From Chloroflexota bacterium (GTDB lineage Bacteria; Chloroflexota; Dehalococcoidia; UBA2979): a stretch of 64,000 nucleotides of DNA. The position numbers were made by a program, and so were the translations under genes. How positions within the stretch are numbered: position 1 is the stretch's first letter; each line of letters begins with the position of its first letter. The stretch lies in NCBI GenBank assembly GCA_002718395.1, contig PBEG01000016.1:1003-65002 (forward strand). Direction: 5' to 3'. This document shows positions 1 through 64,000 of the stretch, one piece after another. Below the pieces are notes generated by a model that worked only from the letters and a program-made list of their open reading frames with translations, was not told the DNA's origin and ran no database searches.

Positions 1-1
1 C

Positions 2-1192
2 GTAGCGCCTGGTAATGCTGGAACTTCGCTAGAGCCTAAAGCTGAGAATATCGAAATCAGTTGCTCTGATATTGAAGGTCTAGTTTCTTTTTCTGAAAAA
101 GAAAATATTGGTCTTGTAATCGTTGGTCCAGAAGATCCATTAGTAAACGGAATTACTGATGCATTCAAGAAAGTCGGGATTGATTGTTTTGGTCCTGAGT
201 CAATGGGAGCAAGACTAGAAGGCTCAAAAGTTTTTGCTAAATCTTTTATGAAAAAACATAACATCCCAACAGCCAACTATGAAAGCTTTACTGATGCAGA
301 TGAAGCTATCAAATATATTCAAAAGAATAAGTTTCCTCTTGTCATTAAAGCTGATGGCTTGGCAGCCGGAAAAGGTGTTGTGATTGTAGAAGACTATGAA
401 AGCGCTAATGAAACCATTAACGCATTTATCAGTGAAACGAAATATGGAGATGCCAGTAAAAAGATCATAGTTGAGGAATTTCTAAAAGGTCAGGAGCTTA
501 GCTATATTGTGATGGTGGATAGAAATGAATATCTCCCACTAGCAACATCACAGGACCATAAAACAATTGGAGAAGGCGATGTTGGATTGAATACTGGCGG
601 AATGGGAGCATATTCACCTGTTCCATTTGTAAACGAGGAACTAGATATATTAATTAAGAAAAAAGTTATCGAACCAACTGTTGACGGGCTTTTACAGGAT
701 GGAATTAGTTTTAGAGGATTTCTATATGCTGGCCTTATGATTGACTCAGATATGGATATAAAAGTATTAGAGTATAACTGCAGATTTGGAGACCCAGAGA
801 CTCAACCAATAATGCTGAGACTAAAATCAGACCTTATTGAGATGATCCAGACATGCTTCTCTGGGGGCATCAGTAATTATAAAGTTGAATGGGATCAAAA
901 GTCAGCTATGGGTATAGTGATGTCTAGTATCGGTTATCCAGAATCATATGAAACTGGTAAAAAAATCTCTGGGCTCGATGCATTTTCTGGCAGAGATGAT
1001 ATCAAAGTCTTTCATTCCGGTACACGCATAGAGAATCAAAATTTTCTTACCAATGGAGGCAGAGTTTTATGTTTAACTGCTCTTGGAGATGACTTAGATC
1101 AGTCCAATCAGAATGCATATTCCGCTATTGATAAGATTGAATGGGATGGAAAATATTATAGAAAAGATATTGGTTTTAGGGTAATGAAATAG
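2..1192 (+). CDS. purD: phosphoribosylamine--glycine ligase, 5'-truncated by the window edge (the frame is open from base 2; the ORF track starts at an internal Met at 203)
   Basis: ATP-grasp GAR synthetase C-terminal region. The frame continues unbroken to the window start with PurD-like sequence (IVGPEDPLVNGITDAFKKVGI...). Confidence 0.85.
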   Translation, partial: VAPGNAGTSLEPKAENIEISCSDIEGLVSFSEKENIGLVIVGPEDPLVNGITDAFKKVGIDCFGPESMGARLEGSKVFAKSFMKKHNIPTANYESFTDADEAIKYIQKNKFPLVIKADGLAAGKGVVIVEDYESANETINAFISETKYGDASKKIIVEEFLKGQELSYIVMVDRNEYLPLATSQDHKTIGEGDVGLNTGGMGAYSPVPFVNEELDILIKKKVIEPTVDGLLQDGISFRGFLYAGLMIDSDMDIKVLEYNCRFGDPETQPIMLRLKSDLIEMIQTCFSGGISNYKVEWDQKSAMGIVMSSIGYPESYETGKKISGLDAFSGRDDIKVFHSGTRIENQNFLTNGGRVLCLTALGDDLDQSNQNAYSAIDKIEWDGKYYRKDIGFRVMK

Positions 1193-1194
1193 CT

Positions 1195-2577
1195 TTATTT
1201 CTTCATTGATTCAAAAAAATCATTATTAGTTTTTGTATCTTTCATTTTATTCAAAAGAAACTCAACTGCAGCAATCTCATCCATATCGTGGACAACTTTC
1301 CTAAGAACCCACATTTTTTGAAGCTCCTCTGGATCCATTAGTAGGTCTTCTCGTCTTGTTCCAGATCTATTGATATGAACTGCTGGATATACTCTCTTAT
1401 CGGCGATTCTCCTATCGAGAGCAATTTCCATATTACCCGTACCTTTGAATTCTTCAAAAATCACTTCATCCATTCTAGAACCAGTTTCAACTAGTGCAGT
1501 TGCAATGATTGTTAAGCTTCCACCTTCCTCAAGATTTCTAGCAGCACCAAAAAATCTTTTTGGTTTTTGGAGGGCGTTTGCATCTACGCCACCAGTTAAT
1601 ACCTTACCTGAGGCAGGTGCAACAGTGTTGTATGCTCTCGCTAATCTTGTTATTGAATCTAGAAGAATTACAACGTCTTTTTTATGCTCTGAGAGTCTCT
1701 TGGCTTTCTCCAATACCATATCAGCAACTTGGACATGCCTTGATGCAGGCTCATCAAATGTACTAGAAACTACTTCTCCTCTGACAGTTCTAATCATATC
1801 TGTAACTTCTTCTGGTCTTTCATCTATAAGAAGTACGATTAGATGTACGTCTGGGTAATTTGCTGTAATTGAAGATGCTATATTTTGCAGAAGAATCGTT
1901 TTCCCAGCCTTTGGAGGTGAAACAATTAGTCCTCTTTGTCCCATACCTATGGGTGATGCTAAGTCTATGATCCTTGCAGTTAAGTCTTCGACACTTCCTG
2001 TTCCTTGTTCCAGCTTTAATCTCTCTTCAGGAAAATATGGTGTTAAATTCTCAAACAATGCTTTTGTTCTTACATTCTCTGGATCCTCAAAATTAATTTC
2101 TGAAACTTTTAATAAAGCAAAGTATCGCTCATTGTCTTTAGGAGGCCTGACTGAGCCTGAAAGAGTATCACCAGTTCTAAGATTAAATTTCCTTATTTGG
2201 GTTGGTGAAACATAAACATCATCTGGTCCAGCAATATATGATGTGTCTGATGATCTGAGAAAACCAAATCCATCTTGCAAAATTTCCAAAACACCTTCAC
2301 CAAAGATTCTCTTATCTTCTGCAGCATGCGCTTTCAAAATGGAAAATGTGATATCTTGCCTTCTAGCTCTTGAGATATTTTCAATCCCCATATCTTCAGC
2401 GGTTTTCTGAATCTCTGTTATTGATTTAGTTCTTAACTCAGGAAGACTTAGAACATCATCACCTTCAAGCTCAGATTTCGATATAACGTCATCATCTGTG
2501 AAAGTTGCAGCTCTATCTTGGAAATCCTTCTTATGTCTTGAATTTCTTTTTCTTCTGTTTTTACCGTTTGATGGCAT
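1195..2577 (-). CDS. rho: transcription termination factor Rho (with ~40 aa basic N-terminal extension)
   Basis: Aligns along the full length with E. coli Rho (RNA-binding domain [17 protein letters not shown], Walker [14 protein letters not shown]-terminal NDFFESMKK). The N-terminus [17 protein letters not shown] precedes the conserved start with no internal Met. Confidence 0.95.
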
Positions 2578-2583
2578 ATAAAA

Positions 2584-2904
2584 TTAAATATTTTGATTAA
2601 TGAATTCTTGAATCTGTGCCTTAGAAGCTGCGCCAATATGCTGAGCTTTTACAGCACCTTCGCTAAAAATTATTAGTGTTGGGATACTCCTTATTGCATA
2701 GTCCATTGCTGTCTTTTTGCTATTATCTACATCAACCTTGACAATCTTTATCTTTCCATTGAGTTCCTGGTCTAATTCCTCTAGTGCAGGTGCAATCATT
2801 TTACATGGGCCACACCACTCAGCCCAAAAATCAACAAGAACAGGTGTCTGTGATGATATGACATCTACTTGAAAATTCTCATCTGTAGTTTGAACTATAC
2901 CCAT
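2584..2904 (-). CDS. trxA: thioredoxin 1 (ORF extends to 2979; the internal Met at 2904 gives the canonical ~106 aa protein)
   Basis: WCGPCK active-site motif. The sequence from MGIVQTTDENF aligns with E. coli TrxA. The 25-aa upstream extension has no thioredoxin counterpart. Confidence 0.9.
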   Translation of the reverse strand: MGIVQTTDENFQVDVISSQTPVLVDFWAEWCGPCKMIAPALEELDQELNGKIKIVKVDVDNSKKTAMDYAIRSIPTLIIFSEGAVKAQHIGAASKAQIQEFINQNI

Positions 2905-3080
2905 TTTATTTTGAAAATTTAATTGCTTGATAAAAGATGTAACGATTTTTCTATAGAACTCTGGATAGAGATAATTCATTGTCCCTAAATAAAGTGTAAT
3001 AAAGCAAGTCTTTTTTTAAAAAAATATATTCTAAACTCATCACTAATACATTTTATAGTGAACTCTAATCACAGTAGTCT

Positions 3081-3896
3081 ATGATAATCATTGTGATAAC
3101 AAATAAAGACATCCTAAGAGAAGTTATAAAGATTTCAGTTGAAGCTGGAGAAATAATCATTGATTTATACAAGAACTCCGATATTGATATCCAACTAAAA
3201 AATGATGAATCACCACTTACTAGAGCAGATATCTCATCAAATAATCACATAATTAACAGGATAAAAAAGCTTACTCCAGAAATTCCTATTTTATCCGAAG
3301 AATCCAAAAGATTTACTCTTCAAGAAAGATCTAGATGGAAAGAGTATTGGCTAATTGATCCACTTGATGGAACAAAAGAATTTATCAATAGGAATGGTGA
3401 ATTCACTGTAAACATAGCTCTAATTTCCAACAATAGACCAACATTTGGCGTAATTCACATTCCTGTATCTCATGAAACTTACTGGGGTCATCAAGATTAT
3501 GGTTCTTATTTTATAAATTCAGATTCCGAAGAGCGAAAAATAAGTGTAAACAAAAGAAATAGAAAAAAAATTAGGGTTACTGCTAGTAGATCACATAACA
3601 ATAGCAAACTAACAGACTTCCTCAATAATATAGTAGATTATGAAATCTTATATGCTGGAAGCTCCTTAAAGTTTTGCCTCATAGCGAGGGGTCTAGCAGA
3701 TATCTACCCGAGACTGAGCCCTACATCAGAGTGGGATATTGCGGCTGGTGAAGCTATCTTATTAAATGCAGGTGGAAAATTACTGACACTAAGCAATAAA
3801 GAGATTAGTTATAATAAGAGCATTGATTTCATCAATCCTAGCTTTATTGCTTCAAATAATCTTTTATATATGAAAAATAGTAATGAGAATATATGA
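3081..3896 (+). CDS. cysQ: 3'(2'),5'-bisphosphate nucleotidase (inositol monophosphatase family)
   Basis: Close match to E. coli CysQ (WLIDPLDGTKEFINRNGEFTVNIALI, SSLKFCLIARG). The exact start is uncertain (ATG at 3081 or GTG at 3093). Confidence 0.85.
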   Translation: MIIIVITNKDILREVIKISVEAGEIIIDLYKNSDIDIQLKNDESPLTRADISSNNHIINRIKKLTPEIPILSEESKRFTLQERSRWKEYWLIDPLDGTKEFINRNGEFTVNIALISNNRPTFGVIHIPVSHETYWGHQDYGSYFINSDSEERKISVNKRNRKKIRVTASRSHNNSKLTDFLNNIVDYEILYAGSSLKFCLIARGLADIYPRLSPTSEWDIAAGEAILLNAGGKLLTLSNKEISYNKSIDFINPSFIASNNLLYMKNSNENI

Positions 3897-3909
3897 TTTC
3901 TAAAAAGTT

Positions 3910-5088
3910 TTAGCTTTCACCAAATAGATCCCTTGTGTAAATTTTCTCCGTAGTATCTGATAAATCTTCATGCATTCTGTTTGCCAAGATCAAAGATGAA
4001 GAATCTTTGAATTTCTCCAAGTTCGTAAATACTTCAGAACCATAGAATTGACTTTGAGTAATAAGTGGCTCATAAACAATCACTCTGACTCCTTTAGCTT
4101 TTATTCTCTTCATAATACCCTGAACTGAGGATGATCTTATATTATCTGATCCTTCCTTCATTATTAATCTGTATATACCAACACAATCAGGATTCTTCTT
4201 CATGATATCATCAGCAATATAATCTTTTCGTGAAACATTGGCATCAACTATCGCCCCAATTATATTCTGTGGAACTGAATTATAATTTGCTAACAGTTGC
4301 TTTGTGTCTTTTGGGAGACAATAACCTCCATATCCAAAGGAGGGATTATTATAACCCCGTCCTATTCTTGGATCTGAGCAAACAGCGGATATTATCTTTT
4401 CGGTATCCAATCCTAGGTTGAGAGCGTATGAGTCTAGCTCATTGAAATATGCTACCCTTAGTGCAAGATATGAATTTGAAAATAATTTCACAGATTCTGC
4501 TTCCTCAGGAGCAAGAAAAAAGCAAATTGGATCATTAAGCGCAATCTCCTCAAAAAGCTCACTAATTCTTTTTGCCAGATTAGAATTATCGCCAATAACA
4601 ATCCTAGATGGGTTGAGGTTGTCCTCTATGGCATGCCCCTCCCTCAAGAATTCAGGTGAGAATATTATCTGAATTTCTGGAAATTTACTTCTTATTTTAG
4701 ATATAAAGCCAACAGGTATTGTCGACTTAATCAGTATAGGTATTTTTGGATCATTGATTCTTATTTGATCAATTGTATCTTCTAGTATTGATGTATCAAA
4801 ATAGTTACCTTTCGGATCATAATTAGTAGGCAAAGCAAGAATATATAAATCTGTTTTTCCAAAAGTAGGCTCCAAATTTGGATAAGCTATTAATCTAGAT
4901 TTGTTAGATTCCAGAAACTCTTTAATCAGGGGATCATTAATTGGAGAGTTTGATGAATTAATCAGTCTTACTTTCTCTTCATCGATATCAATAATGCTAA
5001 CATTGTAATTTTGGCTCAATAAAACTGCTATTGAGTTACCAACATATCCAGCGCCAATTACTGAAATATTAGAAAAATTTTTCATCAA
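3910..5088 (-). CDS. ugd: UDP-glucose/GDP-mannose dehydrogenase family protein, probably UDP-glucose 6-dehydrogenase
   Basis: N-terminal Rossmann GAGYVG and catalytic-Cys motif GYGGYCLPKD. Size 392 aa. Adjacent to a UDP-GlcA epimerase-like gene. Confidence 0.75.
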   Translation of the reverse strand: MMKNFSNISVIGAGYVGNSIAVLLSQNYNVSIIDIDEEKVRLINSSNSPINDPLIKEFLESNKSRLIAYPNLEPTFGKTDLYILALPTNYDPKGNYFDTSILEDTIDQIRINDPKIPILIKSTIPVGFISKIRSKFPEIQIIFSPEFLREGHAIEDNLNPSRIVIGDNSNLAKRISELFEEIALNDPICFFLAPEEAESVKLFSNSYLALRVAYFNELDSYALNLGLDTEKIISAVCSDPRIGRGYNNPSFGYGGYCLPKDTKQLLANYNSVPQNIIGAIVDANVSRKDYIADDIMKKNPDCVGIYRLIMKEGSDNIRSSSVQGIMKRIKAKGVRVIVYEPLITQSQFYGSEVFTNLEKFKDSSSLILANRMHEDLSDTTEKIYTRDLFGES

Positions 5089-5133
5089 TCACACTCCTCA
5101 TTTTTTCCCATAACAAGCTGTAGATTAGAAAAT

Positions 5134-6144
5134 TTATATAGAGTAATAATCTCTATACCAATTTACAAAATTCTTCACTCCTTCCTCAATCGTTATTTTA
5201 GGTCTATATTTTGTTACCTCAAAAAGTCTTTCTGTATCAGCATGAGTAGTTAAAACATCGCCTGGCTGCATGGGTTGAAACTCTTTTTTTGCCTTGATAG
5301 ATAAATGTCTTTCCAATGTTGAGATAAAATCTAATAAACTAACTGGTCTACCATTTCCAATATTATATATAGAATATGGTGCAATTTTACTGCATGAAGG
5401 ATCTAGTTCATTATCCGAGCTAACGCTGCTTTTTTTGGGAAGTATTTCTTGTATTCTTACAATCCCCTCTACAATATCATCAATGTAGGTAAAGTCTCTC
5501 AACATATCACCATTGTTATTGATCTTTATTGGATCCCCATTGATTATAGATCGTGTAAATTTAAATAATGCCATATCTGGCCTACCCCATGGCCCATAAA
5601 CTGTGAAAAATCTTAAGCCAGTACATGGAATATTATAGAGATGTGAATATGCGTGTGACATCAACTCATTAGATTTCTTAGTCGCAGCATAGAGAGATAC
5701 AGGATGATCTGTGGAACTTGATTCAGATAGAACTTCATAGTCCTGAAATCCGTAAATGGAGCTTGATGAGGCATACACTAAATGATCAACATCAATAGAT
5801 CGACAAGCCTCCAGGACAGATAAATGACCAACCAAATTAGATTGTCCATAAATATAAGGATGATCGATTGAATATCTCACTCCAGGCTGAGCAGCAAGAT
5901 GAATCACACGATCAATTGCGCCCTCTTTCATTATTTGTGTAAGTTTATCAGTATCAATGATATCCATTAATTTAAATTGATAATTTCTATAATTCTCTAA
6001 AATGGAAAGTCTGTCTTTTTTTAACTTAACACTGTAATAATCACTGAGGTTGTCAATTCCAATTACGTCATACCCTAGCTCACATAATCTCATTGCAGTA
6101 TGAAAACCAATAAATCCTGCAGAACCTGTTAAGAGAAATTTCAT
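5134..6144 (-). CDS. NAD-dependent epimerase, probable UDP-glucuronate 4-epimerase
   Basis: Extended SDR (TGSAGFIGFH, YAATKKSNE YxxxK). Typical pairing with ugd in polysaccharide loci. Confidence 0.65.
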   Translation of the reverse strand: MKFLLTGSAGFIGFHTAMRLCELGYDVIGIDNLSDYYSVKLKKDRLSILENYRNYQFKLMDIIDTDKLTQIMKEGAIDRVIHLAAQPGVRYSIDHPYIYGQSNLVGHLSVLEACRSIDVDHLVYASSSSIYGFQDYEVLSESSSTDHPVSLYAATKKSNELMSHAYSHLYNIPCTGLRFFTVYGPWGRPDMALFKFTRSIINGDPIKINNNGDMLRDFTYIDDIVEGIVRIQEILPKKSSVSSDNELDPSCSKIAPYSIYNIGNGRPVSLLDFISTLERHLSIKAKKEFQPMQPGDVLTTHADTERLFEVTKYRPKITIEEGVKNFVNWYRDYYSI

Positions 6145-6171
6145 AAGAACTAGATTACCAGATAATAATCC

Positions 6172-8148
6172 TTAAATTTTCTCTGCTACAGAAACTCTAA
6201 AACGAAAAGATGGAATAGATCCATCTGGCTTCAATGTGTCATCTATCTCTTGCAGTGAAAATACCAACCGATTTAGGTAGCCATTCTTGTCTTGTTTATT
6301 GATTAACATTGGTAGTGCTGCACATTGATGAGGCTCCCAATTAACAGATATTGAGGAATCCTTGTTTGAAATTAATATTTCACCTCCAGTTACAGGAATT
6401 GCAGTCGTGCTTGAAACAAGGCTAGAAATTGGCTTTGTATGATCAAAATCACCATTAATTCTCAAAACCTCTCTTTGTCTACCTCCGCTTAGATATGAAA
6501 TCTCAATTTCATTTCCCCAGAAATCTGGTAAAAGAGTTAAGTAACCGACTCTCAGAAAATACTTGCCTCTCTTCCAATTTGGGAATTCATAATTGAGAGT
6601 AATCATTGGCTTTTGTCTTGAAATTGACAATCTTTTTTCAATATCTCCTAGAGCTGTATTGTGACTAGTTATTAATGTTATTGAAGATTTATCACTAATT
6701 ATCTCTGGCTCAACAACTTGTAGGTCAGATATTTTCTGGCCCTCAAAAAATCCCTGAGATTGAACGCCTCCAGTATAGAAATCTGCACCCAACAATATTG
6801 AATCGAAATAACCATGTGGCAATGTTCCAAATGCAGGATTATCAAATTTTGAAAACTGTAATTTATTAATAGTTAGGCCTTTTCTTAGGTTAAGGGATGC
6901 AATAACGTCCTTTGTGGATAATTTAAGTATTGTGTTCTCCTCATCAGTCGAATATTCAAAATTACTGTCATGATTTTCACAAGAATCATCGATTTCAGTT
7001 TTCGTATCAGTAGTTTTATCCCTAATTTTTATATTTGAATCAATGTGTTCATTGATCTGATGAATTTGTCCTACCGCTTTGTCCCATCTGTTTTTAGTTA
7101 TATGAGTTCTTAAATCACTCGACCATAAATCACATAGCCGTCTCTTTAAATCTTTGGATGCTCTGAGCTCAGAATCATCCATCATTTTATTAAATATCTG
7201 GTAACACATTGTATTAATCCATACATCATTCCGCCCTGATAGCGCCCAACGTGTAATATTGTATTTGGGCTGTTTCTTTACAGGAGCAGGATTTGCTGAG
7301 CTTACCAATATTCGAGCCTTTGTGTCTTGAGATGCAATATCAGGCATTATCTCTGAAGGAGTTGACCAAGTAATATCTCTATTTTTTGTCAAGTAAATCA
7401 TCAATTCTTTGATCCTATTCCATTCACCATGTGGGTGAATTGTTGACTCTGTATTGAATCGTCCAGGTCTATAATCAAAACATTCAGCATCATTTGTATA
7501 GAAAGGGACAATACCCATTTGAGAAGACTTATATTTATCAAAAAAATCAAGGTAGCTTTCAAAATTAATATCACCATGAGCAAATTGCTGGAGTTTTTGA
7601 AAAATAAATGAATTAGACCATAGAACAGGCATCTCATAGTTTGAAGGACTGAGAGCTTTGTTAGGCATCAGGCCATCCCACTCTTGATCATATTTAAAGG
7701 AAAGCTTTATGTTGCTCTCATCCATGATGAAGGAATCATATCCAACCTCATAAATTACATCTATGATACTACTAGAAAAGGCCATTTCATTGATAAGAGC
7801 AGTTTTAGGTCTTACATTCAGATAACGTTCATAAATTTCTAGACCTAAAAGATGATTCCAGTGATTGACCTCATAAGGAGTTAGAGGTGCGATCATTTGC
7901 ACGTAACCACTTCCAATCAGTTCCACTTTATCTTCATCAATTAATGATGAAAGCTTCTTGATCCAATTGTCATCAATCAAATTTATTCTCTCGAGCGTTT
8001 TTCCACTTGCTTCTATTGAAATCTTTATCCTATCTTCTTCACATAAGTCTAGAAGTGGCCAATAACATTTTTCTATAATAGATTCATGCTCATCTTCCTC
8101 TATTGATGAAAAAGAGAGATTCAAATGAAATGTGGTATACAATCTCAT
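6172..8148 (-). CDS. glycoside hydrolase family 57-like / carbohydrate-deacetylase-fold protein, function unknown (start probably at Met18 at 8148, coupled to the upstream stop)
   Basis: N-terminal TTFHLNLSFSS..EDE and later acidic motifs (ALINEMAF, YTNDAECFDYRPG) resemble the GH57 conserved regions. C-terminal half is beta-rich. Assignment by eye only. Confidence 0.35.
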   Translation of the reverse strand: MRLYTTFHLNLSFSSIEEDEHESIIEKCYWPLLDLCEEDRIKISIEASGKTLERINLIDDNWIKKLSSLIDEDKVELIGSGYVQMIAPLTPYEVNHWNHLLGLEIYERYLNVRPKTALINEMAFSSSIIDVIYEVGYDSFIMDESNIKLSFKYDQEWDGLMPNKALSPSNYEMPVLWSNSFIFQKLQQFAHGDINFESYLDFFDKYKSSQMGIVPFYTNDAECFDYRPGRFNTESTIHPHGEWNRIKELMIYLTKNRDITWSTPSEIMPDIASQDTKARILVSSANPAPVKKQPKYNITRWALSGRNDVWINTMCYQIFNKMMDDSELRASKDLKRRLCDLWSSDLRTHITKNRWDKAVGQIHQINEHIDSNIKIRDKTTDTKTEIDDSCENHDSNFEYSTDEENTILKLSTKDVIASLNLRKGLTINKLQFSKFDNPAFGTLPHGYFDSILLGADFYTGGVQSQGFFEGQKISDLQVVEPEIISDKSSITLITSHNTALGDIEKRLSISRQKPMITLNYEFPNWKRGKYFLRVGYLTLLPDFWGNEIEISYLSGGRQREVLRINGDFDHTKPISSLVSSTTAIPVTGGEILISNKDSSISVNWEPHQCAALPMLINKQDKNGYLNRLVFSLQEIDDTLKPDGSIPSFRFRVSVAEKI

Positions 8149-8149
8149 T

Positions 8150-9091
8150 TTAATTAAGTAAAGTCTTCCAAGAGCTACCCCAATGCTGATCAGAATCAAT
8201 TTCGCTCTCTAGAATCAAATCCAATGACTCAATAGCTCTAAATAAATTGTTTCTATTGATAAATTTGTAATTTCTGAGACTTATCCAGTTGTCAGGATTC
8301 CTTGTGGCTTTCAAAAGCCATTTAAAATCAGACTCATCATCGTCATAATTGAAAGCCAAAATTACTTTTTTGCCATAATATTCTGCCTCTTGCAGAATAG
8401 TCCCAAATGAGGTGATGATTATAGACGCATTGGCAATTTCAGTTTGCATATCTTCTGAATTAAAAACAAAATCAATTTCAGGGTATTTACTCAATAAATA
8501 ATCTTTTTTGTGCTTATAACCTGGCCCAATAATAATTTTCAATCTATTCATATAGTTTGAGTCATACAACAAATTAAGAACAATACTCGAAATATCGTTT
8601 GGGTCACTACCTCCAAAGGTCAGAAGAATCTTATCGTTAAGCTCTTTTTTGTATAGCTTTGGCTCTTTCAGAACTGAATAATGTTTCCCCCATAAGATTG
8701 AATTTTCTGAAATATAACTTTTCTTTATCTTATCTTTATTAATAAAGAAGGATGGAACTATAACTTCTCCAGAATGAATAGCCCACCTGTCAACCCTATC
8801 AATTATTATGGTATTTTCTTTATTTTTAAAAAAACCATCAATCATATCCATGCAATCGTATTTAGAGTCTACAAAAGCGTAACTGAAATTAAAATCATTA
8901 TGAGTTTGTTGCTTTATTATTTTAAATTTTCTCTTCTTAAGAAATTGACTCTCTATATCGTTTGTGGCCAAAAATATGGATTTATTTTTGAGTCCCATAA
9001 TCTCTATAATGTTAGTGAGTCTATACAAATGACCAAATCCTATTTCAACTCCGCCAGACGCGAAACATAGAATTTTCTCACTATGACTCAC
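8150..9091 (-). CDS. pseG: UDP-2,4-diacetamido-2,4,6-trideoxy-beta-L-altropyranose hydrolase-like (PseG family GT-B)
   Basis: N-terminal GGVEIGFGHLYRL (the GxGHxxR signature of PseG), ~310 aa. Adjacent to a NeuB-family gene. Confidence 0.6.
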   Translation of the reverse strand: MSHSEKILCFASGGVEIGFGHLYRLTNIIEIMGLKNKSIFLATNDIESQFLKKRKFKIIKQQTHNDFNFSYAFVDSKYDCMDMIDGFFKNKENTIIIDRVDRWAIHSGEVIVPSFFINKDKIKKSYISENSILWGKHYSVLKEPKLYKKELNDKILLTFGGSDPNDISSIVLNLLYDSNYMNRLKIIIGPGYKHKKDYLLSKYPEIDFVFNSEDMQTEIANASIIITSFGTILQEAEYYGKKVILAFNYDDDESDFKWLLKATRNPDNWISLRNYKFINRNNLFRAIESLDLILESEIDSDQHWGSSWKTLLN

Positions 9092-9097
9092 TTGAAC

Positions 9098-9946
9098 TTA
9101 GAAACTACTTCTTATTTTCTTCATAGGGCGAAGTCCATCAGTTGGGTCAGCCCTCCAATCTCGGTCAGCTATTTCTGAGTCTGATGGCTCCTTATTACCA
9201 TGACCATCAGCATCTATACCTTCACGGACTTCCTTAATGACAACCTCAATCTCCTTTGGCAACCAACAATGTCCCGATGAGAACTCTTCGCCTTTCTTAT
9301 CTAGATCGAGATGAAACTCTATTATGCTCGCATTCCATTTATGGATTGCTCTGTGAATCACACTAGGGCTGACTGTATGATCAGACCACCCAACATTACA
9401 TCCTGTTTTATCTCTTATCGTTTGTATTGCAGATAAATTGGCGTCTCTCAGCGGTGTCGGATATGAGGAATTGCAATGTAGAAATGTCAAGTCAGTACAA
9501 TTATTCTTATGTGCAATTTCTTTGGCATGTAATATTTCAGGAATTGTTGCCATACCTGTAGAAAGTATTAGGGGTTTCGAAGTATTTGAGCATTTCTCAA
9601 TTAATGAATCCCATAGTAATTCATAAGAAGCGATCTTAAGGAAATCTACATAGTCATCAAGAAGATCGACGGCGCTAAGGTAAAAAGGTGTGCAAGAAAA
9701 CTTTATACCTCTAGACTTAGAATGCTCATAAAGCAATGGGATATATTCCTCTGGTAACTCCCATGACTTTCTATCTCTATGATTTTTAGACTTTTCTAGA
9801 ATCTCACTTGAAAATAGTTGCTCTATTCTAAATAACTGAAATTTTACAGCATCACAGCCAATATCAGATGCACAATCAATAAATTCTTTGCATCTTTCCA
9901 GGTCATTACCATGATTACTTGATACCTCTGCAATGAAATATGTCAT
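9098..9946 (-). CDS. NeuB/PseI-family nonulosonic acid synthase lacking the C-terminal SAF domain
   Basis: FIAEVSSNHGNDLERCKEFI...AVKFQLF TIM-barrel signature of N-acylneuraminate/pseudaminate synthases. Ends after the linker (GHGNKEPSDSE) at 282 aa versus ~340 aa for PseI. Confidence 0.65.
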   Translation of the reverse strand: MTYFIAEVSSNHGNDLERCKEFIDCASDIGCDAVKFQLFRIEQLFSSEILEKSKNHRDRKSWELPEEYIPLLYEHSKSRGIKFSCTPFYLSAVDLLDDYVDFLKIASYELLWDSLIEKCSNTSKPLILSTGMATIPEILHAKEIAHKNNCTDLTFLHCNSSYPTPLRDANLSAIQTIRDKTGCNVGWSDHTVSPSVIHRAIHKWNASIIEFHLDLDKKGEEFSSGHCWLPKEIEVVIKEVREGIDADGHGNKEPSDSEIADRDWRADPTDGLRPMKKIRSSF

Positions 9947-9947
9947 A

Positions 9948-11111
9948 TTATTCCACTTCTATAGTAATAGTATTTAGAGCTAGTTGACAACGATGCTCGG
10001 CCTCACTTCGATCTTTTCCTGAAACTATAACATAACCGAATCTATCTGGATGCATCCTGATAGATGGTTGAATCTCACCTTTATCTCTAAAAAAACCAAA
10101 CTTCACAAAGCCAGGAACATTTTCTAATTCTTCTATTCCATGAATATCCTTGATGACACCTTCTTTTGGAAACCAATATCTTATTGAAGTAGCATTTCTT
10201 TTCTTAGGCTTAAGGTCTATCTCATCAATAGGAATAGAAAGTGAATGATGCATAACAATCTCTACTAAATTCACTCCCGTTGCTATTGGAACTTGATGAG
10301 TAGCAAACCAACCTCCAGATAGTCTTGCAGCAATTTCTATTACTTTTATATTTCCATTGTTATCAATAACAATGTCCCCTTTAATGATGCCCTCACTGAT
10401 ACCAATAGCCAAAGCACTATTCAGAATTATATGATCAATTTCTTCAAGTTCAGATTTACTGAGTTCTGGAGGAATATCACCACCGTCTTCGATAATATAT
10501 GGTTTGAATTGTGTCAATCTAGAATAGTTTCTTTCTGCAATTGCAGGGGTAAAACATCTTCCATCTAAAATAAAGCTCTCGGTGGAATATTGCTTACCCT
10601 CAATATATTCTTCCAAAATCAGTTTTCCTGAATCTCCCCATCTTATAGATTCTTCGAAAGCCCAATATAAATCTATATCCTGATCCAGGATTAAAACCCC
10701 TCTCGCGCCTCTTCCATCGTTTGGCTTTAAAACGAATCTTTCGTTATCACTATCCTCAATTATTCGTTTTAAATCCTGAAATGATGACAATTCATAATGG
10801 GCCGGACAGGGAATCTGATTTGCGGTGAAAGACTTTTTCATTAGTAGTTTATCTGATGCTATTTTCGCTGATTCAATCGATATTGATGGCAAACCAAGCT
10901 CAGTGGCTGTAAGTGCAACAGTGTATGGCACATCATTTGCAATTGTCATAACTCCGTCAATTGGGATTTTCTTAGAAAAGTTTTTTGACATTCTTGCTGT
11001 TTTCTCGGCATCTCTAGTAGATACTTTTATGAAATAGTCAGATAAATTAACAGAAGGAGCATTTGGATCTAAATCTGTAGCAATTGTTCTGATACCTTTT
11101 TGTTTTGCCAA
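9948..11111 (-). CDS. ATP-grasp domain ligase (carboxylate-amine ligase family)
   Basis: Pre-ATP-grasp plus ATP-grasp motifs (RFVLKPNDGRGARGVLIL, LILEEYIEGKQYSTESF, IEIAARLSGG). Confidence 0.65.
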   Translation of the reverse strand: MAKQKGIRTIATDLDPNAPSVNLSDYFIKVSTRDAEKTARMSKNFSKKIPIDGVMTIANDVPYTVALTATELGLPSISIESAKIASDKLLMKKSFTANQIPCPAHYELSSFQDLKRIIEDSDNERFVLKPNDGRGARGVLILDQDIDLYWAFEESIRWGDSGKLILEEYIEGKQYSTESFILDGRCFTPAIAERNYSRLTQFKPYIIEDGGDIPPELSKSELEEIDHIILNSALAIGISEGIIKGDIVIDNNGNIKVIEIAARLSGGWFATHQVPIATGVNLVEIVMHHSLSIPIDEIDLKPKKRNATSIRYWFPKEGVIKDIHGIEELENVPGFVKFGFFRDKGEIQPSIRMHPDRFGYVIVSGKDRSEAEHRCQLALNTITIEVE

Positions 11112-11163
11112 TTTATAGGCAGGGGCTTGTTCAGCTCCTGCGCCAACTATTAATAAATGCTTT

Positions 11164-11892
11164 TCAGGAGAAATAAATGCCTCCGTTTATATTAAGGGTT
11201 TGCCCTGTAATATAATTTCCATCTTCAGCTAGAAAGAATGCAAGTGAAGCAACATCAGAAGGGTCGCCCAATCTTCCAAGAGGAATCTGACTTTCTAACT
11301 CTTCCAGATTAATCGACGATAGTTCATCTTTCGTCATATCGGTTTCGATTAATCCTGGCGCTATTGCATTTGTACAAATTCCTTCATTTGAGAATTTTTT
11401 AGCCATAGATTTTGTTAGATTAATTAGAGCTGCCTTGGATGCTGCATAATGTACCTGATGAATCCCGCCCCATTGGCCACCCAATGATGAAATATTAATG
11501 ATTTTTCCAAATTTATTTTCTCTCATCTTGATAACAGCTCTCTGTGAACAACGGAAAGCACCAATAAGATTTACCGATAGCATGTTAAACCAATCGTCAT
11601 CCTCTAACTCTTCAAATAATTTGACTTGAGAAATCCCAGCATTATTTATAAGAATATCAATAGAACCATGGCTAGATTCAATTTCATCAAATGCGGCATT
11701 TACTGAAAGCGTAGAGCTAACATCAATATTAATTGCATATGCATTACCTGTGGATGCTAATTCTTCTGCTTCAATTTTTTTATCCTTGAAACCTATGAAG
11801 ACTTCGAAGTCTGATTGGATAAATTTTTCAGCAATTGATTTACCGATTCCTCTGCTAGCACCCGTAATAAAAACTCTCTTTTTTCTATTCAT
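11164..11892 (-). CDS. short-chain dehydrogenase/reductase (FabG-like 3-oxoacyl reductase family)
   Basis: TGASRGIGKSIA cofactor motif, NNAG, YAASKAAL catalytic YxxxK. 242 aa. Confidence 0.8.
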   Translation of the reverse strand: MNRKKRVFITGASRGIGKSIAEKFIQSDFEVFIGFKDKKIEAEELASTGNAYAINIDVSSTLSVNAAFDEIESSHGSIDILINNAGISQVKLFEELEDDDWFNMLSVNLIGAFRCSQRAVIKMRENKFGKIINISSLGGQWGGIHQVHYAASKAALINLTKSMAKKFSNEGICTNAIAPGLIETDMTKDELSSINLEELESQIPLGRLGDPSDVASLAFFLAEDGNYITGQTLNINGGIYFS

Positions 11893-11898
11893 TCAAAC

Positions 11899-13617
11899 TT
11901 ATCCCTTCCACATATCATCCATAGTTTGTCCAGCAAGTAGCATTGGTCTTACATCTGCTGATGGATCGATCATCACATCCAATAAGGCAGGACCTTTTTG
12001 TTCCCAAATCCATTCTATTTTTGCTCTAATATCTTCTTTTTCACTAAGCTTATTTGAATTGATCCCAAATCCATTAGCAATTGATCTAAAGTCTTGGGGC
12101 CTGAAGTCACCTGTTGTCGGATCTACACCCCAAGTTATGAGTTGAAATTGAGAAACTATTCCAAGCCTTGAGTTATTGAATACAATAATTTTGATATCCA
12201 GGTCTGAGTCTTTCAAGAATGCTAACTCCTGAATATTCATAAGCGCAGAACCATCGCCAACAATGCATACAATTCTTTTCTCTGGTGATGCCATTGCTGC
12301 TCCGATTGAGGAAGGAATATCATATCCCATTGTTCCATGACCAGCCGAGGTTAAAAATGTGTTAGTTTTAGGCTTAAAAGGGAGATGCCTTGCTGCCCAA
12401 TGTTGATGGCAACCCACACCAGTTACTAGAATTGTTTCATCTTGAGAAATCAGGCCGGCCAGTTTATCTAAAAAGTCTCTAGGTTGTATATTATTAGATC
12501 TCTTCATAGGGATATCATCCAGTCTTTGTTCAATCATGTTTTCCATGCTTGACTTCCAGCTCGAGTCTGAGAAAGACTTATTATGTTCCAAACTCTTTTG
12601 CAAGCCTCTACAAAAAAGATTTACGTCCACATTAATTGGCCAGTCTATGTGTACTCTAGAGTTATCTAATTCTTTTTGATCATTGTTAACAGATATAACT
12701 TTTGCATTACTAGCAAAACTTGTAACCTCTGTACCAGTTTGGCGAACATCAAGCCTGGAACCTAATACTAAAAGAAGGTCACAATTAGCTATAGCAAGGT
12801 TGGCAACCTGATGGCCTGTATGACCTATATATCCTAAAAATCGCTCACTAGATGAATCAAAACTCCCAAGACCTAAGAAGCTTGATACCACTAAAGCATC
12901 CATATTCTTTGAGATAGTCTCTAGCAAACTTGAATCATGAAGAGATAAAGAGCCGTGACCTAACAATATAACTGATCTTTTTGACTCTGATATAGCCTCG
13001 AGTATGCCCTCTTCAATAATTATTTCCTCGCTTTCTGATAGTTTCTCCAGATTTGAGTTGCTTCTTGTTGGTAAATCAAATGAAGAAATTTCTGTTCTTT
13101 GAACGTCCATTGGAAAGTCTAAAACGCAAGGGCCCATTCTACCTTTCACTGTGATATCAAATGCATCTGGGACCTCTGAGAAAACATCATCAGTAGTTAA
13201 AAGACAACTAGATTTCTTTGAAATTGGCTTGGTAATATCAACTGTTGGAGTTTCTTGAAAGCCTCTCTGCCTCACTTCTAGCCGAGTAGTTAAGTCTGCA
13301 GTCCCAATTTGCCCGGTAATAACGATTAATGGAGTTGAGTCATAATATGCATCAGCAAGAGGTGAAATTACATTTGTCACGCCAGGTCCGGATGTAACCA
13401 TAACAACTTGCGGCTTATTTCTTATTCTAGAATATGCCAACGCAGCATAAGCAGAGCCTTGCTCATTGTTAAAGCATTCAATCTTAATATTAAATTTTAT
13501 ACATGCATTAATAAGAGGTGCTATTGTTCCTCCTGGATACACAAATACTCTATCTATGCCTTCCATTACGAATTTATATGCTACCCAATCAGCAATATTA
13601 TCAATATTTCTCTTCAT
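11899..13617 (-). CDS. thiamine-pyrophosphate enzyme, acetolactate synthase large-subunit-like
   Basis: Three-domain ALS architecture, 572 aa. TPP motif IVGDGSALMNIQELAF...N. Pyrimidine-binding domain at the N-terminus. Confidence 0.8.
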   Translation of the reverse strand: MKRNIDNIADWVAYKFVMEGIDRVFVYPGGTIAPLINACIKFNIKIECFNNEQGSAYAALAYSRIRNKPQVVMVTSGPGVTNVISPLADAYYDSTPLIVITGQIGTADLTTRLEVRQRGFQETPTVDITKPISKKSSCLLTTDDVFSEVPDAFDITVKGRMGPCVLDFPMDVQRTEISSFDLPTRSNSNLEKLSESEEIIIEEGILEAISESKRSVILLGHGSLSLHDSSLLETISKNMDALVVSSFLGLGSFDSSSERFLGYIGHTGHQVANLAIANCDLLLVLGSRLDVRQTGTEVTSFASNAKVISVNNDQKELDNSRVHIDWPINVDVNLFCRGLQKSLEHNKSFSDSSWKSSMENMIEQRLDDIPMKRSNNIQPRDFLDKLAGLISQDETILVTGVGCHQHWAARHLPFKPKTNTFLTSAGHGTMGYDIPSSIGAAMASPEKRIVCIVGDGSALMNIQELAFLKDSDLDIKIIVFNNSRLGIVSQFQLITWGVDPTTGDFRPQDFRSIANGFGINSNKLSEKEDIRAKIEWIWEQKGPALLDVMIDPSADVRPMLLAGQTMDDMWKG

Positions 13618-13651
13618 TATTTTTCCTAATATATGCTCAATTTTTCCTAAG

Positions 13652-14755
13652 CTAGGAAGGCTTTTTTCTTGAGCCAGTTAAAAGTAGCATTATTATTAAT
13701 AAAGTAATGTACCCATAAAATAAATTATACTCTTTCAAATTAAAGTGGACTGAAATCATAGCTAGAGTGGCTGTTATCATTGAAATGAAAATAAAAATAA
13801 TTAAAACACTTCTATCAGAAAATCCTGCATTTGAAAGAATATGATGAAAATGTTCTCTATCGGCCAAAAATGGAGATCTTAATGCAATTAATCTTCTAGC
13901 AATTGTCATTAAAGCATCAGTGATGGGAAGAAAAGCAAACCAAATTGCTGATATTGCAGTGATAATTTTTTCTTCTTGAGATAAGAAAATTAAGATCCAT
14001 GCAATTATATGGCCTAGTGCATTTGATCCATGATCTCCAAGAAAGATTTTTCTCTCGACTCCAAAAAAACCTAAATTAAATAGAAGGAAAATAATTAAGC
14101 TTGAGATAATCACTAAACCCATCATGAATATGGTGCCCTGAAAAAAAAGCAGCATAAAAATAGAGGAAACTATAACTATTGCAACTGATGCTGCCAAGCC
14201 GTCTCTTCCATCTAACATGTTAAAAGCATTACATAATCCAACCACACCCAAGATTGTAAAGGGTATGCCGAATCCACCAAGATTAACTATGCCTTGACCA
14301 AATAGATTTCCCAGATCACGAACATATATATCAGTAGTTAAGATTACAATCCAGCTTGCAAGAATTTGTCCTACCAATCTTAATGTCCAAGGTACTTCAA
14401 TTGCCTTAAGCCCGTCTAGTGTCCCTATTATCATAATTGGTAGCAAGGAGGCTATGATATAGATATAGAAAGTATTCACTCCAAAAACAAAAGCGCCATA
14501 AATGATTGAAATAAATAATATTAATCCACCAGTAAGCGGTATCGCCCCTTTATGATCCTTTCTACGACCATCTGCTTCATCTACTAAATTAATACTTTTA
14601 GCTATTGAAGAGGCAATAAATGTAATGACCAATATTCCTATTAAGCCAAGGATAAATGACTGCACTGAAATTAACGGGCCTTCTGAGTATGCGACAATAA
14701 TCACGAGGACATAAATTGATAATACTAAAAAGATACTTAAGTTTTTGAGTATCAA
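13652..14755 (-). CDS. polyprenyl-phosphate HexNAc-1-phosphate transferase (WecA/WbpL/MraY family), initiating glycosyltransferase
   Basis: About 10 TM segments. Motifs NAFNMLDGRDGLAAS, FLGDHGSNALG and REHFHH match the WecA signatures. Confidence 0.85.
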   Translation of the reverse strand: MILKNLSIFLVLSIYVLVIIVAYSEGPLISVQSFILGLIGILVITFIASSIAKSINLVDEADGRRKDHKGAIPLTGGLILFISIIYGAFVFGVNTFYIYIIASLLPIMIIGTLDGLKAIEVPWTLRLVGQILASWIVILTTDIYVRDLGNLFGQGIVNLGGFGIPFTILGVVGLCNAFNMLDGRDGLAASVAIVIVSSIFMLLFFQGTIFMMGLVIISSLIIFLLFNLGFFGVERKIFLGDHGSNALGHIIAWILIFLSQEEKIITAISAIWFAFLPITDALMTIARRLIALRSPFLADREHFHHILSNAGFSDRSVLIIFIFISMITATLAMISVHFNLKEYNLFYGYITLLIIMLLLTGSRKKPS

Positions 14756-14807
14756 GAATTATTCTCCCCAGACTTAATTTATTTCTATAAACTTATTTGA
14801 TAAAAAA

Positions 14808-15581
14808 TTAAGGCTTCCACGGTGCATTTCCACTGCTCCAGAGGCTTTCAAGATAATTTTTGTCCCTCAAAGTATCCATTGGTTGCCAAAAGCCTTGGTG
14901 TTTATATAAGTTGAGTTCTCCAACCTCAACAAGCCTATTTAGGGGCTCATTCTCCCAAGAAGTAGTATCATCATCAATAAAATCAAGACACTTTGGAGAT
15001 AGTACAAAAAATCCACCATTTATAAGGCCGCCATCTCCCTTGGGTTTTTCCATAAACTCAATAACCTTATTCTCATTATGCTTTATAGCACCAAATCTTC
15101 CTGGAGGAGCAACTGCAGTAATAGTTGCTAAATTCCCCTTTTTCTTATGAAAATCAATCAATGAGGTTATATCAATATCACTTAAACCATCTCCATAAGT
15201 GAAACAGAAAAACTCCTCATTCTTTAGATACTTTTTTAGACGCTTCAATCTCCCTCCAGTCATTGTATCTTCACCAGTATCAATCAGGGTTACTTTCCAT
15301 TCTTCGGTATGGCGCTCATGTACCTCCATATTATTATTGACCATATCAAAGGTAACGTCTGAGGTATGAAGAAAGTAGTTAGCGAAATATTCTTTAATTA
15401 CATAACCCTTATACCCACAACAAATTATGAAATCATTCAATCCATATTTTGAGTAGTGTTTCATTAGGTGCCATAGAATAGGTTTTCCTCCTATTTCAAT
15501 CATAGGCTTTGGCTTCAGTGTTGTTTCTTCACTGATCCTAGTACCTAATCCGCCTGCTAATATAACGACCTTCATGCTCAT
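14808..15581 (-). CDS. rfbF: glucose-1-phosphate cytidylyltransferase
   Basis: 257 aa, near-colinear with Salmonella RfbF/DdhA (ILAGGLGTR..KPKPMIEIGGKPILWH..GFWQPMDTLRDK). Confidence 0.9.
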   Translation of the reverse strand: MSMKVVILAGGLGTRISEETTLKPKPMIEIGGKPILWHLMKHYSKYGLNDFIICCGYKGYVIKEYFANYFLHTSDVTFDMVNNNMEVHERHTEEWKVTLIDTGEDTMTGGRLKRLKKYLKNEEFFCFTYGDGLSDIDITSLIDFHKKKGNLATITAVAPPGRFGAIKHNENKVIEFMEKPKGDGGLINGGFFVLSPKCLDFIDDDTTSWENEPLNRLVEVGELNLYKHQGFWQPMDTLRDKNYLESLWSSGNAPWKP

Positions 15582-16549
15582 TACCTTAAATTATATTCTC
15601 TTAGCTTACTTCCAAGCTTACTTTTAACATGATAATAGTTTAAAAAATAATAATACCAAATTACTAATAAGTATAAGGATATCTGATCTTTGAGACCTGA
15701 TTGATTTTCTTTGATAAATGATTTTATGACTGGAAGTGGCTTTTCATCAAACCTTTTATGGGCTTGTTGCAAAGCATGATGTGAGAAGTAATAAAAAATA
15801 TACATATACACCATAATCTTCCTGGGGATTTGTAATTGCCTTACTAGCATTAATACTGAAATAAATTGCTCTAGCTTAGGGTTAGTTGCATAAACTCTTT
15901 TGCCTCTCATTTCAGAGAAATCGTCTTTTTCACCCATTTGAACTATCGCATGAGGGAAATAATATAATGAAGTATCTATCGAATAAGAGATCAAAGCTGC
16001 AGCTGTAGTTGGATAAACGTCTCCTTTGCTTCTACTACAATAATCAATCATGAAATCATGGGCCTGATTGGTCCATATTTTAGTATTTATAACGGTGCTG
16101 CCTATGTGCGCTGTTTCACCTAAGGCATCGTAAAGATACTTATTTCTCTGCCATGAGGCATCTTTATATATTTGACCATCTGAATCATTTACAGACATTA
16201 CTATCAAAGAATATCCATTCCTCTTTTCAAGAAAAGAATATAACTCCTTAAGCCTTTCCTTGATTAAATAATCCTCATCACTTATCACATGGAGATATTT
16301 GCAATTACATAGGTCTATTAACATTTTATAGTTTCTTGATATTCCAACATTTTCATTCTGCTCGAAGAATGTAATTACACTGGTCTCTTTTTTTTCTACA
16401 AAATTCTTAATCTTCTCTTCTTGTGAATTTGAAGAAATAATTATTTGATCAAATATATTTAATTCCAGTGCTTGTTCTATTACCTTGATAGCTGCATCTG
16501 GTCTCTTATATGTTGGTATACCAAGTGCTAACAAACTTTGCTTAGACAT
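15581..16549 (-). CDS. family 2 glycosyltransferase
   Basis: GIPTYKRP N-terminal GT2 signature and DxD-type acidic region. 322 aa. Confidence 0.7.
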   Translation of the reverse strand: MSKQSLLALGIPTYKRPDAAIKVIEQALELNIFDQIIISSNSQEEKIKNFVEKKETSVITFFEQNENVGISRNYKMLIDLCNCKYLHVISDEDYLIKERLKELYSFLEKRNGYSLIVMSVNDSDGQIYKDASWQRNKYLYDALGETAHIGSTVINTKIWTNQAHDFMIDYCSRSKGDVYPTTAAALISYSIDTSLYYFPHAIVQMGEKDDFSEMRGKRVYATNPKLEQFISVLMLVRQLQIPRKIMVYMYIFYYFSHHALQQAHKRFDEKPLPVIKSFIKENQSGLKDQISLYLLVIWYYYFLNYYHVKSKLGSKLREYNLR

Positions 16550-16565
16550 AATGAAATTCTATTTA

Positions 16566-17411
16566 TTACGAATTAAGTATTTGATTAAGGTATTTTCTAT
16601 CGCCCCAGAAACTCTTTGGTTCAAATTCTCTATAGGGATATGCTCCTAAATCAAGATCAATTATTTGGCCGCTCTCATTAATCCACTTCTTAACGAGATC
16701 AACAAGCCTTGTTGGCTCCCCCTTACAAATATTTATGAACCCTAGATTAGGTTTCTTGCATATGATCAATTTTGTTAACACCTCTGTTACTTCATCAACT
16801 GATAGATAATCTAATAATTGATCACCATTTGACATTCTAAATATTTTTTCTCTATTTTTAATAGCTTCATGTAATTGATTATATATTGTCGATGATATTT
16901 GACCTTTTCCATATACGTAAAATAATCTGGCCCAAGTTATATTGAAATTTGTCTTTTTCTGTAAAGCTAAAAGCTCCTGACTCAGTCTCTTCTTTGCAAT
17001 ACCATATTTAGTGATCGGTTGAGTTTCATTATTCTCATTAATCATCCCACTACACATTCCATACTCATAGCATGTTCCTAAAACAAAAACATTATTTACA
17101 CCGCGACCAATTATTTCTCTCAGAAAATTGAGGTGTTCTGGGAGATACTCTTTAACATGTCGGTCAGAATTTACGTTAGTTATATCATTCCATGCTAAGT
17201 GCACAATGGTATCGTAATCATTAGAAATCTCATCGGGCAAAGAATCTTTTCCGCCAATTTCATATTCCTTAATTAACAGTTGCTTATTATGACCTGTACT
17301 AATGCCTTTCTTTGATCTCACGAGAGATAGGACTTCTGTGTCTGATTTCAATAAGGATTCAGTCAAATATTTGCCTAAAAAACCAGTTCCACCTGTAAGA
17401 ATTACTCTCAC
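16566..17411 (-). CDS. NAD(P)-dependent sugar reductase/epimerase (short SDR, CDP-sugar 4-reductase-like). Start GTG at 17411 overlapping the upstream TGA (GTGA)
   Basis: TGGTGFLGK Rossmann motif immediately after the GTG. YGIAK YxxxK. ~280 aa, like the RfbS/Prt class. The ORF-track start at 17459 overlaps the upstream gene by 52 bp. Confidence 0.6.
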   Translation of the reverse strand: MRVILTGGTGFLGKYLTESLLKSDTEVLSLVRSKKGISTGHNKQLLIKEYEIGGKDSLPDEISNDYDTIVHLAWNDITNVNSDRHVKEYLPEHLNFLREIIGRGVNNVFVLGTCYEYGMCSGMINENNETQPITKYGIAKKRLSQELLALQKKTNFNITWARLFYVYGKGQISSTIYNQLHEAIKNREKIFRMSNGDQLLDYLSVDEVTEVLTKLIICKKPNLGFINICKGEPTRLVDLVKKWINESGQIIDLDLGAYPYREFEPKSFWGDRKYLNQILNS

Positions 17412-18652
17412 TCTAAAATTTCTAGTGTGGGAACAGCTATAACAAATCTTCCTCCCCACTCAGATATATAATTATTTTGATCAATTACCTCTTTTGCAAT
17501 ATTCCAAGGAAATATAAATACATAGTCTGGTTTATCTTTTTTTAAGTAATCAATATCTAGTATAGGTATATGAGAACCAGGCATATACTTACCTTGCTTA
17601 GATTCTGCCATATCACATATATATGGAATTAAATCTGGTTTGACGCCAGCATAATTAAGAAGTGTATTACCTTTTGCAGCAGCGCCATATCCTGCTACTT
17701 TTTTGTTTTCTTTCTTTGCTTGCAATAAGAAGCTCAGAAAAGAATTTTTGATTTCGTCTATTTCACTCTGGAATGTTTTATATGAGTCGAGGTTGTCAAG
17801 ACCCATCTCTTTTTCTTCATTAAGAATTTTATCAATGTATTCAGCATTATTTTGTATACTTGCGTCTTTCTTACAACCGTATATTCTCAAACTACCACAA
17901 TGTGTGGGAATCTTTTCAACATCATATATCCGCAAACCATGTCTTTCGAAGATATTGATAACTGTAGTTAGAGAATAATATGAAAAATGTTCATGATAGA
18001 GTGAATCAAATTGTTTTTCTCTTAACATATTAACTAAATGAGTAAACTCGATTGTTATTGTTCCATCATCTTTCAAAAGTAGAAAAAGTCCTTTGGTGAA
18101 ACTTTTTATATCAGGTACATGAGCATAAACATTATTTGCAATTATAAGGTCAGCTTTAGATTCCTTAGATACGTCTATTGCAGTTTCCTTCCCAAAAAAC
18201 CTTTCCTCAACCCTTATGCCTTTTGATCGAGCAATTTCAGCAGTAGATTTTGTTGGCTCTATGCCTAAGCAAGGGATTTCTCTTTTAAGGAAGTTCTTCA
18301 AAAGATATCCATCGTTAGATGCAATTTCAACAACAAAGCTATTACTATCAAGAGTTAATCTTTCTATGATTTTATTGGAGTAATCTTCGCAGTGATCGAG
18401 AAAACCTTTAGATGTTGAAGAAAGATAAGCATAGTCTTCATTAAAGATAGTCTCTGGAAGCACAAAATCTTGAGTCTGAACCAGAAAACAAGACTCACAA
18501 ACGTCTACTCTTAATGGAAAATAATGCTCCAACTGATTCAAATCATTTTCAGTCAGATATGCATTAGATGGCGGCGAGAAGCCTAAATCAGCAAAACTTA
18601 TGGATAGTGGATTATCACAGTTTCTGCATTTCATTATTTTGCTCTTAGTCAT
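17408..18652 (-). CDS. NDP-hexose C-methyltransferase (TylC3/NovU family; Zn-ribbon + Methyltransf_13/14-like)
   Basis: N-terminal CxxC...CxxC (CRNCDN...CESC). SAM fold in the middle. C-terminal C-MT domain. ~414 aa. Confidence 0.65.
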   Translation of the reverse strand: MTKSKIMKCRNCDNPLSISFADLGFSPPSNAYLTENDLNQLEHYFPLRVDVCESCFLVQTQDFVLPETIFNEDYAYLSSTSKGFLDHCEDYSNKIIERLTLDSNSFVVEIASNDGYLLKNFLKREIPCLGIEPTKSTAEIARSKGIRVEERFFGKETAIDVSKESKADLIIANNVYAHVPDIKSFTKGLFLLLKDDGTITIEFTHLVNMLREKQFDSLYHEHFSYYSLTTVINIFERHGLRIYDVEKIPTHCGSLRIYGCKKDASIQNNAEYIDKILNEEKEMGLDNLDSYKTFQSEIDEIKNSFLSFLLQAKKENKKVAGYGAAAKGNTLLNYAGVKPDLIPYICDMAESKQGKYMPGSHIPILDIDYLKKDKPDYVFIFPWNIAKEVIDQNNYISEWGGRFVIAVPTLEILE

Positions 18653-18676
18653 TCAAAAAAATTTGTGTAATGATTA

Positions 18677-19918
18677 TTATGGCACGTAGTGGGGCTCTGG
18701 CAGTGGGTGTAAAAACTTACCGCCTTTTTCTAAATATAATGCTTGTTGCTCAATAATTTCATCGGCAAAATTCCACGCACATAATAATATGACATCAGGT
18801 AAGTCCTCATGAATATGTTCGGTTGGAAAAATAGGAATATGAGTACCAGGAGTTATTTTGCCGTGCTTTAATTCACTCTTATCAACAACATAATCTACAA
18901 CTGAGTTATCAATTTGACAAAATTGCAAAAGACATTGTCCCTTTCCTGAAGCGCCATAGACTGCAATCTTTTTCCCTTGTTGTTTAAGCTCAATGATTTT
19001 CTTGCTTATTGAATCTTTGTGAGCAATAGCTCTATTTGCAAATTCGTTCCATGAAGAAATTTCATATAATCCCAATTCCCTTTCTTCATCAATCAATTGC
19101 TGAACACGATTTGATATTTTCCTTGGTCCGTCTTTATGCTGAAGATAAACTCTGATTGATCCTCCATGAATCCAAATCCTCTCCACATCAAATACTTCCA
19201 TTCCAAATCTTGAATATAATTTACAAAAGCTATCAAGTGAATGATATCCAATATGTTCATGAAAGACCTGGTCATACTGCAGTTCTTCAAACATGGTTTG
19301 TAGATGTGGCACCTCTATGACTGCAAAGCCATCTTGAGAAAGTGTAATGCTTATACCTTCTGCAAATCCATGAAGATCTGCAACATGAGCCATTACATTT
19401 CTTCCGATAACAATATCAAAAGTCCCATGATTATTTAGTATTGATTCTGCGCTCTCTAAATTAAAGAAACCAGCAATAGAATTTATCCCTCGATTATTTG
19501 CTATTTCTACAATATTTTCAGCTGGATCAATTCCGAGTACTTCTGAGCCGTTATCCTTGAAAATAGATAATACGGTACCATCATTACTTGCTACCTCTAG
19601 TACTTTTGGAGCATGTTGATTTTCATTTTCATGATGTGTTTTACGAATGCTGTCATGAAACTCTTTTGCATACTTAATGACAGCATCCGAAAATCCTGTT
19701 GCATAAATATAATCCGAAAATAAATCTCCTGGATCTAGGATTTCATCAATTTGAAGATGATTACATTCTCTGCAAAAACATAGATTCATTGGAAATTTCT
19801 TCTCATTTTCAATTTCATCAATGGAATCAAGAAAACTGTCAGAAAGTGCCATTTCTTTATAATCTAAGATAACCTCAAGAGCGTCAGCACCACAAATTCT
19901 GCAATTATTTATTTTCAT
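18677..19918 (-). CDS. NDP-hexose C-methyltransferase paralog (TylC3/NovU family)
   Basis: Same architecture as the adjacent gene (CRICGAD...CREC, VLEVASNDG, C-terminal domain). ~30% identity to its neighbour by eye. Confidence 0.65.
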   Translation of the reverse strand: MKINNCRICGADALEVILDYKEMALSDSFLDSIDEIENEKKFPMNLCFCRECNHLQIDEILDPGDLFSDYIYATGFSDAVIKYAKEFHDSIRKTHHENENQHAPKVLEVASNDGTVLSIFKDNGSEVLGIDPAENIVEIANNRGINSIAGFFNLESAESILNNHGTFDIVIGRNVMAHVADLHGFAEGISITLSQDGFAVIEVPHLQTMFEELQYDQVFHEHIGYHSLDSFCKLYSRFGMEVFDVERIWIHGGSIRVYLQHKDGPRKISNRVQQLIDEERELGLYEISSWNEFANRAIAHKDSISKKIIELKQQGKKIAVYGASGKGQCLLQFCQIDNSVVDYVVDKSELKHGKITPGTHIPIFPTEHIHEDLPDVILLCAWNFADEIIEQQALYLEKGGKFLHPLPEPHYVP

Positions 19919-19968
19919 ATTAATACTCGTTTAATCTAATAAAATTCATTTGGCCTTGACTAAAATGA

Positions 19969-21066
19969 TCAAGTACCAATCCATGGTTGTCCTCTATCAT
20001 TTGCAAGCTTACTATATTCCTCTATCTGATCCATACTAAATGAAAACATGTCATGCACAGATTGCTGGGAATCATGTTTATACCATTCTGCTGTGAATCT
20101 TATGCACTCATGAAAATTAAGAGTTGGCTCCCAATCAAGCAATCTTTTAGCTTTAGTGCAATCTAGTTGAAGTAAACATGATTCATTGAATTGTTGATTC
20201 CTATCTATGGATATTTCTCCCGAACCCCAAACTGAAATAATCTCTTTTGCGACCTCGTTGACAGTTTTGGTCTCCCCAACTTTTGGTCCAAAATTCCATC
20301 CGGTGCTAAAAATATCCTGACCTGTTGATAAATGCATACCTAATAATAGATAGCCGCTAAGTGGCTCTAGAACATGTTGCCAAGGTCTAGTGGACTCAGG
20401 ATTACGAATAATTATAGGATCATCATTATTTAATGCAGTTATGCAGTCTGGGACTAATCGGAACTTAGATCTGTCTCCTCCCCCTATAACATTACCTGCT
20501 CTAGTAGAGGCAATATGCTTATTTGTGCCTCTAAAAAAACTTTCTATGTAGCTTGCAATTACAAGTTCTGCTCCTCCCTTGCTAGCACTGTATGGGTCAT
20601 CTCCGCCTATGGTATCGTCTTCGACATAGCCCTCATCTTTTTCAACATTTCTATAACACTTGTCACTAGTAATTATTACAGCAGTGCATTTTTTCTCATA
20701 GTTTCTTATTGCTTCCAAAATATTGAGTGTTCCAACAATATTTGTCTCAAATGTATAATGTGGGTTCTCAAAGCTAACTCCCACTATTGCTTGTGCAGCA
20801 AGATGGAAAATAAAATCTGGCTTAAAAGAATCTACCTCTCTCTGAACTGATTCATAATTTCTTATATCTAAATACTTATAATCAATCTTATCTGCCAGCT
20901 TTATTGAATTAAAATGATCGTCCATATACTCAGATTCAAGTGCTATACCATATACCTCAGCACCTAGCTCTTTTAACCAAAGGCAAAGCCAAGAACCCTT
21001 AAATCCTGTACATCCTGTAACAAGAACCTTTTTATTCCTGTAAACATCATTAAAAAACTTGAACAT
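19969..21066 (-). CDS. rfbG: CDP-glucose 4,6-dehydratase
   Basis: VLVTGCTGFKGSWLCLWL, IRNPESTRPWQHVLEPLSGYL and WNFGP align with Salmonella RfbG/DdhB. Confidence 0.9.
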   Translation of the reverse strand: MFKFFNDVYRNKKVLVTGCTGFKGSWLCLWLKELGAEVYGIALESEYMDDHFNSIKLADKIDYKYLDIRNYESVQREVDSFKPDFIFHLAAQAIVGVSFENPHYTFETNIVGTLNILEAIRNYEKKCTAVIITSDKCYRNVEKDEGYVEDDTIGGDDPYSASKGGAELVIASYIESFFRGTNKHIASTRAGNVIGGGDRSKFRLVPDCITALNNDDPIIIRNPESTRPWQHVLEPLSGYLLLGMHLSTGQDIFSTGWNFGPKVGETKTVNEVAKEIISVWGSGEISIDRNQQFNESCLLQLDCTKAKRLLDWEPTLNFHECIRFTAEWYKHDSQQSVHDMFSFSMDQIEEYSKLANDRGQPWIGT

Positions 21067-21105
21067 ATATTTGCTTCCTATTCATAATTTATTAGAGATA
21101 AAACA

Positions 21106-21909
21106 TTATTTTGTAATCTTATATGCTGAATCAATGAGTCTTTTTGGAACAAAAGTATACATTTTTGCAAAAACTAATGATATTGCTCCCGAAATTGGTT
21201 TTCTCCATGAAAAGTTTTTTCTTCGTGCAAGAAAATTATACTGAAAGTTTTCACCAAATCTTTTGTCACTAAAATTTCCTACAACCCTATAACTTAGAAG
21301 AAATTGTTCAAGATTATAAATCTTATGGTTGTTGTTCATTAACCTAAGCCAAAGCTCTAGATCTTCTGCTTTTGAAAAATCCTCATCATATAAAAACCCT
21401 TCATCTATTATACCTCTTCTCATCATCACAGTGGGATGTGCGAGTGGATTCCTAAAAATTGACCATAATTTAAGTGCGGATGAAGATTTAGGATACTTTC
21501 TTGATGATATTTCTAATCCATTCTCATCAATTATCTGAATTGCTGAACCTACAATTGAATAGCGAGGATTATTTTCAAGAAAATCTACCTGAGATTCTAG
21601 CCTTATCGGATGAGATATATCATCAGGGTCCATCCTAGCTATAAATTTTCCTTTAGCTTTCTCTAATCCTAGATTCAGAGCTTGTGAGAAAATTTTTTTC
21701 TCCTCTGTTCTAAGAACCTTAATTCTATGATCCATCGAAGATATTTGATTAATTATATCTACTGTCTTTTGCTCAGTGCTATCATCCACGATAATTAGCT
21801 CGATATTCTTCAATGTTTGCTGAGTAATGCTATTGATAGATCGTTTGAGAAGTCTAACATCTTCATTGAAAGCAACCAGAATGACTGAAACTATTGGTTC
21901 GTCTTGCAT
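21106..21909 (-). CDS. family 2 glycosyltransferase
   Basis: VSVILVAFNE...IVDDSTEQ GT2 N-terminal motifs. 267 aa. Confidence 0.7.
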   Translation of the reverse strand: MQDEPIVSVILVAFNEDVRLLKRSINSITQQTLKNIELIIVDDSTEQKTVDIINQISSMDHRIKVLRTEEKKIFSQALNLGLEKAKGKFIARMDPDDISHPIRLESQVDFLENNPRYSIVGSAIQIIDENGLEISSRKYPKSSSALKLWSIFRNPLAHPTVMMRRGIIDEGFLYDEDFSKAEDLELWLRLMNNNHKIYNLEQFLLSYRVVGNFSDKRFGENFQYNFLARRKNFSWRKPISGAISLVFAKMYTFVPKRLIDSAYKITK

Positions 21910-21945
21910 GAAAGCATTTAGAAGAAAATGATTTTTCTATTATTG

Positions 21946-22521
21946 CTAGTAGAGAACTCTCATCATGCAGTGATCTATGATCATATGAAGATCTTCTGCG
22001 ATCTGCATATCATGAATAGGAACATTAACATTATATTGAGCAATTGAACCTAATGTTCCTCCACTGTATCCCGTCAATCCAATAGTTGTCCCACCATTTT
22101 CATTGGCATATTCAACTGCCTTGATAACATTCATCGAATTGCCTGATCCAGATATACCAAATACAACATCTCCCTCTTTGAAATGATTCTTTAGCTGCTC
22201 TACAAAAATGTCCTCATAAGAGACATCATTTGCATAAGCCATCATTGATGGAATATTGTCATTTAAGGAAAAAAACTTATATCTCTTTTGGTTTTCCTGA
22301 GTAAGGCCTTTATTGAAGTCGCAAACATAATGTGAAGCCGTAGCGGCTGAACCACCATTACCCATAATGAATATAGTCTTATCTCCATCTTTCGATTCCT
22401 CAAGAACATTCATTAGCGTATTCATGTCATCTAATGAAACTTTATCTATAGTATCTTTAAGCTTAGAAAAGTACTCCAAGATGTCATTTTTATAATCTTT
22501 ATTGTATTGAACTGCTTCCAT
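21946..22521 (-). CDS. gmhA: phosphoheptose (sedoheptulose-7-phosphate) isomerase, SIS domain
   Basis: FIMGNGGSAATASH, GISGSGNS SIS motifs. 191 aa. Confidence 0.85.
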   Translation of the reverse strand: MEAVQYNKDYKNDILEYFSKLKDTIDKVSLDDMNTLMNVLEESKDGDKTIFIMGNGGSAATASHYVCDFNKGLTQENQKRYKFFSLNDNIPSMMAYANDVSYEDIFVEQLKNHFKEGDVVFGISGSGNSMNVIKAVEYANENGGTTIGLTGYSGGTLGSIAQYNVNVPIHDMQIAEDLHMIIDHCMMRVLY

Positions 22522-23501
22522 CAGTTTTCCATTAAGTTAATTATTTTTGACCCTTTTGACTCAAAATTGAATTTCAATTCAAAGAAATCAATCATATTCT
22601 GCCTAAATTCTTCTTGTTTTTCCAGCGGACAGTAAAATAATATGAATCCTCCTCCTCCAGCTCCACATAGTTTTCCTCCAAGAGCGCCTGACTTAATTCC
22701 CCTATCATAAATATCATCAATGCCTGTATTAGAGATCTCACTAGTCAAACTTTTCTTCAGATTCCATCCTTCATGCAATATCTGGCCAAAGTCATCCAAT
22801 CTTCCTCCCTCAAGCGACTCTCTCAATTTATCAGCCTGTCTGACCATTAAATTCATTTGATCAATTTTATTTTTTTTTGAAATTTCTTCATTCTGCTTTT
22901 TTAGAATTTTTGAAGCAGATCTTGTTCCCTCTGTGAAGATCATGATCAAATTTCTATCTAACTCTTCTTTGAGATTATTCTGCATCTTAATAGGTTCAAC
23001 ATTGACTGTTCCGTCAGGAAAAAATTTAATGTGATTCAATCCTCCATATGATGCAGCATACTGATCCTGCTTCCCTATAGGATTTTTCAGACGATCAATT
23101 TCAATGTAACAAGCCTTACTAGCTAATTCCTCTTTAGATAAATTCTCACCAATATAACTATATACAACATTTAGTAGACCAACCGTAAATGAGCTGCTTG
23201 AGCCTAAACCGGTTCCAGATGGAGCATCTGCTATTGAGTTAATATCTATGCCCGTAATGCCTTTCTCTTCCAGTACTGCTTTAAAGATTTGATGTTCAAT
23301 TTCTTCAATAGAGGAAACTAATTCTGTTTTAGAATATTTTAACTGTATCTTCTCTCTGAAAAAGAACGGATGCATAGCGAGATATACATATTTATCAATT
23401 GTTGTACTTACAACAGCTCCTATTTGATCTTGATAGAATGATTGAAGATCAGTTCCCCCTCCGGCAAATGATATTCTAAAAGGCGTTCTTGAAATCAACA
23501 T
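22521..23501 (-). CDS. hddA: GHMP-family sugar kinase, D-glycero-alpha-D-manno-heptose 7-phosphate kinase-like
   Basis: PSGTGLGSSSS GHMP motif, RISFAGGGTD N-terminus. Sits between gmhA and hddC-gmhB. Confidence 0.75.
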   Translation of the reverse strand: MLISRTPFRISFAGGGTDLQSFYQDQIGAVVSTTIDKYVYLAMHPFFFREKIQLKYSKTELVSSIEEIEHQIFKAVLEEKGITGIDINSIADAPSGTGLGSSSSFTVGLLNVVYSYIGENLSKEELASKACYIEIDRLKNPIGKQDQYAASYGGLNHIKFFPDGTVNVEPIKMQNNLKEELDRNLIMIFTEGTRSASKILKKQNEEISKKNKIDQMNLMVRQADKLRESLEGGRLDDFGQILHEGWNLKKSLTSEISNTGIDDIYDRGIKSGALGGKLCGAGGGGFILFYCPLEKQEEFRQNMIDFFELKFNFESKGSKIINLMEN

Positions 23502-24752
23502 TTAAATAATACTCTTAACTTGATCTAATAGTGCATTTTTGGAATTGGTTTCAATTAGAAAACTTTCTTTCAAGCCAGCATTTTTACCGGCATTTATATC
23601 TCTTTGATGATCTCCAATCATATATGATTCATCTAGTTTAATATTCCATTCATTAGATGCTGAAAAAAACATTCCAGGTGCAGGCTTTCTACATTCACAC
23701 TTGATCTTATATTCTTTTCTCTCCTCAGGAAAACCTCCATCTGGATGATGAGGGCAGAAGTATATTGCATTTATAAAAGCCCCCTGATTACCCAAAAGGG
23801 TTTCTAATTTTTTATGGATATCATCTAACTCTTCTAGAGAACACAAGTTTCTGGCAATAACAGGCTGATTAGTAATAACGATAGCCATAAAATTGCTTTT
23901 ATTTATGAGCTTGATTGCCTCTACAACTCCATCAATTAACTCAATTTTATTAATATCATGCAATAGATCAACTTCTTCATTAATAACACCATCTCGATCC
24001 ATGAATATTGCTTTTTGTGGACTATCCAAACTCATAAAGGTCAATTTTTTTTGAGAAATATCTTCGCAAACTTGGGTAAATCTGATTGGTGTTCCCATGT
24101 CCTTTATGTATTCGGGTGTATTATATGCGAAGAGATGGAAGCCTTCTTCTATAGACCGTATTAATATATCACTCACAAGATCAGACTTTTGATTCTCTGG
24201 AATCAAACTGAGCATCTTGGGTGAGAGAATATAAACACCTGCATTGACCAGGTTTTTATAAATCAGTGCATCATTATGAGGCTTTAATAAAAAACTAGTA
24301 ATATGATTTTCATGATTTGTCTCTATTAGATCTGAATCAAATGGATGATCATTAGGATGAACCAACAAAGTGGAATCTGAATTTTCTCTTTTATGATAAT
24401 CAATCATTCTTTGTATATTAAATTCCATAATAATATCTCCATAGAATAGGAGAAAATCTTCATTTAATTGATTTCTTAGATTACCTAGAGCTCCTGCAGA
24501 TCCTAGAGGAACATCTTCCTGATGATAAGAAATCATAATATCCCAGTCTGAACCATCACCAAAATAATCTTTTATTTTTTGGCCTAGATATCCAATACAA
24601 ATGATTATTTCTCTGATTCCATACTTTTTTGCGAGCAATATTTGTCGCTCTAAAACTGGTATTCCTTCAACTTTGATTAGAGGTTTAGGAATATCAACAG
24701 AGATTTCGGAAACTCTGGTACCCTTTCCTCCTGCCATTATGACTAATTTCAT
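23502..24752 (-). CDS. bifunctional heptose-1-phosphate nucleotidyltransferase / HAD-type D,D-heptose 1,7-bisphosphate phosphatase (HddC::GmhB fusion)
   Basis: N-terminal MAGGKGTR nucleotidyltransferase fold. C-terminal HAD-IIIA domain FMDRDGVIN...GD with CPHHP..C.CRKP zinc motif typical of GmhB. Confidence 0.8.
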   Translation of the reverse strand: MKLVIMAGGKGTRVSEISVDIPKPLIKVEGIPVLERQILLAKKYGIREIIICIGYLGQKIKDYFGDGSDWDIMISYHQEDVPLGSAGALGNLRNQLNEDFLLFYGDIIMEFNIQRMIDYHKRENSDSTLLVHPNDHPFDSDLIETNHENHITSFLLKPHNDALIYKNLVNAGVYILSPKMLSLIPENQKSDLVSDILIRSIEEGFHLFAYNTPEYIKDMGTPIRFTQVCEDISQKKLTFMSLDSPQKAIFMDRDGVINEEVDLLHDINKIELIDGVVEAIKLINKSNFMAIVITNQPVIARNLCSLEELDDIHKKLETLLGNQGAFINAIYFCPHHPDGGFPEERKEYKIKCECRKPAPGMFFSASNEWNIKLDESYMIGDHQRDINAGKNAGLKESFLIETNSKNALLDQVKSII

Positions 24753-25657
24753 AATTCTTTTATTGTTTTAGCTAGTCCTTCACGAATAGAGAGTTTTGGT
24801 TTCCAGCCAAGATAACTTTCGGCTTTAGCATATGAGCCAAATTCAATTGATTCTTCATCATATCTAAATAATGATTGATCAGATTGAATATCAATTCTTA
24901 GATCAAACAAATCTTCAATTTGATTAACTATTTCTTCTGCACTTAAAGCAAGGCCTGATGATAAATTGAAGGTTTCATTTCCTGTTTCAATTTCAGTGCT
25001 TATTGCGAGGCTAAATGCATCTGCGATATCATCAACATGAATATAATCTCTTTTAGCTTTTATATCACCAAGCGTGATTTTTTGTTTATCTCTGTTATCA
25101 AAATTAATTTGCTTGATAATTGTTGGAATTAAAAAATGATCAACTTGGCCTGCCCCATATGCCTGAAAAATCCTAAAAGTAATATATGTCTTATCATTCG
25201 TTGAATAAAAATCAATAAGCCTCTCAGCAATTAATTTTGACTTACCCAGTATATTAATTGGATCCGTCGTGGATTTTTCAGCCAGAGGTAACTCGGAAAT
25301 CTTTCCATAAACTTTTCCTGTTGAGGCATATATGAATTTCTTAGCTTTTTTTGATGAATTAAATGCACTAAGAACGTTTTTAGTGCCATCAAGATTAATA
25401 TCTAAGGTTTGGTATTTTTTATCAATAATTTCTTCATGGGCAGTGATTGCTGCAAGATGAATTACAATATCAACTTCTGCAATCTTACTAGAAATGAATT
25501 TTTTATCGAGAATCGAGCCTGAATCGTACTGATCTAGATACTTTGAAATAGCCTTTTTTTGAATATCAATCCCTAGAATCTTAAATCCAGCATCTGAAAG
25601 TTTCTTTGCTATATTTCTTCCTAAAAAGCCGTTTACACCTGTGATGAGAATATTCAA
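24749..25657 (-). CDS. NAD-dependent epimerase/reductase (GDP-heptose-modifying reductase-like)
   Basis: ILITGVNGFLGRN Rossmann, SDR fold, 302 aa. 4-bp overlap with the upstream gene. Confidence 0.55.
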   Translation of the reverse strand: MNILITGVNGFLGRNIAKKLSDAGFKILGIDIQKKAISKYLDQYDSGSILDKKFISSKIAEVDIVIHLAAITAHEEIIDKKYQTLDINLDGTKNVLSAFNSSKKAKKFIYASTGKVYGKISELPLAEKSTTDPINILGKSKLIAERLIDFYSTNDKTYITFRIFQAYGAGQVDHFLIPTIIKQINFDNRDKQKITLGDIKAKRDYIHVDDIADAFSLAISTEIETGNETFNLSSGLALSAEEIVNQIEDLFDLRIDIQSDQSLFRYDEESIEFGSYAKAESYLGWKPKLSIREGLAKTIKEL

Positions 25658-26635
25658 TTAATAGTAACCTTTATCTATGAATTCTCTCCAATAGCTCAAC
25701 ACAGATTCCATCGTCTGCTCAAAAGGAATTTTAGGTTCCCACCCTGTCAGATCACGGAACTTCTTAAACTCACCTATAAATGTTTTCAACTCAGTAGGCC
25801 TTACTCTGATTGGGTCTACCTCATATGAAATCTTATCAGCACTTGTTGATAAGCTTATTAGTACCTCAAGACACTCTTTCATAGTATAAATATTTTGTGA
25901 ACCAATCAGATAAAGCTCTGATGGAACACCCTTTTCCATTGCTAGTGTGTAGGCTCTTACTAGATCTAATACGTCAGTAAAATTTCTAGTTGCTTCCAGG
26001 TTGCCTACCTTGATTACTGGATCTTGCAATCCTCTTTCAATAGATGCAATTTGAAAAGCAAATGAGGCGTTTGCACCTAATATACCTCTTCGCGGGCCCT
26101 CATGATTGAATGCTCTCGTTCTTATTATTGGAATATCATAACTAGCAGAATAGACCATTGAAACCATATCCTGAGCAGCCTTACTTGCAGCATATGGATT
26201 TATTGGATGCACTCTAGTTTCTTCTGTAATCGGGATAAGATTTTCAGGAACATCTCCAAATTCTTCAGGGGTGCAAGAAAGAAACACCTTCGCTTTAGAT
26301 CCTTGATTTCTCATTGCCTCAAATAGATTAATTGTACCAATTGCATTTGTCTGCATATATGCTGCTGGCATATCCCAGCTGGGCGTAACCCAACTAAGTG
26401 CTCCTAAATGATATATTTCATCGGGTTGAGTATCCTGGATGAGTTTGATTAGACTAGTTTGATCAATCAAATCGCCGTCATGAAGTGATATCTTATCAAC
26501 TATATGATGAATATTTCTTAGTTGAGAATTCGGCCTCTTTAAACCAAAAATTTCATTTTCTGGATTTTCAAGCAGTAGGTCTGCTAGATGGCTTCCAACA
26601 AAACCTGTAATGCCCGTGATTAGTATCTTTTTCAC
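25658..26635 (-). CDS. GDP-sugar 4,6-dehydratase family (Gmd-like; probable GDP-heptose 4,6-dehydratase or Rmd-like reductase)
   Basis: ILITGITGFVGSHL, YAASKAA, RAFNHEGPRRG (compare FNHESPRRG of Gmd). This is a second copy in addition to the bona fide gmd at 32521. Confidence 0.6.
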   Translation of the reverse strand: MKKILITGITGFVGSHLADLLLENPENEIFGLKRPNSQLRNIHHIVDKISLHDGDLIDQTSLIKLIQDTQPDEIYHLGALSWVTPSWDMPAAYMQTNAIGTINLFEAMRNQGSKAKVFLSCTPEEFGDVPENLIPITEETRVHPINPYAASKAAQDMVSMVYSASYDIPIIRTRAFNHEGPRRGILGANASFAFQIASIERGLQDPVIKVGNLEATRNFTDVLDLVRAYTLAMEKGVPSELYLIGSQNIYTMKECLEVLISLSTSADKISYEVDPIRVRPTELKTFIGEFKKFRDLTGWEPKIPFEQTMESVLSYWREFIDKGYY

Positions 26636-26656
26636 TGATTTTCTTCCGCCTAAAGA

Positions 26657-27658
26657 TTATTCGCTATAGTATACATGGATATCCTCGTTATTCTCCATGA
26701 ATTCATAAACAATGGTTTGCTCCAAAGCAGAGTGAAAATTAACAGGTGATATAAAACCTGTTTCACTGATAGATGATGAAAAAACGCTCTCACTACAGAA
26801 CTTTTTTACTCTTATTGAACTTATTCCATAGTCTTTTCCTGTTGCAAATGATAGAAGATCAAAAACCTTTCCAATTAGAAGTGCTAAGAAGATTGGAACT
26901 CGAAGATTTCTGTCATAATTTCTTCCAAATATTTTCTTAACAAAAGCTACAAGCTGATTCATAGTGAGATCAGGTTTATCGACAAAATTGTAAACATGTA
27001 TACCTGGATCAAATGATATTGAATATTCTATAAAAGCGGCTAGATTCTCAACATAAGCCATAGATTTTTTATTTAATCCGCTGCCTATCATTAAAAAAAA
27101 CTTTGAATAGATCTGGTTAAATAGGTTGTAAACATTTCCTCGATTCCTCTCTCCAAAAACCACAGTTGGCCTTATGATTACAAGACTTCTTAAATGAGGT
27201 TCTTCCTCTTGCCATGATTTATATACACTTTCTGCAAGCAATTTTGTTCTTCCATAATCATTGGATGGATTTGTTTCACTTGTCTCATCAACCTCACTAG
27301 TAACTTGACCATATACAGCTACAGAGCTAGTAAAAATTATGGTATTAATTTTCTTCTCTCTTGCTAGATCACAAACATTAGTCGCTCCATCCACATTTAC
27401 TTCATCATATAGACTTACAGGCCTCACATTATCTTTATGCTCAGCCGCAAGATTAATTATTATGGAATCATGGTTAATGGCATCCATTAGCTCCATTTTT
27501 GAGCGAACATCTGCAATTTTTGTTCTTTCTGGAAAGTTAAAGCTTGATGACTTATCGATAATCGAAAAATCTGCTTTCTTCTCGTCTAGCCTCTTACATA
27601 ATCTTGAGCCAATAAAACCACTTCCTCCTATAACATCAATTTTGATTTTGTCTTTCAT
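26657..27658 (-). CDS. NAD-dependent epimerase/dehydratase family protein (start probably Met21 at 27658)
   Basis: IDVIGGSGFIGSRL Rossmann, YGRTK YxxxK. The longer ORF-track start overlaps wzy by 56 bp. Confidence 0.6.
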   Translation of the reverse strand: MKDKIKIDVIGGSGFIGSRLCKRLDEKKADFSIIDKSSSFNFPERTKIADVRSKMELMDAINHDSIIINLAAEHKDNVRPVSLYDEVNVDGATNVCDLAREKKINTIIFTSSVAVYGQVTSEVDETSETNPSNDYGRTKLLAESVYKSWQEEEPHLRSLVIIRPTVVFGERNRGNVYNLFNQIYSKFFLMIGSGLNKKSMAYVENLAAFIEYSISFDPGIHVYNFVDKPDLTMNQLVAFVKKIFGRNYDRNLRVPIFLALLIGKVFDLLSFATGKDYGISSIRVKKFCSESVFSSSISETGFISPVNFHSALEQTIVYEFMENNEDIHVYYSE

Positions 27659-27662
27659 TTCT

Positions 27663-28895
27663 CTATTTTGATACATTAACTCTGTCTTCCGAAAAATATT
27701 TTTTCGATCCATAGACAATAGCTATAGATAGGACATATGAAAAAACGATGAATAATTTTTCGAAACCGCTATTTATAACTAACATTAGGAACATTGAGCC
27801 AATTATTGAAAATTTCACCCTCCAGTTTGATCTTATAGATAATACCCTTGATGTGATGACTGAAAATAAGAGCAAGAAAGTTAAAATACCAGCATCATAA
27901 GTAAAACCAGTTACAAAACCATCGCCACTGATTTTGCCCTCTCCTGATAGAAATAATCCGGTATTACCCCCAATGCCAGTTCCTAATATAAATTCTAGTA
28001 ATGTAAAATTTTTAAATAAAAGTAACCAGCTTTCTAACCTTTGTGAATCAGATGCATTGAAGTCGCTATAAAATTCCTGGATGGTCTCAAAGTTAATTAC
28101 AAATAGGAGAAGTGGAACAATTATGATCATTAACGAGAGAATTGCTCTCTTTATGTTTTTGAATGAAATTACATGAACAAATAGTATAAAAAATAGAGAC
28201 AAATATAGCGCTCTAGAAAAAGCCAAGAAGCTTGTAATGGCAAAAATTACTAATAAACAGTTTCTTGTTGATTTGCTTTTAAAATGACTGAAAAATAAAA
28301 TCCATGAGAAAGCAAGCAAGAAGTTAGCATAGTCAACGACAGTCCCGCCTATCCCGCCATTTGCTCTAAAGGTTACTAATGGGTTAGCACTCGTAAAATT
28401 ACTTCCGTATTCTCTGAGTATTCCAACATTTAAAATTTGTGGATGCTGGAGCACACAATAAAAAAACGTAATCAAAAAATATGCCACTAAATAATTTTGT
28501 GCAGAAATAAATATCTCTTTATCTCTTCTTGATGTTAAAAGTATTTGAAATAGATAAACCAACAAAAATGTTCTCAACAGAACATAGAGGCCTGAAATCA
28601 AGCCCATTACATCTCCAGTGAAAAACTGAAATAAAGCCTGAATAATGAAAATAATTGATATTGATACCAATAAAAGTGCTGAAGGTATATGTGTTTTTTT
28701 GTAAAAGTTTGAATCCAAAACAGTGATAAAAAGTAATAAAATTAGAAATTGTACTGCGGTTATTAACTGATTATTTATTGGCAAAAGAAAATCAAGCCAT
28801 GGTCTTAAAGCATTCAAAATAAATATAGCAGCTATTAAAGCTATGACGATTGTATCTGTTTTAAAAATATATTTACTGCTTAACGTCTTCATCAA
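27663..28895 (-). CDS. wzy: O-antigen polymerase/ligase-family membrane protein
   Basis: About 10-12 hydrophobic spans with a large periplasmic-loop region (Wzy_C-like: ...FSRALYLSLFF...). 410 aa. Confidence 0.6.
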   Translation of the reverse strand: MMKTLSSKYIFKTDTIVIALIAAIFILNALRPWLDFLLPINNQLITAVQFLILLLFITVLDSNFYKKTHIPSALLLVSISIIFIIQALFQFFTGDVMGLISGLYVLLRTFLLVYLFQILLTSRRDKEIFISAQNYLVAYFLITFFYCVLQHPQILNVGILREYGSNFTSANPLVTFRANGGIGGTVVDYANFLLAFSWILFFSHFKSKSTRNCLLVIFAITSFLAFSRALYLSLFFILFVHVISFKNIKRAILSLMIIIVPLLLFVINFETIQEFYSDFNASDSQRLESWLLLFKNFTLLEFILGTGIGGNTGLFLSGEGKISGDGFVTGFTYDAGILTFLLLFSVITSRVLSIRSNWRVKFSIIGSMFLMLVINSGFEKLFIVFSYVLSIAIVYGSKKYFSEDRVNVSK

Positions 28896-28912
28896 CTATG
28901 TCATGATAATAA

Positions 28913-29812
28913 TTAATCCTTTTCGTCAAAATTTTTATAGCTAGTAAAGCTGCTAGGTAATTCATTAGCAGAAAAAATGTCAGTAACTAACCTTATACCT
29001 CTGAAAGATGCCCAAAGGAATTGCTCGATGGAGAATAATACAATACCAATGAATGTATTAGGAATCAGTAACTTGAAAATTCCTAGTTCTTTATAGTTTT
29101 TCGATAGTGTATGCAACTCTTTCATTCTAATCTCAGGTATCTGTGATCTCATTGATTTTGTTATTGATCCCTGGTTATTTTGATTCGATAGTATTATTAA
29201 ATCTTTACAAAAAAACCAATTATCAATTTCTAATAGTTGTCTATAAAACCAATCAACGTCAACCAACCATGATAGCTCTGAATTGAATTGCAGTGCTTTT
29301 GTTTTTTTAACTACAATATTGCTAGGCGATCCTATGAGATTTCTTCTAAATAAATACTGTGGAAGTTTATCTAAAATAAATGAAGTCATATAATCGGGCA
29401 TATGGAATTTATATCTCGTACTTGGTTCTTTGATTAAAGCTGATCTGAGTATAATTAGATCTAGGCTAGGATCATTGTTGAGTAACCTCTTAAGATCTTC
29501 AAAAAATCTAGATTTTAATGGGCATTCATCATGATGCATAAATAATAAATATTCGCCTTCGCAGTCTCTGATTAGGTTGTTCCAATTGCTTACTGCACCC
29601 AGATTATTAATATTCTTTCGATACTGAATTTTCCCCTGAGAAAAAAGATTATGATTCTTAACAGTTTTTGAAACTCTATCGGACTCTGAGTCGTCATAAA
29701 TGAGGCACTCATATTCATATATTTTAGATTGCTCTAAGTGATCTAGTATAATTTGGATGCCAACTGGCTCTTCATAAGCTGGAATTAGAATACTTACCCA
29801 TGGTTTTCTCAT
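28913..29812 (-). CDS. family 2 glycosyltransferase
   Basis: VSILIPAYEE...IYDDSESD GT2 motifs. 299 aa. Confidence 0.7.
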   Translation of the reverse strand: MRKPWVSILIPAYEEPVGIQIILDHLEQSKIYEYECLIYDDSESDRVSKTVKNHNLFSQGKIQYRKNINNLGAVSNWNNLIRDCEGEYLLFMHHDECPLKSRFFEDLKRLLNNDPSLDLIILRSALIKEPSTRYKFHMPDYMTSFILDKLPQYLFRRNLIGSPSNIVVKKTKALQFNSELSWLVDVDWFYRQLLEIDNWFFCKDLIILSNQNNQGSITKSMRSQIPEIRMKELHTLSKNYKELGIFKLLIPNTFIGIVLFSIEQFLWASFRGIRLVTDIFSANELPSSFTSYKNFDEKD

Positions 29813-29840
29813 TATTATTTCTATTTTCTTAATTCTAAGC

Positions 29841-30626
29841 TTAATTCAAAAAAAATTTTCTAATTCTATGCTGAAAATAATTTGGAATGATTTTTCTAAA
29901 AATCCAAGATCTTAGTCTCACATACTGGTAATAAATATCCTCTTTGATTGTCATAATCTTTATATTTTTTGATGAAACAGAAAACCCCTCCTTATAAAGA
30001 TATTTATATACCTTCCTAACCCATTTGCCTTTGACAACTCCATTCAGGTATGGGAGCACTGTGGTATCTACTGAATAGAAATCTGAATACTTATTGCTTC
30101 TCTCGCTTCCATATATTTCAAAATCCCATGCAGACTCCTCAGCTTTAAGAAGATCTTTGAGTACTTCTTTTTTAAAAAGAGACCATACAGTTGCGGTTCG
30201 ATATAATCTATCTTCATGTATCCTTCCAATTCCCTTTAAGATTTTATAATCATATTTAGGAAGAGGGCTTAATCTTAGACAGCTCCAATTGTTCTCAACA
30301 GCTAATTCTGAAAAATAAATTACTTTCTTTGTGTCTATTTCTTTGTAGAGAAAAATGTCATCAAATATCATAAGAATATATTCTTGATCAATTTTCTCAA
30401 TACACTTAATTATATTGTCAGACCAAGAGGTTTCGCTCCCAATTTTAAGTGGAATAAAAGGCTCTATACTTGGAGTCTTTTCATTTGTCCCTAAATAAAT
30501 TTTAAATGGGCAATCAGGCCAAAAATTTTTATATGTTTCTGAGAGAGGCAGCCATAAATCTTCAGCTCCATCATAGCTACATATTAGAATACAAATATCA
30601 TTTGATAGGTTATTTGAGTTAGGCAT
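29841..30626 (-). CDS. hypothetical protein, possible GT-A-like glycosyltransferase
   Basis: ICILICSYDG...MIFDDIF resembles a GT-A DxD core. No firm family assignment. Confidence 0.3.
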   Translation of the reverse strand: MPNSNNLSNDICILICSYDGAEDLWLPLSETYKNFWPDCPFKIYLGTNEKTPSIEPFIPLKIGSETSWSDNIIKCIEKIDQEYILMIFDDIFLYKEIDTKKVIYFSELAVENNWSCLRLSPLPKYDYKILKGIGRIHEDRLYRTATVWSLFKKEVLKDLLKAEESAWDFEIYGSERSNKYSDFYSVDTTVLPYLNGVVKGKWVRKVYKYLYKEGFSVSSKNIKIMTIKEDIYYQYVRLRSWIFRKIIPNYFQHRIRKFFLN

Positions 30627-30645
30627 TAAACGACGAATCTTTTTT

Positions 30646-31527
30646 TTAATCTTCCTTGCCGATAATTATAATATCTTGAAAGCTAAGATAGTTAGATCTA
30701 CCACACCATGATCCATAATGGATTGGATTGATAACACTCAGTCTATTCTCTCTGATATACGAAATCATAGTTTTCTCGTCATAAGCTATCGCCTCTTCAG
30801 GTGCATCTTTGTCTGTTGTTAAACATGTTTCAGTTTCAACCTGATGTATGAAGTTCATTGTGCTCTTTTTATCCTCAATGAGCTTAGATGATTCTGGATT
30901 CAGCAAGAAAAATGTTGCGAAACATCTACCATCATCTTTTAGAACTCTCTGAATCTCAGATAAATAATTATTTAGATCATTTGGGAGCATATGTGTAAAA
31001 ACTGAGGTGAGAAATATGAAATCGAAGTAACTATCATTGAAGGGGAAATTATATTTATCAGCATCAATACCATCTTTGTTATAAATTGGATTAACAACTT
31101 CAACATGCTGAAAATGAAAGTTATCATATTTATCTGAGATATTATTTTGAGCCCATTCAACTTGGTCTTTCATTATATCAAAACCAAAATACTGCCCAGT
31201 TTCAGATAAATAATCAGTGAAGGAAACTGCCATTCTACCTGTGCCACAGCCTATGTCTAAAACTGTATCATTTTGTTTTACACCTCCAAGTTCAACAAAA
31301 TAATCAAAAAATTCTTTCCCAATACCTAAATAGTTCTCTTTTCCTATAAAATGGGTAGATGGCGGAGGAACCATGCTCTTTGATCCTCCACTCAAATAGT
31401 ACTTGAAATCTAAAATTCCAAAAAAGACTTTTTTTATGCCTGACCTAAGAAAATTAGGTAACAATCCTCTAAGGCTTTGTCCAATTCGATCTGATTTTGC
31501 TTGAATCTCTGAAGCTGTCTTTTTCAT
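30646..31527 (-). CDS. class I SAM-dependent methyltransferase
   Basis: VLDIGCGTGRMAV motif I, acidic motif II FDFIFL. 293 aa. Confidence 0.75.
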   Translation of the reverse strand: MKKTASEIQAKSDRIGQSLRGLLPNFLRSGIKKVFFGILDFKYYLSGGSKSMVPPPSTHFIGKENYLGIGKEFFDYFVELGGVKQNDTVLDIGCGTGRMAVSFTDYLSETGQYFGFDIMKDQVEWAQNNISDKYDNFHFQHVEVVNPIYNKDGIDADKYNFPFNDSYFDFIFLTSVFTHMLPNDLNNYLSEIQRVLKDDGRCFATFFLLNPESSKLIEDKKSTMNFIHQVETETCLTTDKDAPEEAIAYDEKTMISYIRENRLSVINPIHYGSWCGRSNYLSFQDIIIIGKED

Positions 31528-31544
31528 TTACTCCCTTCCTTGGG

Positions 31545-32495
31545 TTAGTTATTGCTTTCTAAATAAAACTGATATGTCTTTTTTAGCCCATCTCTTAACT
31601 TTGTTTTTGGATATATATTGAAGTTATTTAGTATTGATGTGTCTAGAAGTTTCCTTGGTGTTCCATCTGGCTTAGATTTATCAAATATAATTTCACCTTC
31701 AAATCCAACAACCTCTTTAATTAATTTTGATAAATCTGCTATGGAGATATCTTTGCCATACCCTACATTCAGATGCGATGAATTATCAGGAAGATTTGAG
31801 AAGAAAGCCTCCTTCTCTATCGACATTACTTCAAGTATCACCTCAGCCAAATCATCAACATAAAGAAATTCTCTCATTGGCTCTCCTGATCCCCAAACAA
31901 CAACCTCAGAGTCATTATTTAACTTAGCATTATGCATTCTATTCATTAGGCCTGGGATAACGTGAGAACTTAAATCATGAAAATTATCATTTGCTCCATA
32001 TAAATTTGTTGGCATCAGGCTTCTAAAATCTGTTTTGAATTGTTTATTGAATGCCTCGCACATTTTTAGACCAGCAATTTTTGCAATTGCATAGGACTCG
32101 TTTGTTTTTTCTAGATAGTCTGATAATAAATATTCCTCTTTAATAGGCTGAGGACATTCTTTTGGATAGATGCAACTACTGCCTAAGAATAGAACTTGTT
32201 TGACGTGATATTTCAAACAAGCTTTCATTAAGTTTGTCTGTATCATTATGTTTTCATATATAAAATCAGCAGGATATGAAGAGTTGGCAACAATACCACC
32301 GACCTTTGCTGCAGCAATTACGACACAATCAGGCTGATTAATTTTGATAAAGCTATGAACTGCTTTACTGTTTGTGAGATCTAAATTTTCTTTGGACTCA
32401 GTAACTAGATCATATTCTTTTGGATATAATTCTACTGATCTTCTAACAGCGCTTCCTACCATTCCATTATGTCCAGCTATGAATATTGTTTTCAT
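31545..32495 (-). CDS. fcl: GDP-L-fucose synthase (GDP-4-keto-6-deoxymannose 3,5-epimerase/4-reductase)
   Basis: IFIAGHNGMVGSAVRR, AAAKVGGI, YPADFIYEN, SKPDGTPRKLLD: colinear with E. coli Fcl. Confidence 0.9.
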   Translation of the reverse strand: MKTIFIAGHNGMVGSAVRRSVELYPKEYDLVTESKENLDLTNSKAVHSFIKINQPDCVVIAAAKVGGIVANSSYPADFIYENIMIQTNLMKACLKYHVKQVLFLGSSCIYPKECPQPIKEEYLLSDYLEKTNESYAIAKIAGLKMCEAFNKQFKTDFRSLMPTNLYGANDNFHDLSSHVIPGLMNRMHNAKLNNDSEVVVWGSGEPMREFLYVDDLAEVILEVMSIEKEAFFSNLPDNSSHLNVGYGKDISIADLSKLIKEVVGFEGEIIFDKSKPDGTPRKLLDTSILNNFNIYPKTKLRDGLKKTYQFYLESNN

Positions 32496-32520
32496 CGGTT
32501 ATTTCCGTGCATGAATAGTC

Positions 32521-33558
32521 TTACTCAATTCCACCAAAATCATTGTACTTAAGGTCATAATTTACCATGCCTGAAACGAGCTCTTTGAAAGATATTTTTC
32601 TTTCCCACCCCAGCTCTCTCTCTGCCTTAGAAGGATCGCCAAGTAGTATTTCAACTTCGGCTGGTCGATAATACCTAGGATTAATTTTGACAATCTTGTC
32701 TCCAGTTTCAGAGTTCATCCCAATCTCATCCTCTCCTTTTCCTTTCCATTCTATAGAGATCCCCACTTCTTCAAATGCGAGTTCAACAAATTCTCTAACA
32801 GTATGAGTCTCTCCGGTTGCAATCACATAATCCTCGGGTTCTTCTTTTTGAAGCATCAGCCACATAGCTTCAACATAATCTTTTGCATGGCCCCAATCTC
32901 TTTTCGCATCGATATTTCCAAGCTCTAAAATTTCTTGTCTTCCTTGTTTGATTCTAGCAACAGCTCTTGTTATCTTCTTTGTTACAAATGTTTCCCCTCT
33001 CCTTGGAGATTCGTGATTAAACAAAATTCCATTACATGCAAACATTCCATAGGATTCTCGATAGTTCACAGCTAACCAATATGCGTATAATTTAGCTGCA
33101 CCATATGGAGACTTTGGATAGAAAGGTGTTTTTTCACTCTGTGGTTCGGTTCCAGGAAGGCCACCAAATAGTTCTGAAGTAGATGCTTGATAATATTTGC
33201 ATTCAACTTTAGCATCTCTAATTGCATCCAATAACCTAGCTGCACCAATACCACTTACTTCAGCTGTATACTCTGGCAATTCGAATGAGACCGCAACATG
33301 TGACTGGGCTCCTAAATTATATATCTCATTGGGCTGTATTTTTGAAATTAGTCTGTGCAAATTGCTAGAGTCAGTTAAATCGCCATGATAGGTATGAAGA
33401 TTTGGATGATCCATTATGTGGTCAATCCTTTTTGTGGTGAAGACTGACGATCTTCTTAAAATGCCATGTACCACATAGCCTTTAGAAAGCAAAAGCTCAC
33501 AAAGGTAAGAGCCATCTTGCCCAGTAATACCAGTAATAAAGGCCACATTATTAGTCAT
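32521..33558 (-). CDS. gmd: GDP-mannose 4,6-dehydratase
   Basis: [33 protein letters not shown], colinear with E. coli Gmd. 345 aa. Confidence 0.9.
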
Positions 33559-33610
33559 ATTTATTCCTCCAGTATCTTAAACTAATGCACGAACGATAAC
33601 TGATAAGACA

Positions 33611-34753
33611 TTAGGTTAATGTTTTAAAGATATCCATAGTTTCCTCTGCGCATCTATCCCAAGAGAAAATCTTAGCCCTCTCCTTTCCACGCTCACTTAA
33701 TTTGGATTGGAGATCTTTATCGCTCAAAACTTCTGTTATAGCTTTCTCCATTTCAATTGGATCTCTGGGATCATCTATCATATAGGCAGCATCACCGACC
33801 ACTTCTGGAAGAGAAGACATATTACTACATATAACTGGTGCACCACAGAACATTGCCTCTAAAGGAGTGATATTAAATCCTTCATATAGTGATGAACACA
33901 TAAATACATCTGCTGCTTTGTAGAAATTGAATATTTCCTCATCATCAGTGTATTTAATCCATCGAAGATAATTTTTTATTCCATGCTTCTCTGCCATTTC
34001 ATCTATGTCAAAGTAAGGATATGAGTGATTCTTTCCAATAATAACTAAATTGATTTCCTCCCCTGTCTTTTTAATTATCTTAGAAAGAGATTCCATTAAT
34101 ACAGGAACATTTCTTCTGTTCATAATTAATCCAACAAACAAGACTATCTTTCCTCTAATATTATGTTTGAGTTTTAGTTTATTAACTGCTTCATCATCGC
34201 TTTTTAAATCTAGTTTTAGAAATTCATCTTCTACCCCTAGATTGGTGACAAATATTTTATTGTCATCTACATCATAATATTTCAGTATTTCTTTTTTTGT
34301 TGCCTCTGAGCCTGTAAGAATAATTTCTGCTCTATGGACAGTAGGGCCTGTGAGCATCTTTAGAGCTGCAAGATTTCTCTTTGGAAACCATTCGGGATGA
34401 GCAATATATGAAATATCAAATATAGTTACTATTTCTTTAATTCTTTGAGGAAAGACTGGCAATGTATAATTTGACGTGAAATAAAGGTCTGCAGTTTTAT
34501 TCTTTCTGAGTGCGTTGGGTAAAAAAACATTCTCCCAAATAGGTCCGATATTCATACTCTTTGGTGGAGTAACAAGAGTGCTTTCTACGTTTGAAGCATT
34601 AATAAATTGATCTGAAGAAATCTCGTCTTTAAAGAATATTTTATAGTTATTCTCTTGATATTTTTCGCTCCAAATACGAATTATATTTGCTAAATATCTT
34701 CCAACTCCGGTCCTTTTGCCCTCTAAGTTCCTCCCGTTTATGAGTATCTCCAT
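33611..34753 (-). CDS. family 4 (GT-B, group 1) glycosyltransferase
   Basis: C-terminal EX7E region ([25 protein letters not shown]). 380 aa. Confidence 0.75.
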
Positions 34754-34764
34754 GCAACACCTTT

Positions 34765-35694
34765 CTAGTTATTATTCTTAAGCCAATCTACAGTTTTAGC
34801 TAAACCATCCTTTAATGAAGTTCTCTGGCAAAAGCCTATTTTCTTGATCTTAGAAATATCTCCATACCACTTAGGAACATCACCTGGGAAAGATTCTCCA
34901 GAAGTTTTAATCTCTATTTCTGAACAGTCCATTTCTATAGCTATTAATTGAGCCAGATCTAATAGCTTGACTTGCTCGCCACTTGCCAGATTATAATCCT
35001 CACCTGCTTCACCACTGGATGCAATTATTTCAAGGCCATGAACTGCATCATCAATATAAAGATAATCCCTTATTTGTTCTCCATCGCCCAGGATTTCTAA
35101 GCTTTTATTATTGTTCTGTATCTTTTTGACAATATCGTGTATCGCAAACCGATTCATTCCTAAACCATAAACACTGAACATTCTTGCAATTCTAACATCT
35201 AATCCATAGCATCGATTGTATACAAAGCAATAAGACTCACCTGCAACTTTGGCTGCCCCATAAGGAGATGATGGTTTTACATAAGATTTTTCAGAAACTG
35301 GCAATTCATTTGTTGTATCAAATATGGATGCAGTAGATGGAAAGATTACTCTACAGTTAAATCGTCTAGCTGACTCAAGCACTTGAAAAAGTCCATACAA
35401 TGTATTTTGGAAATCATTAGAAGGATCATTTACTGAACTAGCAACATTAGCATTAGCTGCCATGTGAAAAATTACTGTATCTTTAGTGAGAAATTGATCG
35501 AGTATATTCTCTTCTTTTATATCAAATATTTTAGATTTGTTGTGAGTTCTTTCGCATGGCAATTGGTCAATAGCCACTATCTCGATAGATTGCTTATGAA
35601 GACTTTCAACCAATGCATTGCCTATAAAACCTGAGGCACCAGTTATTAGGGCTCTTCTTATTTCATGATTTAAGTTAATGTCAGACTCTTTCAC
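34765..35694 (-). CDS. NAD-dependent sugar epimerase/dehydratase (GalE-like extended SDR)
   Basis: ALITGASGFIGNAL, YGAAKVAGE YxxxK. 309 aa. Confidence 0.65.
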   Translation of the reverse strand: MKESDINLNHEIRRALITGASGFIGNALVESLHKQSIEIVAIDQLPCERTHNKSKIFDIKEENILDQFLTKDTVIFHMAANANVASSVNDPSNDFQNTLYGLFQVLESARRFNCRVIFPSTASIFDTTNELPVSEKSYVKPSSPYGAAKVAGESYCFVYNRCYGLDVRIARMFSVYGLGMNRFAIHDIVKKIQNNNKSLEILGDGEQIRDYLYIDDAVHGLEIIASSGEAGEDYNLASGEQVKLLDLAQLIAIEMDCSEIEIKTSGESFPGDVPKWYGDISKIKKIGFCQRTSLKDGLAKTVDWLKNNN

Positions 35695-36617
35695 GGTATT
35701 TCAATTACTTCCTTCACCTTTACATTCTTTTGAAGATCTATATCAAATATCTCTTCATTTTGAATATTTCTTAACCTTTCCTCAAAATTGTCAAAAGTCA
35801 ACTTGCCATTCTTATCCTTATATTCTCTAAAATTAGCTTTCTGATAGGCTTCTTGAGGAGAGAGGACAGTTAAATTTGATAGCAAGTCATTCCTTACAAA
35901 AAAGATGTTGTTGCCAGCAGTATTCCCTGCCACTAGACAATAGCCTTTTCTCTTTGCAAGATCATCCAAAGCTTTAATTGATGCGCCATAAAGAACTCCT
36001 GAGTGATGTTCTGAGTGCCTAGTGAAGTCATTTCTATAACAAGTAGTTACTTTGGCATCAGGACCAAAAATACTATTGTATTCGCATATTACTATTCTAG
36101 GGTGAAATGATTCTATAGATTCCCAAATCCAATAGTCATTACCATCTATGTCAATAGAAAGTATTCCTAAATCAGGATCGATTCCACTATCACTGAGAAT
36201 CGACTCAATATTCTTCTTAGTGATAAATGCATTTTCAGCCTTGATATTATGTGCCCAATAAATTTGATCTTGTTTTAGATAATCAATGTCTGACCTATTT
36301 CCATCTATAACTAGGCCTGACCAATAATTATTTACTAGAAGGAATCTTGTATTTGATTGCAAATAATTCTCAACGCCAAATTCAACGAATACTTTATTCT
36401 TAATCTCAATCTTGTTAATGAGATACTGGATAATTCCATCTTCACCCCATTGAGAAAAGACTCTGAATTCACTATCAGATATAGTGAGATCTGAATCATT
36501 TATTTGACGTGCTTCTATTCTTCCTAAAGCCTCTTGAATCAAGTTAATTTTTGAAAGTAGTTTCTTAAAAAAACGGATATATTTTCTTGGATCAATGTAA
36601 TTAAATAATTTCTTCAT
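35691..36617 (-). CDS. hypothetical protein, possible SAM-dependent methyltransferase-like fold
   Basis: FSQWGEDGII and VFVEFGVENY motifs only. No confident family. Confidence 0.25.
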   Translation of the reverse strand: MKKLFNYIDPRKYIRFFKKLLSKINLIQEALGRIEARQINDSDLTISDSEFRVFSQWGEDGIIQYLINKIEIKNKVFVEFGVENYLQSNTRFLLVNNYWSGLVIDGNRSDIDYLKQDQIYWAHNIKAENAFITKKNIESILSDSGIDPDLGILSIDIDGNDYWIWESIESFHPRIVICEYNSIFGPDAKVTTCYRNDFTRHSEHHSGVLYGASIKALDDLAKRKGYCLVAGNTAGNNIFFVRNDLLSNLTVLSPQEAYQKANFREYKDKNGKLTFDNFEERLRNIQNEEIFDIDLQKNVKVKEVIEIP

Positions 36618-36683
36618 GATGGCTAGCTCATTGATGCATTGAATTTAAATTATTTTTATAATCTTTAATGCTAAATATCACTC

Positions 36684-37253
36684 TTATGGGTTATCCAATT
36701 TTTTTATGAGTTTTGCTGGATTTCCAGCAAAAAAACAGTCTTCTGGGACATTATCTAAAACAAGACTATTTGCACCAATAATCGACCTCTCTCCTATTTT
36801 TACACCCTTCATAATCGTAACATTTGCACCAATCCATACATCATCCTCAATAACTACTTCCTCTTCTTTTAAATCTATTTCTTTAGGTTGGCCTTTTGTA
36901 ATAATCTCTTTGTATTGAAGGTGTCTATCTATTGGATCTTTTGGATGTGTATCATTGTCAAAAATATTGCAATTATGGCTTATCAGGACTCTATTGCCAA
37001 TCTTTATTGATTTTCCAGACCATATATGAGTATTTCTTCCAACAAAACAATAATCTCCTATGATGATCTTGCCTCCATGACCAAGTATCATAAATAATTC
37101 AGCTCTAACATGAGTATTATCACCAATTACTAAATCTTCCTTTCTACCATTAACATTAGACATATCTACACAAGGATAGATCACGCTATTTTTCCCTAAA
37201 ATATATGGCCTTTTAGGAAATAATTTTCGAAAAATTCGCTTTAAGAAATTCAT
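36684..37253 (-). CDS. left-handed beta-helix (hexapeptide-repeat) acetyltransferase
   Basis: Repeated [LIV]GxxxxI hexapeptide units (IGDNTHV, IGDYCFVGRNTHI, IGANVTI, IGERSIIGANSLV). 189 aa, WbbJ/maltose-acetyltransferase-like. Confidence 0.75.
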   Translation of the reverse strand: MNFLKRIFRKLFPKRPYILGKNSVIYPCVDMSNVNGRKEDLVIGDNTHVRAELFMILGHGGKIIIGDYCFVGRNTHIWSGKSIKIGNRVLISHNCNIFDNDTHPKDPIDRHLQYKEIITKGQPKEIDLKEEEVVIEDDVWIGANVTIMKGVKIGERSIIGANSLVLDNVPEDCFFAGNPAKLIKKLDNP

Positions 37254-38606
37254 CTACTCTCTCTCACAGATAATATCATCGATCCATTCTAATTCCTTTT
37301 TGGAGGATTCAAAGTCAGATATATAATCTCCTAAAGTAGTCATCTGCTTTTTAAGTATTTCTTGATTATACTCATCATCACTAAGTCTCCTATTCAACTC
37401 CACAAAAAGATCATCAATATAAACCTTAGATTCTGGTAGATTATCATAATAAACAAATGGGTTATTATATAGCTCGGGAATATCTAAACAAATTACCGAA
37501 GTTTCGGTCATAAAAGCCTCCAACGCAATACTAGAGCTTATTAGCATTAGAATCTTGCTCTTTTTTAAAATGAGCTCATTATTATCAGTATGAATTTCAT
37601 AATTCATTTTGAAGGCATCTTTATAAATACTCTTCAAAAAATAATCCTCCCAATATTCTTGATTCATGGATGGGTGAAGTTTAAGAATAAATGTATATTC
37701 TTCTTGTTCGGTTGACTCCATCTCAGATAAAAGTTTTGGGATCTTGTTCAAAAGAAAATGATTTAGTTCATCACTTCTTGGATTAACAGCTAAAGTCAAA
37801 TAATTCTTTAATTTTTTAGAGTTACTTTCTAAATAATGATTATGAATATCAGTACCGAAGACCTTGATCTCAGATTTCTTTATTTGATCAACAAAATCAC
37901 GCTTTGTTTTTTCACCCCAAACAACTAGATAATCTGAAATCGTGTAATCATACATTCGATTTGTTGGGGCCATCTGGCCATGCTGATGTGTTATGGTTGG
38001 AATATTTTTTAATTGTGATGATTCAGTAAAAACTCTCTCAAATAAATGTAAATCACAAACTGTTAAGGTAACTTTAGGTTTATACTCATCTATCAATTTC
38101 TTAGAAAAAGAAATATATCTTTTTACCTTTGAGAGAATGAAGGACTCTTCTGCAGTCAAATGCTTAAAAGTCCAAATATATTTATCAAAACAAATCCCGG
38201 ATACTTTCATGTATATGCAAGCGATACTTTCCGATGTGTAATAATTAAAAACACTTTTACAATCTGTAACAATCAAGATTTCTCTTTTGTCAGTGACTTC
38301 TGAAATCAGATTATTCAATACAGGAAATGCTCTATGTGAATCTGGATAATTACTAACAAAAAGATATTTCTTTTTGAAATTTGAATTCAGAGTAAGAATC
38401 TTATTTTTTTTAAGCTCTGACCTTCCAATAGAGAAAGTCCCAAAGTTCGAAAGACTCCATAGCAATTCTTTGATCTTTTTTTTGAACATATCTTGTGGCT
38501 TATGTGACGAAATATGAGCAGAACCGTAAAAAGTTATCAAATAATCACTTAAGTTGAATCCTTCAAAAAAAATTGGATTAACTTTCATATGATCAGGTGT
38601 TTTCAT
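37254..38606 (-). CDS. putative GT-B capsule-synthesis-family glycosyltransferase (KpsS-like; candidate nonulosonic-acid transferase)
   Basis: 450 aa, no TM, Rossmann-like alternation. Position next to Pse-pathway genes. Family call is weak (by eye). Confidence 0.3.
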   Translation of the reverse strand: MKTPDHMKVNPIFFEGFNLSDYLITFYGSAHISSHKPQDMFKKKIKELLWSLSNFGTFSIGRSELKKNKILTLNSNFKKKYLFVSNYPDSHRAFPVLNNLISEVTDKREILIVTDCKSVFNYYTSESIACIYMKVSGICFDKYIWTFKHLTAEESFILSKVKRYISFSKKLIDEYKPKVTLTVCDLHLFERVFTESSQLKNIPTITHQHGQMAPTNRMYDYTISDYLVVWGEKTKRDFVDQIKKSEIKVFGTDIHNHYLESNSKKLKNYLTLAVNPRSDELNHFLLNKIPKLLSEMESTEQEEYTFILKLHPSMNQEYWEDYFLKSIYKDAFKMNYEIHTDNNELILKKSKILMLISSSIALEAFMTETSVICLDIPELYNNPFVYYDNLPESKVYIDDLFVELNRRLSDDEYNQEILKKQMTTLGDYISDFESSKKELEWIDDIICERE

Positions 38607-38718
38607 GCTAATAACTTTCTAGTCAAAAAATGGAGGATGAGATTTATTTAAATCAGACAGTCTATAGGTCCCTTTTTATATTTGGTAGATATCTAAATTA
38701 TGAATTATAGATCTTGGA

Positions 38719-40374
38719 CTAATTTGGGCTGAATATTTGCTCCTTATCAAGCCTACAAAGCCTATCATTTTCTTTGTCAGCTATAATTATGGATCTATCA
38801 TTAAGTCTATGAATCTTAACAGGGTTATTCCAATTATAGTCTTCCCTTCCTTCTGGATTGATGTTCTTGATAACTTTCCCACTATAATCTATTGCTAGAA
38901 TCTGATGTTCTCCTCTTACACATAAAAGAATAATATCATTAAAAGGGCAGACAGCTCTGATCACATGAATGTCACTTTTCAAGAAAGAAAAGTCTATTGT
39001 ATTAATTAATTTCAGTTCTGAATTAAATTCATAAACAATTAACTTATCAAAATCTGCTGTGAAAATATGATTATCATCTCGGATTGATATGGTCTTTATA
39101 AGTATCCTTTTATTTCCAGATACTTCGGCCATATTAACTTCGTCTTGGAAAATTCCCTCAAAATCAACCTTCAATATTCTTCTATTTAAAGTATCGGCTA
39201 TAAAAATATACCCTGAATCAGATGCGTCCATATCTTGTGGGTCATTTAGAGCTGGCTGACCAGAGTAAGAGCTATGTTTAATTAGATTATTGTTTTTTAA
39301 TTTATATATATTCAATTCAGACTCGTTTGAGATCCTTCTTTCAATAATCGCAAAAAGACTTTCTTCGCCATGCTGATGGAAACAAATTGATGAAGGTCTC
39401 TCAAGCTTCTTATCTTGGATTTTAAGAACGTCTAGATATTCAAGATCCTTATTAAATAACTGAATAACCCCATTCCCCCTATCAGCAATAAATAATCTAC
39501 TTTCAGAATCTGATGTAACTCCAGAAGGTCTATTGAGCTCCCCAGGAAAATATTGTCTTTTGATAAAACTTTCTAGGTGCTTTGAGTCTAGATCCATTTT
39601 CATAATTCTGTCATTGTTCATGTCACATATATAAAGAAAATTACCATCGACAAGACCAGAAATTGGTAAATCGAAAAAATTAATCTCATGTCCCTTGGAA
39701 CCAATCTGGAAAAGGAAGTTCATCTCATGATCAAAAAATTGCACTAGGTAATTCTTATTATCAAATACAATTAAATATCTTTCTGTAATACTTATATCAG
39801 ATGGATTTCTTACTTTCCCATATCCTCCTCTCCCGAATTCTAAGTGTTCTGTATATTTGATTTTTTCTTTAGTTAGTTCAATCCTAATGAGTTTTGGGGA
39901 ATCAGAATCAAGCATAAAGATGCTTTTTTTCTTTATTATCATTGAGACAATATCTTTATTTTGATTTAGATCAGAGTAATCAAAGTGAGCAGTAAGTAAA
40001 TCCTCTTTCTCATCAAATTTCATAATGACTGAATTCTCGGTATCACAAAGAAATATTGCTCCGTGTTCCTCAGAGCAATTAATTGAGCTGTAATTGCCAT
40101 GCTTTAGTTTTATGCTTTTCTGCTGTATGAGCTTTAGATCAAATTGCCTTAACAATTTATTTTCTACATCTAAGACATATATATTTTTATTATTTATAGA
40201 GAATAAAGATGATTCGTGAAGACTTAATTCATCAAAACTTTTTGATGCCAAACAGACGTCGTCGTCCAGTACAAATATTTTCTCTTCAGGTGGTCCACAA
40301 ATTATTATCATTTTTCTATCGCTTGATAGAAGTATCTGCTTCGGTCTTGTGAATCCTTTTATTTCAACTGCCAT
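38719..40374 (-). CDS. NHL-repeat beta-propeller protein (cytoplasmic, 551 aa)
   Basis: Recurrent NHL-type blades (DRGNGVIQLF, NDRIMKMD, LNRRILKVD, NDRLCRLD). No signal peptide. Confidence 0.55.
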   Translation of the reverse strand: MAVEIKGFTRPKQILLSSDRKMIIICGPPEEKIFVLDDDVCLASKSFDELSLHESSLFSINNKNIYVLDVENKLLRQFDLKLIQQKSIKLKHGNYSSINCSEEHGAIFLCDTENSVIMKFDEKEDLLTAHFDYSDLNQNKDIVSMIIKKKSIFMLDSDSPKLIRIELTKEKIKYTEHLEFGRGGYGKVRNPSDISITERYLIVFDNKNYLVQFFDHEMNFLFQIGSKGHEINFFDLPISGLVDGNFLYICDMNNDRIMKMDLDSKHLESFIKRQYFPGELNRPSGVTSDSESRLFIADRGNGVIQLFNKDLEYLDVLKIQDKKLERPSSICFHQHGEESLFAIIERRISNESELNIYKLKNNNLIKHSSYSGQPALNDPQDMDASDSGYIFIADTLNRRILKVDFEGIFQDEVNMAEVSGNKRILIKTISIRDDNHIFTADFDKLIVYEFNSELKLINTIDFSFLKSDIHVIRAVCPFNDIILLCVRGEHQILAIDYSGKVIKNINPEGREDYNWNNPVKIHRLNDRSIIIADKENDRLCRLDKEQIFSPN

Positions 40375-40387
40375 TTTTGATGAGTAT

Positions 40388-41284
40388 CTAATCTAATGAT
40401 TTAGGATAGTAAATTTTTCCTTTTATATAATGATCCAAATAATGTTTTTCAAAATTAATGCCTTGTCTAATTGCCTCTTTCCTCATTCTAAATGGAGGCT
40501 CGAGACCAATATCTAGTAATACATATCCGCTGGTTTCCAATATGAGGTCAAACTTTATTAGATATTCCTCTAATTTTAGGCTCTTCATGATCTTTTTTAG
40601 TGAGCCTATTATTCCGAAATCTCTAATTTCGTCATGAAATTTATGAGTAAGAATCCCGGTTTCAAAATCTAAAACATTAAATCTATCTCCATATACGTTT
40701 ACACGTAATGAAACTCCTGGATGCTCTGGTTGTAAGATATATTTTTCCTTAAAATACCTGTCTTTATTCCAATTAAAGAGTTCAAATGGGATTGAATTTG
40801 CATTAAACCTATATACATAGTTAGGGTTCTTGCTAAAGTCAGATTTCAACCAATACCAACCATTATCTTTTTCATTGAGTGCATCTTTAAGGGTATCCTC
40901 AGAATCTATATATGAAGTTTCAGGTATAGGCACACCTAAATTAGCGAAATGCTCATAATATTTCTCTTTATTTAAGCAAATTTCCACTGACTTACTTGGG
41001 ATATATTTAATAGAAAAAGTTTCACAAAACAATGCTGCGCTCAAGTGGGCAAACTGAGCAGATGCAGTAAAAACTAGATCATCTTCAGAAAAATCCTCAG
41101 ATCTACCTATCTCTATCAGTTCGCTGATAGAGTCATACCCACACTGAAAAAATTTATCGCAGTACAGCCTCCCTGGTGCATTTTCATTAATATCTGTCCC
41201 AATTATTTTTAAATTATAATCTTTTATTGTCTCTAAGTATGGGATCTGAGCAAAATTGCAACCTAAAAAAAGTATCTTTTTCAT
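40388..41284 (-). CDS. ATP-grasp domain protein
   Basis: N-terminal Rossmann-like pre-ATP-grasp, central ATP-grasp features (YILQPEHPGVSLRVNVYGD). 298 aa. 4-bp overlap with the upstream ATP-grasp gene. Confidence 0.5.
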   Translation of the reverse strand: MKKILFLGCNFAQIPYLETIKDYNLKIIGTDINENAPGRLYCDKFFQCGYDSISELIEIGRSEDFSEDDLVFTASAQFAHLSAALFCETFSIKYIPSKSVEICLNKEKYYEHFANLGVPIPETSYIDSEDTLKDALNEKDNGWYWLKSDFSKNPNYVYRFNANSIPFELFNWNKDRYFKEKYILQPEHPGVSLRVNVYGDRFNVLDFETGILTHKFHDEIRDFGIIGSLKKIMKSLKLEEYLIKFDLILETSGYVLLDIGLEPPFRMRKEAIRQGINFEKHYLDHYIKGKIYYPKSLD

Positions 41285-42369
41285 ATTCCCGCCTTAATTA
41301 TTTCTTGCTCTAGTTCCTCTTGTGTATTTGCAGAAAATGTCTTAAAACCTCTTTTCCTATTTATCGAATCTACCTTTTTAAAGAGTATTGCTGTTGGTTT
41401 AATATAATCACTTAAGTCTGGTACATCGCCTCCAGCCATAACATTAAGTGCCGTTTCAAGAAAGTCATATGAAAGAGCTTTTGGATAGAAGCCTTCAATA
41501 AGAAGGTCACCACCAAAATCTAAATGTATTTCGATTAAATGTAATTTCCCCTTTTGGTCTTGCCTAAAATTAATTAATAAGGGTGACCTAGATATTTTAT
41601 AGCTATCTATCAAATATTTAGCAAGTTGATGAGCTTCCTTTTGCAATTGGTTATCTTTGGAATCTGAAAATGTTTTAAAACCTTGGCCTGATATTGTCCC
41701 ATCACTAAGATTAAGCTTATTTATCTCCTCTAATAAACAAATAGGCAATAATTCACTATCGGAGACTAAACTTATTAGTGAATAATCCTTTCCTGGAAGA
41801 TACTCTTCAATAAGAATAGTTTCATCCATTGTTGCTTTCCTGGCAAGAATGATAGCTTTTTCAATATCTTCTTTTTTTTTCACCAAAGTAACGCCACTTT
41901 TACCGATTAAACTAAGAGATGGCTTTATAATTACTGGATAATCAAATACAAAGTCATTAAGTGAACTCCCTTTTTTTATGATCTTAAATTCAGGTGTGGG
42001 AATATTGTTTGGGCATGATTCCCTGAGTTTGTACTTATGAACAATTTTATCAGCACTATCTATAGGTAAAGATGGTATTTCAAAATACTCAGAAATCTTA
42101 CTTGCAACGATTACTGGTAAGCCAGAGCTTCTATTTAAAACTCCAGAAACACGATACTTCTCTTTAATCTTTGATAAATCGTAAAGCATTTCATTGAATG
42201 AATATGTGCTTTTCTGAATATAATGGTCAACGTATTTTAGCCCAATTGCTGAAGGATCTTTATCTATTGCAATTATAATATACCCGAGTTTTTTCGCTGA
42301 TAAAATTAATGGTAATTGTGATGGGCCAGCTGCAATACAGATAATTGCTTCCTGTTCAATATTTGTCAT
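41281..42369 (-). CDS. ATP-grasp domain ligase
   Basis: VIIKPSLSLIGKSGVTLV, ILIEEYLPGKDYSL, HLIEIHLDFGGD: ATP-grasp B and C subdomains. 362 aa. Confidence 0.55.
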   Translation of the reverse strand: MTNIEQEAIICIAAGPSQLPLILSAKKLGYIIIAIDKDPSAIGLKYVDHYIQKSTYSFNEMLYDLSKIKEKYRVSGVLNRSSGLPVIVASKISEYFEIPSLPIDSADKIVHKYKLRESCPNNIPTPEFKIIKKGSSLNDFVFDYPVIIKPSLSLIGKSGVTLVKKKEDIEKAIILARKATMDETILIEEYLPGKDYSLISLVSDSELLPICLLEEINKLNLSDGTISGQGFKTFSDSKDNQLQKEAHQLAKYLIDSYKISRSPLLINFRQDQKGKLHLIEIHLDFGGDLLIEGFYPKALSYDFLETALNVMAGGDVPDLSDYIKPTAILFKKVDSINRKRGFKTFSANTQEELEQEIIKAGI

Positions 42370-42385
42370 TTATGGCTCTCTTCCT

Positions 42386-43066
42386 TTAGAGATTTTGATA
42401 TATTTGTTCCGCTCTTTTCCAATCATCAAGATCATCAATATCAACAACTCTCCAGCTAGGTATCAAAATTACTGTCGCATTAAGATGATAGCCTTTTGAC
42501 TTTTCTATCCAAGTTTTTGGTTTTGCCCAATAAAATTGTCCAGCATCATGAAGTGCAACTGGCAAGTCTTGAGATCTAGATGAGTAATACTCTGGGTAAA
42601 GCATTTTTAATCCTCCGGATTCTAATTTCTCAAAGGATCTAAATATTGGATAATTGAAAGTAGTTGCTGCGAATACATTTTCCCAATCCCCATTCTTAAT
42701 CAATTCATAACCTTGAAGAATATCTTTTGATTGTACTAGGGGTGATGTGGGATAAATGGAACAAACATAATCTAAATCGTACCCAATTCTTATTAACTCA
42801 CTTACGGCATGACCAATAACCTCATGAGTTCCAGTAAAGTCATCCGAAATTTCAGATGGTCTCATGAATGGTACCTCGGCACCATATTTCATCGAAATCT
42901 CTGCTATTTCTTCATCATCTGTAGAAACAATAATCTTATCGAATATACTTAGAGCCCTAGCCACCTCTATCGAATAAGCAATTATTGGCTTTCCCAAAAA
43001 ATTCTTTATATTTTTCCTTGGAATTCTCTTGCTTCCACCTCTAGCAGGGATAATTGCTATATTCAC
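42386..43066 (-). CDS. pseF: acylneuraminate/pseudaminate cytidylyltransferase (CMP-NeuAc synthetase family)
   Basis: IAIIPARGGSKRIPRKN N-terminal signature. 226 aa. Translationally coupled to pseC. Confidence 0.8.
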   Translation of the reverse strand: MNIAIIPARGGSKRIPRKNIKNFLGKPIIAYSIEVARALSIFDKIIVSTDDEEIAEISMKYGAEVPFMRPSEISDDFTGTHEVIGHAVSELIRIGYDLDYVCSIYPTSPLVQSKDILQGYELIKNGDWENVFAATTFNYPIFRSFEKLESGGLKMLYPEYYSSRSQDLPVALHDAGQFYWAKPKTWIEKSKGYHLNATVILIPSWRVVDIDDLDDWKRAEQIYQNL

Positions 43067-44238
43067 AATAATTCTCTTAAAGCCTCAATAACAAATTTCT
43101 GTTCATCAGATGTCATAGTTGGGAACAAAGGAAGCGTTATTACTCTTTGACTATAATCTTCTGCATTCAAACAATACCCCTCCTTAAAACCTAAATCTTT
43201 ATAGAAAGGATGAAGGTGAACTGGCATGTAATGTATATTTACGCCAATACCTCGATCTCTCAATAAGTTGAATAATTCTTCTCTCGATTTATTGGCCTCA
43301 TTCTGATCGACTAGCACAACATATAGATGAAATGCAGATAAATTTTCTCTTCTTACAAATGGTAACTGTAAGGGGAGATCTGATAATTGATTATTATATT
43401 GTTGAGCAAGGAAGTTTCTTTTTTGAACATAATCATCCACTCTTTTCAGCTGACTAAGCCCCAGTGCTGCGTTTAGGTCTGGCATTCTATAATTGAAGCC
43501 CAAAACATGTTGTTCGTAAGACCAAATTGGAGAGTTTGTTTGTAACATTCTATTCTTGTCTCTTGTTATCCCATGAGACCTATATAGTTCCATCTTATCT
43601 CTCAATTTTTTATCATTTGTCAGACCGATACCGCCTTCTGCGGTGGTAATAATTTTTACTGGATGGAAACTAAATATAGTGATATCAGACCAAAGACAAT
43701 TACCAATCTTTTGACCATTCCTACTTGCACCTATGGCATGTGCAGCATCTTCAATGATCTTGATTTCATATTTTTCTGTAAGCTCTCTTATTATCTCTTG
43801 ATCACAAGGCTGCCCTGCAAATGCAACTGTTACAAGAATCTTTGGTAATATCTTTTTCTTTTCAGCAATTTTAAGTCTTCTTTTTAATTGCTCAATATCA
43901 ATATTATATGTGCTCTTATCAATATCTATGAAATCAACTTTAGCGCCACAATATAAAGCACAATTTGCAGAGGCAACAAAGGTATTTGGAACTGTCCATA
44001 GTATATCTTCTGGGCCCAGGTTGAGAGCTAAACATGCCAGATGTAATGAGCTTGTAGCTGAGTTAGATGCAACCGCATATTTAGCATCTACATATTCTGC
44101 TACGCTATCTTCAAAGCTCCCCACTATTGGTCCCTGAGTAATGAAATCAGACTTCAAGACATCTATAACAGATTTAATATCATCTTCAGTTATATCCTGC
44201 CTTCCGTAAGGTATTGGTTGGTGTTTTCTTTTATTCAT
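43063..44238 (-). CDS. pseC: DegT/DnrJ/EryC1-family PLP aminotransferase (UDP-4-keto-6-deoxy-HexNAc 4-aminotransferase)
   Basis: AAT fold type I. Conserved Lys region (FSFHPVKIITTAEGG). Adjacent to pseB. Confidence 0.8.
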   Translation of the reverse strand: MNKRKHQPIPYGRQDITEDDIKSVIDVLKSDFITQGPIVGSFEDSVAEYVDAKYAVASNSATSSLHLACLALNLGPEDILWTVPNTFVASANCALYCGAKVDFIDIDKSTYNIDIEQLKRRLKIAEKKKILPKILVTVAFAGQPCDQEIIRELTEKYEIKIIEDAAHAIGASRNGQKIGNCLWSDITIFSFHPVKIITTAEGGIGLTNDKKLRDKMELYRSHGITRDKNRMLQTNSPIWSYEQHVLGFNYRMPDLNAALGLSQLKRVDDYVQKRNFLAQQYNNQLSDLPLQLPFVRRENLSAFHLYVVLVDQNEANKSREELFNLLRDRGIGVNIHYMPVHLHPFYKDLGFKEGYCLNAEDYSQRVITLPLFPTMTSDEQKFVIEALRELL

Positions 44239-44283
44239 AAAATGATTGGCTATCTAACCAGTCTTTACTCTTATATGGAAATA

Positions 44284-45285
44284 CTAGATTTTTCCTATCT
44301 TATCTTTATTCTTTTTTATCCAATCTCTTAATTGATCTACCTTCATCCAGTCTTTGTTTGAATCGGATGTATAGACAAAATCTTTATTTACTTTTTTTCC
44401 ACCTTTAGTATTAGGGGCATCTCCACCCCATTTCCCTATTGAAGGAAGAATCTTATAATAGTCAGTAAACTCATATGTATGATCAGAATCTTCAAATCCA
44501 ATCATCTGCTCATGAACTTTCTCACCAGGTCTTATGCCAATTATCTTGTGAGGAAGTCCAGGTGCAATTGCCTCAGCAATTTCAGTTACCTTCATCGAAG
44601 GTATTTTTTTAACAAATATTTCTCCTCCTGCCATTTCGTCAAATGCTTTCCAAACTAAGTCCACTCCTTGCTCAAGAGTGATCATAAATCGAGTCATTCT
44701 TATATCAGTTATTGGTATTTCCTCTGAAGACTCTGCTAGATTCATGAAGAATGGAATGATAGAACCTCTTGATCCAAGTACATTCCCATATCTCACAACT
44801 CCAAATCTTGTATTATTCGCACCTGCATAATTGTTGCCTGCAATAAATAATTTATCTGATGCTAGCTTTGTCGCTCCATAAAGATTTACAGGATTGCTAG
44901 CCTTATCTGTCGAAAGTGCTACGACTCTTTTAACCTTCTTATCAATGGCTGCATCGATTAAATTCATTGCACCATGAATATTGGTTTTCACACATTCAAA
45001 TGGATTATATTCTGCAGTTGGAACAATCTTTGTAGCAGCCGCATGAACCACGAAATCTATATCGTCGAGTGCTCTGCTGAGTCTCTCTTTATCTCTAACG
45101 TCTCCAATGAAGAATCTAACTCTTTTATCATCTTGATATAACTTTGCCATTTCCCATTGCTTCATTTCATCTCGTGAATATATAACTAAGCGTGATGGAT
45201 TATATTTCTGGAGTGTCATTGGAACAAATGTATGTCCAAATGAACCTGTTCCACCTGTTATAAGGATATTTGAATTTTCTAACAT
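44284..45285 (-). CDS. pseB: UDP-N-acetylglucosamine 4,6-dehydratase (inverting), PseB/FlaA1 family
   Basis: ILITGGTGSFG, YSRDEMKQWEMA, GATKLASDKLF match PseB. 333 aa. Confidence 0.85.
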   Translation of the reverse strand: MLENSNILITGGTGSFGHTFVPMTLQKYNPSRLVIYSRDEMKQWEMAKLYQDDKRVRFFIGDVRDKERLSRALDDIDFVVHAAATKIVPTAEYNPFECVKTNIHGAMNLIDAAIDKKVKRVVALSTDKASNPVNLYGATKLASDKLFIAGNNYAGANNTRFGVVRYGNVLGSRGSIIPFFMNLAESSEEIPITDIRMTRFMITLEQGVDLVWKAFDEMAGGEIFVKKIPSMKVTEIAEAIAPGLPHKIIGIRPGEKVHEQMIGFEDSDHTYEFTDYYKILPSIGKWGGDAPNTKGGKKVNKDFVYTSDSNKDWMKVDQLRDWIKKNKDKIGKI

Positions 45286-45295
45286 ACTATATTCC

Positions 45296-47107
45296 TCAAT
45301 TAATAATTGTTGCCATTTCTAAAAATTCTTTATTGTTTTCTAGTAAGTATTCATAATTGCCACTATCAACTACATGTCCATTATCAATAAGATAAAGTTT
45401 GTCACATTTTTGAACGGTGCTTAGTCTATGGGCAACTATTATTATTGTCTTTGTCTTCGCAAAATTATTTATAGCATCCATAACTAGTGCTTCAGTAACA
45501 TTATCAAGGGAGCTAGTTGCCTCATCAAAAATCAAAATCTCACTCTCTCTGTATAGGGCTCTTGCTATACCAATTCTTTGTCTTTGCCCACCAGATAGCT
45601 GCATTCCATTTTGACCAACCTGAGTATCTAACCCATCTGGCAAAGTTGAAATAAACTCATCCAAATTCGCCAACATAACTGAATTTTGAATTTTAGATTT
45701 ATTTATCTCATTCATTGATTTCCCAAAGGCTATATTCTCTTTGATTGAAGCATCAGATAAAAATATAGATTGGGGGACAAAACCAATCTTTTCCTGCATC
45801 AGGCTAATATTATTTTTATGAATTACAAATTCTCCATCAATTACAATTTCACCACTATCTGGCGTTATAAGGCCTAATATAATGTCGATTATTGTTGATT
45901 TTCCTGAGCCTGATGAACCTACTATTCCAATTGTTTTATTAACTGGAATCTCAATATTGAGATTATTAAGTGCTGAATTTAATTTACCTGGATATGAAAA
46001 ACTTATATCCCTTAACTCGATTGTTTGTCCAATTTTAAATTGATCAAAATTATATTCATTTTCTTTTTCAATTAGTAACTTTTCATTTTGGCTATTCTTA
46101 AAATCTTCTCTGATACTATCAAATGCTGATAAATTACCTTGAATCGTTGAAATGCTAGCATAGACTTGTTGAAAAGCAGGTAGCAGCTTAACTCCTGCTA
46201 ATGCATAAACAGATAAAACGGGTACAACTCCACTAAGAGATCCGTCATGAGACCTGATTAGGTAAAGTATAAAAATTATAATTGAGCTAAATGCAATCAG
46301 TTCCATAAAGTATCTAGGAATCTGAGACAGCGCAACAATTGAACCTTGCCCTCTCGCAAACACTCTTCCAGATCTTTTGAATCTTTTCATATATTTCTCT
46401 TGAATACGAAGAAATAATACATCTCTAATTCCACCTAAGCCCTCAGAAAGCTCTTTGTATCTTTCCGTATGAGAATTTGAAACATCCTTACTATTTTTAG
46501 AGAGCCTGGATCTAATCATTTGATATATAGAAAGATATGCAATGCCAAAGATTAATAGTGCAATTATAGCAACATATGGATCATAAATTACCATGCTCGT
46601 TATTATGAATATTGCTGTAAATATCCTTGCATTAAGCATGATAAGAGGATTAATAATCCCAGACTTTACTCTATTGGTTTCGGCAGTTATTTGTTTAATT
46701 AGATTAGCGCTGTTTTCTTTAGAGTGAAAAAGCCAGTTTTTATTTAGATAATAATTAAATAGTGTATTTTGAATGCTCACTCCCAGTTCTTGGCCAAATA
46801 GTGATAGAACCCATATTGTATATGTAGAAATCATTGTTCCAATAGCCAAGATACTTATAACTATTCCCCCTAGGAATAATACAAACTCACTTGTATCCCC
46901 TGATCCAGACCATTCATATACGTTAGCTAAAATATTTTCACCATATAAAGTTCCAGGATCAGTAACCACCAACATAAATGGTCCTATTGATGCTACCGTT
47001 ATCAACTCAAAACCAGCAGTTATGATTGCGAGAAGTTGTATCAGAAAGAATTTCTTCCTCTGGATAGATCCTAGAAGCAAAATGAGTTCAGTAACTTTTT
47101 TTATCAT
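45296..47107 (-). CDS. ABC exporter, fused permease-ATPase (MsbA/PglK/Wzk-like candidate lipid-linked-oligosaccharide flippase)
   Basis: N-terminal 6-TM domain, Walker A GIVGSSGSGKST, signature LSGGQRQRIGIARAL, Walker B ILIFDEATS. 603 aa. Confidence 0.8.
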   Translation of the reverse strand: MIKKVTELILLLGSIQRKKFFLIQLLAIITAGFELITVASIGPFMLVVTDPGTLYGENILANVYEWSGSGDTSEFVLFLGGIVISILAIGTMISTYTIWVLSLFGQELGVSIQNTLFNYYLNKNWLFHSKENSANLIKQITAETNRVKSGIINPLIMLNARIFTAIFIITSMVIYDPYVAIIALLIFGIAYLSIYQMIRSRLSKNSKDVSNSHTERYKELSEGLGGIRDVLFLRIQEKYMKRFKRSGRVFARGQGSIVALSQIPRYFMELIAFSSIIIFILYLIRSHDGSLSGVVPVLSVYALAGVKLLPAFQQVYASISTIQGNLSAFDSIREDFKNSQNEKLLIEKENEYNFDQFKIGQTIELRDISFSYPGKLNSALNNLNIEIPVNKTIGIVGSSGSGKSTIIDIILGLITPDSGEIVIDGEFVIHKNNISLMQEKIGFVPQSIFLSDASIKENIAFGKSMNEINKSKIQNSVMLANLDEFISTLPDGLDTQVGQNGMQLSGGQRQRIGIARALYRESEILIFDEATSSLDNVTEALVMDAINNFAKTKTIIIVAHRLSTVQKCDKLYLIDNGHVVDSGNYEYLLENNKEFLEMATIIN

Positions 47108-47661
47108 CTTTTTTTATTGAAAATTTCAGCCTTGCACAATTTGATTGCTAATGTATCTCTCTCATTTAAAACGGGCTCGGACACAAAAGGCCATTTAATT
47201 GATATCTGATTATCATTCCAAATTATAACTCTCTCGTGCTCAGGAGAATAAAACTCGGTTGTTTTGTAAACTAATTCAGCACTTTCTGTGATTGTATAGA
47301 ATCCATGGGCGAATCCCTCTGGTATCCATAGCTGTTTCTTATTCTCTGAAGATAAGATTTCTCCTACCCAAGAACCAAATGTTTCTGAGTCTTCTCTTAT
47401 ATCAACTGCAACATCAAATACTGAACCATCAATAACTCGGACAAGTTTTCCTTGAGACATTGGTGGCAACTGATAATGCAAACCTCTCAAGACTCCTTTA
47501 GATGATTTGGAATGATTGTCTTGAACGAAATTTACTTCAATACCAGCAACCTCCTCAAAAACTCTTTTATTGAAACTTTCGTAAAAAAAACCTCTTTCGT
47601 CACCAAATATTTCTGGCTCAAAAAGTATAATTTCAGGAATGCTTAATAAACTGTATTTCAT
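47104..47661 (-). CDS. rmlC: dTDP-4-dehydrorhamnose 3,5-epimerase
   Basis: Cupin RmlC motifs (RGLHYQ, DIRE...GSW). 185 aa. Confidence 0.9.
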   Translation of the reverse strand: MKYSLLSIPEIILFEPEIFGDERGFFYESFNKRVFEEVAGIEVNFVQDNHSKSSKGVLRGLHYQLPPMSQGKLVRVIDGSVFDVAVDIREDSETFGSWVGEILSSENKKQLWIPEGFAHGFYTITESAELVYKTTEFYSPEHERVIIWNDNQISIKWPFVSEPVLNERDTLAIKLCKAEIFNKKR

Positions 47662-47671
47662 AATTATGATA

Positions 47672-48562
47672 TTAGTGATTTAATCCATTGTTTAGAATTT
47701 TGAGCAAATAATCACTGTATTCATTATTACTAATCTCTTCGCTCAAATGCCTTAGCTTTTTATCATCAATCCAAGAATTTACATATGCGATCTCTTCGGG
47801 ACATGCAATCTTCAAACCATCTCTATTTTCAATAGCATGCACAAACTGTTGAGCATCAAGTAAACTTTGATGAGTTCCAGTGTCGAACCATGCATCCCCC
47901 CTTTCCAAGATCTCAACCGATAATTTGTTCTCCCTTAAATAAGCAAGATTTAAATCTGTAATCTCAAGCTCCCCTCGTGAAGAGGGTTTCAATGATTTTG
48001 CAATTTCGCTGGCGTATCCATCATAAAGATATAATCCGGTAACAGCATAATTTGTCTTTGGTTTCTTTGGCTTTTCAATAATAGTTTTTGCCTTTCCTTC
48101 TTTATCAAAGGATATAACTCCATACTGTTTTGGATTTTTGACATAATAAGCAAATACGGATGCTCCATCCGTGAACGAATTTGCTCGATTAATAGCTAAT
48201 TGAATAGAATTTCCATGAAAGATATTATCTCCCAATATTAATGCTGAGGGAGAGCCAGATAAGAAATTCTCTGCAATAAGAAAGGCTTGCGCTATTCCCT
48301 CAGGCCTTTTTTGAACTTCGTATGATAGACTTATTCCCCATTGACCTCCGTCACCCAATAGGTTTTTAAAACTCTGAATGTCTCTTTCGGTTGAGATTAT
48401 CAATATTTCCCTTATTCCAGACATCATAAGCGTAGAAAGAGGGTAGTAAATCATTGGCTTGTCATACACTGGCAGAAGTTGCTTCGATATGACTTTCGTT
48501 AATGGATATAACCTAGTACCAGAACCTCCAGCTAAAATTATTCCTTTTCTATCTTTACTCAT
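47672..48562 (-). CDS. rmlA: glucose-1-phosphate thymidylyltransferase
   Basis: GIILAGGSGTRLYPLT. 296 aa. Confidence 0.9.
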   Translation of the reverse strand: MSKDRKGIILAGGSGTRLYPLTKVISKQLLPVYDKPMIYYPLSTLMMSGIREILIISTERDIQSFKNLLGDGGQWGISLSYEVQKRPEGIAQAFLIAENFLSGSPSALILGDNIFHGNSIQLAINRANSFTDGASVFAYYVKNPKQYGVISFDKEGKAKTIIEKPKKPKTNYAVTGLYLYDGYASEIAKSLKPSSRGELEITDLNLAYLRENKLSVEILERGDAWFDTGTHQSLLDAQQFVHAIENRDGLKIACPEEIAYVNSWIDDKKLRHLSEEISNNEYSDYLLKILNNGLNH

Positions 48563-49479
48563 TCTGTATTAGCAACTATTTTCTCTAATAGATCATTAGA
48601 ATAGTGCTCCCAATTTAAAATATCAGTTCCAAATGTTTCAATAATCTTTGCTGTGCTTAATTTTGAATTCTTTGGCCTTTTAGCCGGAAGAAGATACTCA
48701 TCCGATGAGATTTGATTGATTGAATTTGTTTTCATATCTTTGTAACCCAAGCTTTTAAGTCTCTCAAAGATTGAAACTGCAAAACCATGCCAACTAGTCT
48801 CACCTTTAGCCGTCATATTGTATATTCCAATAACCTCATTTAATGAAGTATCTTGGTAAAATATTTTTTTCAAGCAATTTAGAGTTAATTCAGAAATTAA
48901 ATTAGAGCTTGTAGGAGTACCTATCTGGTCGTCCACTACATTGATGAATTCTTTTGTCCTGAAAGCGTTAATCATTGTTAGTAGAAAATTTTTCCTTCTT
49001 TCTGAATATACCCAACAAGTTCTAAATATGAGGTACTTACAACCACTTCTAATTATACTCTCCTCTCCAAGTAATTTAGATTTGCCATAAACTGATAAGG
49101 GATTTACTCTACTTTCCTCTGTATAGCTTCCTCCGAAATAACCATCAAAAACATAATCAGTTGAATAATGAAGCAATAAGGCATCCTTCAGTTTTGCCAT
49201 CTCTGCAAGGTGTTGAACGAGATCTGCATTTACCCTAAAAGCCTCATTGGAATCACTTTCTGCTTTGTCAACATCTGTATAAGCTATTGCATTTATGATT
49301 ACATCTGGAGAAAACTTTTCAATGATTGAATCTAGTCTTTCAAAATCTTGAAGATTAATATCTGATCTATTAACTAGCTTTAGATTAAAAAAAGGTTTTA
49401 ATGAATTGTTTAGCTCAAAACCTACCTGACCAGAAGAGCCTAATAATAAAACTTTTATGAGTAATTCTTTTTTATCCAT
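48559..49479 (-). CDS. rmlD: dTDP-4-dehydrorhamnose reductase
   Basis: VLLLGSSGQVG, RmlD fold. 306 aa. Overlaps the rmlB end by 25 bp. Confidence 0.85.
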   Translation of the reverse strand: MDKKELLIKVLLLGSSGQVGFELNNSLKPFFNLKLVNRSDINLQDFERLDSIIEKFSPDVIINAIAYTDVDKAESDSNEAFRVNADLVQHLAEMAKLKDALLLHYSTDYVFDGYFGGSYTEESRVNPLSVYGKSKLLGEESIIRSGCKYLIFRTCWVYSERRKNFLLTMINAFRTKEFINVVDDQIGTPTSSNLISELTLNCLKKIFYQDTSLNEVIGIYNMTAKGETSWHGFAVSIFERLKSLGYKDMKTNSINQISSDEYLLPAKRPKNSKLSTAKIIETFGTDILNWEHYSNDLLEKIVANTE

Positions 49480-50507
49480 TCTCTATAGGCGCCGCCAATA
49501 ATGTTATCAGTCCATTCTTGATTCTCAAGATACCAAATCACAGTCTTTCGAATTCCAGATTCAAATGATTCATAAGGCATCCATCCAAGCTCTTTATTAA
49601 TTTTATCGCAATCTATTGCATATCTTCTGTCATGGCCTGGCCTATCTTTTGTAAAATTTATTTGAGACTTATATGATTGATTACTTGGTCGGATTTCATC
49701 AAGAATCTCACAAATATCTTCAGCAAGTTGAAGGTTGGTAATCTGATTAAGGCCACCAATATTATAAACATCGCCCGGAAGTCCATTTTTTAGAACTCTA
49801 TTTAGTGCATCACAATGGTCCGTGACGTATAGCCAATCTCTTATTTGCTGGCCATCACCATATATTGGTATTTCCTCGCCCTTTATTGCTCTCAGTATTG
49901 TGAGGGGTATAAATTTTTCAGGGAATTGGTAGGGACCATAATTATTTGAGCAATTAGTGATGATAGTTGGTAATTCATAAGTTCTGTTGTAAGCCCTAAC
50001 TAAAAAATCAGATGAAGCCTTGCTAGCAGAATACGGGCTATTTGGCTTATATCTAGTCTTTTCATTAAAAGCAGGTCCTGAAGGTGATGCTGATCCGAAC
50101 ACTTCATCTGTAGAAACATGCAAAAACCTGAATTTAGGTCTTCCATTTTCGCGTAGGTGACTAAAATACTCTCTCGTACACTCAAGAAGGTTAAATGTTC
50201 CAACGATGTTTGTTTGTATGAATCCTGAGGGCTCATGAATTGATCGATCTACATGTGATTCAGCAGCAAAATTGATAATCGCCCTTGGTTCATATGTCTT
50301 TAAGATTTTATTAACCAAATTTCTGTCACCAATATCGCCATGAAAGAATTGATAGTTTTTACTATCTTCTATAGAGGAGAGATTTTCAGGATTTCCTGCA
50401 TATGTAAGAAGGTCAAGATTAATAACCGTTTCTTGAGTATCTTCTAAAAAATTAATGATGTAGTTACTGCCTATAAATCCAGCACCACCAGTAACAAGAA
50501 TTGCCAT
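49455..50507 (-). CDS. rmlB: dTDP-glucose 4,6-dehydratase
   Basis: ILVTGGAGFIGSN, YSASKASSD. 350 aa. rmlBDAC order as in enterobacteria. Confidence 0.9.
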   Translation of the reverse strand: MAILVTGGAGFIGSNYIINFLEDTQETVINLDLLTYAGNPENLSSIEDSKNYQFFHGDIGDRNLVNKILKTYEPRAIINFAAESHVDRSIHEPSGFIQTNIVGTFNLLECTREYFSHLRENGRPKFRFLHVSTDEVFGSASPSGPAFNEKTRYKPNSPYSASKASSDFLVRAYNRTYELPTIITNCSNNYGPYQFPEKFIPLTILRAIKGEEIPIYGDGQQIRDWLYVTDHCDALNRVLKNGLPGDVYNIGGLNQITNLQLAEDICEILDEIRPSNQSYKSQINFTKDRPGHDRRYAIDCDKINKELGWMPYESFESGIRKTVIWYLENQEWTDNIIGGAYREWIKKNYS

Positions 50508-50565
50508 AATTATATTTTTTCTAACAAACCTTTATTTTATGAATTTTCCTGAGTTAGGTTGCTGA

Positions 50566-51498
50566 TTAATTATGTTCAGAGACCAATGCGTAATGTCTAA
50601 AAACTATCACTAAGATTCCTAGTATTGTTCCCAGAATTGTCCCCAAGATACAAATCATAGGCCTATTTGGATAATTTTTTGCTTCAGGGATCAGTGGTGG
50701 CTCAATCATTTGCAATACATATTCGCTGCTGATTCTTGCCATCATCTGAGTTTTTAGTTGAGCTTCAATTAGATCATTCATAGAGTTTCTAAGCTCAACA
50801 AGCCTTGTATTTTCCATTTCAGATTTGAGGAAATCTAGAGCATCTGAGGACTCTTGCAAATCTTTTTCTTGTAGCAACGAGTTAACTCCATTGATAATTA
50901 ACATTAAGAAGTCTTTAGCAAAAACTGGTGATATATGTTCTACAGATATGCTGATATATCCGTTGATTGGACTTTGATTTGCAGAAACTATGCCCATATA
51001 TCTTGGATATACTTCTTGAACAGATGGTATCTGAGATGTTGGAGGATTAACTCTTCTTATCCATTTGTCCAGTTTATAATCATATTTACTTGCATCAAAC
51101 CTAATTAAACCGGTTTCTGGATCATATGATTTAGCTGCCATAATTGATGGTAAAACTGCTCCCTCGGATTCAATAAGACTCTGCAAGAAAGCCTTTGATT
51201 GAATATGTGCCAGTATAAGATGACCCTTCTCCTCCCTACCAGATGCTGGCAGTGAAATACCAGCTAAAGAGGCGATACTACCTAACCCACCACTATTAAA
51301 TGACTGGCTTGATTCAGAAACAACATTAAGCAATGATGATGATTTATATGTATTAGTAAGCGATAGTGAATAAAGAACAGATATTACAGCAGATATCGCT
51401 GCGACAGTGATAATAAAAGATTTACCGTCCCATAAAACAGAAAAGAACTCTTTCAGATCAACTTCATAATCCCTGTTAATTTTATTTGATTCTTTCAT
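50566..51498 (-). CDS. wzz: polysaccharide co-polymerase (Wzz-type chain-length determinant, no kinase domain)
   Basis: Two TM helices (residues ~25-45 and C-terminal ICILGTILGTILGILVIVF) flanking a periplasmic coiled region. 310 aa. Confidence 0.7.
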   Translation of the reverse strand: MKESNKINRDYEVDLKEFFSVLWDGKSFIITVAAISAVISVLYSLSLTNTYKSSSLLNVVSESSQSFNSGGLGSIASLAGISLPASGREEKGHLILAHIQSKAFLQSLIESEGAVLPSIMAAKSYDPETGLIRFDASKYDYKLDKWIRRVNPPTSQIPSVQEVYPRYMGIVSANQSPINGYISISVEHISPVFAKDFLMLIINGVNSLLQEKDLQESSDALDFLKSEMENTRLVELRNSMNDLIEAQLKTQMMARISSEYVLQMIEPPLIPEAKNYPNRPMICILGTILGTILGILVIVFRHYALVSEHN

Positions 51499-51809
51499 AA
51501 CTCTTTTTTAAGTTTTTTAATCTCTTTTTTGAGTTCATTGTACTCTTCTGAGCGTCTTTTCAGGAAGTTTTTTGTTAGAAGGGCTCTCTCAGATATAGCC
51601 TTAGGAGTTAGAATATATATATAGCTTTTTTTATTATTCGAATCTCTAAAGTTAGATAATTTCAAGAACCCTTTGTCTATAAGGCCCTTAATAATGTAAT
51701 TCGTTTTGCCTAAACTAAGTCCCAACATCGCAGAAATTTCTCTTTGAGTGAGATTTGGATCTTCCTCATATATCCTTAGTACTCTGTATTCATAGTCTTG
51801 ATCATTCAT
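51495..51809 (-). CDS. small MarR-family winged-helix regulator (EPS-associated MarR type)
   Basis: 104 aa. wHTH (LTQREISAMLGLSLGKTNYIIKGLIDKGFL). Coiled C-terminus. Sits at the head of the polysaccharide operon. Confidence 0.6.
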   Translation of the reverse strand: MNDQDYEYRVLRIYEEDPNLTQREISAMLGLSLGKTNYIIKGLIDKGFLKLSNFRDSNNKKSYIYILTPKAISERALLTKNFLKRRSEEYNELKKEIKKLKKEL

Positions 51810-51822
51810 AATTGAAACAATA

Positions 51823-51830
51823 GCTACCGC
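51823..51830 (-). promoter_or_regulatory. ops-like element GCGGTAGC (core of the RfaH recruitment site GGCGGTAGnnTG) in the operon leader, 13 nt upstream of the marR-like start
   Basis: Minus-strand (non-template) reading ctaGCGGTAGCtattg. Lies between the rfaH ortholog and the first gene of the ~48 kb operon. An 8-mer may also occur by chance (~2 expected in the window). Confidence 0.4.
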
Positions 51831-51949
51831 TAGATTTTAGTAGCTAAAACCTTATTATAGTTTAAAATTTTTCTATCTCTGTTCATTTGATGAACAGCTA
51901 CATTATAATAAGATTATTTGTTCATGCAATGAACATAAGTTCAATTAGA

Positions 51950-52498
51950 TTATTTTTTATCTATTAACTTAAATGTTTCACTGCTAATGCTATCTTCAAT
52001 ATGATTAAATGGGATCTCTGTTTTTATATCCTGATTCAATATACTCATTAGTACTAAAACTCTATTTTTACTAGTTTTAGTTAGAAATCTAGCATTTAGA
52101 TTCTTAAATATACTTTTATTGATTTCTACCTTTTCCCCCTTTTTATGTTCTTTCTTGATGTCCTTCAAATGACAAATATCATTATGATCTAAATATGAAC
52201 AAATCTTTTGAATTGCCTCCCTAGGAACAAAAGAAAGTTTATTGCCAAATGTGATTAGATTAGAGACTCCTACAGTGGAGTTTATTTTGTTCCAATCTTC
52301 TTTATATAGATGAACTGAAATAAAAATATATCTAGGAAACATTGGCTTGACTTGAGAAGGATGTGAGTCATTAATGCTACTCTTTGAAATCATTGGAAGA
52401 AGTGTCATAAAACCTTGATTTGTAAGGTTCTTTTGAGCCTCAACTTCACTTCCTGGCTTAGTATATGCGAGTAACCATTTTTTATTCTTATGATCCAA
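51950..52498 (-). CDS. rfaH: NusG-family operon-specific antiterminator, RfaH ortholog
   Basis: NGN domain KKWLLAYTKPGSE..LLPMIS..PMFPRYIFISV and KOW-like KKGEKVEINKSIFKNLNARF align well with E. coli RfaH. Confidence 0.75.
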   Translation of the reverse strand: MDHKNKKWLLAYTKPGSEVEAQKNLTNQGFMTLLPMISKSSINDSHPSQVKPMFPRYIFISVHLYKEDWNKINSTVGVSNLITFGNKLSFVPREAIQKICSYLDHNDICHLKDIKKEHKKGEKVEINKSIFKNLNARFLTKTSKNRVLVLMSILNQDIKTEIPFNHIEDSISSETFKLIDKK

Positions 52499-52553
52499 GA
52501 TGAGTTTATTGACTTAGTTATATCAAAGCTGTAAAAGTTATTAACTTAAGATA

Positions 52554-55415
52554 TTAAAAACTATTTACTGCTGCTGCTGCAAGTGCCATTTGATATATTA
52601 TTTGTGTGACTTCTGTAGTAGCTTGAATACTTGAGAACGGTTGTACCTGTAATGGTATAACAATTGTATCTCCAGGAGCTAGCTGTGACCCCCGTCCTCT
52701 AAAAAACCCTGATGACAACTGTGATGGTGAAACTACACTTCCGTCTGATTTAATCAGATAGAGATTGGCTTCATCAGCAAATGATGTTAATCCTCCACTC
52801 AAGCTAATATAGTCATTAATTCCTAGATCTTTTTTGTATAAGTGTGAATTTGACACAAAAACTTCACCGATGACTGAAATACTTTGAATCTTTTTAGGGA
52901 TATGTAGCTTATCTCCATCTTCAAGAATTATATCATCTATACCTCCTGATAATATTCCATCAAGATCAATAACTAGTCGGCCAAGAACTTCGGTATCATT
53001 GGTGTCTGATGATATTAGAGATGTAAGTTGACTTATAGAATTACTATCAAGAGAGTCTTTGCCTAGACCGCCAGCCTGACTCGATAGCAGTATTTTTCTT
53101 TTCAACTCATCTTGAGCACTTTTTAATCTGTCTTTTTCTGCTTCTTGAATAGCCTCTCTTTGATAGTAAGCTGCATCGATTGATCCAAATTCAGTTACTC
53201 CTCCTGCTCTTCTTATGAGCTCGCCCAATGTTTGATTCTCTGTTATTGGATAAGTACCTGGAAAGAAGACCTCTCCGCTAATTTCAACTGACTGAAAATC
53301 TGTGGCCAACTGTTTTAGTATTACAGTATCCATCTCATTTAACTTAATCTCACTTGCCTCTTTTATAGAAGCAAAGTTATTTTTACTGATAAATTTCTTA
53401 TCTTGTTGATTTATAGTATTAAGCTCAATTTCAGCCTGATAAGTTCCATTCTTGGGTCCTCCAGCCGCTTTGATAGCATCTGACAAGATCATTTGGTTTG
53501 TGAGTGGATATTGACCAGGGAAATGGACATTTCCATAAACTGAAACGAGACTGAGTTTTTCTTTAGTATCATTCCTCTCTATCAAATCTATAATTGGATC
53601 AAGTAACTCTTGCCTACATAAAGATGTAATTGTTTTTGATAACGCCTCGCTTTGATAGTTCTCATTCTGAAGCTCTATCCTTTCTCTCTCCAAAGTTTGC
53701 TGAAGAATTAAGAAATCTTCTGGCGTTGAAAGTTTTTCTAGATCTTCTATAGGAATTGATTTCTTTGGTCTGAATCCAGATTCTTCAATTATCTTAATAG
53801 CCAAATCTTCTGGTAAAGTGCAGTAATCATAAACACTATACTCATAGTATCTCATAATGTCTGATTCTGACATTTCCAAATCTGGTTGGGTTTGTATTTC
53901 ACCAATGCTCATTGTATTTTTCTTATCAAGAGCTAGCTTTTCCTCCATAAGTGATTTTCTAAGATAGGTCAAAGATGTCCATTCGTCCTCAAGAACCATC
54001 ATATTGGAATCCTTATCAAGAACATATCGATCTCGTATCAGCCTAGTTGTGATTTGATCAGGAGTAATAATGGAAGGAAATAGGATAATTTCATCATGAT
54101 CCTTTAGAGTCAAATTTTTACTAGATTCAGGATTGCTAAATAGATCCTCTAAATCTATTTGATGAAACTCAAATAGTTGTGATTTTTTATTTTTTCTTTT
54201 TACTAGGACATAATTCAAATCTGTCATCTCCAGTAAGTCATCTGAATCATTAAAGAGATCCAATAATTTCATTCCACTTTGCCAAGGATAGAATCCAGGT
54301 TCTTGAGCATGTCCAGAAATTAGGACGGCATTTTTAAGATTATTGGGAACAGAAAATACTGAAACAACATCGCCATTCATCATCTCAAAATTTTGACTAT
54401 CTTTTTTATTCATATCGATTGAAAGAAGGTCAAATGAATTATTGATAGTATTTATCCTAGTAATATTTGTTGAAGAGAGGTTTGCTTTTGGTTTTAGATT
54501 TCCAGAATATTTTAGAAGGTGCTCTAAGTTCTCATCATTTTTGAGTTCATATATTCCAGGCTTATTTACCTCTCCTCTTATCGCAACTGTTTTTCCAATT
54601 GGCTCGATGAAAACTACATCGCCTTGCATTAATCTAGAATCATTACTAGTATCTCCATTTAGTAGAAGGTCGTAAAAATCAAATGTTGTAACGACATTAC
54701 CGTTTCTTTTAAGCTTGATATTTCTTAGCGAACCTGCCTTGCCTATACCCCCGCTCTTCATTATTGCATTTGTAAGTGAAGATAAAGCACTTATGCTGAA
54801 CATGCCTGGATTACTGGCTGATCCCAAAACAAAAATATCAATTGCTCTCAGAGTACCCATTGTAACGCTTACTTGTGCACCGATTAGTTGATTAGAAATT
54901 ATATTCTTCAGTAGCTCTTTCAAATCTCCAAAAGTAATGCCAGCAACAAACACTGGTCCAATTTCTGGAAGAAAGATATCACCATCTCTAGTGACTTTAA
55001 GTTCATACTTACTGTTCTTGCTCCCAAAAAGAATTATCTTAATTGTGTCATTTGGTCCAATCATATAATCGGGTGGAACAGGAACATCCTTTAAAGGAGC
55101 AAATGTAGACAGATTGTTTTGAAAGTAACTATATCCGAAATAATCTAGAGGCTCATTTGGTAATCTTACATTAGGGGGGTTAACAAAATTCTTGCCTCCA
55201 GTATATCCATAATCACTATCTGAAAAGTCAATTGTCTCTTGCCTTTTTTCATCGATTTCATCCTCATCATCTGACTCAAAATCGGAAACTTGATCAGCGT
55301 CACTGTTACCTAATCCGCTAGCTAGGTTAGTTAGTATTGATGCCTCCATTTGAGCATAAGAATTCTGTCCTATAATCAAAACTAATAGCAAAATAATTTT
55401 GTAGTTAAGTTTCAT
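52554..55415 (-). CDS. wza: outer-membrane polysaccharide export protein (Wza/OPX family, giant multi-SLBB form, 953 aa)
   Basis: Signal peptide. Poly_export-like region (PPDYMIGPNDTIKIILFG) followed by several soluble-ligand-binding beta-grasp-like repeats. Comparable in size to Vibrio WbfF/OtnA. Confidence 0.75.
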   Translation of the reverse strand: MKLNYKIILLLVLIIGQNSYAQMEASILTNLASGLGNSDADQVSDFESDDEDEIDEKRQETIDFSDSDYGYTGGKNFVNPPNVRLPNEPLDYFGYSYFQNNLSTFAPLKDVPVPPDYMIGPNDTIKIILFGSKNSKYELKVTRDGDIFLPEIGPVFVAGITFGDLKELLKNIISNQLIGAQVSVTMGTLRAIDIFVLGSASNPGMFSISALSSLTNAIMKSGGIGKAGSLRNIKLKRNGNVVTTFDFYDLLLNGDTSNDSRLMQGDVVFIEPIGKTVAIRGEVNKPGIYELKNDENLEHLLKYSGNLKPKANLSSTNITRINTINNSFDLLSIDMNKKDSQNFEMMNGDVVSVFSVPNNLKNAVLISGHAQEPGFYPWQSGMKLLDLFNDSDDLLEMTDLNYVLVKRKNKKSQLFEFHQIDLEDLFSNPESSKNLTLKDHDEIILFPSIITPDQITTRLIRDRYVLDKDSNMMVLEDEWTSLTYLRKSLMEEKLALDKKNTMSIGEIQTQPDLEMSESDIMRYYEYSVYDYCTLPEDLAIKIIEESGFRPKKSIPIEDLEKLSTPEDFLILQQTLERERIELQNENYQSEALSKTITSLCRQELLDPIIDLIERNDTKEKLSLVSVYGNVHFPGQYPLTNQMILSDAIKAAGGPKNGTYQAEIELNTINQQDKKFISKNNFASIKEASEIKLNEMDTVILKQLATDFQSVEISGEVFFPGTYPITENQTLGELIRRAGGVTEFGSIDAAYYQREAIQEAEKDRLKSAQDELKRKILLSSQAGGLGKDSLDSNSISQLTSLISSDTNDTEVLGRLVIDLDGILSGGIDDIILEDGDKLHIPKKIQSISVIGEVFVSNSHLYKKDLGINDYISLSGGLTSFADEANLYLIKSDGSVVSPSQLSSGFFRGRGSQLAPGDTIVIPLQVQPFSSIQATTEVTQIIYQMALAAAAVNSF

Positions 55416-55553
55416 GTAATTATTTCAATAATACTTCTTTTTTTTAAATCAACTTTTTCGAGTGATAGTATCTTATATAAAGAGTATATAAAAACAAATT
55501 TATATTGTAAGAGATACACTTTTTTAGACATATCTGCTATCAAGAGGGACTCT

Positions 55554-57077
55554 TCAAGAGAAGTATTTATTTTTATATTCTTTAAACGTAATTATATCTT
55601 TTTCGAGCATGCATTGTTTCTTTATTGAGCTTTCTGTTTCAATATTTAGTTTTTTCCAATTGGAATTATTCTTTGAATTTAACTCAAGAAATTTTAGTTT
55701 ATTCTTATGAGAAATAGACTCTCCAAGACGAATAAATGATCTTTTTTCTATGAGTGATTCTAAGATCATAGCTGAGGGAGTTAAAGAAGGGTCATTGATT
55801 CTTGCTCTCATAAGCTCAATATTTTCAGAGTGTCCAATTTCTTTGTGGTTATCCAAAAAATTAGCTATTGGAAGCATTTCATCAAGAATTTCATTTGCCC
55901 AATCTGTTAAAGAAATATTCTTATCATTTCTTACTAATTTCAAATTTGGCTTCCTGCCCATCTTTGCAACTTTGATATCATTTTTAAATATCTGTTTTTC
56001 TTCTATTTTATTGATGGGATCACTTTCCTTTACGAACGCATAGAGCATGAAGATCTCTAGAAAAATTATAGTCTCTTCACTAATCCCAATTGGAGAATAT
56101 GGATCCAGATCCAGTGACCTTAATTCAATGAAATCAACACCGCCATTCAATAACTTCTTTGCAAAACGAACATCTGATTTATCTATACTCTTAGCTCTAG
56201 CAGCGGCATAGTACTCATCTTCTATTTGTAATTGGTTAGCATTAATTTGAGAGAGCGTATCCCCTGTTTCATCAAAAATCTTTGAAAATGAATCGCTTTT
56301 TTGATTAGTTGCTTTTAACAGATCAGTGGTATATGAATTCAATGAATTTGTTGAAATATTAATTTTCGCCCTCGATAAATTTTGATACCCATACTCACTC
56401 ATCCTGATTGAAGTTCCGTATGGGGAAAATAAAGTGTTTTTATCTAACTTGACAAAATCATCATTTAAACCTGATAAAAAATCTTTAGTTATTGAAGGAG
56501 AACAACCAAATAAATAGAGAATTAGCCAATTCATTCTTAGAACATTTCTAAGAATAGAGAAATAATTCTCAGATCTTAATTCAAGAGATTCTCTTTCATG
56601 ATTTTTAAATATAGAGCTTGTCCAAATTTTTCTTGGTAATGAATAATTAAAGTGGACACCGGAAATAGTTTGCATTAATCGGCCATATCTATGAGATAAA
56701 CCTTTTCGATACACATGCTTAAAGAGTCCTTTGCTTGAAGTTCCAAATTTTGCAATAGGTATGCCGCCCTTACCTATATAAAATGGCATACTAAAAGGCC
56801 AGAGCATTTCGTCATCAACACTAGAGTAAAAAAAATGATGAATATCTAAAAGAAAATTAAGTGCTTTTCTTTTGTCAGAAAAAGGTGGTGTAATGAATTC
56901 TAGTTGAGCCTCAGAGAAATCAGTTGTTATATAACTATTACATAATGAGGAGCCTAATGATTTTGGATGGGGTTCTTGTGAAATCTTTGAATTCAAATAT
57001 CTTAAGCTTTCTTTTTCAATTCCTACTTCTGAGCACTTTATATATGGCTCTATCTCAGATAATAGTTCCTGTTTCAT
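55554..57077 (-). CDS. gshA: glutamate--cysteine ligase (E. coli type)
   Basis: LGSSLCNSYITTDFSEAQLEFITP, YGRLMQTISGVHFNYSLP, VDFIELRSLDLDPYSPIGI colinear with E. coli GshA. 507 aa. Confidence 0.9.
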   Translation of the reverse strand: MKQELLSEIEPYIKCSEVGIEKESLRYLNSKISQEPHPKSLGSSLCNSYITTDFSEAQLEFITPPFSDKRKALNFLLDIHHFFYSSVDDEMLWPFSMPFYIGKGGIPIAKFGTSSKGLFKHVYRKGLSHRYGRLMQTISGVHFNYSLPRKIWTSSIFKNHERESLELRSENYFSILRNVLRMNWLILYLFGCSPSITKDFLSGLNDDFVKLDKNTLFSPYGTSIRMSEYGYQNLSRAKINISTNSLNSYTTDLLKATNQKSDSFSKIFDETGDTLSQINANQLQIEDEYYAAARAKSIDKSDVRFAKKLLNGGVDFIELRSLDLDPYSPIGISEETIIFLEIFMLYAFVKESDPINKIEEKQIFKNDIKVAKMGRKPNLKLVRNDKNISLTDWANEILDEMLPIANFLDNHKEIGHSENIELMRARINDPSLTPSAMILESLIEKRSFIRLGESISHKNKLKFLELNSKNNSNWKKLNIETESSIKKQCMLEKDIITFKEYKNKYFS

Positions 57078-57113
57078 ATTCTCTGTTTCATTATTTAAAA
57101 TTGACCCAAGTAT

Positions 57114-59309
57114 TTAAATACTCTCTCTTGGTGATGTACTAAATCCATTGAAAATCTTTTTGATGGACCATGATTTTTGGCTAATAATATCTAATTCATC
57201 TGAAGCATCGGTTACTAGGTTATATAAGCCTCCCCCTGACTCAACTTTTGTGCCAGCATCTTTTGTGAGAGGGCTCCAAGAATATCCTGTTTTTTGTCTA
57301 GTAGAAGAACTTATAAAAAATAAGTCCATTGGCATCTCAAAATAGATCCATTTATTAAAACTACCTTCTCCGACACACTGAGAATCACAATCAGTTAATG
57401 CTACTATTGCTCCAACCCTTGCGCCTGTATCAAATCTTCTGGATATATCTATATGTGCGCCAACATCTTTACCTAGAAATTTACCCATACTTATTTTTAG
57501 GCGTGTATCGTAAAAAGGAATGTCACGGTAATAAGACAGAAATCCCGTTACAGTCTCATAATCCTGAAAACCAAACCTCTGATCAAAGTCTCTTTGCTTT
57601 ACCCAGAAAGCCTCTAAACCTAATGCCCATCTTCTATTATCTGGTAAATATAAAACCTCTCCTCCATATCCTCCATACATCCATTCGAGATAACCAGCAG
57701 AGAGCTTAGCTTTTATGTTTGTGCTTAATCCAAATACATAATCAATAGCCATTCTTCTTAATCCTGACTCACCCTCAGTTAAATATAATCTTCTGTTTTG
57801 CCTGACATGATAAAGCTCTCCATCCGGAACATGATATGTATAGTCTCTATAGTTATTTGCGATATCAATTCCAATATCAGTCGTAAATGTCAATCCTTTC
57901 TTAATTGCATATTCAGTGTGAATTAGGGCCTCAAGCTGCCAGAAGTAAAACTTTTCTTGGTGTTGAAGTGTACCTAGAGCATGAGGCTTTATTTCCCAGG
58001 AAAAATTTGGGTATAAAAAATCATTTTTAATAACAGTTACGTCATTCTCGAGTGGTCTATAGATATCATAAGAAAACATTTCTTCTTCTAGAGGCTGATC
58101 TCTAACAATTCTTTTAATATCTCCTTTTCTTATGGTTGACCTTATTGTTTCAATACCCTGATCAATATTTATAATTGTTATATGTTCAATATTTTTTGGA
58201 GCATTACTTGCCAAAACTCTACTAGCCAAGTCAAGAGCTTGGGATGTCTTGCTGAATCTTCCCTGGCTTATCTCGGCTGCTAACTCATCCCCATTGAAAA
58301 AAATATTATGTGTTACAAAACCAACATTTGCCATCTCTCGAAATATCCTGTTAGTAAGAAATTTCTTCCAGTTATCATTTGTGGTGCTGTAGTTATCAAT
58401 ATTCGTATTTCTTAGTATTTCTGGCCCTAAAACTATGCTTGGGCGTCCTTTAAAATTAAGATTCGAATGTACAGATGCATTCAAGTAAATGGTGTTACCT
58501 CTAACATATCCTAGTGATAAATCTAATTTATCTCTATCACCTAGATTCATTCTGTAATTGAATGAATAATTAAATCTAGAGTCTAGTTGAAATTTATCCC
58601 CCGTTTCATCAAACCTTTTTTCAAGACCGATTATTCTTGAATAATTTGAAGAATCATATTCTAGCTTAAATGTGAAATTATCAATTGGGCTCAGATACTC
58701 TAAACCACCAAAAAATGCTGCGTCGCCTGAGAATAATCTGCCAAAGCTAACAAGACCGCCTAGAGTTCCTTTCTCGCCGCCTCTAATTTTTTTTGATTCA
58801 ATGAAATGCCCCAAAGGATTATTGAATGTATTTTTACCTGCAAGTCTCCCCCAACCCAAACCAAAGCTCAAATCAAAATTATTGATTTTCTTAGACCCTA
58901 CGATATATTCGCTTGCATATGCTCCTGTACCACCAAAATCAGTTATCCCCATTGCTATCTGGGGGAAATTATCTCTTTCTTTAAGTAACAAAAAACGAAA
59001 ATCAATACCTTTATCTTTCCATGTTTGCTGACTACCTTTCATGTAAGGCCTAGAGGTACCCTCGGTATATTTGAGCGTTGCTTCCATCCAGGGGAATATC
59101 TGGACTGATGAGTAGAGACGGTTATAAACTTCTTCTGAAGAGATTCCAAAAACAAACTCTCCATCATCTAAGAATCTGGCTGAGGGAGTTTCAATTAAAC
59201 CTATGCCACCATATGTCGATTGGAAATAAGGTGAACTATAATCATCTGCATACACCGTAATTGAAACGATGCAGCTAAAAAATATTAATAATGAAATTTT
59301 CTTAAGCAT
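57114..59309 (-). CDS. YjbH/GfcD-family outer-membrane beta-barrel protein (exopolysaccharide/group-4-capsule assembly)
   Basis: Signal peptide. YGGIGLIETPSARF..YSSVQIFPWMEATLKYTE..GITDFGGTGAYASEYIVGSK..FDLSFGLGWGRL and C-terminal PMDLFF..SWSPLTKDAG align with E. coli YjbH. Confidence 0.8.
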   Translation of the reverse strand: MLKKISLLIFFSCIVSITVYADDYSSPYFQSTYGGIGLIETPSARFLDDGEFVFGISSEEVYNRLYSSVQIFPWMEATLKYTEGTSRPYMKGSQQTWKDKGIDFRFLLLKERDNFPQIAMGITDFGGTGAYASEYIVGSKKINNFDLSFGLGWGRLAGKNTFNNPLGHFIESKKIRGGEKGTLGGLVSFGRLFSGDAAFFGGLEYLSPIDNFTFKLEYDSSNYSRIIGLEKRFDETGDKFQLDSRFNYSFNYRMNLGDRDKLDLSLGYVRGNTIYLNASVHSNLNFKGRPSIVLGPEILRNTNIDNYSTTNDNWKKFLTNRIFREMANVGFVTHNIFFNGDELAAEISQGRFSKTSQALDLASRVLASNAPKNIEHITIINIDQGIETIRSTIRKGDIKRIVRDQPLEEEMFSYDIYRPLENDVTVIKNDFLYPNFSWEIKPHALGTLQHQEKFYFWQLEALIHTEYAIKKGLTFTTDIGIDIANNYRDYTYHVPDGELYHVRQNRRLYLTEGESGLRRMAIDYVFGLSTNIKAKLSAGYLEWMYGGYGGEVLYLPDNRRWALGLEAFWVKQRDFDQRFGFQDYETVTGFLSYYRDIPFYDTRLKISMGKFLGKDVGAHIDISRRFDTGARVGAIVALTDCDSQCVGEGSFNKWIYFEMPMDLFFISSSTRQKTGYSWSPLTKDAGTKVESGGGLYNLVTDASDELDIISQKSWSIKKIFNGFSTSPRESI

Positions 59310-59460
59310 ATCTAATTTTAGTCAACTATAAATAATCTCACACAGTCTATAAGTTATATTAACGTTTTTAGAAGTGTCTAGATGATATTTAGTAACTAAT
59401 ACTTACCCAAATGTCTCAACTAAGGAGAAATCTTGGGCAAGTACCTAAGTAAGATATTGT

Positions 59461-60045
59461 CTAGTTACTTGACGAAGTAGTTGTACTACTAGTTGTGGTA
59501 GTAGTCGTAGTTACACCCGTTGTTGTTGTTGCTGCTGCTGATGTAGTTGTAGTAACTGGATCAGTTGTAGTAGCTGTTGTAGTTGTTGTAACTGGATCAG
59601 TTGTAGTAGCTGTTGTACTACTAGTAGTTGTTGTAGTTGCTGGCGTCGGTGTCGGCGTCGGCGTCGGTGTAGGTGTCGGCGTCGGTGTAGGTGTAGGTGT
59701 AGGTGTCGGCGTCGGTGTAGGTGTAGGTGTAGGTGTAGGTGTTACAGGATCATTGCCAGATGGGGTAGTGTATTCCGAAGAACCGCCACTAAAAAGTCCT
59801 AAAATTGCTCCAGTAATCGCAACCCAGACTCCAGCTCCAGCCACACCAGCTGCACCAGCTGATGATGAGCCGCCAGCTGCTTCTGCTGCTTCTGCTGCTT
59901 CTGCTGCTTCTGCTGCTTCTGCATTAGGATCTTCAAATTCCCCAGCTCCTTCTTCACCCTCTGATGCAATAGACTTAAAGCTTGCGCCAGATAGGACAAG
60001 AGTTAACATTGAGAAGTATGTACCGAGTTTTTTCAATAATTTCAT
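59461..60045 (-). CDS. YjbE/GfcA-like secreted Thr/Pro/Ala-rich low-complexity protein
   Basis: Signal peptide, (AEA)n block, Gly/Ala hydrophobic segment, (TP)17 linker, poly-Thr tail. Immediately upstream of the yjbH-like gene, as gfcA/yjbE is in E. coli. Confidence 0.6.
   Translation of the reverse strand: MKLLKKLGTYFSMLTLVLSGASFKSIASEGEEGAGEFEDPNAEAAEAAEAAEAAEAAGGSSSAGAAGVAGAGVWVAITGAILGLFSGGSSEYTTPSGNDPVTPTPTPTPTPTPTPTPTPTPTPTPTPTPTPTPTPATTTTTSSTTATTTDPVTTTTTATTTDPVTTTTSAAATTTTGVTTTTTTTSSTTTSSSN
59552..59617. repeat. 36-bp direct duplication (gtaactggatcagttgtagtagctgttgta ...) encoding a repeated TATTTDPVTTTT unit
   Basis: Two near-identical copies at 59552..59581 and 59588..59617. Confidence 0.8.
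59642..59743. repeat. hexanucleotide tandem repeat (GGTGTC/GGCGTC/GGTGTA)x~17, encoding (Thr-Pro)n on the minus strand
   Basis: Directly visible: ggcgtcggtgtcggcgtcggcgtcggtgtaggtgtcggcgtcggtgtaggtgtaggtgtagg... Confidence 0.9.
59877..59923. repeat. 9-bp tandem repeat (GCTGCTTCT)x5 encoding (Ala-Glu-Ala)n on the minus strand
   Basis: gctgcttctgctgcttctgctgcttctgctgcttctgctgcttctgca. Confidence 0.9.
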
Positions 60046-60254
60046 CTGTGATGATCCTTTAAATTAGTTTGTATTTTAATCTACCCACCCCAGGTTTTCA
60101 TATACCTAAGGTGTAAGTTTTAATCAATTAGCATTGTTTGTAAACAACATTTTCACTTTTTTGCATAAAGTTACATGTGTTAGTTGAAGAGGATTATAGT
60201 TGAAACTAAAAGTATTAAATACCCTTTTATTGAGTTATTTTTTTAGCCATAAAA

Positions 60255-60857
60255 CTAAGCTTTATCATCAAATGGGCGAATTGACATTCTTTTCACTATA
60301 TATTCTTGAAGATTATTTATGTCTTTTTCAGTCAAAGCACCATCAAAAACTCCAGTGAATAATTGATCAAAATCCTGAACTACACTTGTAAAGTATATTG
60401 TTAAAGGTTTCATCATCTCTTCAGAAATGCGATAGAGCGTTCTTCTTGAATCGGCAGGATCTTTTTCTCTTATAAAAATCTCACTATCAACGCCAATAGA
60501 GAGTACTTTTCTGAAATTTGCGAATGTAGTTGCTGGAAAAATATCACAAATAGAATCATATAAATCATCTCTACTAACCCCATTATCACCTCTGAATTGA
60601 AACAAAATAACTGAACAAATAATTTGAACTTGGAGATAGCCAGATCTGATGTAATTGGATAGTTTTCTAGGCTGAAGATCTCTATTTGATAATCCTAAAG
60701 CTCTTATAGTGGCGGCATATGCAAGAACCTCTATGCCTTGATTTGTATCCTTGAAATCAATTGTAGACTGATTGACAGCTTCTGATAGACTGCCCTTTTT
60801 CTTGTTGATCTCCCATTTCTCAATACTTTTATTTATCTGGCTGACTTTATTGTTCAT
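60255..60857 (-). CDS. hypothetical protein, possible C-terminal winged-helix (MarR/PadR-like wing REKDPADSRRTLYRIS)
   Basis: No signal peptide or TM. Only a weak wHTH-like pattern in the C-terminal half. Confidence 0.25.
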   Translation of the reverse strand: MNNKVSQINKSIEKWEINKKKGSLSEAVNQSTIDFKDTNQGIEVLAYAATIRALGLSNRDLQPRKLSNYIRSGYLQVQIICSVILFQFRGDNGVSRDDLYDSICDIFPATTFANFRKVLSIGVDSEIFIREKDPADSRRTLYRISEEMMKPLTIYFTSVVQDFDQLFTGVFDGALTEKDINNLQEYIVKRMSIRPFDDKA

Positions 60858-60927
60858 TATTCAATTAAAATAAATATTTTTATTGGATATAATCTATTAC
60901 TCTTTAGTAAATATCTCAAATGGATAA

Positions 60928-61275
60928 ATGGATATGTTTAAGAAAAAAATATTTTTAATTGTTTCATTGATAACTTTCAGCTCAATGACTTTCGCTGAAT
61001 GCAATTACCCAAAGAAAAAGTTTGATATTCCCTCAGGGAAAAAAGCAACTGAAGCCGAAATGGTTGAAACCATGGGTAAAGTAAAACAATTTCAGGCTGA
61101 TCTAGGGGTTTACAGAATATGCTTGGATAATGAGTTAGCCAAAGTCTCTCCTGAGCTTGAGTCATATGAGGAAATTGAGAGAATGAATGCTCAAAAATAC
61201 AATGCCTCAGTCGAAGACGAACAAAAAATGGCTGAAGAATGGGGCGAAGCTGTCAGGGCCTTTAAATCAAAATAA
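60928..61275 (+). CDS. small secreted/periplasmic hypothetical protein (115 aa, signal peptide, 2 Cys)
   Basis: N-terminal MDMFKKKIFLIVSLITFSSMTFA signal-like segment. Helical, charged mature part. Divergent from the 60255..60857 gene. Confidence 0.4.
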   Translation: MDMFKKKIFLIVSLITFSSMTFAECNYPKKKFDIPSGKKATEAEMVETMGKVKQFQADLGVYRICLDNELAKVSPELESYEEIERMNAQKYNASVEDEQKMAEEWGEAVRAFKSK

Positions 61276-61293
61276 TCAAATAAGGATCAAAAA

Positions 61294-62265
61294 GTGTCTA
61301 AAACTGTGACCATCACTGGTGCAGCTGGTCAGATTGGATATCAGCTCGCATTCAGAATTGCTTCTGGTCAACTTCTAGGAGCAGATGAAAAAATTAATTT
61401 AAGTCTTTTAGAGATTACCCCTGCATTAGATGCGCTGAAAGGAGTTGCTATGGAACTAGAAGACTGTGCTTTTGAGTCGCTAGTTGAGATTACTATTTCA
61501 GATGATCCTAATGAAGCATTTAAAGATAGTGATTATGCATTTTTAGTTGGCGCTAAACCCAGAGGGCCAGGAATGGAGAGAAGCGACTTATTACAAGAAA
61601 ATGCAAAAATCTTTTCAGCTCAAGGAAAAGCAATAAATGAAAATTCATCAAGAGATATAAAAGTACTCGTTGTAGGAAATCCAGCTAATACAAATGCTTT
61701 GATCGCAATGTCAAATGCACCAGATATTGATCAAAGTGCATTTACTGCAATGACGAGACTTGATCACAACCGTGCGCTTGCGCAGCTTGCATCTAAATTA
61801 GGTTGTCATTCAAGCGAACTAAGCAATATGACTATTTGGGGAAATCATTCAACAACTCAGTATCCAGATGTGAGTAATTTGAAGCTAGAAGGTGAAAAAA
61901 TATTAAGTAGACTTGATCACGCATGGATAAAGGACAACTTTATTCCGCGTGTACAAAATAGAGGCGCAGAGATTATTAAAGCCAGAGGTTTATCTAGTGC
62001 AGCTTCTGCTGCATCTGCGGCAATTGATCATATGAGAGATTGGACATTGGGAACAAAAGACAATGATTGGGTAAGTATGGCTATACCTAGTGATGGATCA
62101 TATGGCATCAGTAAAGGCATCATCTATTCTTTTCCTGTGACATGCGAAAGTGGATCATATTCGATTGTACAAAATCTTGAAATCGATAATTTTAGTAAGG
62201 AATCAATGGAAATAACTGAAACAGAGCTTCTCGATGAAAAGGCAGCAATTGAGCATTTGCTGTAA
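61294..62265 (+). CDS. mdh: malate dehydrogenase (NAD, LDH-like family 2). GTG start with AAGGA Shine-Dalgarno 7 nt upstream
   Basis: [15 protein letters not shown]-binding and substrate Arg/His (DHNRA) motifs. 323 aa. Confidence 0.9.
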
Positions 62266-62290
62266 ATTTAGACAAGACCTAATTTAATCT

Positions 62291-62329
62291 GTAGAATCCA
62301 TGATCCGGATTACTACGAAATTATTTTTT
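62291..62329 (+). terminator. candidate intrinsic terminator after mdh (imperfect hairpin gtagaatcc..ggattactac followed by a T-tract)
   Basis: Imperfect ~9-bp stem with a bulge, loop atgatcc, then gaaattatttttt. Weak, AT-rich stem. Confidence 0.25.
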
Positions 62330-62354
62330 AGGGATTAATTTTCAAAAACTTCAA

Positions 62355-64000
62355 ATGATTTTTTTTATAGCGACAGTCATACTTTCTATTTGGATATTTT
62401 ACACCGCAATGGAATTGAGAAAAGCAACCCTGTTAGTGGGATTACTCCTTGCTGTATACACCCTGATTGGTGATCCAAACAGCATCTTCATCTCAATATT
62501 ATGGATTTTGTTTGGTCTTCTTGTTTCTCTCAATATTCCAGAAATTAGAAGAAACTACATTACCAAAAGAATCTTGGAGGTATATAAAGAGCTTCTACCG
62601 AAGATCTCACGAACAGAACAAGAAGCAATCGATGCAGGAAATGTTTGGTGGGATGCAGAACTATTCACGGGAAATCCAAACTGGGAAGTATTGAGATCTA
62701 ACCCAAAAGCGGAGCTTCCATCTGAAGAACAAGCTTTCCTAGATGGTCCAGTGAATGAACTTTGTGAAATGATTGATGAGTGGAAAGTTGCACATAAAGA
62801 TTATGACCTACCTCAGGATGTTTATGATTTTGTTAAAGAAAAAGGATTCTTTTCATTCATCATTCCGAAACAGTACGGCGGGCTTGAATTTTCTCCTCTT
62901 GGCCTCATATATGTAATGGCTAAAGTGGGTTCCCGAAGCGGGACCTTGGCCTCAATGGTCGGTGTTCCAAACTCCTTGGGGCCAGCAGAACTCCTTATGC
63001 ACTATGGGACAGAAGAACAAAAGAACGAACTGCTTCCAAAGCTTGCATCTGGTGAACATGTACCATGTTTTGCACTCACTGGTCCTTATGCAGGTTCAGA
63101 TGCAACATCTATGCCAGATACAGGGATAGTCTGTAAGGGTAATTTCGATGGAGAAGAAATCATTGGAATTAAGCTAAATTTCAGCAAAAGATATATCACT
63201 CTGGCACCGATAGCGACACTTATAGGTCTTGCTTTCAAAATGTATGATCCGGATCATCTATTAGGTGATACTGAGAATTATGGGATTACTTGTGCCCTTC
63301 TTCCAAAAGAAACAAAAGGACTAGAAACAGGAAGAAGACATATACCAATCGGTAGTCCTTTTATGAATGGCACTATTACTGGTGAAGACGTATTTATCCC
63401 GCTTGACTATATCATTGGTGGCGTTGAACAAGCTGGACAAGGGTGGAAAATGCTAACAGATTGCTTATCCGCTGGAAGAGCAATAGTTTTACCATCTGGT
63501 GCAATGAGCGGTGCAAAATCTGCTGTAGCTGTAACAGGTCCATATGCAAGAGCTAGAGAACAGTTTGGAATGCCAATTGCCGAATTTGAAGGAATTCTTG
63601 AACCTCTTGGAAGAATGGCAGGAAATTCGTATATGATCTCCTCTTCTGTATCTACCACAGCAATGGCAATTGGAGCTGGTGAGAAGCCATCAGTAATCTC
63701 AGCAATTCTTAAATATCATTCAACAGAACTTGCGAGAAATATAGGAAGAGACGCCATGGATATTCATGGAGGTAAGGCTGTCATGCTTGGGCCTAAAAAC
63801 TATTTGGCAGGCGGATATGAGAGCACTCCTGTAGGGATTACGGTTGAAGGTGCGAATATCATGACAAGGAGTTTGATCATTTTTGGACAAGGCGCCTTCA
63901 GATGTCATCCATATGTACTCAAAGAAATTGAAGCGGTCAATATGGAAGATAAAAATGAGTCACTTGAGCAATTTGATCTTCATCTATTTGGTCACATCGG
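62355..64000 (+). CDS. fadE: acyl-CoA dehydrogenase FadE (3'-truncated by the window end)
   Basis: N-terminal membrane-anchor-like region, then colinear with E. coli FadE (SRTEQEAIDAG..WW, EQAFLDGPV, GVPNSLGP, CFALTGPYAGSDA, RCHPYVL). The frame is open to base 64000. Not in the ORF track because it has no stop. Confidence 0.9.
   Translation, partial: MIFFIATVILSIWIFYTAMELRKATLLVGLLLAVYTLIGDPNSIFISILWILFGLLVSLNIPEIRRNYITKRILEVYKELLPKISRTEQEAIDAGNVWWDAELFTGNPNWEVLRSNPKAELPSEEQAFLDGPVNELCEMIDEWKVAHKDYDLPQDVYDFVKEKGFFSFIIPKQYGGLEFSPLGLIYVMAKVGSRSGTLASMVGVPNSLGPAELLMHYGTEEQKNELLPKLASGEHVPCFALTGPYAGSDATSMPDTGIVCKGNFDGEEIIGIKLNFSKRYITLAPIATLIGLAFKMYDPDHLLGDTENYGITCALLPKETKGLETGRRHIPIGSPFMNGTITGEDVFIPLDYIIGGVEQAGQGWKMLTDCLSAGRAIVLPSGAMSGAKSAVAVTGPYARAREQFGMPIAEFEGILEPLGRMAGNSYMISSSVSTTAMAIGAGEKPSVISAILKYHSTELARNIGRDAMDIHGGKAVMLGPKNYLAGGYESTPVGITVEGANIMTRSLIIFGQGAFRCHPYVLKEIEAVNMEDKNESLEQFDLHLFGHI

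What the first reader, a model, noticed from the sequence alone, without database searches (positions are those of the whole stretch)
14808..21066. CDP-glucose pathway with two tandem TylC3/NovU-type C-methyltransferases: candidate doubly C-methylated 6-deoxyhexose
rfbF (CDP-glucose synthase) and rfbG (CDP-glucose 4,6-dehydratase) bracket a GT2, a short SDR reductase (GTG start in a GTGA overlap) and two paralogous ~413-aa Zn-ribbon C-methyltransferases. There is no E1 (RfbH, the PLP-dependent 3-dehydrase) or E3 3-deoxygenation enzyme nearby. Together this suggests C-methylation of CDP-4-keto-6-deoxyglucose at two positions, for example C-3 and C-5 (NovU-like gem-dimethyl), followed by 4-ketoreduction. 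This is inference. CDP-linked branched sugars are rare (vinelose is the classic case) and a di-C-methyl sugar would be unusual.
Basis: inference. Interest (0 to 1): 0.75.

Follow-up and report, generated by a model that had tools for sequence, protein, structure and literature searches.

The report
CDP-sugar operon with two C-methyltransferases
A six-gene block in a marine bacterium's surface-polysaccharide island makes CDP-4-keto-6-deoxyglucose and encodes two different, intact sugar C-methyltransferases, so it may build a 6-deoxy sugar with two extra carbon-linked methyl groups, which has never been reported; the product itself remains a prediction.

Summary
Window 21066-14808 (minus strand) encodes RfbG, MT-A, MT-B, a short SDR (GTG start in a GTGA overlap), a GT2-type transferase and RfbF. 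The window has no E1 or E3.

Both MTs are full-length homologues of solved sugar 3-C-methyltransferases, with zinc ribbon, SAM motif and catalytic Glu-His. They are 32% identical and fall in two separate, well-supported clades.

New findings:
- MT-A belongs to a distinct subfamily. The tyrosine matching TcaB9 Tyr222 is Phe, and a Tyr sits four residues upstream (YDQVFHEH).
- MT-A orthologues sit next to RfbG, and one appears fused to it.
- In the loci I retrieved, every locus with two or more C-methyltransferases contains one MT-A-type gene. About 99 loci with only canonical enzymes have a single one.
- The six-gene set recurs at about 60% identity, once in a different order.

The best reading is sequential methylation at the two carbons next to the C-4 ketone (C-3 and C-5), then 4-ketoreduction and transfer. 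This is inference. I could not assign regiochemistry: SgcA3, inferred to act at C-5, is 50% identical to the C-3 enzyme MtmC. Two separate mono-methyl sugars remain a serious rival. The neighbouring ThDP enzyme belongs to a pseudaminic-acid-type cassette, not to this pathway.

The parts
19969..21066 (-). [quoted passage not shown] It makes CDP-4-keto-6-deoxy-D-glucose, the substrate that allows methylation at the carbons next to the ketone.
   Evidence: TIGR02622 equivalog 439.4 bits, cut-off 278.45. Orthologues at 43-60% identity lie directly upstream of MT-A-type genes in other genomes.
18677..19918 (-). MT-A, sugar C-methyltransferase of a distinct subfamily (413 aa). It has the signature YDQVFHEH, with Phe at the position of TcaB9 Tyr222.
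   Evidence: PF08421, a class I methyltransferase domain and PF08484. Best solved homologue is MtmC 4rv9, 301 bits. TcaB9 Y76, H181, E224 and H225 are conserved and Y222 is Phe. The signature occurs in 112 of 120 top homologues and in no other clade examined. Clade bootstrap 98. An apparent RfbG-MT-A fused ORF exists in L010.
17408..18634 (-). MT-B, canonical sugar C-methyltransferase (408 aa; the ORF extends to 18652).
   Evidence: PF08421 74 bits and PF08484 205 bits. Best solved homologue is KijD1 5t64, 269 bits. All five TcaB9 active-site residues are conserved. Clade bootstrap 100. Orthologues at 56-62% identity have a roughly 280-aa SDR immediately (L088, the JGI contig, L089/L090) or two genes (L087) downstream, and lie with rfbF/rfbG.
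16566..17411 (-). Short extended SDR (281 aa), the presumed NDP-4-ketosugar reductase. It is translationally coupled to MT-B.
   Evidence: PF01370 95.7 bits. TGGTGFLG and YGIAK motifs. GTGA start/stop overlap. Best solved homologue is GDP-6-deoxy-D-lyxo-4-hexulose reductase 2pk3, only 45 bits. 43% identical to the SDR at the same position in L089. The function is inferred.
15581..16549 (-). GT2-type (GT-A fold) glycosyltransferase of a very small family (322 aa), the presumed transferase for the module's sugar.
   Evidence: PF00535 33.8 bits, cut-off 23.3. Invariant D91-E92-D93. AlphaFold pLDDT 91.3; Foldseek hits WrtF, TarP and TarS at E 3e-12. Only 10 representatives at E<=1e-30 among 1.84 billion. 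It recurs in the homologous module L089, and a 324-aa protein holds the same position in the JGI contig.
14808..15581 (-). rfbF/ddhA, glucose-1-phosphate cytidylyltransferase (257 aa).
   Evidence: TIGR02623 equivalog 456.2 bits, cut-off 300.25. TAATG overlap with the GT2 stop.
21106..21909 (-). Context only: a second GT2 glycosyltransferase (267 aa) directly upstream of rfbG. It is not shown to belong to the module.
   Evidence: PF00535 110 bits. Present at the same position in the 82%-identity relative.
13652..14755 (-). Context only: WecA-like polyprenyl-phosphate sugar-phosphate transferase (initiating transferase).
   Evidence: PF00953 92 bits; TIGR02380 204 bits, below its cut-off.

Best explanation
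The block is a self-contained pathway for a CDP-activated, C-branched 6-deoxyhexose.

Proposed steps:
1. RfbF makes CDP-glucose.
2. RfbG oxidises and dehydrates it to CDP-4-keto-6-deoxy-D-glucose.
3. The 4-ketone makes the protons at C-3 and C-5 acidic. MT-A, the enzyme tied to RfbG, transfers a methyl from SAM to one of these carbons through an enolate.
4. MT-B, the canonical enzyme, methylates the other carbon.
5. The SDR coupled to MT-B reduces the 4-ketone.
6. The co-conserved GT2 transfers the resulting CDP-6-deoxy-3,5-di-C-methylhexose to the growing glycan.

Basis for each part:
- Shown by sequence: the enzyme families, intact catalytic and cofactor motifs, and conserved synteny.
- Inferred from the known chemistry of TcaB9/TylC3/NovU-type enzymes: methylation next to a 4-ketone. 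Each of C-3 and C-5 carries only one proton, so two methylations of one molecule would have to fall on C-3 and C-5.
- Pure inference: both act on the same molecule, the order MT-A then MT-B, which enzyme takes which carbon, and the stereochemistry.
For: - RfbF and RfbG pass NCBIfam equivalog cut-offs.
- Both MTs match only sugar 3-C-methyltransferases in the PDB, at E 1e-56 to 1e-89 over full length. Both keep the four zinc-ribbon cysteines, the E(V/I)ASNDG SAM motif and TcaB9 Tyr76, His181, Glu224 and His225.
- Both are equally conserved in relatives on shared contigs: 94%/92% and 82%/82%.
- The same gene set recurs at about 60% identity in the same order in L089, which holds five of the six genes before the contig ends. 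All six recur in a different order in a 78.5-kb JGI contig.
- MT-A-type genes sit directly after RfbG orthologues in 13 loci, and one is an apparent fusion. MT-B-clade genes lie with rfbF/rfbG and have a roughly 280-aa SDR immediately or two genes downstream.
- Pairing is specific. 8 of 14 MT-A-type anchors have a second MT within 5 kb. None of about 99 loci holding only canonical enzymes has two. Partners come from at least two different canonical clades, and another tandem is seen.
- The module holds only one SDR and one dedicated GT.
- MT-A-containing loci are depleted in RmlC-like epimerases compared with single-MT canonical CDP loci: 3/11 against 23/31, Fisher p=0.0105. That fits a quaternary C-5.
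Against: - No product data exist for any member of either clade.
- Regiochemistry is not resolved. SgcA3 (inferred C-5) is 50% identical to the C-3 enzyme MtmC and carries the canonical motif. The MT-A signature is therefore not a known C-5 mark.
- Both MT types also occur alone with rfbF/rfbG. Each can make its own mono-methyl sugar, so the pair could supply two sugars.
- Some tandem loci (L012, L015, L021) carry an RmlC-like cupin right after the two MTs. That is hard to reconcile with quaternary C-3 and C-5.
- The epimerase statistic rests on few, partly related loci and a crude HMM.
- Loci were retrieved with MT-A-biased patterns.
- MT-A lacks the tyrosine matching TcaB9 Tyr222.
Confidence: 0.42

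Rival explanations
1. Parallel branches. CDP-4-keto-6-deoxyglucose is a branch point. MT-A makes one mono-C-methyl sugar and MT-B makes a different one (another carbon or configuration). Both are reduced, by the one SDR or by other SDRs of the island, and both are incorporated into the polysaccharide.
For: Each MT type occurs alone in complete-looking CDP cassettes: L008-L011 for MT-A, L087 and L088 for MT-B. Two GT2 genes flank rfbG, at 21909-21106 and 16549-15581. The island contains many further SDRs. Sharing rfbF/rfbG would also explain why one MT-A-type and one canonical gene are paired.
Against: The conserved module carries only one SDR and one dedicated GT. Single MT-A cassettes have their own adjacent SDR of a different type, and this is missing here.
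Confidence: 0.28
2. One of the two MTs serves another nucleotide-sugar pathway of the island. Candidate substrates are GDP-4-keto-6-deoxymannose, dTDP-4-keto-6-deoxyglucose or a 4-keto-6-deoxyheptose.
For: The island also encodes Gmd plus an Fcl-like protein, RmlBDAC, and a heptose module with a 4,6-dehydratase-like SDR. C-methyl sugars derived from GDP-mannose have been proposed for Coxiella virenose (PMC3539893).
Against: Both clades are consistently next to rfbF/rfbG in unrelated genomes that lack those other pathways nearby.
Confidence: 0.1
3. MT-A is not acting as a methyltransferase here. Given the changed active-site tyrosine, it could be a ketoreductase or epimerase, or a non-catalytic partner of the canonical enzyme. 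The closest solved homologue, MtmC, is described as a bifunctional methyltransferase and 4-ketoreductase (my recollection of the literature, not checked here).
For: Tyr222 to Phe is a clade hallmark. The closest solved homologue is MtmC.
Against: The SAM motif, His181, Glu224 and His225 are invariant in the clade. MT-A-type genes occur as the only MT in rfbF/rfbG/SDR cassettes, where a methyltransferase role is the simplest reason for their presence.
Confidence: 0.1
4. The neighbouring ThDP enzyme (13617-11899) is YerE-like and adds a carbon branch at C-4 of the CDP-4-keto sugar, so the end product would be a yersiniose-type sugar.
For: It is a ThDP enzyme below the acetolactate synthase cut-off (411.9 bits against 538.35) with no small subunit, and it lies two genes from rfbF. 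YerE-like enzymes branch CDP-4-keto sugars (PMC12247030).
Against: Its orthologues (56-77% identity) travel with a FabG-type SDR and an ATP-grasp ligase; the NeuB-like gene lies downstream in L173 and upstream in L174, and the unknown protein plus GH57 gene are seen in L173 only. They sit beside PseB/PseC/PseF-type genes, next to flagellin genes in Methylomonas rapida, with no rfbF/rfbG present. It scores higher against plant acetohydroxyacid synthase (291 bits) than against 5ahk (250 bits), which I take to be PpYerE. It is absent from the homologous module in the JGI contig.
Confidence: 0.04

Closest known systems
TcaB9, KijD1, MtmC and TylC3: NDP-hexose 3-C-methyltransferases of actinomycete antibiotic pathways
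   Same: The three-part architecture is the same: zinc ribbon, class I SAM domain and PF08484 C-terminal domain. Homology runs over the full length (200-301 bits). The catalytic Glu-His pair, His181 and Tyr76 are conserved.
   Different: Those enzymes use dTDP-linked 2,6-dideoxy or 3-amino sugars, and each pathway has one such enzyme. Here the context is CDP-glucose in a surface-polysaccharide island, with two enzymes. Both fall outside the actinomycete clades. MT-A has Phe in place of Tyr222.
NovU (noviose), TiaS2 and SgcA3: C-5 methylation giving 5,5-gem-dimethyl sugars
   Same: They belong to the same enzyme family, and methylation is again next to a 4-ketone. SgcA3 from the C-1027 cluster is 35.5% identical to MT-A at 295 bits. 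JGI's automated naming gives several MT-A-clade proteins the NovU/MtmC orthology label.
   Different: Those sugars carry one added methyl position, are dTDP- or GDP-linked, and decorate antibiotics. SgcA3 has the canonical FDTIYHEH motif, so the MT-A signature is not shared. No NovU or TiaS2 sequence was available to me. The C-5 role of SgcA3 is my recollection of the literature, inferred from the product structure.
Vinelose pathway (CDP-6-deoxy-3-C-methyl-2-O-methyl-L-talose of Azotobacter vinelandii) and the common ddhA-ddhB-C-methyltransferase cassette (for example S. meliloti SMb21416-21418)
   Same: CDP activation, RfbF/RfbG and a PF08484 methyltransferase. The single-MT MT-B-type cassettes with an RmlC-like epimerase, an SDR and in one case a TylF-type O-methyltransferase (L087, L088) look like this.
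   Different: Those have one methyltransferase. No gene-to-sugar assignment for vinelose turned up in the searchable literature. The window module has a second, MT-A-type enzyme and no epimerase.
3,6-dideoxyhexose pathway (RfbF, RfbG, E1/RfbH, E3, then reductase or epimerase)
   Same: The first two enzymes and the CDP-4-keto-6-deoxyglucose intermediate.
   Different: E1 and E3 are absent from the whole window, so there is no 3-deoxygenation.

Membership tests
Sugar C-methyltransferase family (TylC3/TcaB9 type) | N-terminal four-cysteine zinc-ribbon domain (PF08421) | tested here: met
   MT-A 54.2 bits and MT-B 74.0 bits, cut-off 31.3. CxxC...CxxC is visible in both.
Sugar C-methyltransferase family (TylC3/TcaB9 type) | Class I SAM-binding domain with motif I and an acidic residue after strand 2 | tested here: met
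   VLEVASNDG/LGIDP in MT-A and VVEIASNDG/LGIEP in MT-B, aligned to VEIGCNDG/LGFEP of TcaB9. PF13489 hits.
Sugar C-methyltransferase family (TylC3/TcaB9 type) | C-terminal PF08484 domain | tested here: met
   185.7 bits (MT-A) and 205 bits (MT-B), cut-off 23.5.
Sugar C-methyltransferase family (TylC3/TcaB9 type) | TcaB9 active-site residues Tyr76, His181, Tyr222, Glu224 and His225. The residue list is from my memory of the Holden laboratory papers. Numbering was mapped from PDB chain 3ndi with an offset of 2. | tested here: inconclusive
   MT-B has 5 of 5. MT-A has 4 of 5, with Tyr222 replaced by Phe and a Tyr four residues upstream. This holds clade-wide.
Sugar C-methyltransferase family (TylC3/TcaB9 type) | SAM-dependent C-methylation of an NDP-4-ketosugar, and its position (C-3 or C-5) | not testable with these tools
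   This needs enzyme assays. The phylogeny does not separate C-3 from C-5 enzymes.
CDP-glucose entry pathway (RfbF/DdhA and RfbG/DdhB) | Scores above the NCBIfam equivalog cut-offs TIGR02623 and TIGR02622 | tested here: met
   456.2 bits against 300.25, and 439.4 bits against 278.45.
3,6-dideoxyhexose (ascarylose/abequose-type) pathway | E1 (RfbH/DdhC, PMP and iron-sulphur dehydrase) and E3 (DdhD reductase) | tested here: not met
   The only DegT protein is a PseC equivalog. It scores 136.6 bits on the RfbH model against a cut-off of 423. No ferredoxin-reductase-type ORF was found.
YerE-type C-4 branched sugars (yersiniose, erwiniose) | A ThDP-dependent YerE-like enzyme genetically linked to the CDP-4-ketosugar genes | tested here: not met
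   The ThDP enzyme's orthologues travel with Pse-type genes and without rfbF/rfbG.
Noviose-type pathway (NovT/U/V/W/S) | dTDP activation, an RmlC-like epimerase, a C-5 methyltransferase and a 4-ketoreductase | tested here: not met
   Activation here is by CDP. The module has no cupin epimerase; the only RmlC is in the rml operon at 47661-47104. Whether either MT acts at C-5 cannot be tested here.
GT2 (GT-A fold) glycosyltransferases | PF00535 above the gathering score, a DXD motif and a GT-A fold | tested here: met
   33.8 bits against 23.3. Invariant D91-E92-D93. pLDDT 91.3, with Foldseek matches to WrtF, TarP, TarS and SpsA at probability 1.0.

The most novel reading that the evidence does not exclude
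The module makes CDP-6-deoxy-3,5-di-C-methylhexose. This would be a sugar with a 5,5-gem-dimethyl group and a tertiary C-3 alcohol, a class not reported from any organism as far as I found. MT-A-type enzymes (YDQVFHEH) would then be a widespread, uncharacterised subfamily dedicated to the 'other' carbon next to the ketone. That would make noviose-like gem-dimethyl sugars common components of environmental bacterial and archaeal cell surfaces, and no longer rarities confined to antibiotics.
Probability: 0.3. Interest if true: 0.75.

Novelty: new variant of a known kind. Interest (0 to 1): 0.55.

Why it matters
C-methyl branched sugars are known almost only from actinomycete antibiotics and a few pathogens' lipopolysaccharides. 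5,5-gem-dimethyl sugars are described as rare and are reported only from aminocoumarins and fidaxomicin (PMC12035602).

If the module makes a di-C-methyl sugar, it adds a new sugar class. It would also supply two complementary CDP-dependent C-methyltransferases for glycoengineering.

Whatever the product turns out to be, two results stand on sequence data alone:
- There is a large, uncharacterised MT-A subfamily with a rearranged active-site tyrosine.
- Tandem C-methyltransferases always include one MT-A-type member.

Both point to a clear, cheap in vitro experiment.

Tried and rejected
1. YerE-like role for the adjacent ThDP enzyme. Rejected on synteny: it belongs to a conserved cassette that travels with PseB/PseC/PseF-type genes.

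2. Assigning C-3 or C-5 by phylogeny. No NovU, CloU, CouU or TiaS2 sequences could be obtained. The one presumed C-5 enzyme available (SgcA3) is 50% identical to the C-3 enzyme MtmC, so clades do not track regiochemistry.

3. The argument that 'no cupin epimerase in the module means a quaternary C-5'. It gets only weak statistical support (p=0.0105) and is contradicted by L012, L015 and L021.

4. Matching the window SDR to MT-B-linked or MT-A-linked reductases. Inconclusive: 24% identity to the L088 SDR and weaker to the others.

5. Literature searches for vinelose genes, CDP-linked C-methyltransferases and di-C-methyl sugars. No relevant hits. The TcaB9 mutagenesis paper was not retrievable.

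6. Promoter and terminator scan of 13500-22600. Counts were no higher than in shuffled sequence, so it is uninformative.

7. A shared contig length suggested a further MT-A/MT-B pair (P0103/P0146). It turned out to be a coincidence.

Full report
**Where the window comes from.** All genes from about 3.9 to 55.4 kb lie on the minus strand. They form one very large surface-polysaccharide island:
- a NusG/RfaH-like gene at its head
- Wza and Wzz
- rmlBDAC
- an ABC transporter
- PseB/PseC/PseF equivalogs
- Gmd plus an Fcl-like protein
- a heptose module
- several glycosyltransferases and a Wzy-like protein

The sequence is identical to Tara Oceans metagenome contigs. It is also identical to a 65.7-kb contig of a MAG that GenBank labels 'Chloroflexi bacterium' (proteins MBI51959-MBI52011). 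The Rho protein, however, clusters at 90% identity or more with proteins from MAGs labelled Marinimicrobia. I treat the taxon label as doubtful.

**The observation.**
- RfbG (21066-19969) and RfbF (15581-14808) pass NCBIfam equivalog cut-offs by wide margins.
- Both methyltransferases carry PF08421, a class I SAM domain and PF08484.
- The SDR starts at a GTG that overlaps the MT-B stop as GTGA.
- The GT2 stop overlaps the rfbF start as TAATG.
- The weak GT2 call (33.8 bits) is backed by an invariant D-E-D motif in its small family. It is also backed by a confident model (pLDDT 91.3) that matches GT-A glycosyltransferases such as WrtF, TarP and TarS.
- E1 and E3 are absent from the whole window. 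The only DegT-family protein is a PseC equivalog.

**Are both methyltransferases real enzymes?** In the PDB each matches only sugar 3-C-methyltransferases, over the full length. MT-A scores 301 bits against MtmC. MT-B scores 269 bits against KijD1. Both score 195-233 bits against TcaB9.

In a five-way alignment both keep the zinc-ribbon cysteines and the SAM motif. Both keep the residues matching TcaB9 Tyr76, His181, Glu224 and His225. The residue list is from my memory of the TcaB9 literature; the numbering was mapped from chain 3ndi.

They are 32% identical to each other. Relatives on shared contigs keep both genes at equal identity, 94/92% and 82/82%. Neither looks like a decaying copy.

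**A new point: MT-A is a distinct subfamily.** At the position of TcaB9 Tyr222, MT-A has Phe, and a Tyr sits four residues upstream (YDQVFHEH).
- The signature is present in 112 of the 120 best MT-A homologues.
- It is absent from all 120 best MT-B homologues, from MtmC, KijD1, TcaB9 and SgcA3, and from every other family member I retrieved.
- In a neighbour-joining tree the MT-A clade has bootstrap 98 and the MT-B clade 100. The actinomycete reference enzymes lie outside both.

**Synteny.** MT-A-type genes in GTDB genomes and metagenomes lie directly after an RfbG orthologue of 43-60% identity.
- They are sometimes the only methyltransferase, together with rfbF and an SDR (L008, L009, L011).
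- In one Methanosarcinales MAG there is a single ORF: RfbG, a poly-Asn linker, then MT-A. It contains no Ns, though an in-frame ATG precedes the MT part.

MT-B-clade genes (56-62% identity) lie with rfbF and rfbG and have a roughly 280-aa SDR immediately or two genes downstream. In single-MT cassettes an RmlC-like cupin is also present (L087, L088).

The window's gene set recurs at about 60% identity in the same order in L089, which holds five of the six genes before the contig ends. All six recur as MT-B, SDR, RfbG, MT, 324-aa protein, RfbF in a 78.5-kb JGI contig.

Tandem methyltransferases also occur in other settings:
- Acidobacteriota and Dehalococcoidia MAGs (rfbG-MT-MT-rfbF), where the partner belongs to a third clade
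- Lake Tanganyika contigs with three MT genes
- a contig where the pair is followed by an FkbH-like gene

**Pairing rule.** I counted anchors with at least 1.5 kb on both sides. 8 of 14 MT-A-type genes have another family member within 5 kb. Among 109 other anchors, only 10 have a partner, and all ten loci contain an MT-A-type gene. So none of about 99 loci holding only canonical enzymes has two.

Two caveats apply. The loci were retrieved with MT-A-biased patterns, and several are close relatives of each other. Even so, the pattern argues that the MT-A-type enzyme does something a canonical enzyme does not.

**What it most likely does.** Enzymes of this family methylate a carbon next to the 4-ketone of an NDP-4-keto-6-deoxy sugar. 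In CDP-4-keto-6-deoxyglucose only C-3 and C-5 qualify, and each has a single proton. If both enzymes act on one molecule, the product after 4-ketoreduction is therefore a CDP-6-deoxy-3,5-di-C-methylhexose.

Four things fit a linear pathway:
- the single SDR and single dedicated GT in the conserved module
- the coupling of MT-A to RfbG
- the coupling of MT-B to the SDR
- the gene order

MT-A-containing loci are also depleted in RmlC-like epimerases compared with canonical single-MT CDP loci: 3/11 against 23/31, p=0.0105. That would fit loss of the C-5 stereocentre. But three tandem loci do carry a cupin, so I give this little weight.

**What I could not settle.** Regiochemistry is open. The only presumed C-5 enzyme I could obtain is SgcA3 of the C-1027 cluster. 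Its role is inferred from the 5,5-dimethyl sugar and is my recollection of the literature. SgcA3 is 50% identical to the C-3 enzyme MtmC and has the canonical motif. Clade membership therefore does not predict the carbon.

Both MT types also occur alone. Two separate mono-methyl sugars drawn from a shared precursor pool is thus a serious rival.

**The neighbouring ThDP enzyme.** An acetolactate-synthase-like protein lies two genes beyond rfbF and raised the possibility of YerE-type C-4 branching (PMC12247030). Its orthologues travel with a FabG-type SDR and an ATP-grasp ligase. The NeuB-like gene lies downstream in Methylomonas rapida and upstream in L174. The unknown protein and GH57 gene are seen in Methylomonas only. 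These genes sit beside PseB/PseC/PseF-type genes, next to flagellin genes in Methylomonas rapida, with no rfbF/rfbG nearby. I assign the ThDP enzyme to a nonulosonic-acid pathway and not to this module.

**Comparison with what is known, and novelty.** Single ddhA-ddhB-C-methyltransferase cassettes are annotated, for example on S. meliloti pSymB (PMC4053727). They are common among the loci I retrieved. Full-text searches found no paper on vinelose genes, on C-methyltransferases acting on CDP-linked sugars, or on di-C-methyl sugars. These searches do not cover most subscription journals.

I rate the finding a new variant of a known kind. The enzyme family and the chemistry are established. The CDP-linked two-enzyme combination, the MT-A subfamily and the predicted product are not. 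Interest is moderate to good (0.55): the prediction is specific and cheap to test, but it rests entirely on sequence and synteny.

Noticed in passing
window 13617-6172 (minus strand); L173 9001-16498; L174 9001-12674: In the window and in Methylomonas rapida (L173), an acetolactate-synthase-like ThDP enzyme, FabG-type SDR, ATP-grasp (LAL_C2) ligase, short NeuB-like synthase, unknown ~283-313-aa protein and GH57-like protein form one block. L174 keeps only the ThDP-SDR-ATP-grasp core, with its NeuB-like gene upstream. In M. rapida the block sits with PseB/PseC/PseF-like genes right next to flagellin genes. It is probably a pathway for an unusually acylated pseudaminic-acid-type sugar. The role of the ThDP enzyme is unknown.
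   Followed up: partly
window 18677-19918 and homologues (A1; L007-L021, L089-L096): The MT-A subfamily signature YDQVFHEH: the tyrosine matching TcaB9 Tyr222 is replaced by Phe, and a Tyr appears four residues earlier. It is invariant across bacterial and archaeal members.
   Followed up: yes
L010 4946-7375: An apparent single ORF fuses RfbG to an MT-A-type methyltransferase through a poly-Asn linker in a Methanosarcinales MAG. There are no Ns, but the (AAT)n run and an in-frame ATG mean an assembly or annotation artefact is not excluded.
   Followed up: partly
L093 7287-10887; L094 7899-13765: Lake metagenome contigs carry two (L093) or three (L094) PF08484 methyltransferase genes in one locus. 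One is MT-A-type, one is a YDQVY intermediate type and, in L094, one is canonical. They are interleaved with an RfbG-like dehydratase.
   Followed up: no
window 15581-16549; A2; L175: The module's GT2 belongs to a very small family, with only 10 representatives at E<=1e-30 among 1.84 billion. In L175 a homologue is followed by a 446-aa protein without Pfam match and a hexapeptide acyltransferase. The same pair occurs 20 kb away in the window (38606-36684).
   Followed up: partly
window 27718-21946: A heptose module: GmhA-like isomerase, GHMP kinase, a fused nucleotidyltransferase plus GmhB-type phosphatase (416 aa), a 4,6-dehydratase-like SDR and two more SDRs. This suggests a 6-deoxyheptose.
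   Followed up: no
window 45285-42386 and 42369-38719: PseB, PseC and PseF equivalogs are followed by an ATP-grasp protein, an unknown 298-aa protein and a 551-aa NHL-repeat protein. The same trio lies upstream of the homologous CDP module in the JGI 78.5-kb contig.
   Followed up: no
window 52498-51950, 55415-52554, 59309-57114: A NusG/RfaH-like gene sits at the head of the co-directional island. Upstream of it lie a 953-aa Wza-type exporter and a YjbH-family protein. This is consistent with one long antiterminated operon in a diderm organism.
   Followed up: no
window 1195-2577 (Rho) and the whole contig: GenBank labels the source MAG 'Chloroflexi bacterium'. The Rho protein's 90% cluster also contains proteins from MAGs labelled Marinimicrobia and Gammaproteobacteria. 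Together with the outer-membrane export genes, this suggests the taxonomic label may be wrong.
   Followed up: partly
contig of P0084 (ENA ERZ27297570): An MT-A-like gene and a second PF08484 methyltransferase are followed by an FkbH_N-domain protein and an 80-aa protein that may be a carrier protein. This hints at an acylated branched sugar.
   Followed up: no

Follow-up and report, generated by a model that had tools for sequence, protein, structure and literature searches.

A conserved pair of ATP-grasp proteins in Pse-type gene sets of marine bacteria and a possible ligase-based variant of the pathway

The two adjacent ATP-grasp proteins described here, AG362 and X298, truly belong to nonulosonic-acid gene sets of the pseudaminic-acid (Pse) type, in which they are conserved, as supported by their recurrence across metagenomic loci. 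The region that encodes them is best explained as part of a variant Pse pathway; it lies in a capsule or O-antigen cluster of 48 kb from an uncultured marine Gram-negative bacterium. In the variant that we propose, and to which we give an even chance, PseH would be replaced by L-amino-acid-ligase (LAL)-type ATP-grasp enzymes that N-acylate the sugar. The neighboring NHL-repeat protein, NHL551, accompanies the module as an optional component.

Every gene of the preliminary description was found at its given position in the window, by which we mean the whole 64,000-nt stretch analyzed (GC content 34%), and all features discussed below lie on its minus strand. The pseB-pseC-pseF set reported beside the block was borne out by NCBIfam scores that exceed the equivalog cut-offs for the inverting UDP-GlcNAc 4,6-dehydratase PseB (44284-45285; TIGR03589, 528.6 bits against 407.75), the aminotransferase PseC (43063-44238; TIGR03588, 515.7 bits against 423.5) and the CMP-pseudaminic acid synthetase PseF (42386-43066; TIGR03584, 293.8 bits against 205.7). 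These genes are followed, in order, by AG362, X298, NHL551, Y450 and Hexa189. Overlooked in that first account were a PseI-like protein, a PseG-like protein and a third ATP-grasp ligase ~27 kb downstream; the pathway genes are thus split into two blocks ~27 kb apart within one cluster, whose context is that of a Wzz/Wzy/Wza polysaccharide cluster.

The second block encodes the thiamine-diphosphate enzyme TPP572, which resembles the acetolactate synthase large subunit (11899-13617; PF02775, PF02776 and PF00205; TIGR00118 at 412 bits, under its cut-off), the FabG-like short-chain reductase SDR242 (11164-11892; PF13561 and FabG-type NCBIfam families) and the third ATP-grasp ligase, LAL387, which carries an L-amino-acid-ligase C-terminal domain (9948-11111; PF18603 LAL_C2, 54.8 bits, and PF02655). 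Downstream lie a short PseI/NeuB-type nonulosonic acid synthase of 282 aa, NeuB282 (9098-9946; PF03102, 192 bits), in which the C-terminal SAF domain is absent and the PseI score (TIGR03586, 176.8 bits) falls below the cut-off of 340.25; a divergent PseG-like UDP-sugar hydrolase, V313 (8150-9091; TIGR03590, 61.3 bits, E 1e-16, under the equivalog cut-off of 153.55); and GH57_675, with a GH57-like N-terminal domain (6172-8199; PF03065, 69 bits). Among loci of at least 15 kb, homologs of NeuB282 and LAL387 occur in 15 and 13 of 18, respectively. TPP572, a possible supplier of an acyl precursor, is linked to LAL387 homologs in many loci, and GH57_675 homologs accompany the NeuB/LAL sub-block in several (L004, L030, L085, L093, L100 and others).

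That two translationally coupled ATP-grasp proteins follow PseF, as had been noted at the outset, is upheld by gene structure, domain matches, profile alignment and fold comparison alike. The stop codon of AG362 (41281-42369, 362 aa) and the start codon of X298 (40388-41284, 298 aa) share a 4-nt ATGA overlap (...GGA ATA TGA / ATG AAA). AG362 is predicted to be a LAL-type ATP-grasp carboxylate-amine ligase (PF13535 ATP-grasp_4, 35.4 bits against a cut-off of 27), and its family profile matched 58 ATP-grasp chains in the PDB, with 4dim as the best match (2e-25) and the LAL BL00235 (3vot) at 3e-20. Across 40 sequences, conservation reaches at least 90% at K149 and throughout the G156-K157-S158-G159 loop, and neither E280 nor H282 varies; the LAL motif E-V-G-A-R-I-G-G has its aligned counterpart in E-x-(G/H)...GG of AG362, with E280 falling on E-V-G. 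AG362 therefore combines the domain match, the ATP-binding lysine, the flexible glycine-rich loop and the Mg-binding acidic residue of ATP-grasp enzymes, and looks catalytically competent and LAL-like.

X298 appears from profile and model to be a shortened, divergent paralog of AG362. Despite having no Pfam match of its own, it is an ATP-grasp protein by its modeled three-domain fold, because profile-profile alignment to the AG362 family with hhalign gave 98.8% probability (E 4e-17, 280 columns) and the AlphaFold model (pLDDT 94.2) matched 4dim, PurK, RizA and PylC in Foldseek at TMq 0.68-0.76, including 4dim at E 2e-14, RizA at TMq 0.76 and PurK at TMq 0.73. Its family comprises 184 or more clusters (90% identity). 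Residues K147, K152, Q185, D246, D258 and R266 are invariant in it, E187 shows conservation of at least 90%, and all of these correspond to ATP-grasp motif positions; the glycine-rich loop is absent, and X298 may be non-catalytic. Taken together, profiles and models support placing both proteins among the amide-forming ATP-grasp enzymes, in the branch that resembles L-amino-acid ligases.

In a comparison set of about 90 metagenomic loci, which are not phylogenetically independent of one another, an AG362 homolog lies directly upstream of an X298 homolog in 45 of 50 loci, and pse genes (PseB, PseC, PseF or NeuB) are present in 25 of the 26 loci of at least 12 kb. The pair is thus found with pse genes, as the preliminary description had proposed, rather than widely apart from them. 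Carriers of both the pair and pse genes include a Pelagibacter genome (28% GC) and a Desulfobacterales MAG (54% GC). Pelagibacter sp. Uisw_090 is among the carriers of the module. A compact Desulfobacterales operon (L006) reads PseB-PseC-NeuB-PseF/PseG-AG-X-X'-NHL-MT-LAL, and several loci have the order PseF-AG-X-NeuB. Because the arrangement recurs in dozens of independent loci, it is not attributable to chance. A different explanation would be that the three genes merely hitch-hike in a hypervariable polysaccharide island, sharing horizontal transfer with the pse genes without any functional link to Pse. In Pelagibacter, surface-polysaccharide genes form a mosaic in the island that makes up the main hypervariable region (bioRxiv 10.64898/2026.04.03.716430), and gene order around the pair differs from locus to locus; both speak for this reading. 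However, the association outlasts this extensive rearrangement and crosses phyla, from Pelagibacter and the Desulfobacterales MAG to the present window, while adjacency of the pair, the near-constant presence of pse genes in long loci and the overlap of stop and start codons all argue against hitch-hiking, which we regard as very improbable.

The proposal that the ligases act in place of PseH starts from a negative Pfam result: none of the scanned ORFs of 120 aa or longer in the window matched a GNAT family, to which canonical PseH belongs, and no GNAT was found in the compact Desulfobacterales operon either. Since the scans found no GNAT PseH in either gene set and both carry the LAL-type pair, acyl or aminoacyl decoration of Pse, suggested when the locus was first described, is the most economical reading of the sequences. 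In canonical clusters, PseG and PseH occupy the slot that AG-X takes in the order PseF-AG-X-NeuB. By family membership, PseB and PseC are expected to make UDP-4-amino-4,6-dideoxy-beta-L-AltNAc. The canonical role of PseH would then be taken over by the LAL-type carboxylate-amine ligases, in which ATP-grasp chemistry would convert a carboxylic acid to an acyl phosphate for coupling to an amine. We propose that AG362 and X298 would modify the UDP-sugar at its 4-amino group, the future N7 of Pse, with an aminoacyl substituent or an acyl substituent other than acetyl, either jointly as a heteromer or one after the other to assemble an acyl-aminoacyl chain, and that LAL387 with the neighboring TPP572 and SDR242 might supply and attach a further acid. 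The PseG-like hydrolase, the short NeuB/PseI-like synthase and PseF would, again by family membership, complete and CMP-activate the nine-carbon acid.

The pair might instead not stand in for PseH but couple an amino acid or amine to a carboxyl group, either C1 of Pse or a uronic acid of the repeat unit, with CMP-Pse or the lipid-linked glycan as substrate. The ligase genes come after PseF rather than PseC, and could therefore act on CMP-Pse or the finished glycan and not on the UDP-sugar; genes for a UDP-glucose dehydrogenase and for epimerases of the uronate type are present in the cluster as well, and Campylobacter jejuni offers a parallel in Cj1438, an ATP-grasp amidoligase that acts on capsule glucuronate. 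A PseH gene might be located in another part of the genome, or Hexa189 itself could acetylate the 4-amino sugar, by analogy with PglD- and LegH-type enzymes, so that N-acetylation would be covered and PseH would need no replacement in this window. Across loci, however, the pair keeps company with PseB, PseC and NeuB and not with UGD: of the 18 loci of at least 15 kb, 15 encode NeuB and 14 PseC, compared with two for UGD. Moreover, the compact Desulfobacterales operon has the pair with neither uronic-acid genes nor an acetyltransferase, and Hexa189 is kept in the closest relatives only. Carboxyl amidation is for these reasons unlikely, and N-acylation of the sugar remains our preferred reading.

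NHL551 (38719-40374) is a soluble protein of 551 aa with a PF01436 NHL match (45.3 bits against a cut-off of 20), and its predicted structure places 12 blades in two propellers, each of the six-bladed form that defines the NHL-repeat beta-propeller. It has no hydrophobic segment (maximum Kyte-Doolittle value 1.47 in a 19-residue window) and nothing signal-peptide-like at its N-terminus, so that the cytoplasmic location first assigned to this 551-aa NHL protein is plausible. The family is small (~40 clusters with no assigned function), its N-terminal propeller is poorly conserved, and most invariant residues belong to the structural NHL repeat motif. PAL coordinates Zn through three conserved histidines and uses a catalytic tyrosine and arginine, and lactonases of the SMP-30/gluconolactonase/LRE-like group carry a full-length SGL domain whose central site (Glu/Asn/Asn/Asp) binds a divalent metal. 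NHL551 does not fit the PAL pattern, since the family alignment contains no invariant histidine from which a PAL-type triad could be formed. We also considered that NHL551 is a tailoring enzyme on a propeller scaffold (a lyase, lactonase or hydrolase) that processes the acyl group installed by the ligases. The lyase- or lactonase-like role envisaged earlier found no specific support, because neither histidine nor cysteine is invariant in the family and its closest relatives in both sequence and structure are ligand-binding, non-enzymatic TRIM-NHL domains. The poor conservation of the N-terminal propeller argues in the same direction, as does absence of the protein from about half of the pair-carrying loci, and we judge a tailoring function rather doubtful. 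Nor is the three-gene block an obligate unit, because the NHL gene comes after the AG-X pair at no more than 23 of the 44 loci that could be evaluated and its slot elsewhere is sometimes held by an unrelated protein of ~350 aa. NHL551 would tentatively be expected to bind a ligand or partner, either an anionic sugar-nucleotide or lipid-linked intermediate or the exporter, rather than acting as a PAL- or lactonase-type enzyme. Directly upstream of pseB, ABC603 (45296-47107; PF00664 and PF00005) resembles half-transporter ABC exporters of the PglK/MsbA type (NCBIfam PglK 318 bits and MsbA 316 bits, both under cut-off), and an ABC603 homolog is present in nine of 15 loci with NHL and in none of seven without it. 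In the proposed pathway the PglK-like ABC603 would provide export, with NHL551 as an optional binding accessory.

Y450 (37254-38606, 450 aa) is a GT-B-type HP-motif protein and a candidate transferase for the CMP-activated nonulosonic acid. It has no Pfam match of its own and a weak match to TIGR04396; in its family the K-x-H-P motif is invariant, as are H209-G210, W230-G231 and H311-P312, the last of these in 30 homologs. Among 32 distant homologs, 13 matched PF05159, 13 PF04464, six PF07388 and 21 PF02350, families that comprise Capsule_synth (KpsS/KpsC), TagF-type, polysialyltransferase and Epimerase_2 proteins. Y450 thus likely belongs to the HP-motif GT-B superfamily, and the label 'KpsS-like' in the preliminary description is valid at the superfamily level only, because it is the distant homologs that match Capsule_synth and they match several related families besides. 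The start of Hexa189 (36684-37253) abuts the Y450 stop, and its PF00132 Hexapep match (64 bits) agrees with the hexapeptide acetyltransferase placed after the transferase gene from the outset. A WbbJ-like acetyltransferase of left-handed beta-helix fold is predicted (NF007240 WbbJ, 92.6 bits, under cut-off), which would contribute acetylation.

Nonulosonic acids on bacterial surfaces affect phage recognition and grazing. An unannotated, conserved ligase pair in Pse gene sets from many marine metagenomes points to a common surface sugar in very abundant ocean bacteria, and the sequences suggest that this sugar is an undescribed decorated one. If the proposal is correct, ATP-dependent ligation in place of acetyl-CoA transfer would be an alternative to PseH, would widen the known diversification routes for nonulosonic acids and would offer new enzymes for Pse analogues. 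Going further, we speculate that marine bacterioplankton including SAR11 make an undescribed Pse whose amino groups carry an amino-acyl, short peptide-like or hydroxy-acyl chain, with three or four LAL-type ligases replacing PseH and the NHL double propeller, in about half of the lineages, serving either as a tailoring enzyme of a new type or as an assembly adaptor between the sugar and a PglK-like exporter; this fuller picture is tentative and less likely than not.

Compared with the TRIM-NHL proteins TRIM2, TRIM71, Brat and Mei-P26, NHL551 is a bacterial stand-alone tandem propeller devoid of RING, B-box and filamin parts; it also lacks a PAL-like histidine triad and is encoded in a sugar operon. 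We know of no NHL protein for the aminoacyl nonulosonic acid system of Vibrio vulnificus CMCP6. The best profile and fold matches of AG362 and X298 are BL00235 (3vot), RizA (4wd3), PylC (4ffl) and the uncharacterised 4dim, with which they have in common the domain order and the E-x-G...GG motif region; identity is only 12-16%, X298 is ~100 residues shorter and without the glycine-rich loop, and the substrates would presumably be amino sugars, whereas those of LALs are free amino acids. Relative to the canonical PseB-PseC-PseH-PseG-PseI-PseF pathway of Campylobacter jejuni and Helicobacter pylori, the window has clear equivalogs of PseB, PseC and PseF and, in the same cluster, a very divergent PseG-like protein and a short PseI-like protein with no SAF domain; it has no GNAT PseH, adds three ATP-grasp ligases and the NHL double propeller, and is arranged in two blocks. 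In Shewanella oneidensis, where PseB and PseC are present with no clear PseH, PseG, PseI or PseF, the sfmABCDE cluster encodes the PseI-like SfmA, the 3-oxoacyl-ACP-reductase-like SDR SfmC and the ATP-grasp_4 protein SfmE, all three of which are required for a nonulosonic acid with an extra 236-Da substituent (PMC3765264). By gene content this cluster appears analogous to the TPP572-SDR242-LAL387-NeuB282 sub-block, although neither a paralogous ATP-grasp pair nor an NHL protein is reported for it (PMC3765264), and its target is flagellin, whereas the window has the context of a polysaccharide cluster. A precedent for the product is Leg5Ac7AcAla of Vibrio vulnificus CMCP6 (cited in PMC7371886), a 5,7-diamino nonulosonic acid that carries an amino acid in amide linkage at N7; this is the product type that we propose for the window, on a backbone that is legionaminic there and would be pseudaminic here.

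Between ~3.9 and 51.5 kb of the window every gene is on the minus strand, and together these genes make up a single long surface-polysaccharide cluster (GC ~0.33). In the direction of transcription it begins with wzz, rmlB, rmlD, rmlA, rmlC and a PglK/MsbA-like ABC half-transporter, continues through PseB, PseC, PseF, the 362-aa ATP-grasp protein AG362, its 298-aa neighbor X298, the 551-aa NHL-repeat protein NHL551, the 450-aa candidate transferase Y450 and the hexapeptide acetyltransferase Hexa189, and ends with glycosyltransferases, gmd/fcl, methyltransferases and a Wzy-like protein. PseB, PseC and PseF each scored above their NCBIfam equivalog cut-offs, the AG362 stop and X298 start share an ATGA overlap, 13 nt separate the X298 stop from the NHL551 start, and hydrophobic segments are absent from AG362, X298, NHL551 and Y450; the preliminary description was thus correct. 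Promoter and terminator signals scanned over 36-46 kb of the window did not rise above shuffled expectation. Two further conserved cluster proteins gave no match in Pfam or NCBIfam, one of 308 aa (35691-36617, minus strand), which is 69% identical to a gene of locus L003 and conserved in L023 and L024, and one of 261 aa (29841-30626, minus strand). At 21946-24752 (minus strand) a SIS-domain isomerase, a GHMP kinase and an NTP-transferase/HAD fusion are consecutive and look like a nucleotide-activated heptose pathway; they are followed by SDR enzymes and two C-methyltransferases (17408-19918), which suggests that the glycan contains a modified or methylated heptose or deoxysugar.

X298 gave no match in a Pfam search, and its sequence alone retrieved no useful match from the PDB. 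Alignment of its family (48 homologs) to that of AG362 (40 homologs), by profile comparison in hhalign, returned a 98.8% probability over 280 columns (E 4e-17), and its AlphaFold model (pLDDT 94.2) superposes on the ATP-grasp enzymes 4dim, PurK, RizA (TMq 0.76), PylC and the L-amino-acid ligase (LAL) BL00235. On both of these grounds the earlier claim of twin ATP-grasp proteins holds, and X298 is a shortened, divergent paralog of AG362. The best solved relatives of the AG362 family profile are the uncharacterised 4dim (2e-25) and BL00235 (3e-20). Conservation in that family reaches at least 90% at K149 and over a G-K-S-G loop; its E280 is invariant and aligns to the ligase motif E-V-G-A-R-I-G-G. 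X298 lacks the glycine-rich loop, and its family keeps K147, K152, Q185, D246, D258 and R266 invariant; X298 may be either a catalytic enzyme or a partner subunit.

X298 is more widely spread than NHL551, with at least 184 clusters, and a profile scan of metagenomes recovered 80 marine loci, 73 of them unique; a tblastn search of plasmids with X298 gave no match. In 45 of the 50 evaluable metagenome loci, AG362 is the gene immediately upstream of X298. Counts of pse genes and of NHL551 were taken over all de-replicated X298 loci fetched, namely the metagenome loci together with L003-L006, L021 and L022. Of these loci, 26 are at least 12 kb long, and 25 of the 26 carry one or more of PseB, PseC, PseF and NeuB, which bears out the proposed tie between the ATP-grasp pair and pse genes. 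The proposed three-gene block does not hold together as a fixed unit, as NHL551 follows X298 in only 23 of 44 evaluable loci. Where NHL551 is missing, its slot is taken by NeuB, a PseG-like gene, an aminotransferase or, in ~10 loci, an unrelated ~350-aa family located directly after X298 (L033:4271-5317, L047:2984-4060, L093:1963-3006 and about seven more loci). This family has no Pfam match and looks, by eye, like a GT-A-like N-terminal part joined to a small Rossmann-like C-terminal part. The two kinds of locus differ in content: a PglK-like ABC exporter occurs in 9/15 NHL-plus loci vs 0/7 NHL-minus loci (p 0.017, uncorrected for locus relatedness), whereas a TPP/SDR pair occurs in 2/17 vs 8/10, respectively (p 0.0007, likewise uncorrected).

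According to a genome scan, the NHL551 family extends to Candidatus Pelagibacter sp. Uisw_090, at 39% identity, and to a Desulfobacterales MAG, at 27%; each genome has homologs of PseB, PseC, NeuB, AG362 and X298 beside the NHL gene. On long contigs, NHL551 homologs all have the same partner genes. The remaining 14 genome matches of the NHL profile (L007-L020) were rejected as family members, being partial NHL proteins of a generic kind with no pse context. The Desulfobacterales operon (L006:2061-15659, GC 0.54) is compact, with overlapping genes in the order PseB-PseC-NeuB-(PseF+PseG fusion, 591 aa)-AG-X, then a further X298 paralog (326 aa), NHL, a TylF-like methyltransferase, LAL, a mannitol-dehydrogenase-like gene and an IMPase-like gene. 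It holds four ATP-grasp-type genes, the extra X298 paralog included, and contains no acetyltransferase. The trio of LAL, mannitol-dehydrogenase-like and IMPase-like genes also occurs in two Pelagibacter-like contigs.

The preliminary description listed only pseB, pseC and pseF as Pse genes; a second Pse-related sub-block lies at 6172-13617 (minus strand) and recurs in many marine loci. It encodes an acetolactate-synthase-like TPP enzyme, a FabG-like SDR and a third ATP-grasp protein, LAL387, whose C-terminal domain is of the L-amino-acid-ligase type. Also encoded are a short NeuB/PseI-like synthase of 282 aa, which has no SAF domain and scores 176.8 bits (cut-off 340), a PseG-like protein that is divergent (61 bits) and a GH57-like protein. 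PseH belongs to the GNAT family, and no GNAT protein was found among those ORFs of the window that are 120 aa or longer and were scanned with Pfam. The system is a pseudaminic acid pathway by its PseB, PseC and PseF, with PseI and PseG borderline and no PseH among the scanned ORFs. Y450 had no match in Pfam and none among PDB sequences, whether searched alone or as a profile, and has 33 relatives at E ≤1e-10 among 1.84 billion representatives. Since its family keeps H311-P312 invariant, along with a QHG/VWG pair, and more distant relatives match Capsule_synth (KpsS/KpsC), TagF-type, polysialyltransferase and Epimerase_2 models, we regard Y450 as a GT-B protein of the HP-motif kind and, reasonably, as a candidate transferase for the CMP-activated sugar.

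The NHL551 copy in the window is annotated by NCBI as a hypothetical protein, and its family is small, with ~40 full-length clusters of 491-565 aa and 27-97% identity among 5.8 billion sequences; a tblastn search of phages gave no match. The predicted model (pLDDT 91.9, pTM 0.89) has 48 strands, which make up 12 blades of four strands each and are best interpreted as two six-bladed propellers, and the whole model retrieved only tandem WD40 double propellers in Foldseek (TM 0.35-0.45), matches that are uninformative on function. Invariant residues belong mostly to the structural repeat signature (D-x-x-N-x-R and R-P). The family alignment has no invariant His or Cys, and consequently no PAL-type zinc site, and nothing specific speaks for the earlier idea of a PAL-type lyase. 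Assignment of NHL551 as PseG was likewise ruled out, by the PseG-like gene in the window and the PseF-PseG fusion of the Desulfobacterales operon. Invariant polar residues outside the motifs (R299, Q380, D381, N421, R473, R487, K534 and E535), together with stronger conservation of blades 5-12 than of blades 1-4, suggest a specific ligand surface, catalytic or not. Half of the loci do without NHL551, which is therefore dispensable for the core chemistry. A binding or adaptor role is favored, only weakly, because of the TRIM-NHL-like character of the protein, the lack of a metal-binding His and the exporter link; the tailoring enzyme originally proposed is a less likely possibility.

The source MAG carries the NCBI label 'Chloroflexi bacterium', which is doubtful given that the 90% cluster of its Rho protein also includes members labelled Marinimicrobia and Gammaproteobacteria, that the flanks encode Wzz and, at 1195-2577 and 51950-59309, Rho, a NusG paralog, YjbH, an E. 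coli-type GshA (glutamate-cysteine ligase) and a Wza-like exporter of 953 aa rich in SLBB domains, and that GC is 0.34. We infer that a Gram-negative marine lineage is the more likely source. In Pelagibacter, surface-polysaccharide genes dominate a hypervariable region and are thought to affect phage recognition (bioRxiv 10.64898/2026.04.03.716430), a link that would make the AG362-X298 module ecologically relevant. Rfam at gathering threshold gave no match in the window or in the Pelagibacter locus, and thus no rRNA anchor was seen for that region. Our literature search found no report of pseudaminic, legionaminic or nonulosonic acids in SAR11/Pelagibacter and no description of ATP-grasp pairs or NHL proteins in clusters for these acids.

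The stable unit is the AG362-X298 pair, set in a Pse-type pathway that appears to lack PseH. Several loci have the order PseF-AG-X-NeuB, in which the pair fills the slot that carries PseG and PseH in canonical clusters. Ligases of this ATP-grasp branch act through an acyl phosphate to couple a carboxylate with an amine, and the one free amine of the Pse pathway is made by PseC. In the most economical model, every catalytic step of which we infer, the pair would N-acylate this amine, which becomes N7 of Pse, using a group other than acetate. The third ligase and the dedicated acid-supplying enzymes nearby make it plausible that the substituent is acyl-aminoacyl or extended in some other way. 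Aminoacyl nonulosonic acids are known, among them Leg5Ac7AcAla of Vibrio vulnificus (cited in PMC7371886), and the substituted nonulosonic acid of Shewanella flagellin requires an ATP-grasp gene (PMC3765264). In some related loci (P0016 contexts, L021) a single gene of 524-546 aa fuses a cytidylyltransferase with an aldo-keto reductase and is followed by an SDR, as is also described for a Vibrio Pse cluster (PMC7371886), and the second sub-block resembles in composition the Shewanella sfmABCDE flagellin-modification cluster.

What the first reader, a model, noticed from the sequence alone, without database searches (positions are those of the whole stretch)
51809..52498. RfaH ortholog placed just upstream of an ops-like GCGGTAGC leader element heading a ~48 kb operon
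The 182-aa protein aligns with E. coli RfaH in both NGN and KOW regions. In the 140-bp gap that follows, on the transcribed strand's non-template side, sits GCGGTAGC, the central 8 nt of the 12-nt ops consensus GGCGGTAGnnTG. It lies 13 nt upstream of the first gene of the long marR-wzz-rml...ugd operon. RfaH-dependent antitermination would explain how a ~45-gene operon with dozens of internal gaps is fully transcribed. The unusual part is that rfaH is itself encoded inside the locus it would control.
Basis: partly seen in the sequence, partly recalled or inferred. Interest (0 to 1): 0.55.

Follow-up and report, generated by a model that had tools for sequence, protein, structure and literature searches.

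The report
RfaH-like antiterminator beside its loading site
An uncultured marine bacterium encodes an RfaH-type transcription elongation factor right next to the short DNA signal that probably loads it onto RNA polymerase at the head of a 48-kb sugar-coat gene cluster; this arrangement is real and conserved, but it is common and already described outside E. coli.

Summary
A 182-aa NusG paralog that scores best as RfaH lies at 52498..51950 (-). A 140-nt gap follows, with GCGGTAGC at 51830..51823 (-), 13 nt before the ATG of a MarR_EPS regulator. That gene opens a 46-gene, 47.9-kb co-directional polysaccharide run ending in ugd.

The 8-mer alone is weak evidence; comparison is strong. In more than 30 distinct orthologous marine leaders (proteins 34-75% identical), GCGGTAGCYAT is invariant while the flanks diverge. 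Across 160 loci fetched by protein homology only, GCGGTAG is about 10-fold enriched on the sense strand just downstream of rfaH-like genes. Higher-GC relatives and Shewanella carry canonical GGCGGTAGCGTG or Rfam JUMPstart there.

The leader also holds a conserved -10 box, two perfect TGTTCAT-N3-ATGAACA palindromes (probable MarR_EPS operators) and a hairpin abutting the element, as in JUMPstart.

The "unusual" claim fails. rfaH encoded beside its target is frequent and published (Wang et al. 2020).

This clade differs in three ways. The pause-inducing TG at ops positions 11-12 is replaced by AT, contact residues H20/R23/R73 are replaced, and the element sits 1-14 nt from the start codon.

Verdict: a new member of a known kind. 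Function is inferred, not shown.

The parts
51950..52498 (-). rfaH-like gene (182 aa, TTG start): NusG paralog with an NGN domain and a divergent CTD
   Evidence: The top Foldseek hits of the AF2 model are autoinhibited E. coli RfaH structures (8pfg, 5ond, 2oug), aligned over about 157 columns. I93, F130 and R138 equivalents are kept; E48 is K.
51919..51935 (.). Palindrome 1, TGTTCATTGCATGAACA; probable MarR_EPS operator overlapping the -35 region
   Evidence: One of only two perfect matches in the window. Palindrome arms invariant in two 8-row alignments covering 11 distinct loci. The same core lies at the marR start in the 55%-GC relative L126.
51902..51907 (-). -10 box TATAAT between the palindromes (putative promoter P1; -35-like TTGCAT 16 nt upstream)
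   Evidence: TAnnAT columns are invariant across the two 8-row leader alignments. Positions. Not flagged by the consensus scanner because the -35 matches only 3 of 6. The transcription start is inferred, not mapped.
51880..51896 (.). Palindrome 2, TGTTCATCAAATGAACA (reads TGTTCATTTGATGAACA on the + strand); probable second operator around +1
51832..51852 (-). Hairpin AGGTTTTAG-CTA-CTAAAATCT ending 1 nt before the ops-like element (JUMPstart-like stem-loop)
   Evidence: 22 of 30 distinct leaders have an uninterrupted stem of at least 5 bp ending 0-3 nt before the element, against 6.2 (maximum 14) in shuffles. Stem sequences differ between lineages. The in-register covariation test on 11 close leaders is weak. 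Rfam JUMPstart has the same layout.
51820..51831 (-). ops-like element AGCGGTAGCTAT (core GCGGTAGC at 51830..51823)
   Evidence: GCGGTAGCYAT is present in 33 distinct marine leaders and invariant in the alignments. It keeps C3-G8, the bases needed for RfaH recruitment in E. coli (Zuber 2018).
51495..51809 (-). MarR family EPS-associated regulator (104 aa), first gene after the element
   Evidence: TIGR04176 136.5 bits, above the 88-bit cutoff. The same gene follows the element in all orthologous loci.
3910..51498 (-). Body of the putative RfaH-dependent transcription unit: wzz, rmlBDAC, an ABC transporter, nonulosonic-acid-type genes, gmd/fcl-like genes, glycosyltransferases, neuB ... ugd
   Evidence: No excess of terminator-like sites.
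52554..55415 (-). Wza-like SLBB polysaccharide export protein (953 aa) upstream of rfaH; same locus, but upstream of the element
   Evidence: Conserved synteny. No ops-like element in its own upstream gap.

Best explanation
The 182-aa protein is an RfaH-type specialised NusG paralog, and the conserved GCGGTAGCYAT in the adjacent leader is its ops-type loading site.

Proposed course of events:
1. Transcription starts at a sigma-70-type promoter in the rfaH-marR gap. The -10 box TATAAT lies at 51907..51902. Two TGTTCAT-N3-ATGAACA palindromes bracket it and most likely bind the MarR_EPS protein, giving autoregulation.
2. About 65 nt into the leader, RNA polymerase exposes the element on the non-template strand.
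3. The C3-G8 core can form the small hairpin that presents G5 and T6. The NGN domain binds it and stays on the polymerase.
4. The bound factor excludes NusG and so blunts Rho-dependent termination (rho is encoded in the window). This allows the 46-gene, 47.9-kb polysaccharide run to be transcribed to its end.

Status of the steps:
- Shown: the homology, the position, strand and deep conservation of the element, its replacement by canonical ops/JUMPstart in relatives, and the conservation of the -10 box, palindromes and hairpin.
- Inferred: the transcription start, binding of the protein to the element, MarR binding to the palindromes, antitermination, and single-operon status.
For: - Protein identity: RfaH is the best family and structure match.
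- Conservation: the element is invariant in two 8-row alignments of orthologous leaders covering 11 distinct loci, from proteins only 41-75% identical, while flanks average 65-72% column identity. It is present in 33 distinct leaders.
- Unbiased retrieval by protein only, genomes: 29 sense-strand downstream GCGGTAG hits against 2, 4 and 9 in control compartments, over 80 species genomes.
- Unbiased retrieval by protein only, metagenomes: 50 hits against 4, 3 and 3 in controls, over 80 metagenome loci.
- Relatives: they carry full GGCGGTAGCGTG, and Shewanella/Motilimonas carry Rfam JUMPstart hits directly after rfaH.
- Recruitment bases: all six bases whose mutation reduces or abolishes RfaH recruitment in E. 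coli (C3, G4, G5, T6, A7, G8) are present (Zuber 2018, PMC5995543).
- Contact residues: the substitutions N20 and non-Arg73 also occur in relatives that sit next to canonical ops. R73 is reported as a late acquisition (PMC7593976).
- Autoinhibition: interface residues I93 and F130 are conserved.
- Target: a long co-directional gene run with tiny gaps and no excess of terminator-like sites. rho is present.
Against: - There are no transcript data, so the start site is unmapped.
- The NCBIfam RfaH score is below the equivalog cutoff (117.6 against 144.5).
- Three of the four side chains that contact ops in E. coli differ (H20 to N, R23 to N, R73 to V).
- The TG at ops positions 11-12, shared by all validated E. 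coli targets and needed for the pause, is AT in the whole clade.
- The CTD fold is not resolved by AF2 (pLDDT below 50 to 66).
- The element lies 1-14 nt from the marR start codon, an atypical place for ops. The median is about 74 nt in relatives with canonical ops.
- Rfam's JUMPstart model does not match the window even at E<=10.
Confidence: 0.7

Rival explanations
1. The conserved 11-mer is a cis-element for something other than RfaH loading. It could be part of the marR translation-initiation region or an RNA-level signal acting with the upstream hairpin. The NusG paralog would then be recruited in another way or act elsewhere.
For: The element sits 1-14 nt from the start codon in 27 of 29 leaders, where translation signals lie. 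A hairpin abuts it. Three ops-contact residues are replaced. The pause-inducing TG is missing.
Against: The conserved bases are exactly ops positions 2-9, not a Shine-Dalgarno sequence. Spacings of 1 nt exclude a Shine-Dalgarno role. Shine-Dalgarno usage is weak genome-wide anyway. The same position relative to rfaH holds canonical ops/JUMPstart in relatives. Co-occurrence with the rfaH-like gene is near-universal.
Confidence: 0.15
2. The gene run is not one RfaH-dependent operon. Internal promoters drive distal blocks, and the factor matters only for the proximal genes (marR, wzz, rml).
For: Operon status is only inferred from co-direction. Six gaps exceed 50 nt (maximum 112 nt, at 38607..38718). 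AT-rich DNA is full of promoter-like hexamers. The cluster is mosaic, with several sugar pathways.
Against: The median gap is 13 nt with many overlaps. Promoter-like sites are not enriched over shuffles, and there is no excess of terminator-like sites in intergenic positions. Great length is the shared feature of NusG-paralog targets (PMC7593976).
Confidence: 0.3
3. The match to ops is a chance 8-mer in an AT-rich gap.
For: The 7-mer occurs at chance frequency in the window (2 copies). The full 12-mer has 3 mismatches, like 113 other sites. 8 of 100 shuffles contain the 8-mer somewhere.
Against: The element is invariant across more than 30 diverged leaders, and it is enriched about 10-fold in that compartment and strand.
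Confidence: 0.02
4. The protein is the organism's housekeeping NusG rather than a specialised paralog.
For: It has the NusG N-terminal domain. No other nusG gene is visible in the 64-kb window.
Against: It scores 117.6 bits on RfaH against 62.4 on NusG. It is not next to secE/rplK. It has K at the RfaH K10 position, which is F in NusG according to PMC7593976. No KOW hit and no beta-barrel CTD were predicted. It is always embedded in polysaccharide loci.
Confidence: 0.02

Closest known systems
E. coli RfaH with the ops element / JUMPstart leader (waa, rfb, hly, tra operons)
   Same: NusG paralog with RfaH as best sequence and structure match. The ops core C3-G8 (and G2, C9) is identical, lies on the non-template strand of a leader, and is preceded by a hairpin as in Rfam JUMPstart. 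The target is a very long polysaccharide gene run. The I93/F130 autoinhibition residues are kept.
   Different: [quoted passage not shown] Positions 10-12 are YAT, not GTG, so the pause-inducing TG is absent. H20, R23 and R73 are N, N and V. The element is 13 nt (1-14 nt in the clade) from the first start codon. Only 26-29% identity; below the NCBIfam equivalog cutoff; no Rfam JUMPstart match.
RfaH clusters CL2-CL8 of Wang et al. 2020 (mBio, PMC7593976), especially CL4 (HTH-regulator neighbour) and CL7 (Shewanella, within EPS operons)
   Same: rfaH is encoded next to or within envelope-polysaccharide loci, and an HTH regulator is a neighbour. My loci from Shewanella, Motilimonas, Acidiferrobacterales and Thioalkalispiraceae show rfaH followed by ops/JUMPstart, and several also carry MarR_EPS.
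   Different: Cluster membership of this protein could not be checked because the supplementary tables are not held. In the higher-GC relatives examined (L014, L019, L126) the marR gene comes before ops, in either order relative to rfaH; here the order is rfaH, ops, marR. That paper reports gene neighbourhoods, not the leader elements.
Bacteroides UpxY, Myxococcus TaA, Bacillus LoaP (cis-encoded NusG paralogs)
   Same: A specialised NusG paralog encoded at its target operon and acting on that operon's leader.
   Different: Different subfamilies (UpxY 64 bits, LoaP 30 bits, against RfaH 118). UpxY is the first gene of the operon it controls, and its recognition signal is not ops.
MarR family EPS-associated regulators (NCBIfam TIGR04176)
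   Same: The 104-aa protein passes the equivalog cutoff. It lies at the head of an EPS locus next to wza/wzz-type genes.
   Different: No operator has been described for this family to my knowledge, and I found no paper. The TGTTCAT-N3-ATGAACA assignment is my inference.

Membership tests
RfaH (specialised NusG paralog) | NGN domain homologous to NusG, with RfaH as the best-scoring subfamily | tested here: met
   PF02357 63.5 bits. TIGR01955 117.6 bits against UpxY 64.2, NusG 62.4 and LoaP 29.8. PDB phmmer: RfaH 4e-14 against NusG 1e-6.
RfaH (specialised NusG paralog) | Score above NCBI's curated equivalog cutoff | tested here: not met
   117.6 against 144.5 (TIGR01955) and 97.3 against 124 (NF006534). 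It is therefore RfaH-like, not a certified equivalog.
RfaH (specialised NusG paralog) | ops-contacting side chains K10, H20, R23, R73 (Zuber 2018) | tested here: inconclusive
   K10 and Q24 are kept; H20 is N, R23 is N, R73 is V. Relatives adjacent to canonical ops also have N20 and L/F/I73, so the substitutions do not exclude ops reading.
RfaH (specialised NusG paralog) | Autoinhibited alpha-helical CTD that refolds to a beta-barrel | tested here: inconclusive
   I93, F130 and R138 equivalents are conserved; E48 is K. In two AF2 runs the CTD has pLDDT below 50 to 66, one helix at about 141-155 and no beta-barrel. The best Foldseek hits are autoinhibited RfaH structures over about 157 columns. 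Low confidence.
RfaH (specialised NusG paralog) | ops element on the non-template strand in the leader of the target operon | tested here: met
   The core positions 2-9 are exact and invariant across the clade. The strand and the position downstream of a conserved -10 box fit. The transcription start is not mapped.
RfaH (specialised NusG paralog) | Pause-inducing T11-G12 of ops | tested here: not met
   Positions 11-12 are A and T here and in all 33 marine leaders. TG is shared by all validated E. coli targets.
RfaH (specialised NusG paralog) | Coexists with a housekeeping NusG; suppresses polarity in vivo | not testable with these tools
   Only a 64-kb window is available, with no expression data.
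JUMPstart RNA motif (Rfam RF01707) | Match to the covariance model at gathering score | tested here: not met
   No hit in the window at gathering score, or at E<=10 in 51500-52200. Positive controls in Shewanella and Motilimonas score 44.6-46.7 bits.
JUMPstart RNA motif (Rfam RF01707) | Architecture: stem-loop followed within a few nt by GCGGTAGC | tested here: met
   In the window a 9-bp stem ends 1 nt before the element. 22 of 30 leaders have such a stem against 6.2 in shuffles. The formal in-register covariation test is weak.
MarR_EPS (TIGR04176) | Score above the equivalog cutoff, in an EPS locus context | tested here: met
   136.5 bits against a cutoff of 88, next to wzz, wza and rml genes.

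The most novel reading that the evidence does not exclude
This marine clade uses a re-tuned RfaH/ops pair. The recruitment core is retained, but the class-II TG pause is replaced. An RNA hairpin ending about 11-12 nt upstream of the likely pause position may do that job instead. The element is fused to the start codon of the first gene. RfaH loading would then deliver the ribosome directly to a Shine-Dalgarno-less start, and it would make synthesis of the locus repressor (MarR_EPS) itself RfaH-dependent, giving a built-in feedback loop.
Probability: 0.2. Interest if true: 0.6.

Novelty: new member of a known kind. Interest (0 to 1): 0.33.

Why it matters
The finding extends the RfaH/ops system, which has been studied in detail only in enterobacteria, to abundant uncultured low-GC marine bacteria. 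It also shows that the ops core (GCGGTAG) is conserved from 26% to 66% GC genomes. The clade offers natural variants of both partners: N20/N23/V73 in the protein, and CYAT instead of CGTG in the DNA. These variants could test which contacts and which pause features are really required for recruitment. The recurring trio of rfaH, a MarR_EPS gene with a TGTTCAT-N3-ATGAACA operator, and ops suggests a portable control module for very long surface-polysaccharide operons. This is incremental rather than surprising.

Tried and rejected
- Rfam on the window (gathering score, and E<=10 around the gap) gave no JUMPstart, only chance-level hits such as Polynucleobacter-1 and snoRNAs.
- The sigma-70 scanner did not flag the inter-palindrome promoter because its -35 matches only 3 of 6. 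A second TATAAT at 51858..51853 (P2) is not conserved outside the closest relatives, so I dropped it.
- RNAalifold on a MAFFT alignment of leaders missed the hairpin because the arms were out of register. An in-register subset of 11 close leaders gave only one compensatory pair, with 56 of 500 shuffles as good. The hairpin therefore rests on the stem-presence test.
- A TAGCTA...TAGCTA pairing that would sequester the element exists only in the window and its closest relatives, so I rejected it as a conserved structure.
- The idea that ops replaces a missing Shine-Dalgarno sequence is weakened. Shine-Dalgarno pairing is weak for most genes here, including rho and gshA.
- Taxonomy is unresolved. 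The GTDB-representative scan found no close genome (best 36% identity). The Rho search and cluster look-ups returned no organism names.
- The supplements of Wang et al. 2020 are not held in usable form, so cluster (CL) membership could not be checked.
- Literature searches for MarR_EPS/TIGR04176 or for RfaH with MarR in EPS clusters found nothing specific.
- No ops-like element or palindrome lies upstream of wza.

Full report
**What is in the sequence**

All relevant genes lie on the minus strand. Reading 5' to 3' on that strand, the order is as follows.
- gshA at 57077..55554.
- A 953-aa Wza-like SLBB export protein at 55415..52554.
- After a 55-nt gap, a 182-aa ORF at 52498..51950.
- A 140-nt gap.
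- A 104-aa MarR family EPS-associated regulator at 51809..51495 (TIGR04176, 136.5 bits, cutoff 88).
- wzz, rmlB, rmlD, rmlA and rmlC.
- An ABC transporter, nonulosonic-acid-type genes, gmd/fcl-like genes, glycosyltransferases, methyltransferases and neuB.
- Finally ugd at 5088..3910, which converges on a plus-strand inositol monophosphatase gene.

From 51809 to 3910 there are 46 co-directional ORFs over 47,900 nt. The median gap is 13 nt and the largest is 112 nt. Terminator-like sites are not enriched in the part scanned, 3000-42999 and 51300-56000.

**The protein**

- It has the NusG N-terminal domain.
- It scores 117.6 bits on RfaH TIGR01955, against 64 for UpxY, 62 for NusG and 30 for LoaP. 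The RfaH score is below NCBI's equivalog cutoff of 144.5.
- Against solved structures, E. coli RfaH is the best sequence match, covering residues 6-162 at E=4e-14.
- Two AlphaFold runs give a confident NGN domain and an unresolved CTD. The CTD has a single helix at about 141-155 and no beta-barrel.
- The model's best Foldseek matches are the autoinhibited RfaH structures, aligned over about 157 columns. This is a hint, not proof, of an RfaH-like closed state.
- Of the residues reported as needed for autoinhibition (E48, I93, F130; PMC7593976), I93 and F130 are conserved and E48 is K.
- Of the side chains that contact ops (K10, H20, R23, R73; Zuber 2018), only K10 is kept. The others are N, N and V.

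**The element**

GCGGTAGC lies at 51830..51823 on the coding, non-template strand, 13 nt before the marR ATG. The 12-mer AGCGGTAGCTAT matches ops at positions 2-9 only.

Counts within the window do not make the case. The 8-mer occurs once against 0.09 expected. The 7-mer occurs twice, which is about chance. The 12-mer with 3 mismatches is unremarkable.

**Comparative evidence**

- Orthologous marine metagenome loci were reached through the protein only, at 34-75% identity. They keep the synteny wza, rfaH-like gene, gap, marR, wzz.
- Two 8-row alignments of the gap, covering 11 distinct loci, show GCGGTAGC(Y)AT invariant while flanking columns diverge.
- In 80 metagenome loci fetched by protein homology, GCGGTAG occurs 50 times on the sense strand within 1.2 kb downstream of the gene. 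The three control compartments have 4, 3 and 3 hits.
- In 80 species genomes the figures are 29 against 2, 4 and 9, and 27 of 80 loci are positive.
- The higher-GC relatives (Acidiferrobacterales, Thioalkalispiraceae and other gammaproteobacterial MAGs, Shewanella, Motilimonas) carry the full canonical GGCGGTAGCGTG there.
- In Shewanella and Motilimonas this is a formal Rfam JUMPstart match, immediately after rfaH and ahead of a Wza-like gene.
- Those relatives next to canonical ops also have N at position 20 and a hydrophobic residue at position 73. The substitutions in the window protein therefore do not argue against ops reading. Wang et al. note that R73 arose late in RfaH evolution.

**Anatomy of the leader**

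The features that follow are conserved across the two 8-row leader alignments.
- Palindrome TGTTCATTGCATGAACA at 51935..51919.
- A -10 box TATAAT at 51907..51902, with the TAnnAT columns invariant.
- Palindrome TGTTCATCAAATGAACA at 51896..51880.

The same palindrome core sits at the start of the marR-like gene in a 55%-GC relative. It recurs between rfaH and marR in many high-GC loci. This points to the MarR_EPS protein as its ligand and to autoregulation. That assignment is an inference.

A hairpin at 51852..51832 ends 1 nt before the element. 22 of 30 distinct leaders have such a stem, against 6.2 in shuffles, and the stem sequences differ between lineages. A strict in-register covariation count on 11 close leaders is weak. 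The layout of a stem-loop followed by GCGGTAGC is that of JUMPstart, although the Rfam model does not match the window.

**How this clade differs from the E. coli paradigm**

- Positions 10-12 are YAT, not GTG, in all 33 distinct leaders. The TG at positions 11-12 is the pause-inducing dinucleotide shared by all validated E. coli targets. G12C abolishes the pause but not recruitment, whereas mutations in C3-G8 reduce or abolish recruitment. The clade keeps the recruitment core and has changed the pause part.
- The element lies 1-14 nt before the marR start codon in 27 of 29 leaders. In relatives with canonical ops the median distance is about 74 nt.
- I considered that the element stands in for a missing Shine-Dalgarno sequence. 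Shine-Dalgarno pairing is weak for most genes in this window, so this is not compelling.

**What is not new**

Wang et al. 2020 (PMC7593976) report the following.
- Only the E. coli-type cluster CL1 acts in trans from an unrelated location.
- Clusters CL2-CL8 neighbour envelope-biogenesis genes.
- CL4 is associated with an HTH regulator.
- Shewanella CL7 genes lie within exopolysaccharide operons.
- Other NusG paralogs (UpxY, TaA) are encoded in their targets.

Note also that rfaH here lies upstream of the element, so it is next to the controlled transcript rather than inside it.

**Verdict**

It remains untested functionally. This is a new member of a known kind with some clade-specific twists. 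Taxonomy is unresolved. NCBI labels the MAG 'Chloroflexi bacterium'. However, the trxA-rho pair, gshA, Wza/Wzz and the exclusively gammaproteobacterial relatives of the RfaH-like protein point to a proteobacterium.

Noticed in passing
window 1195-2979 (-): trxA (2979..2584) followed directly by rho (2577..1195; TIGR00767, 697 bits) flanks the polysaccharide locus. Rho is therefore present in this organism, which matters for an anti-Rho role of RfaH. The trxA-rho pairing is, from my own knowledge, the gammaproteobacterial arrangement.
   Followed up: partly
window 7071-7077 (-), inside the ORF 8199..6172: A second GCGGTAG (AGCGGTAGGACA) lies on the operon's sense strand, inside a 675-aa GH57-like gene. 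Its frequency fits chance, and its conservation was not checked.
   Followed up: no
whole window; protein P0006 (MBI52008.1): The NCBI record for the near-identical protein is labelled 'MAG: Chloroflexi bacterium'. The gene content (Wza/Wzz, gshA, trxA-rho, RfaH) and all relatives point to Gammaproteobacteria, so this is probably a mis-binned or mislabelled contig. GTDB species representatives held no close homologue (best 36% identity).
   Followed up: partly
L107 about 1330-1345; L114 about 590-720: In L107 the element is cut after TGCGGTG and unrelated sequence follows, suggesting a rearrangement or assembly breakpoint exactly at the element. In L114 the palindromes remain, but the element, marR and wzz are missing, and an epimerase gene follows directly.
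   Followed up: no
L129, L135, L142 (about 130-180 nt after the rfaH-like gene): A subclade at about 35% identity has no GCGGTAG. It has a conserved (A/T)(A/G)G(G/A)TAGTAGAATAA and the repeat ATGTAACTTTTTGTAACTCATG, followed by a signal-peptide (Wza-like?) gene. This may be a further diverged loading site.
   Followed up: no
L126 2040-2085; L019 3615-4295; L014 2546-3552: In higher-GC relatives the same three parts occur in another order. In L019 and L126 it is rfaH, MarR_EPS-like gene, GGCGGTAGCGTG, then manC or another sugar gene. In L014 the MarR_EPS gene precedes rfaH, and ops lies 62 nt after rfaH. In L126 the palindrome CTTTAGTGTTCATGGTATGAACACTAAAG overlaps the marR start codon.
   Followed up: partly
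window, all gene starts: Shine-Dalgarno complementarity is weak for most genes. The median duplex energy is -2.65 kcal/mol, and rho, wza and rfaH have essentially none.
   Followed up: partly
window 57114-60857: A 731-aa ORF (59309..57114) and two roughly 200-aa ORFs have no NCBIfam match. ORFs 59461..60045 (-) and 59495..60067 (+) overlap almost completely, so the real gene there is undecided.
   Followed up: no
window 9098-13617 and 41281-45285 (-): The cluster combines a NeuB-type synthase, a PseB-like dehydratase, a DegT aminotransferase, a CMP-transferase, two ATP-grasp ligases, a TPP-dependent enzyme, and a GH57-like and an NHL-repeat protein. This suggests an elaborate, possibly amino-acid-decorated, nonulosonic-acid glycan.
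   Followed up: no
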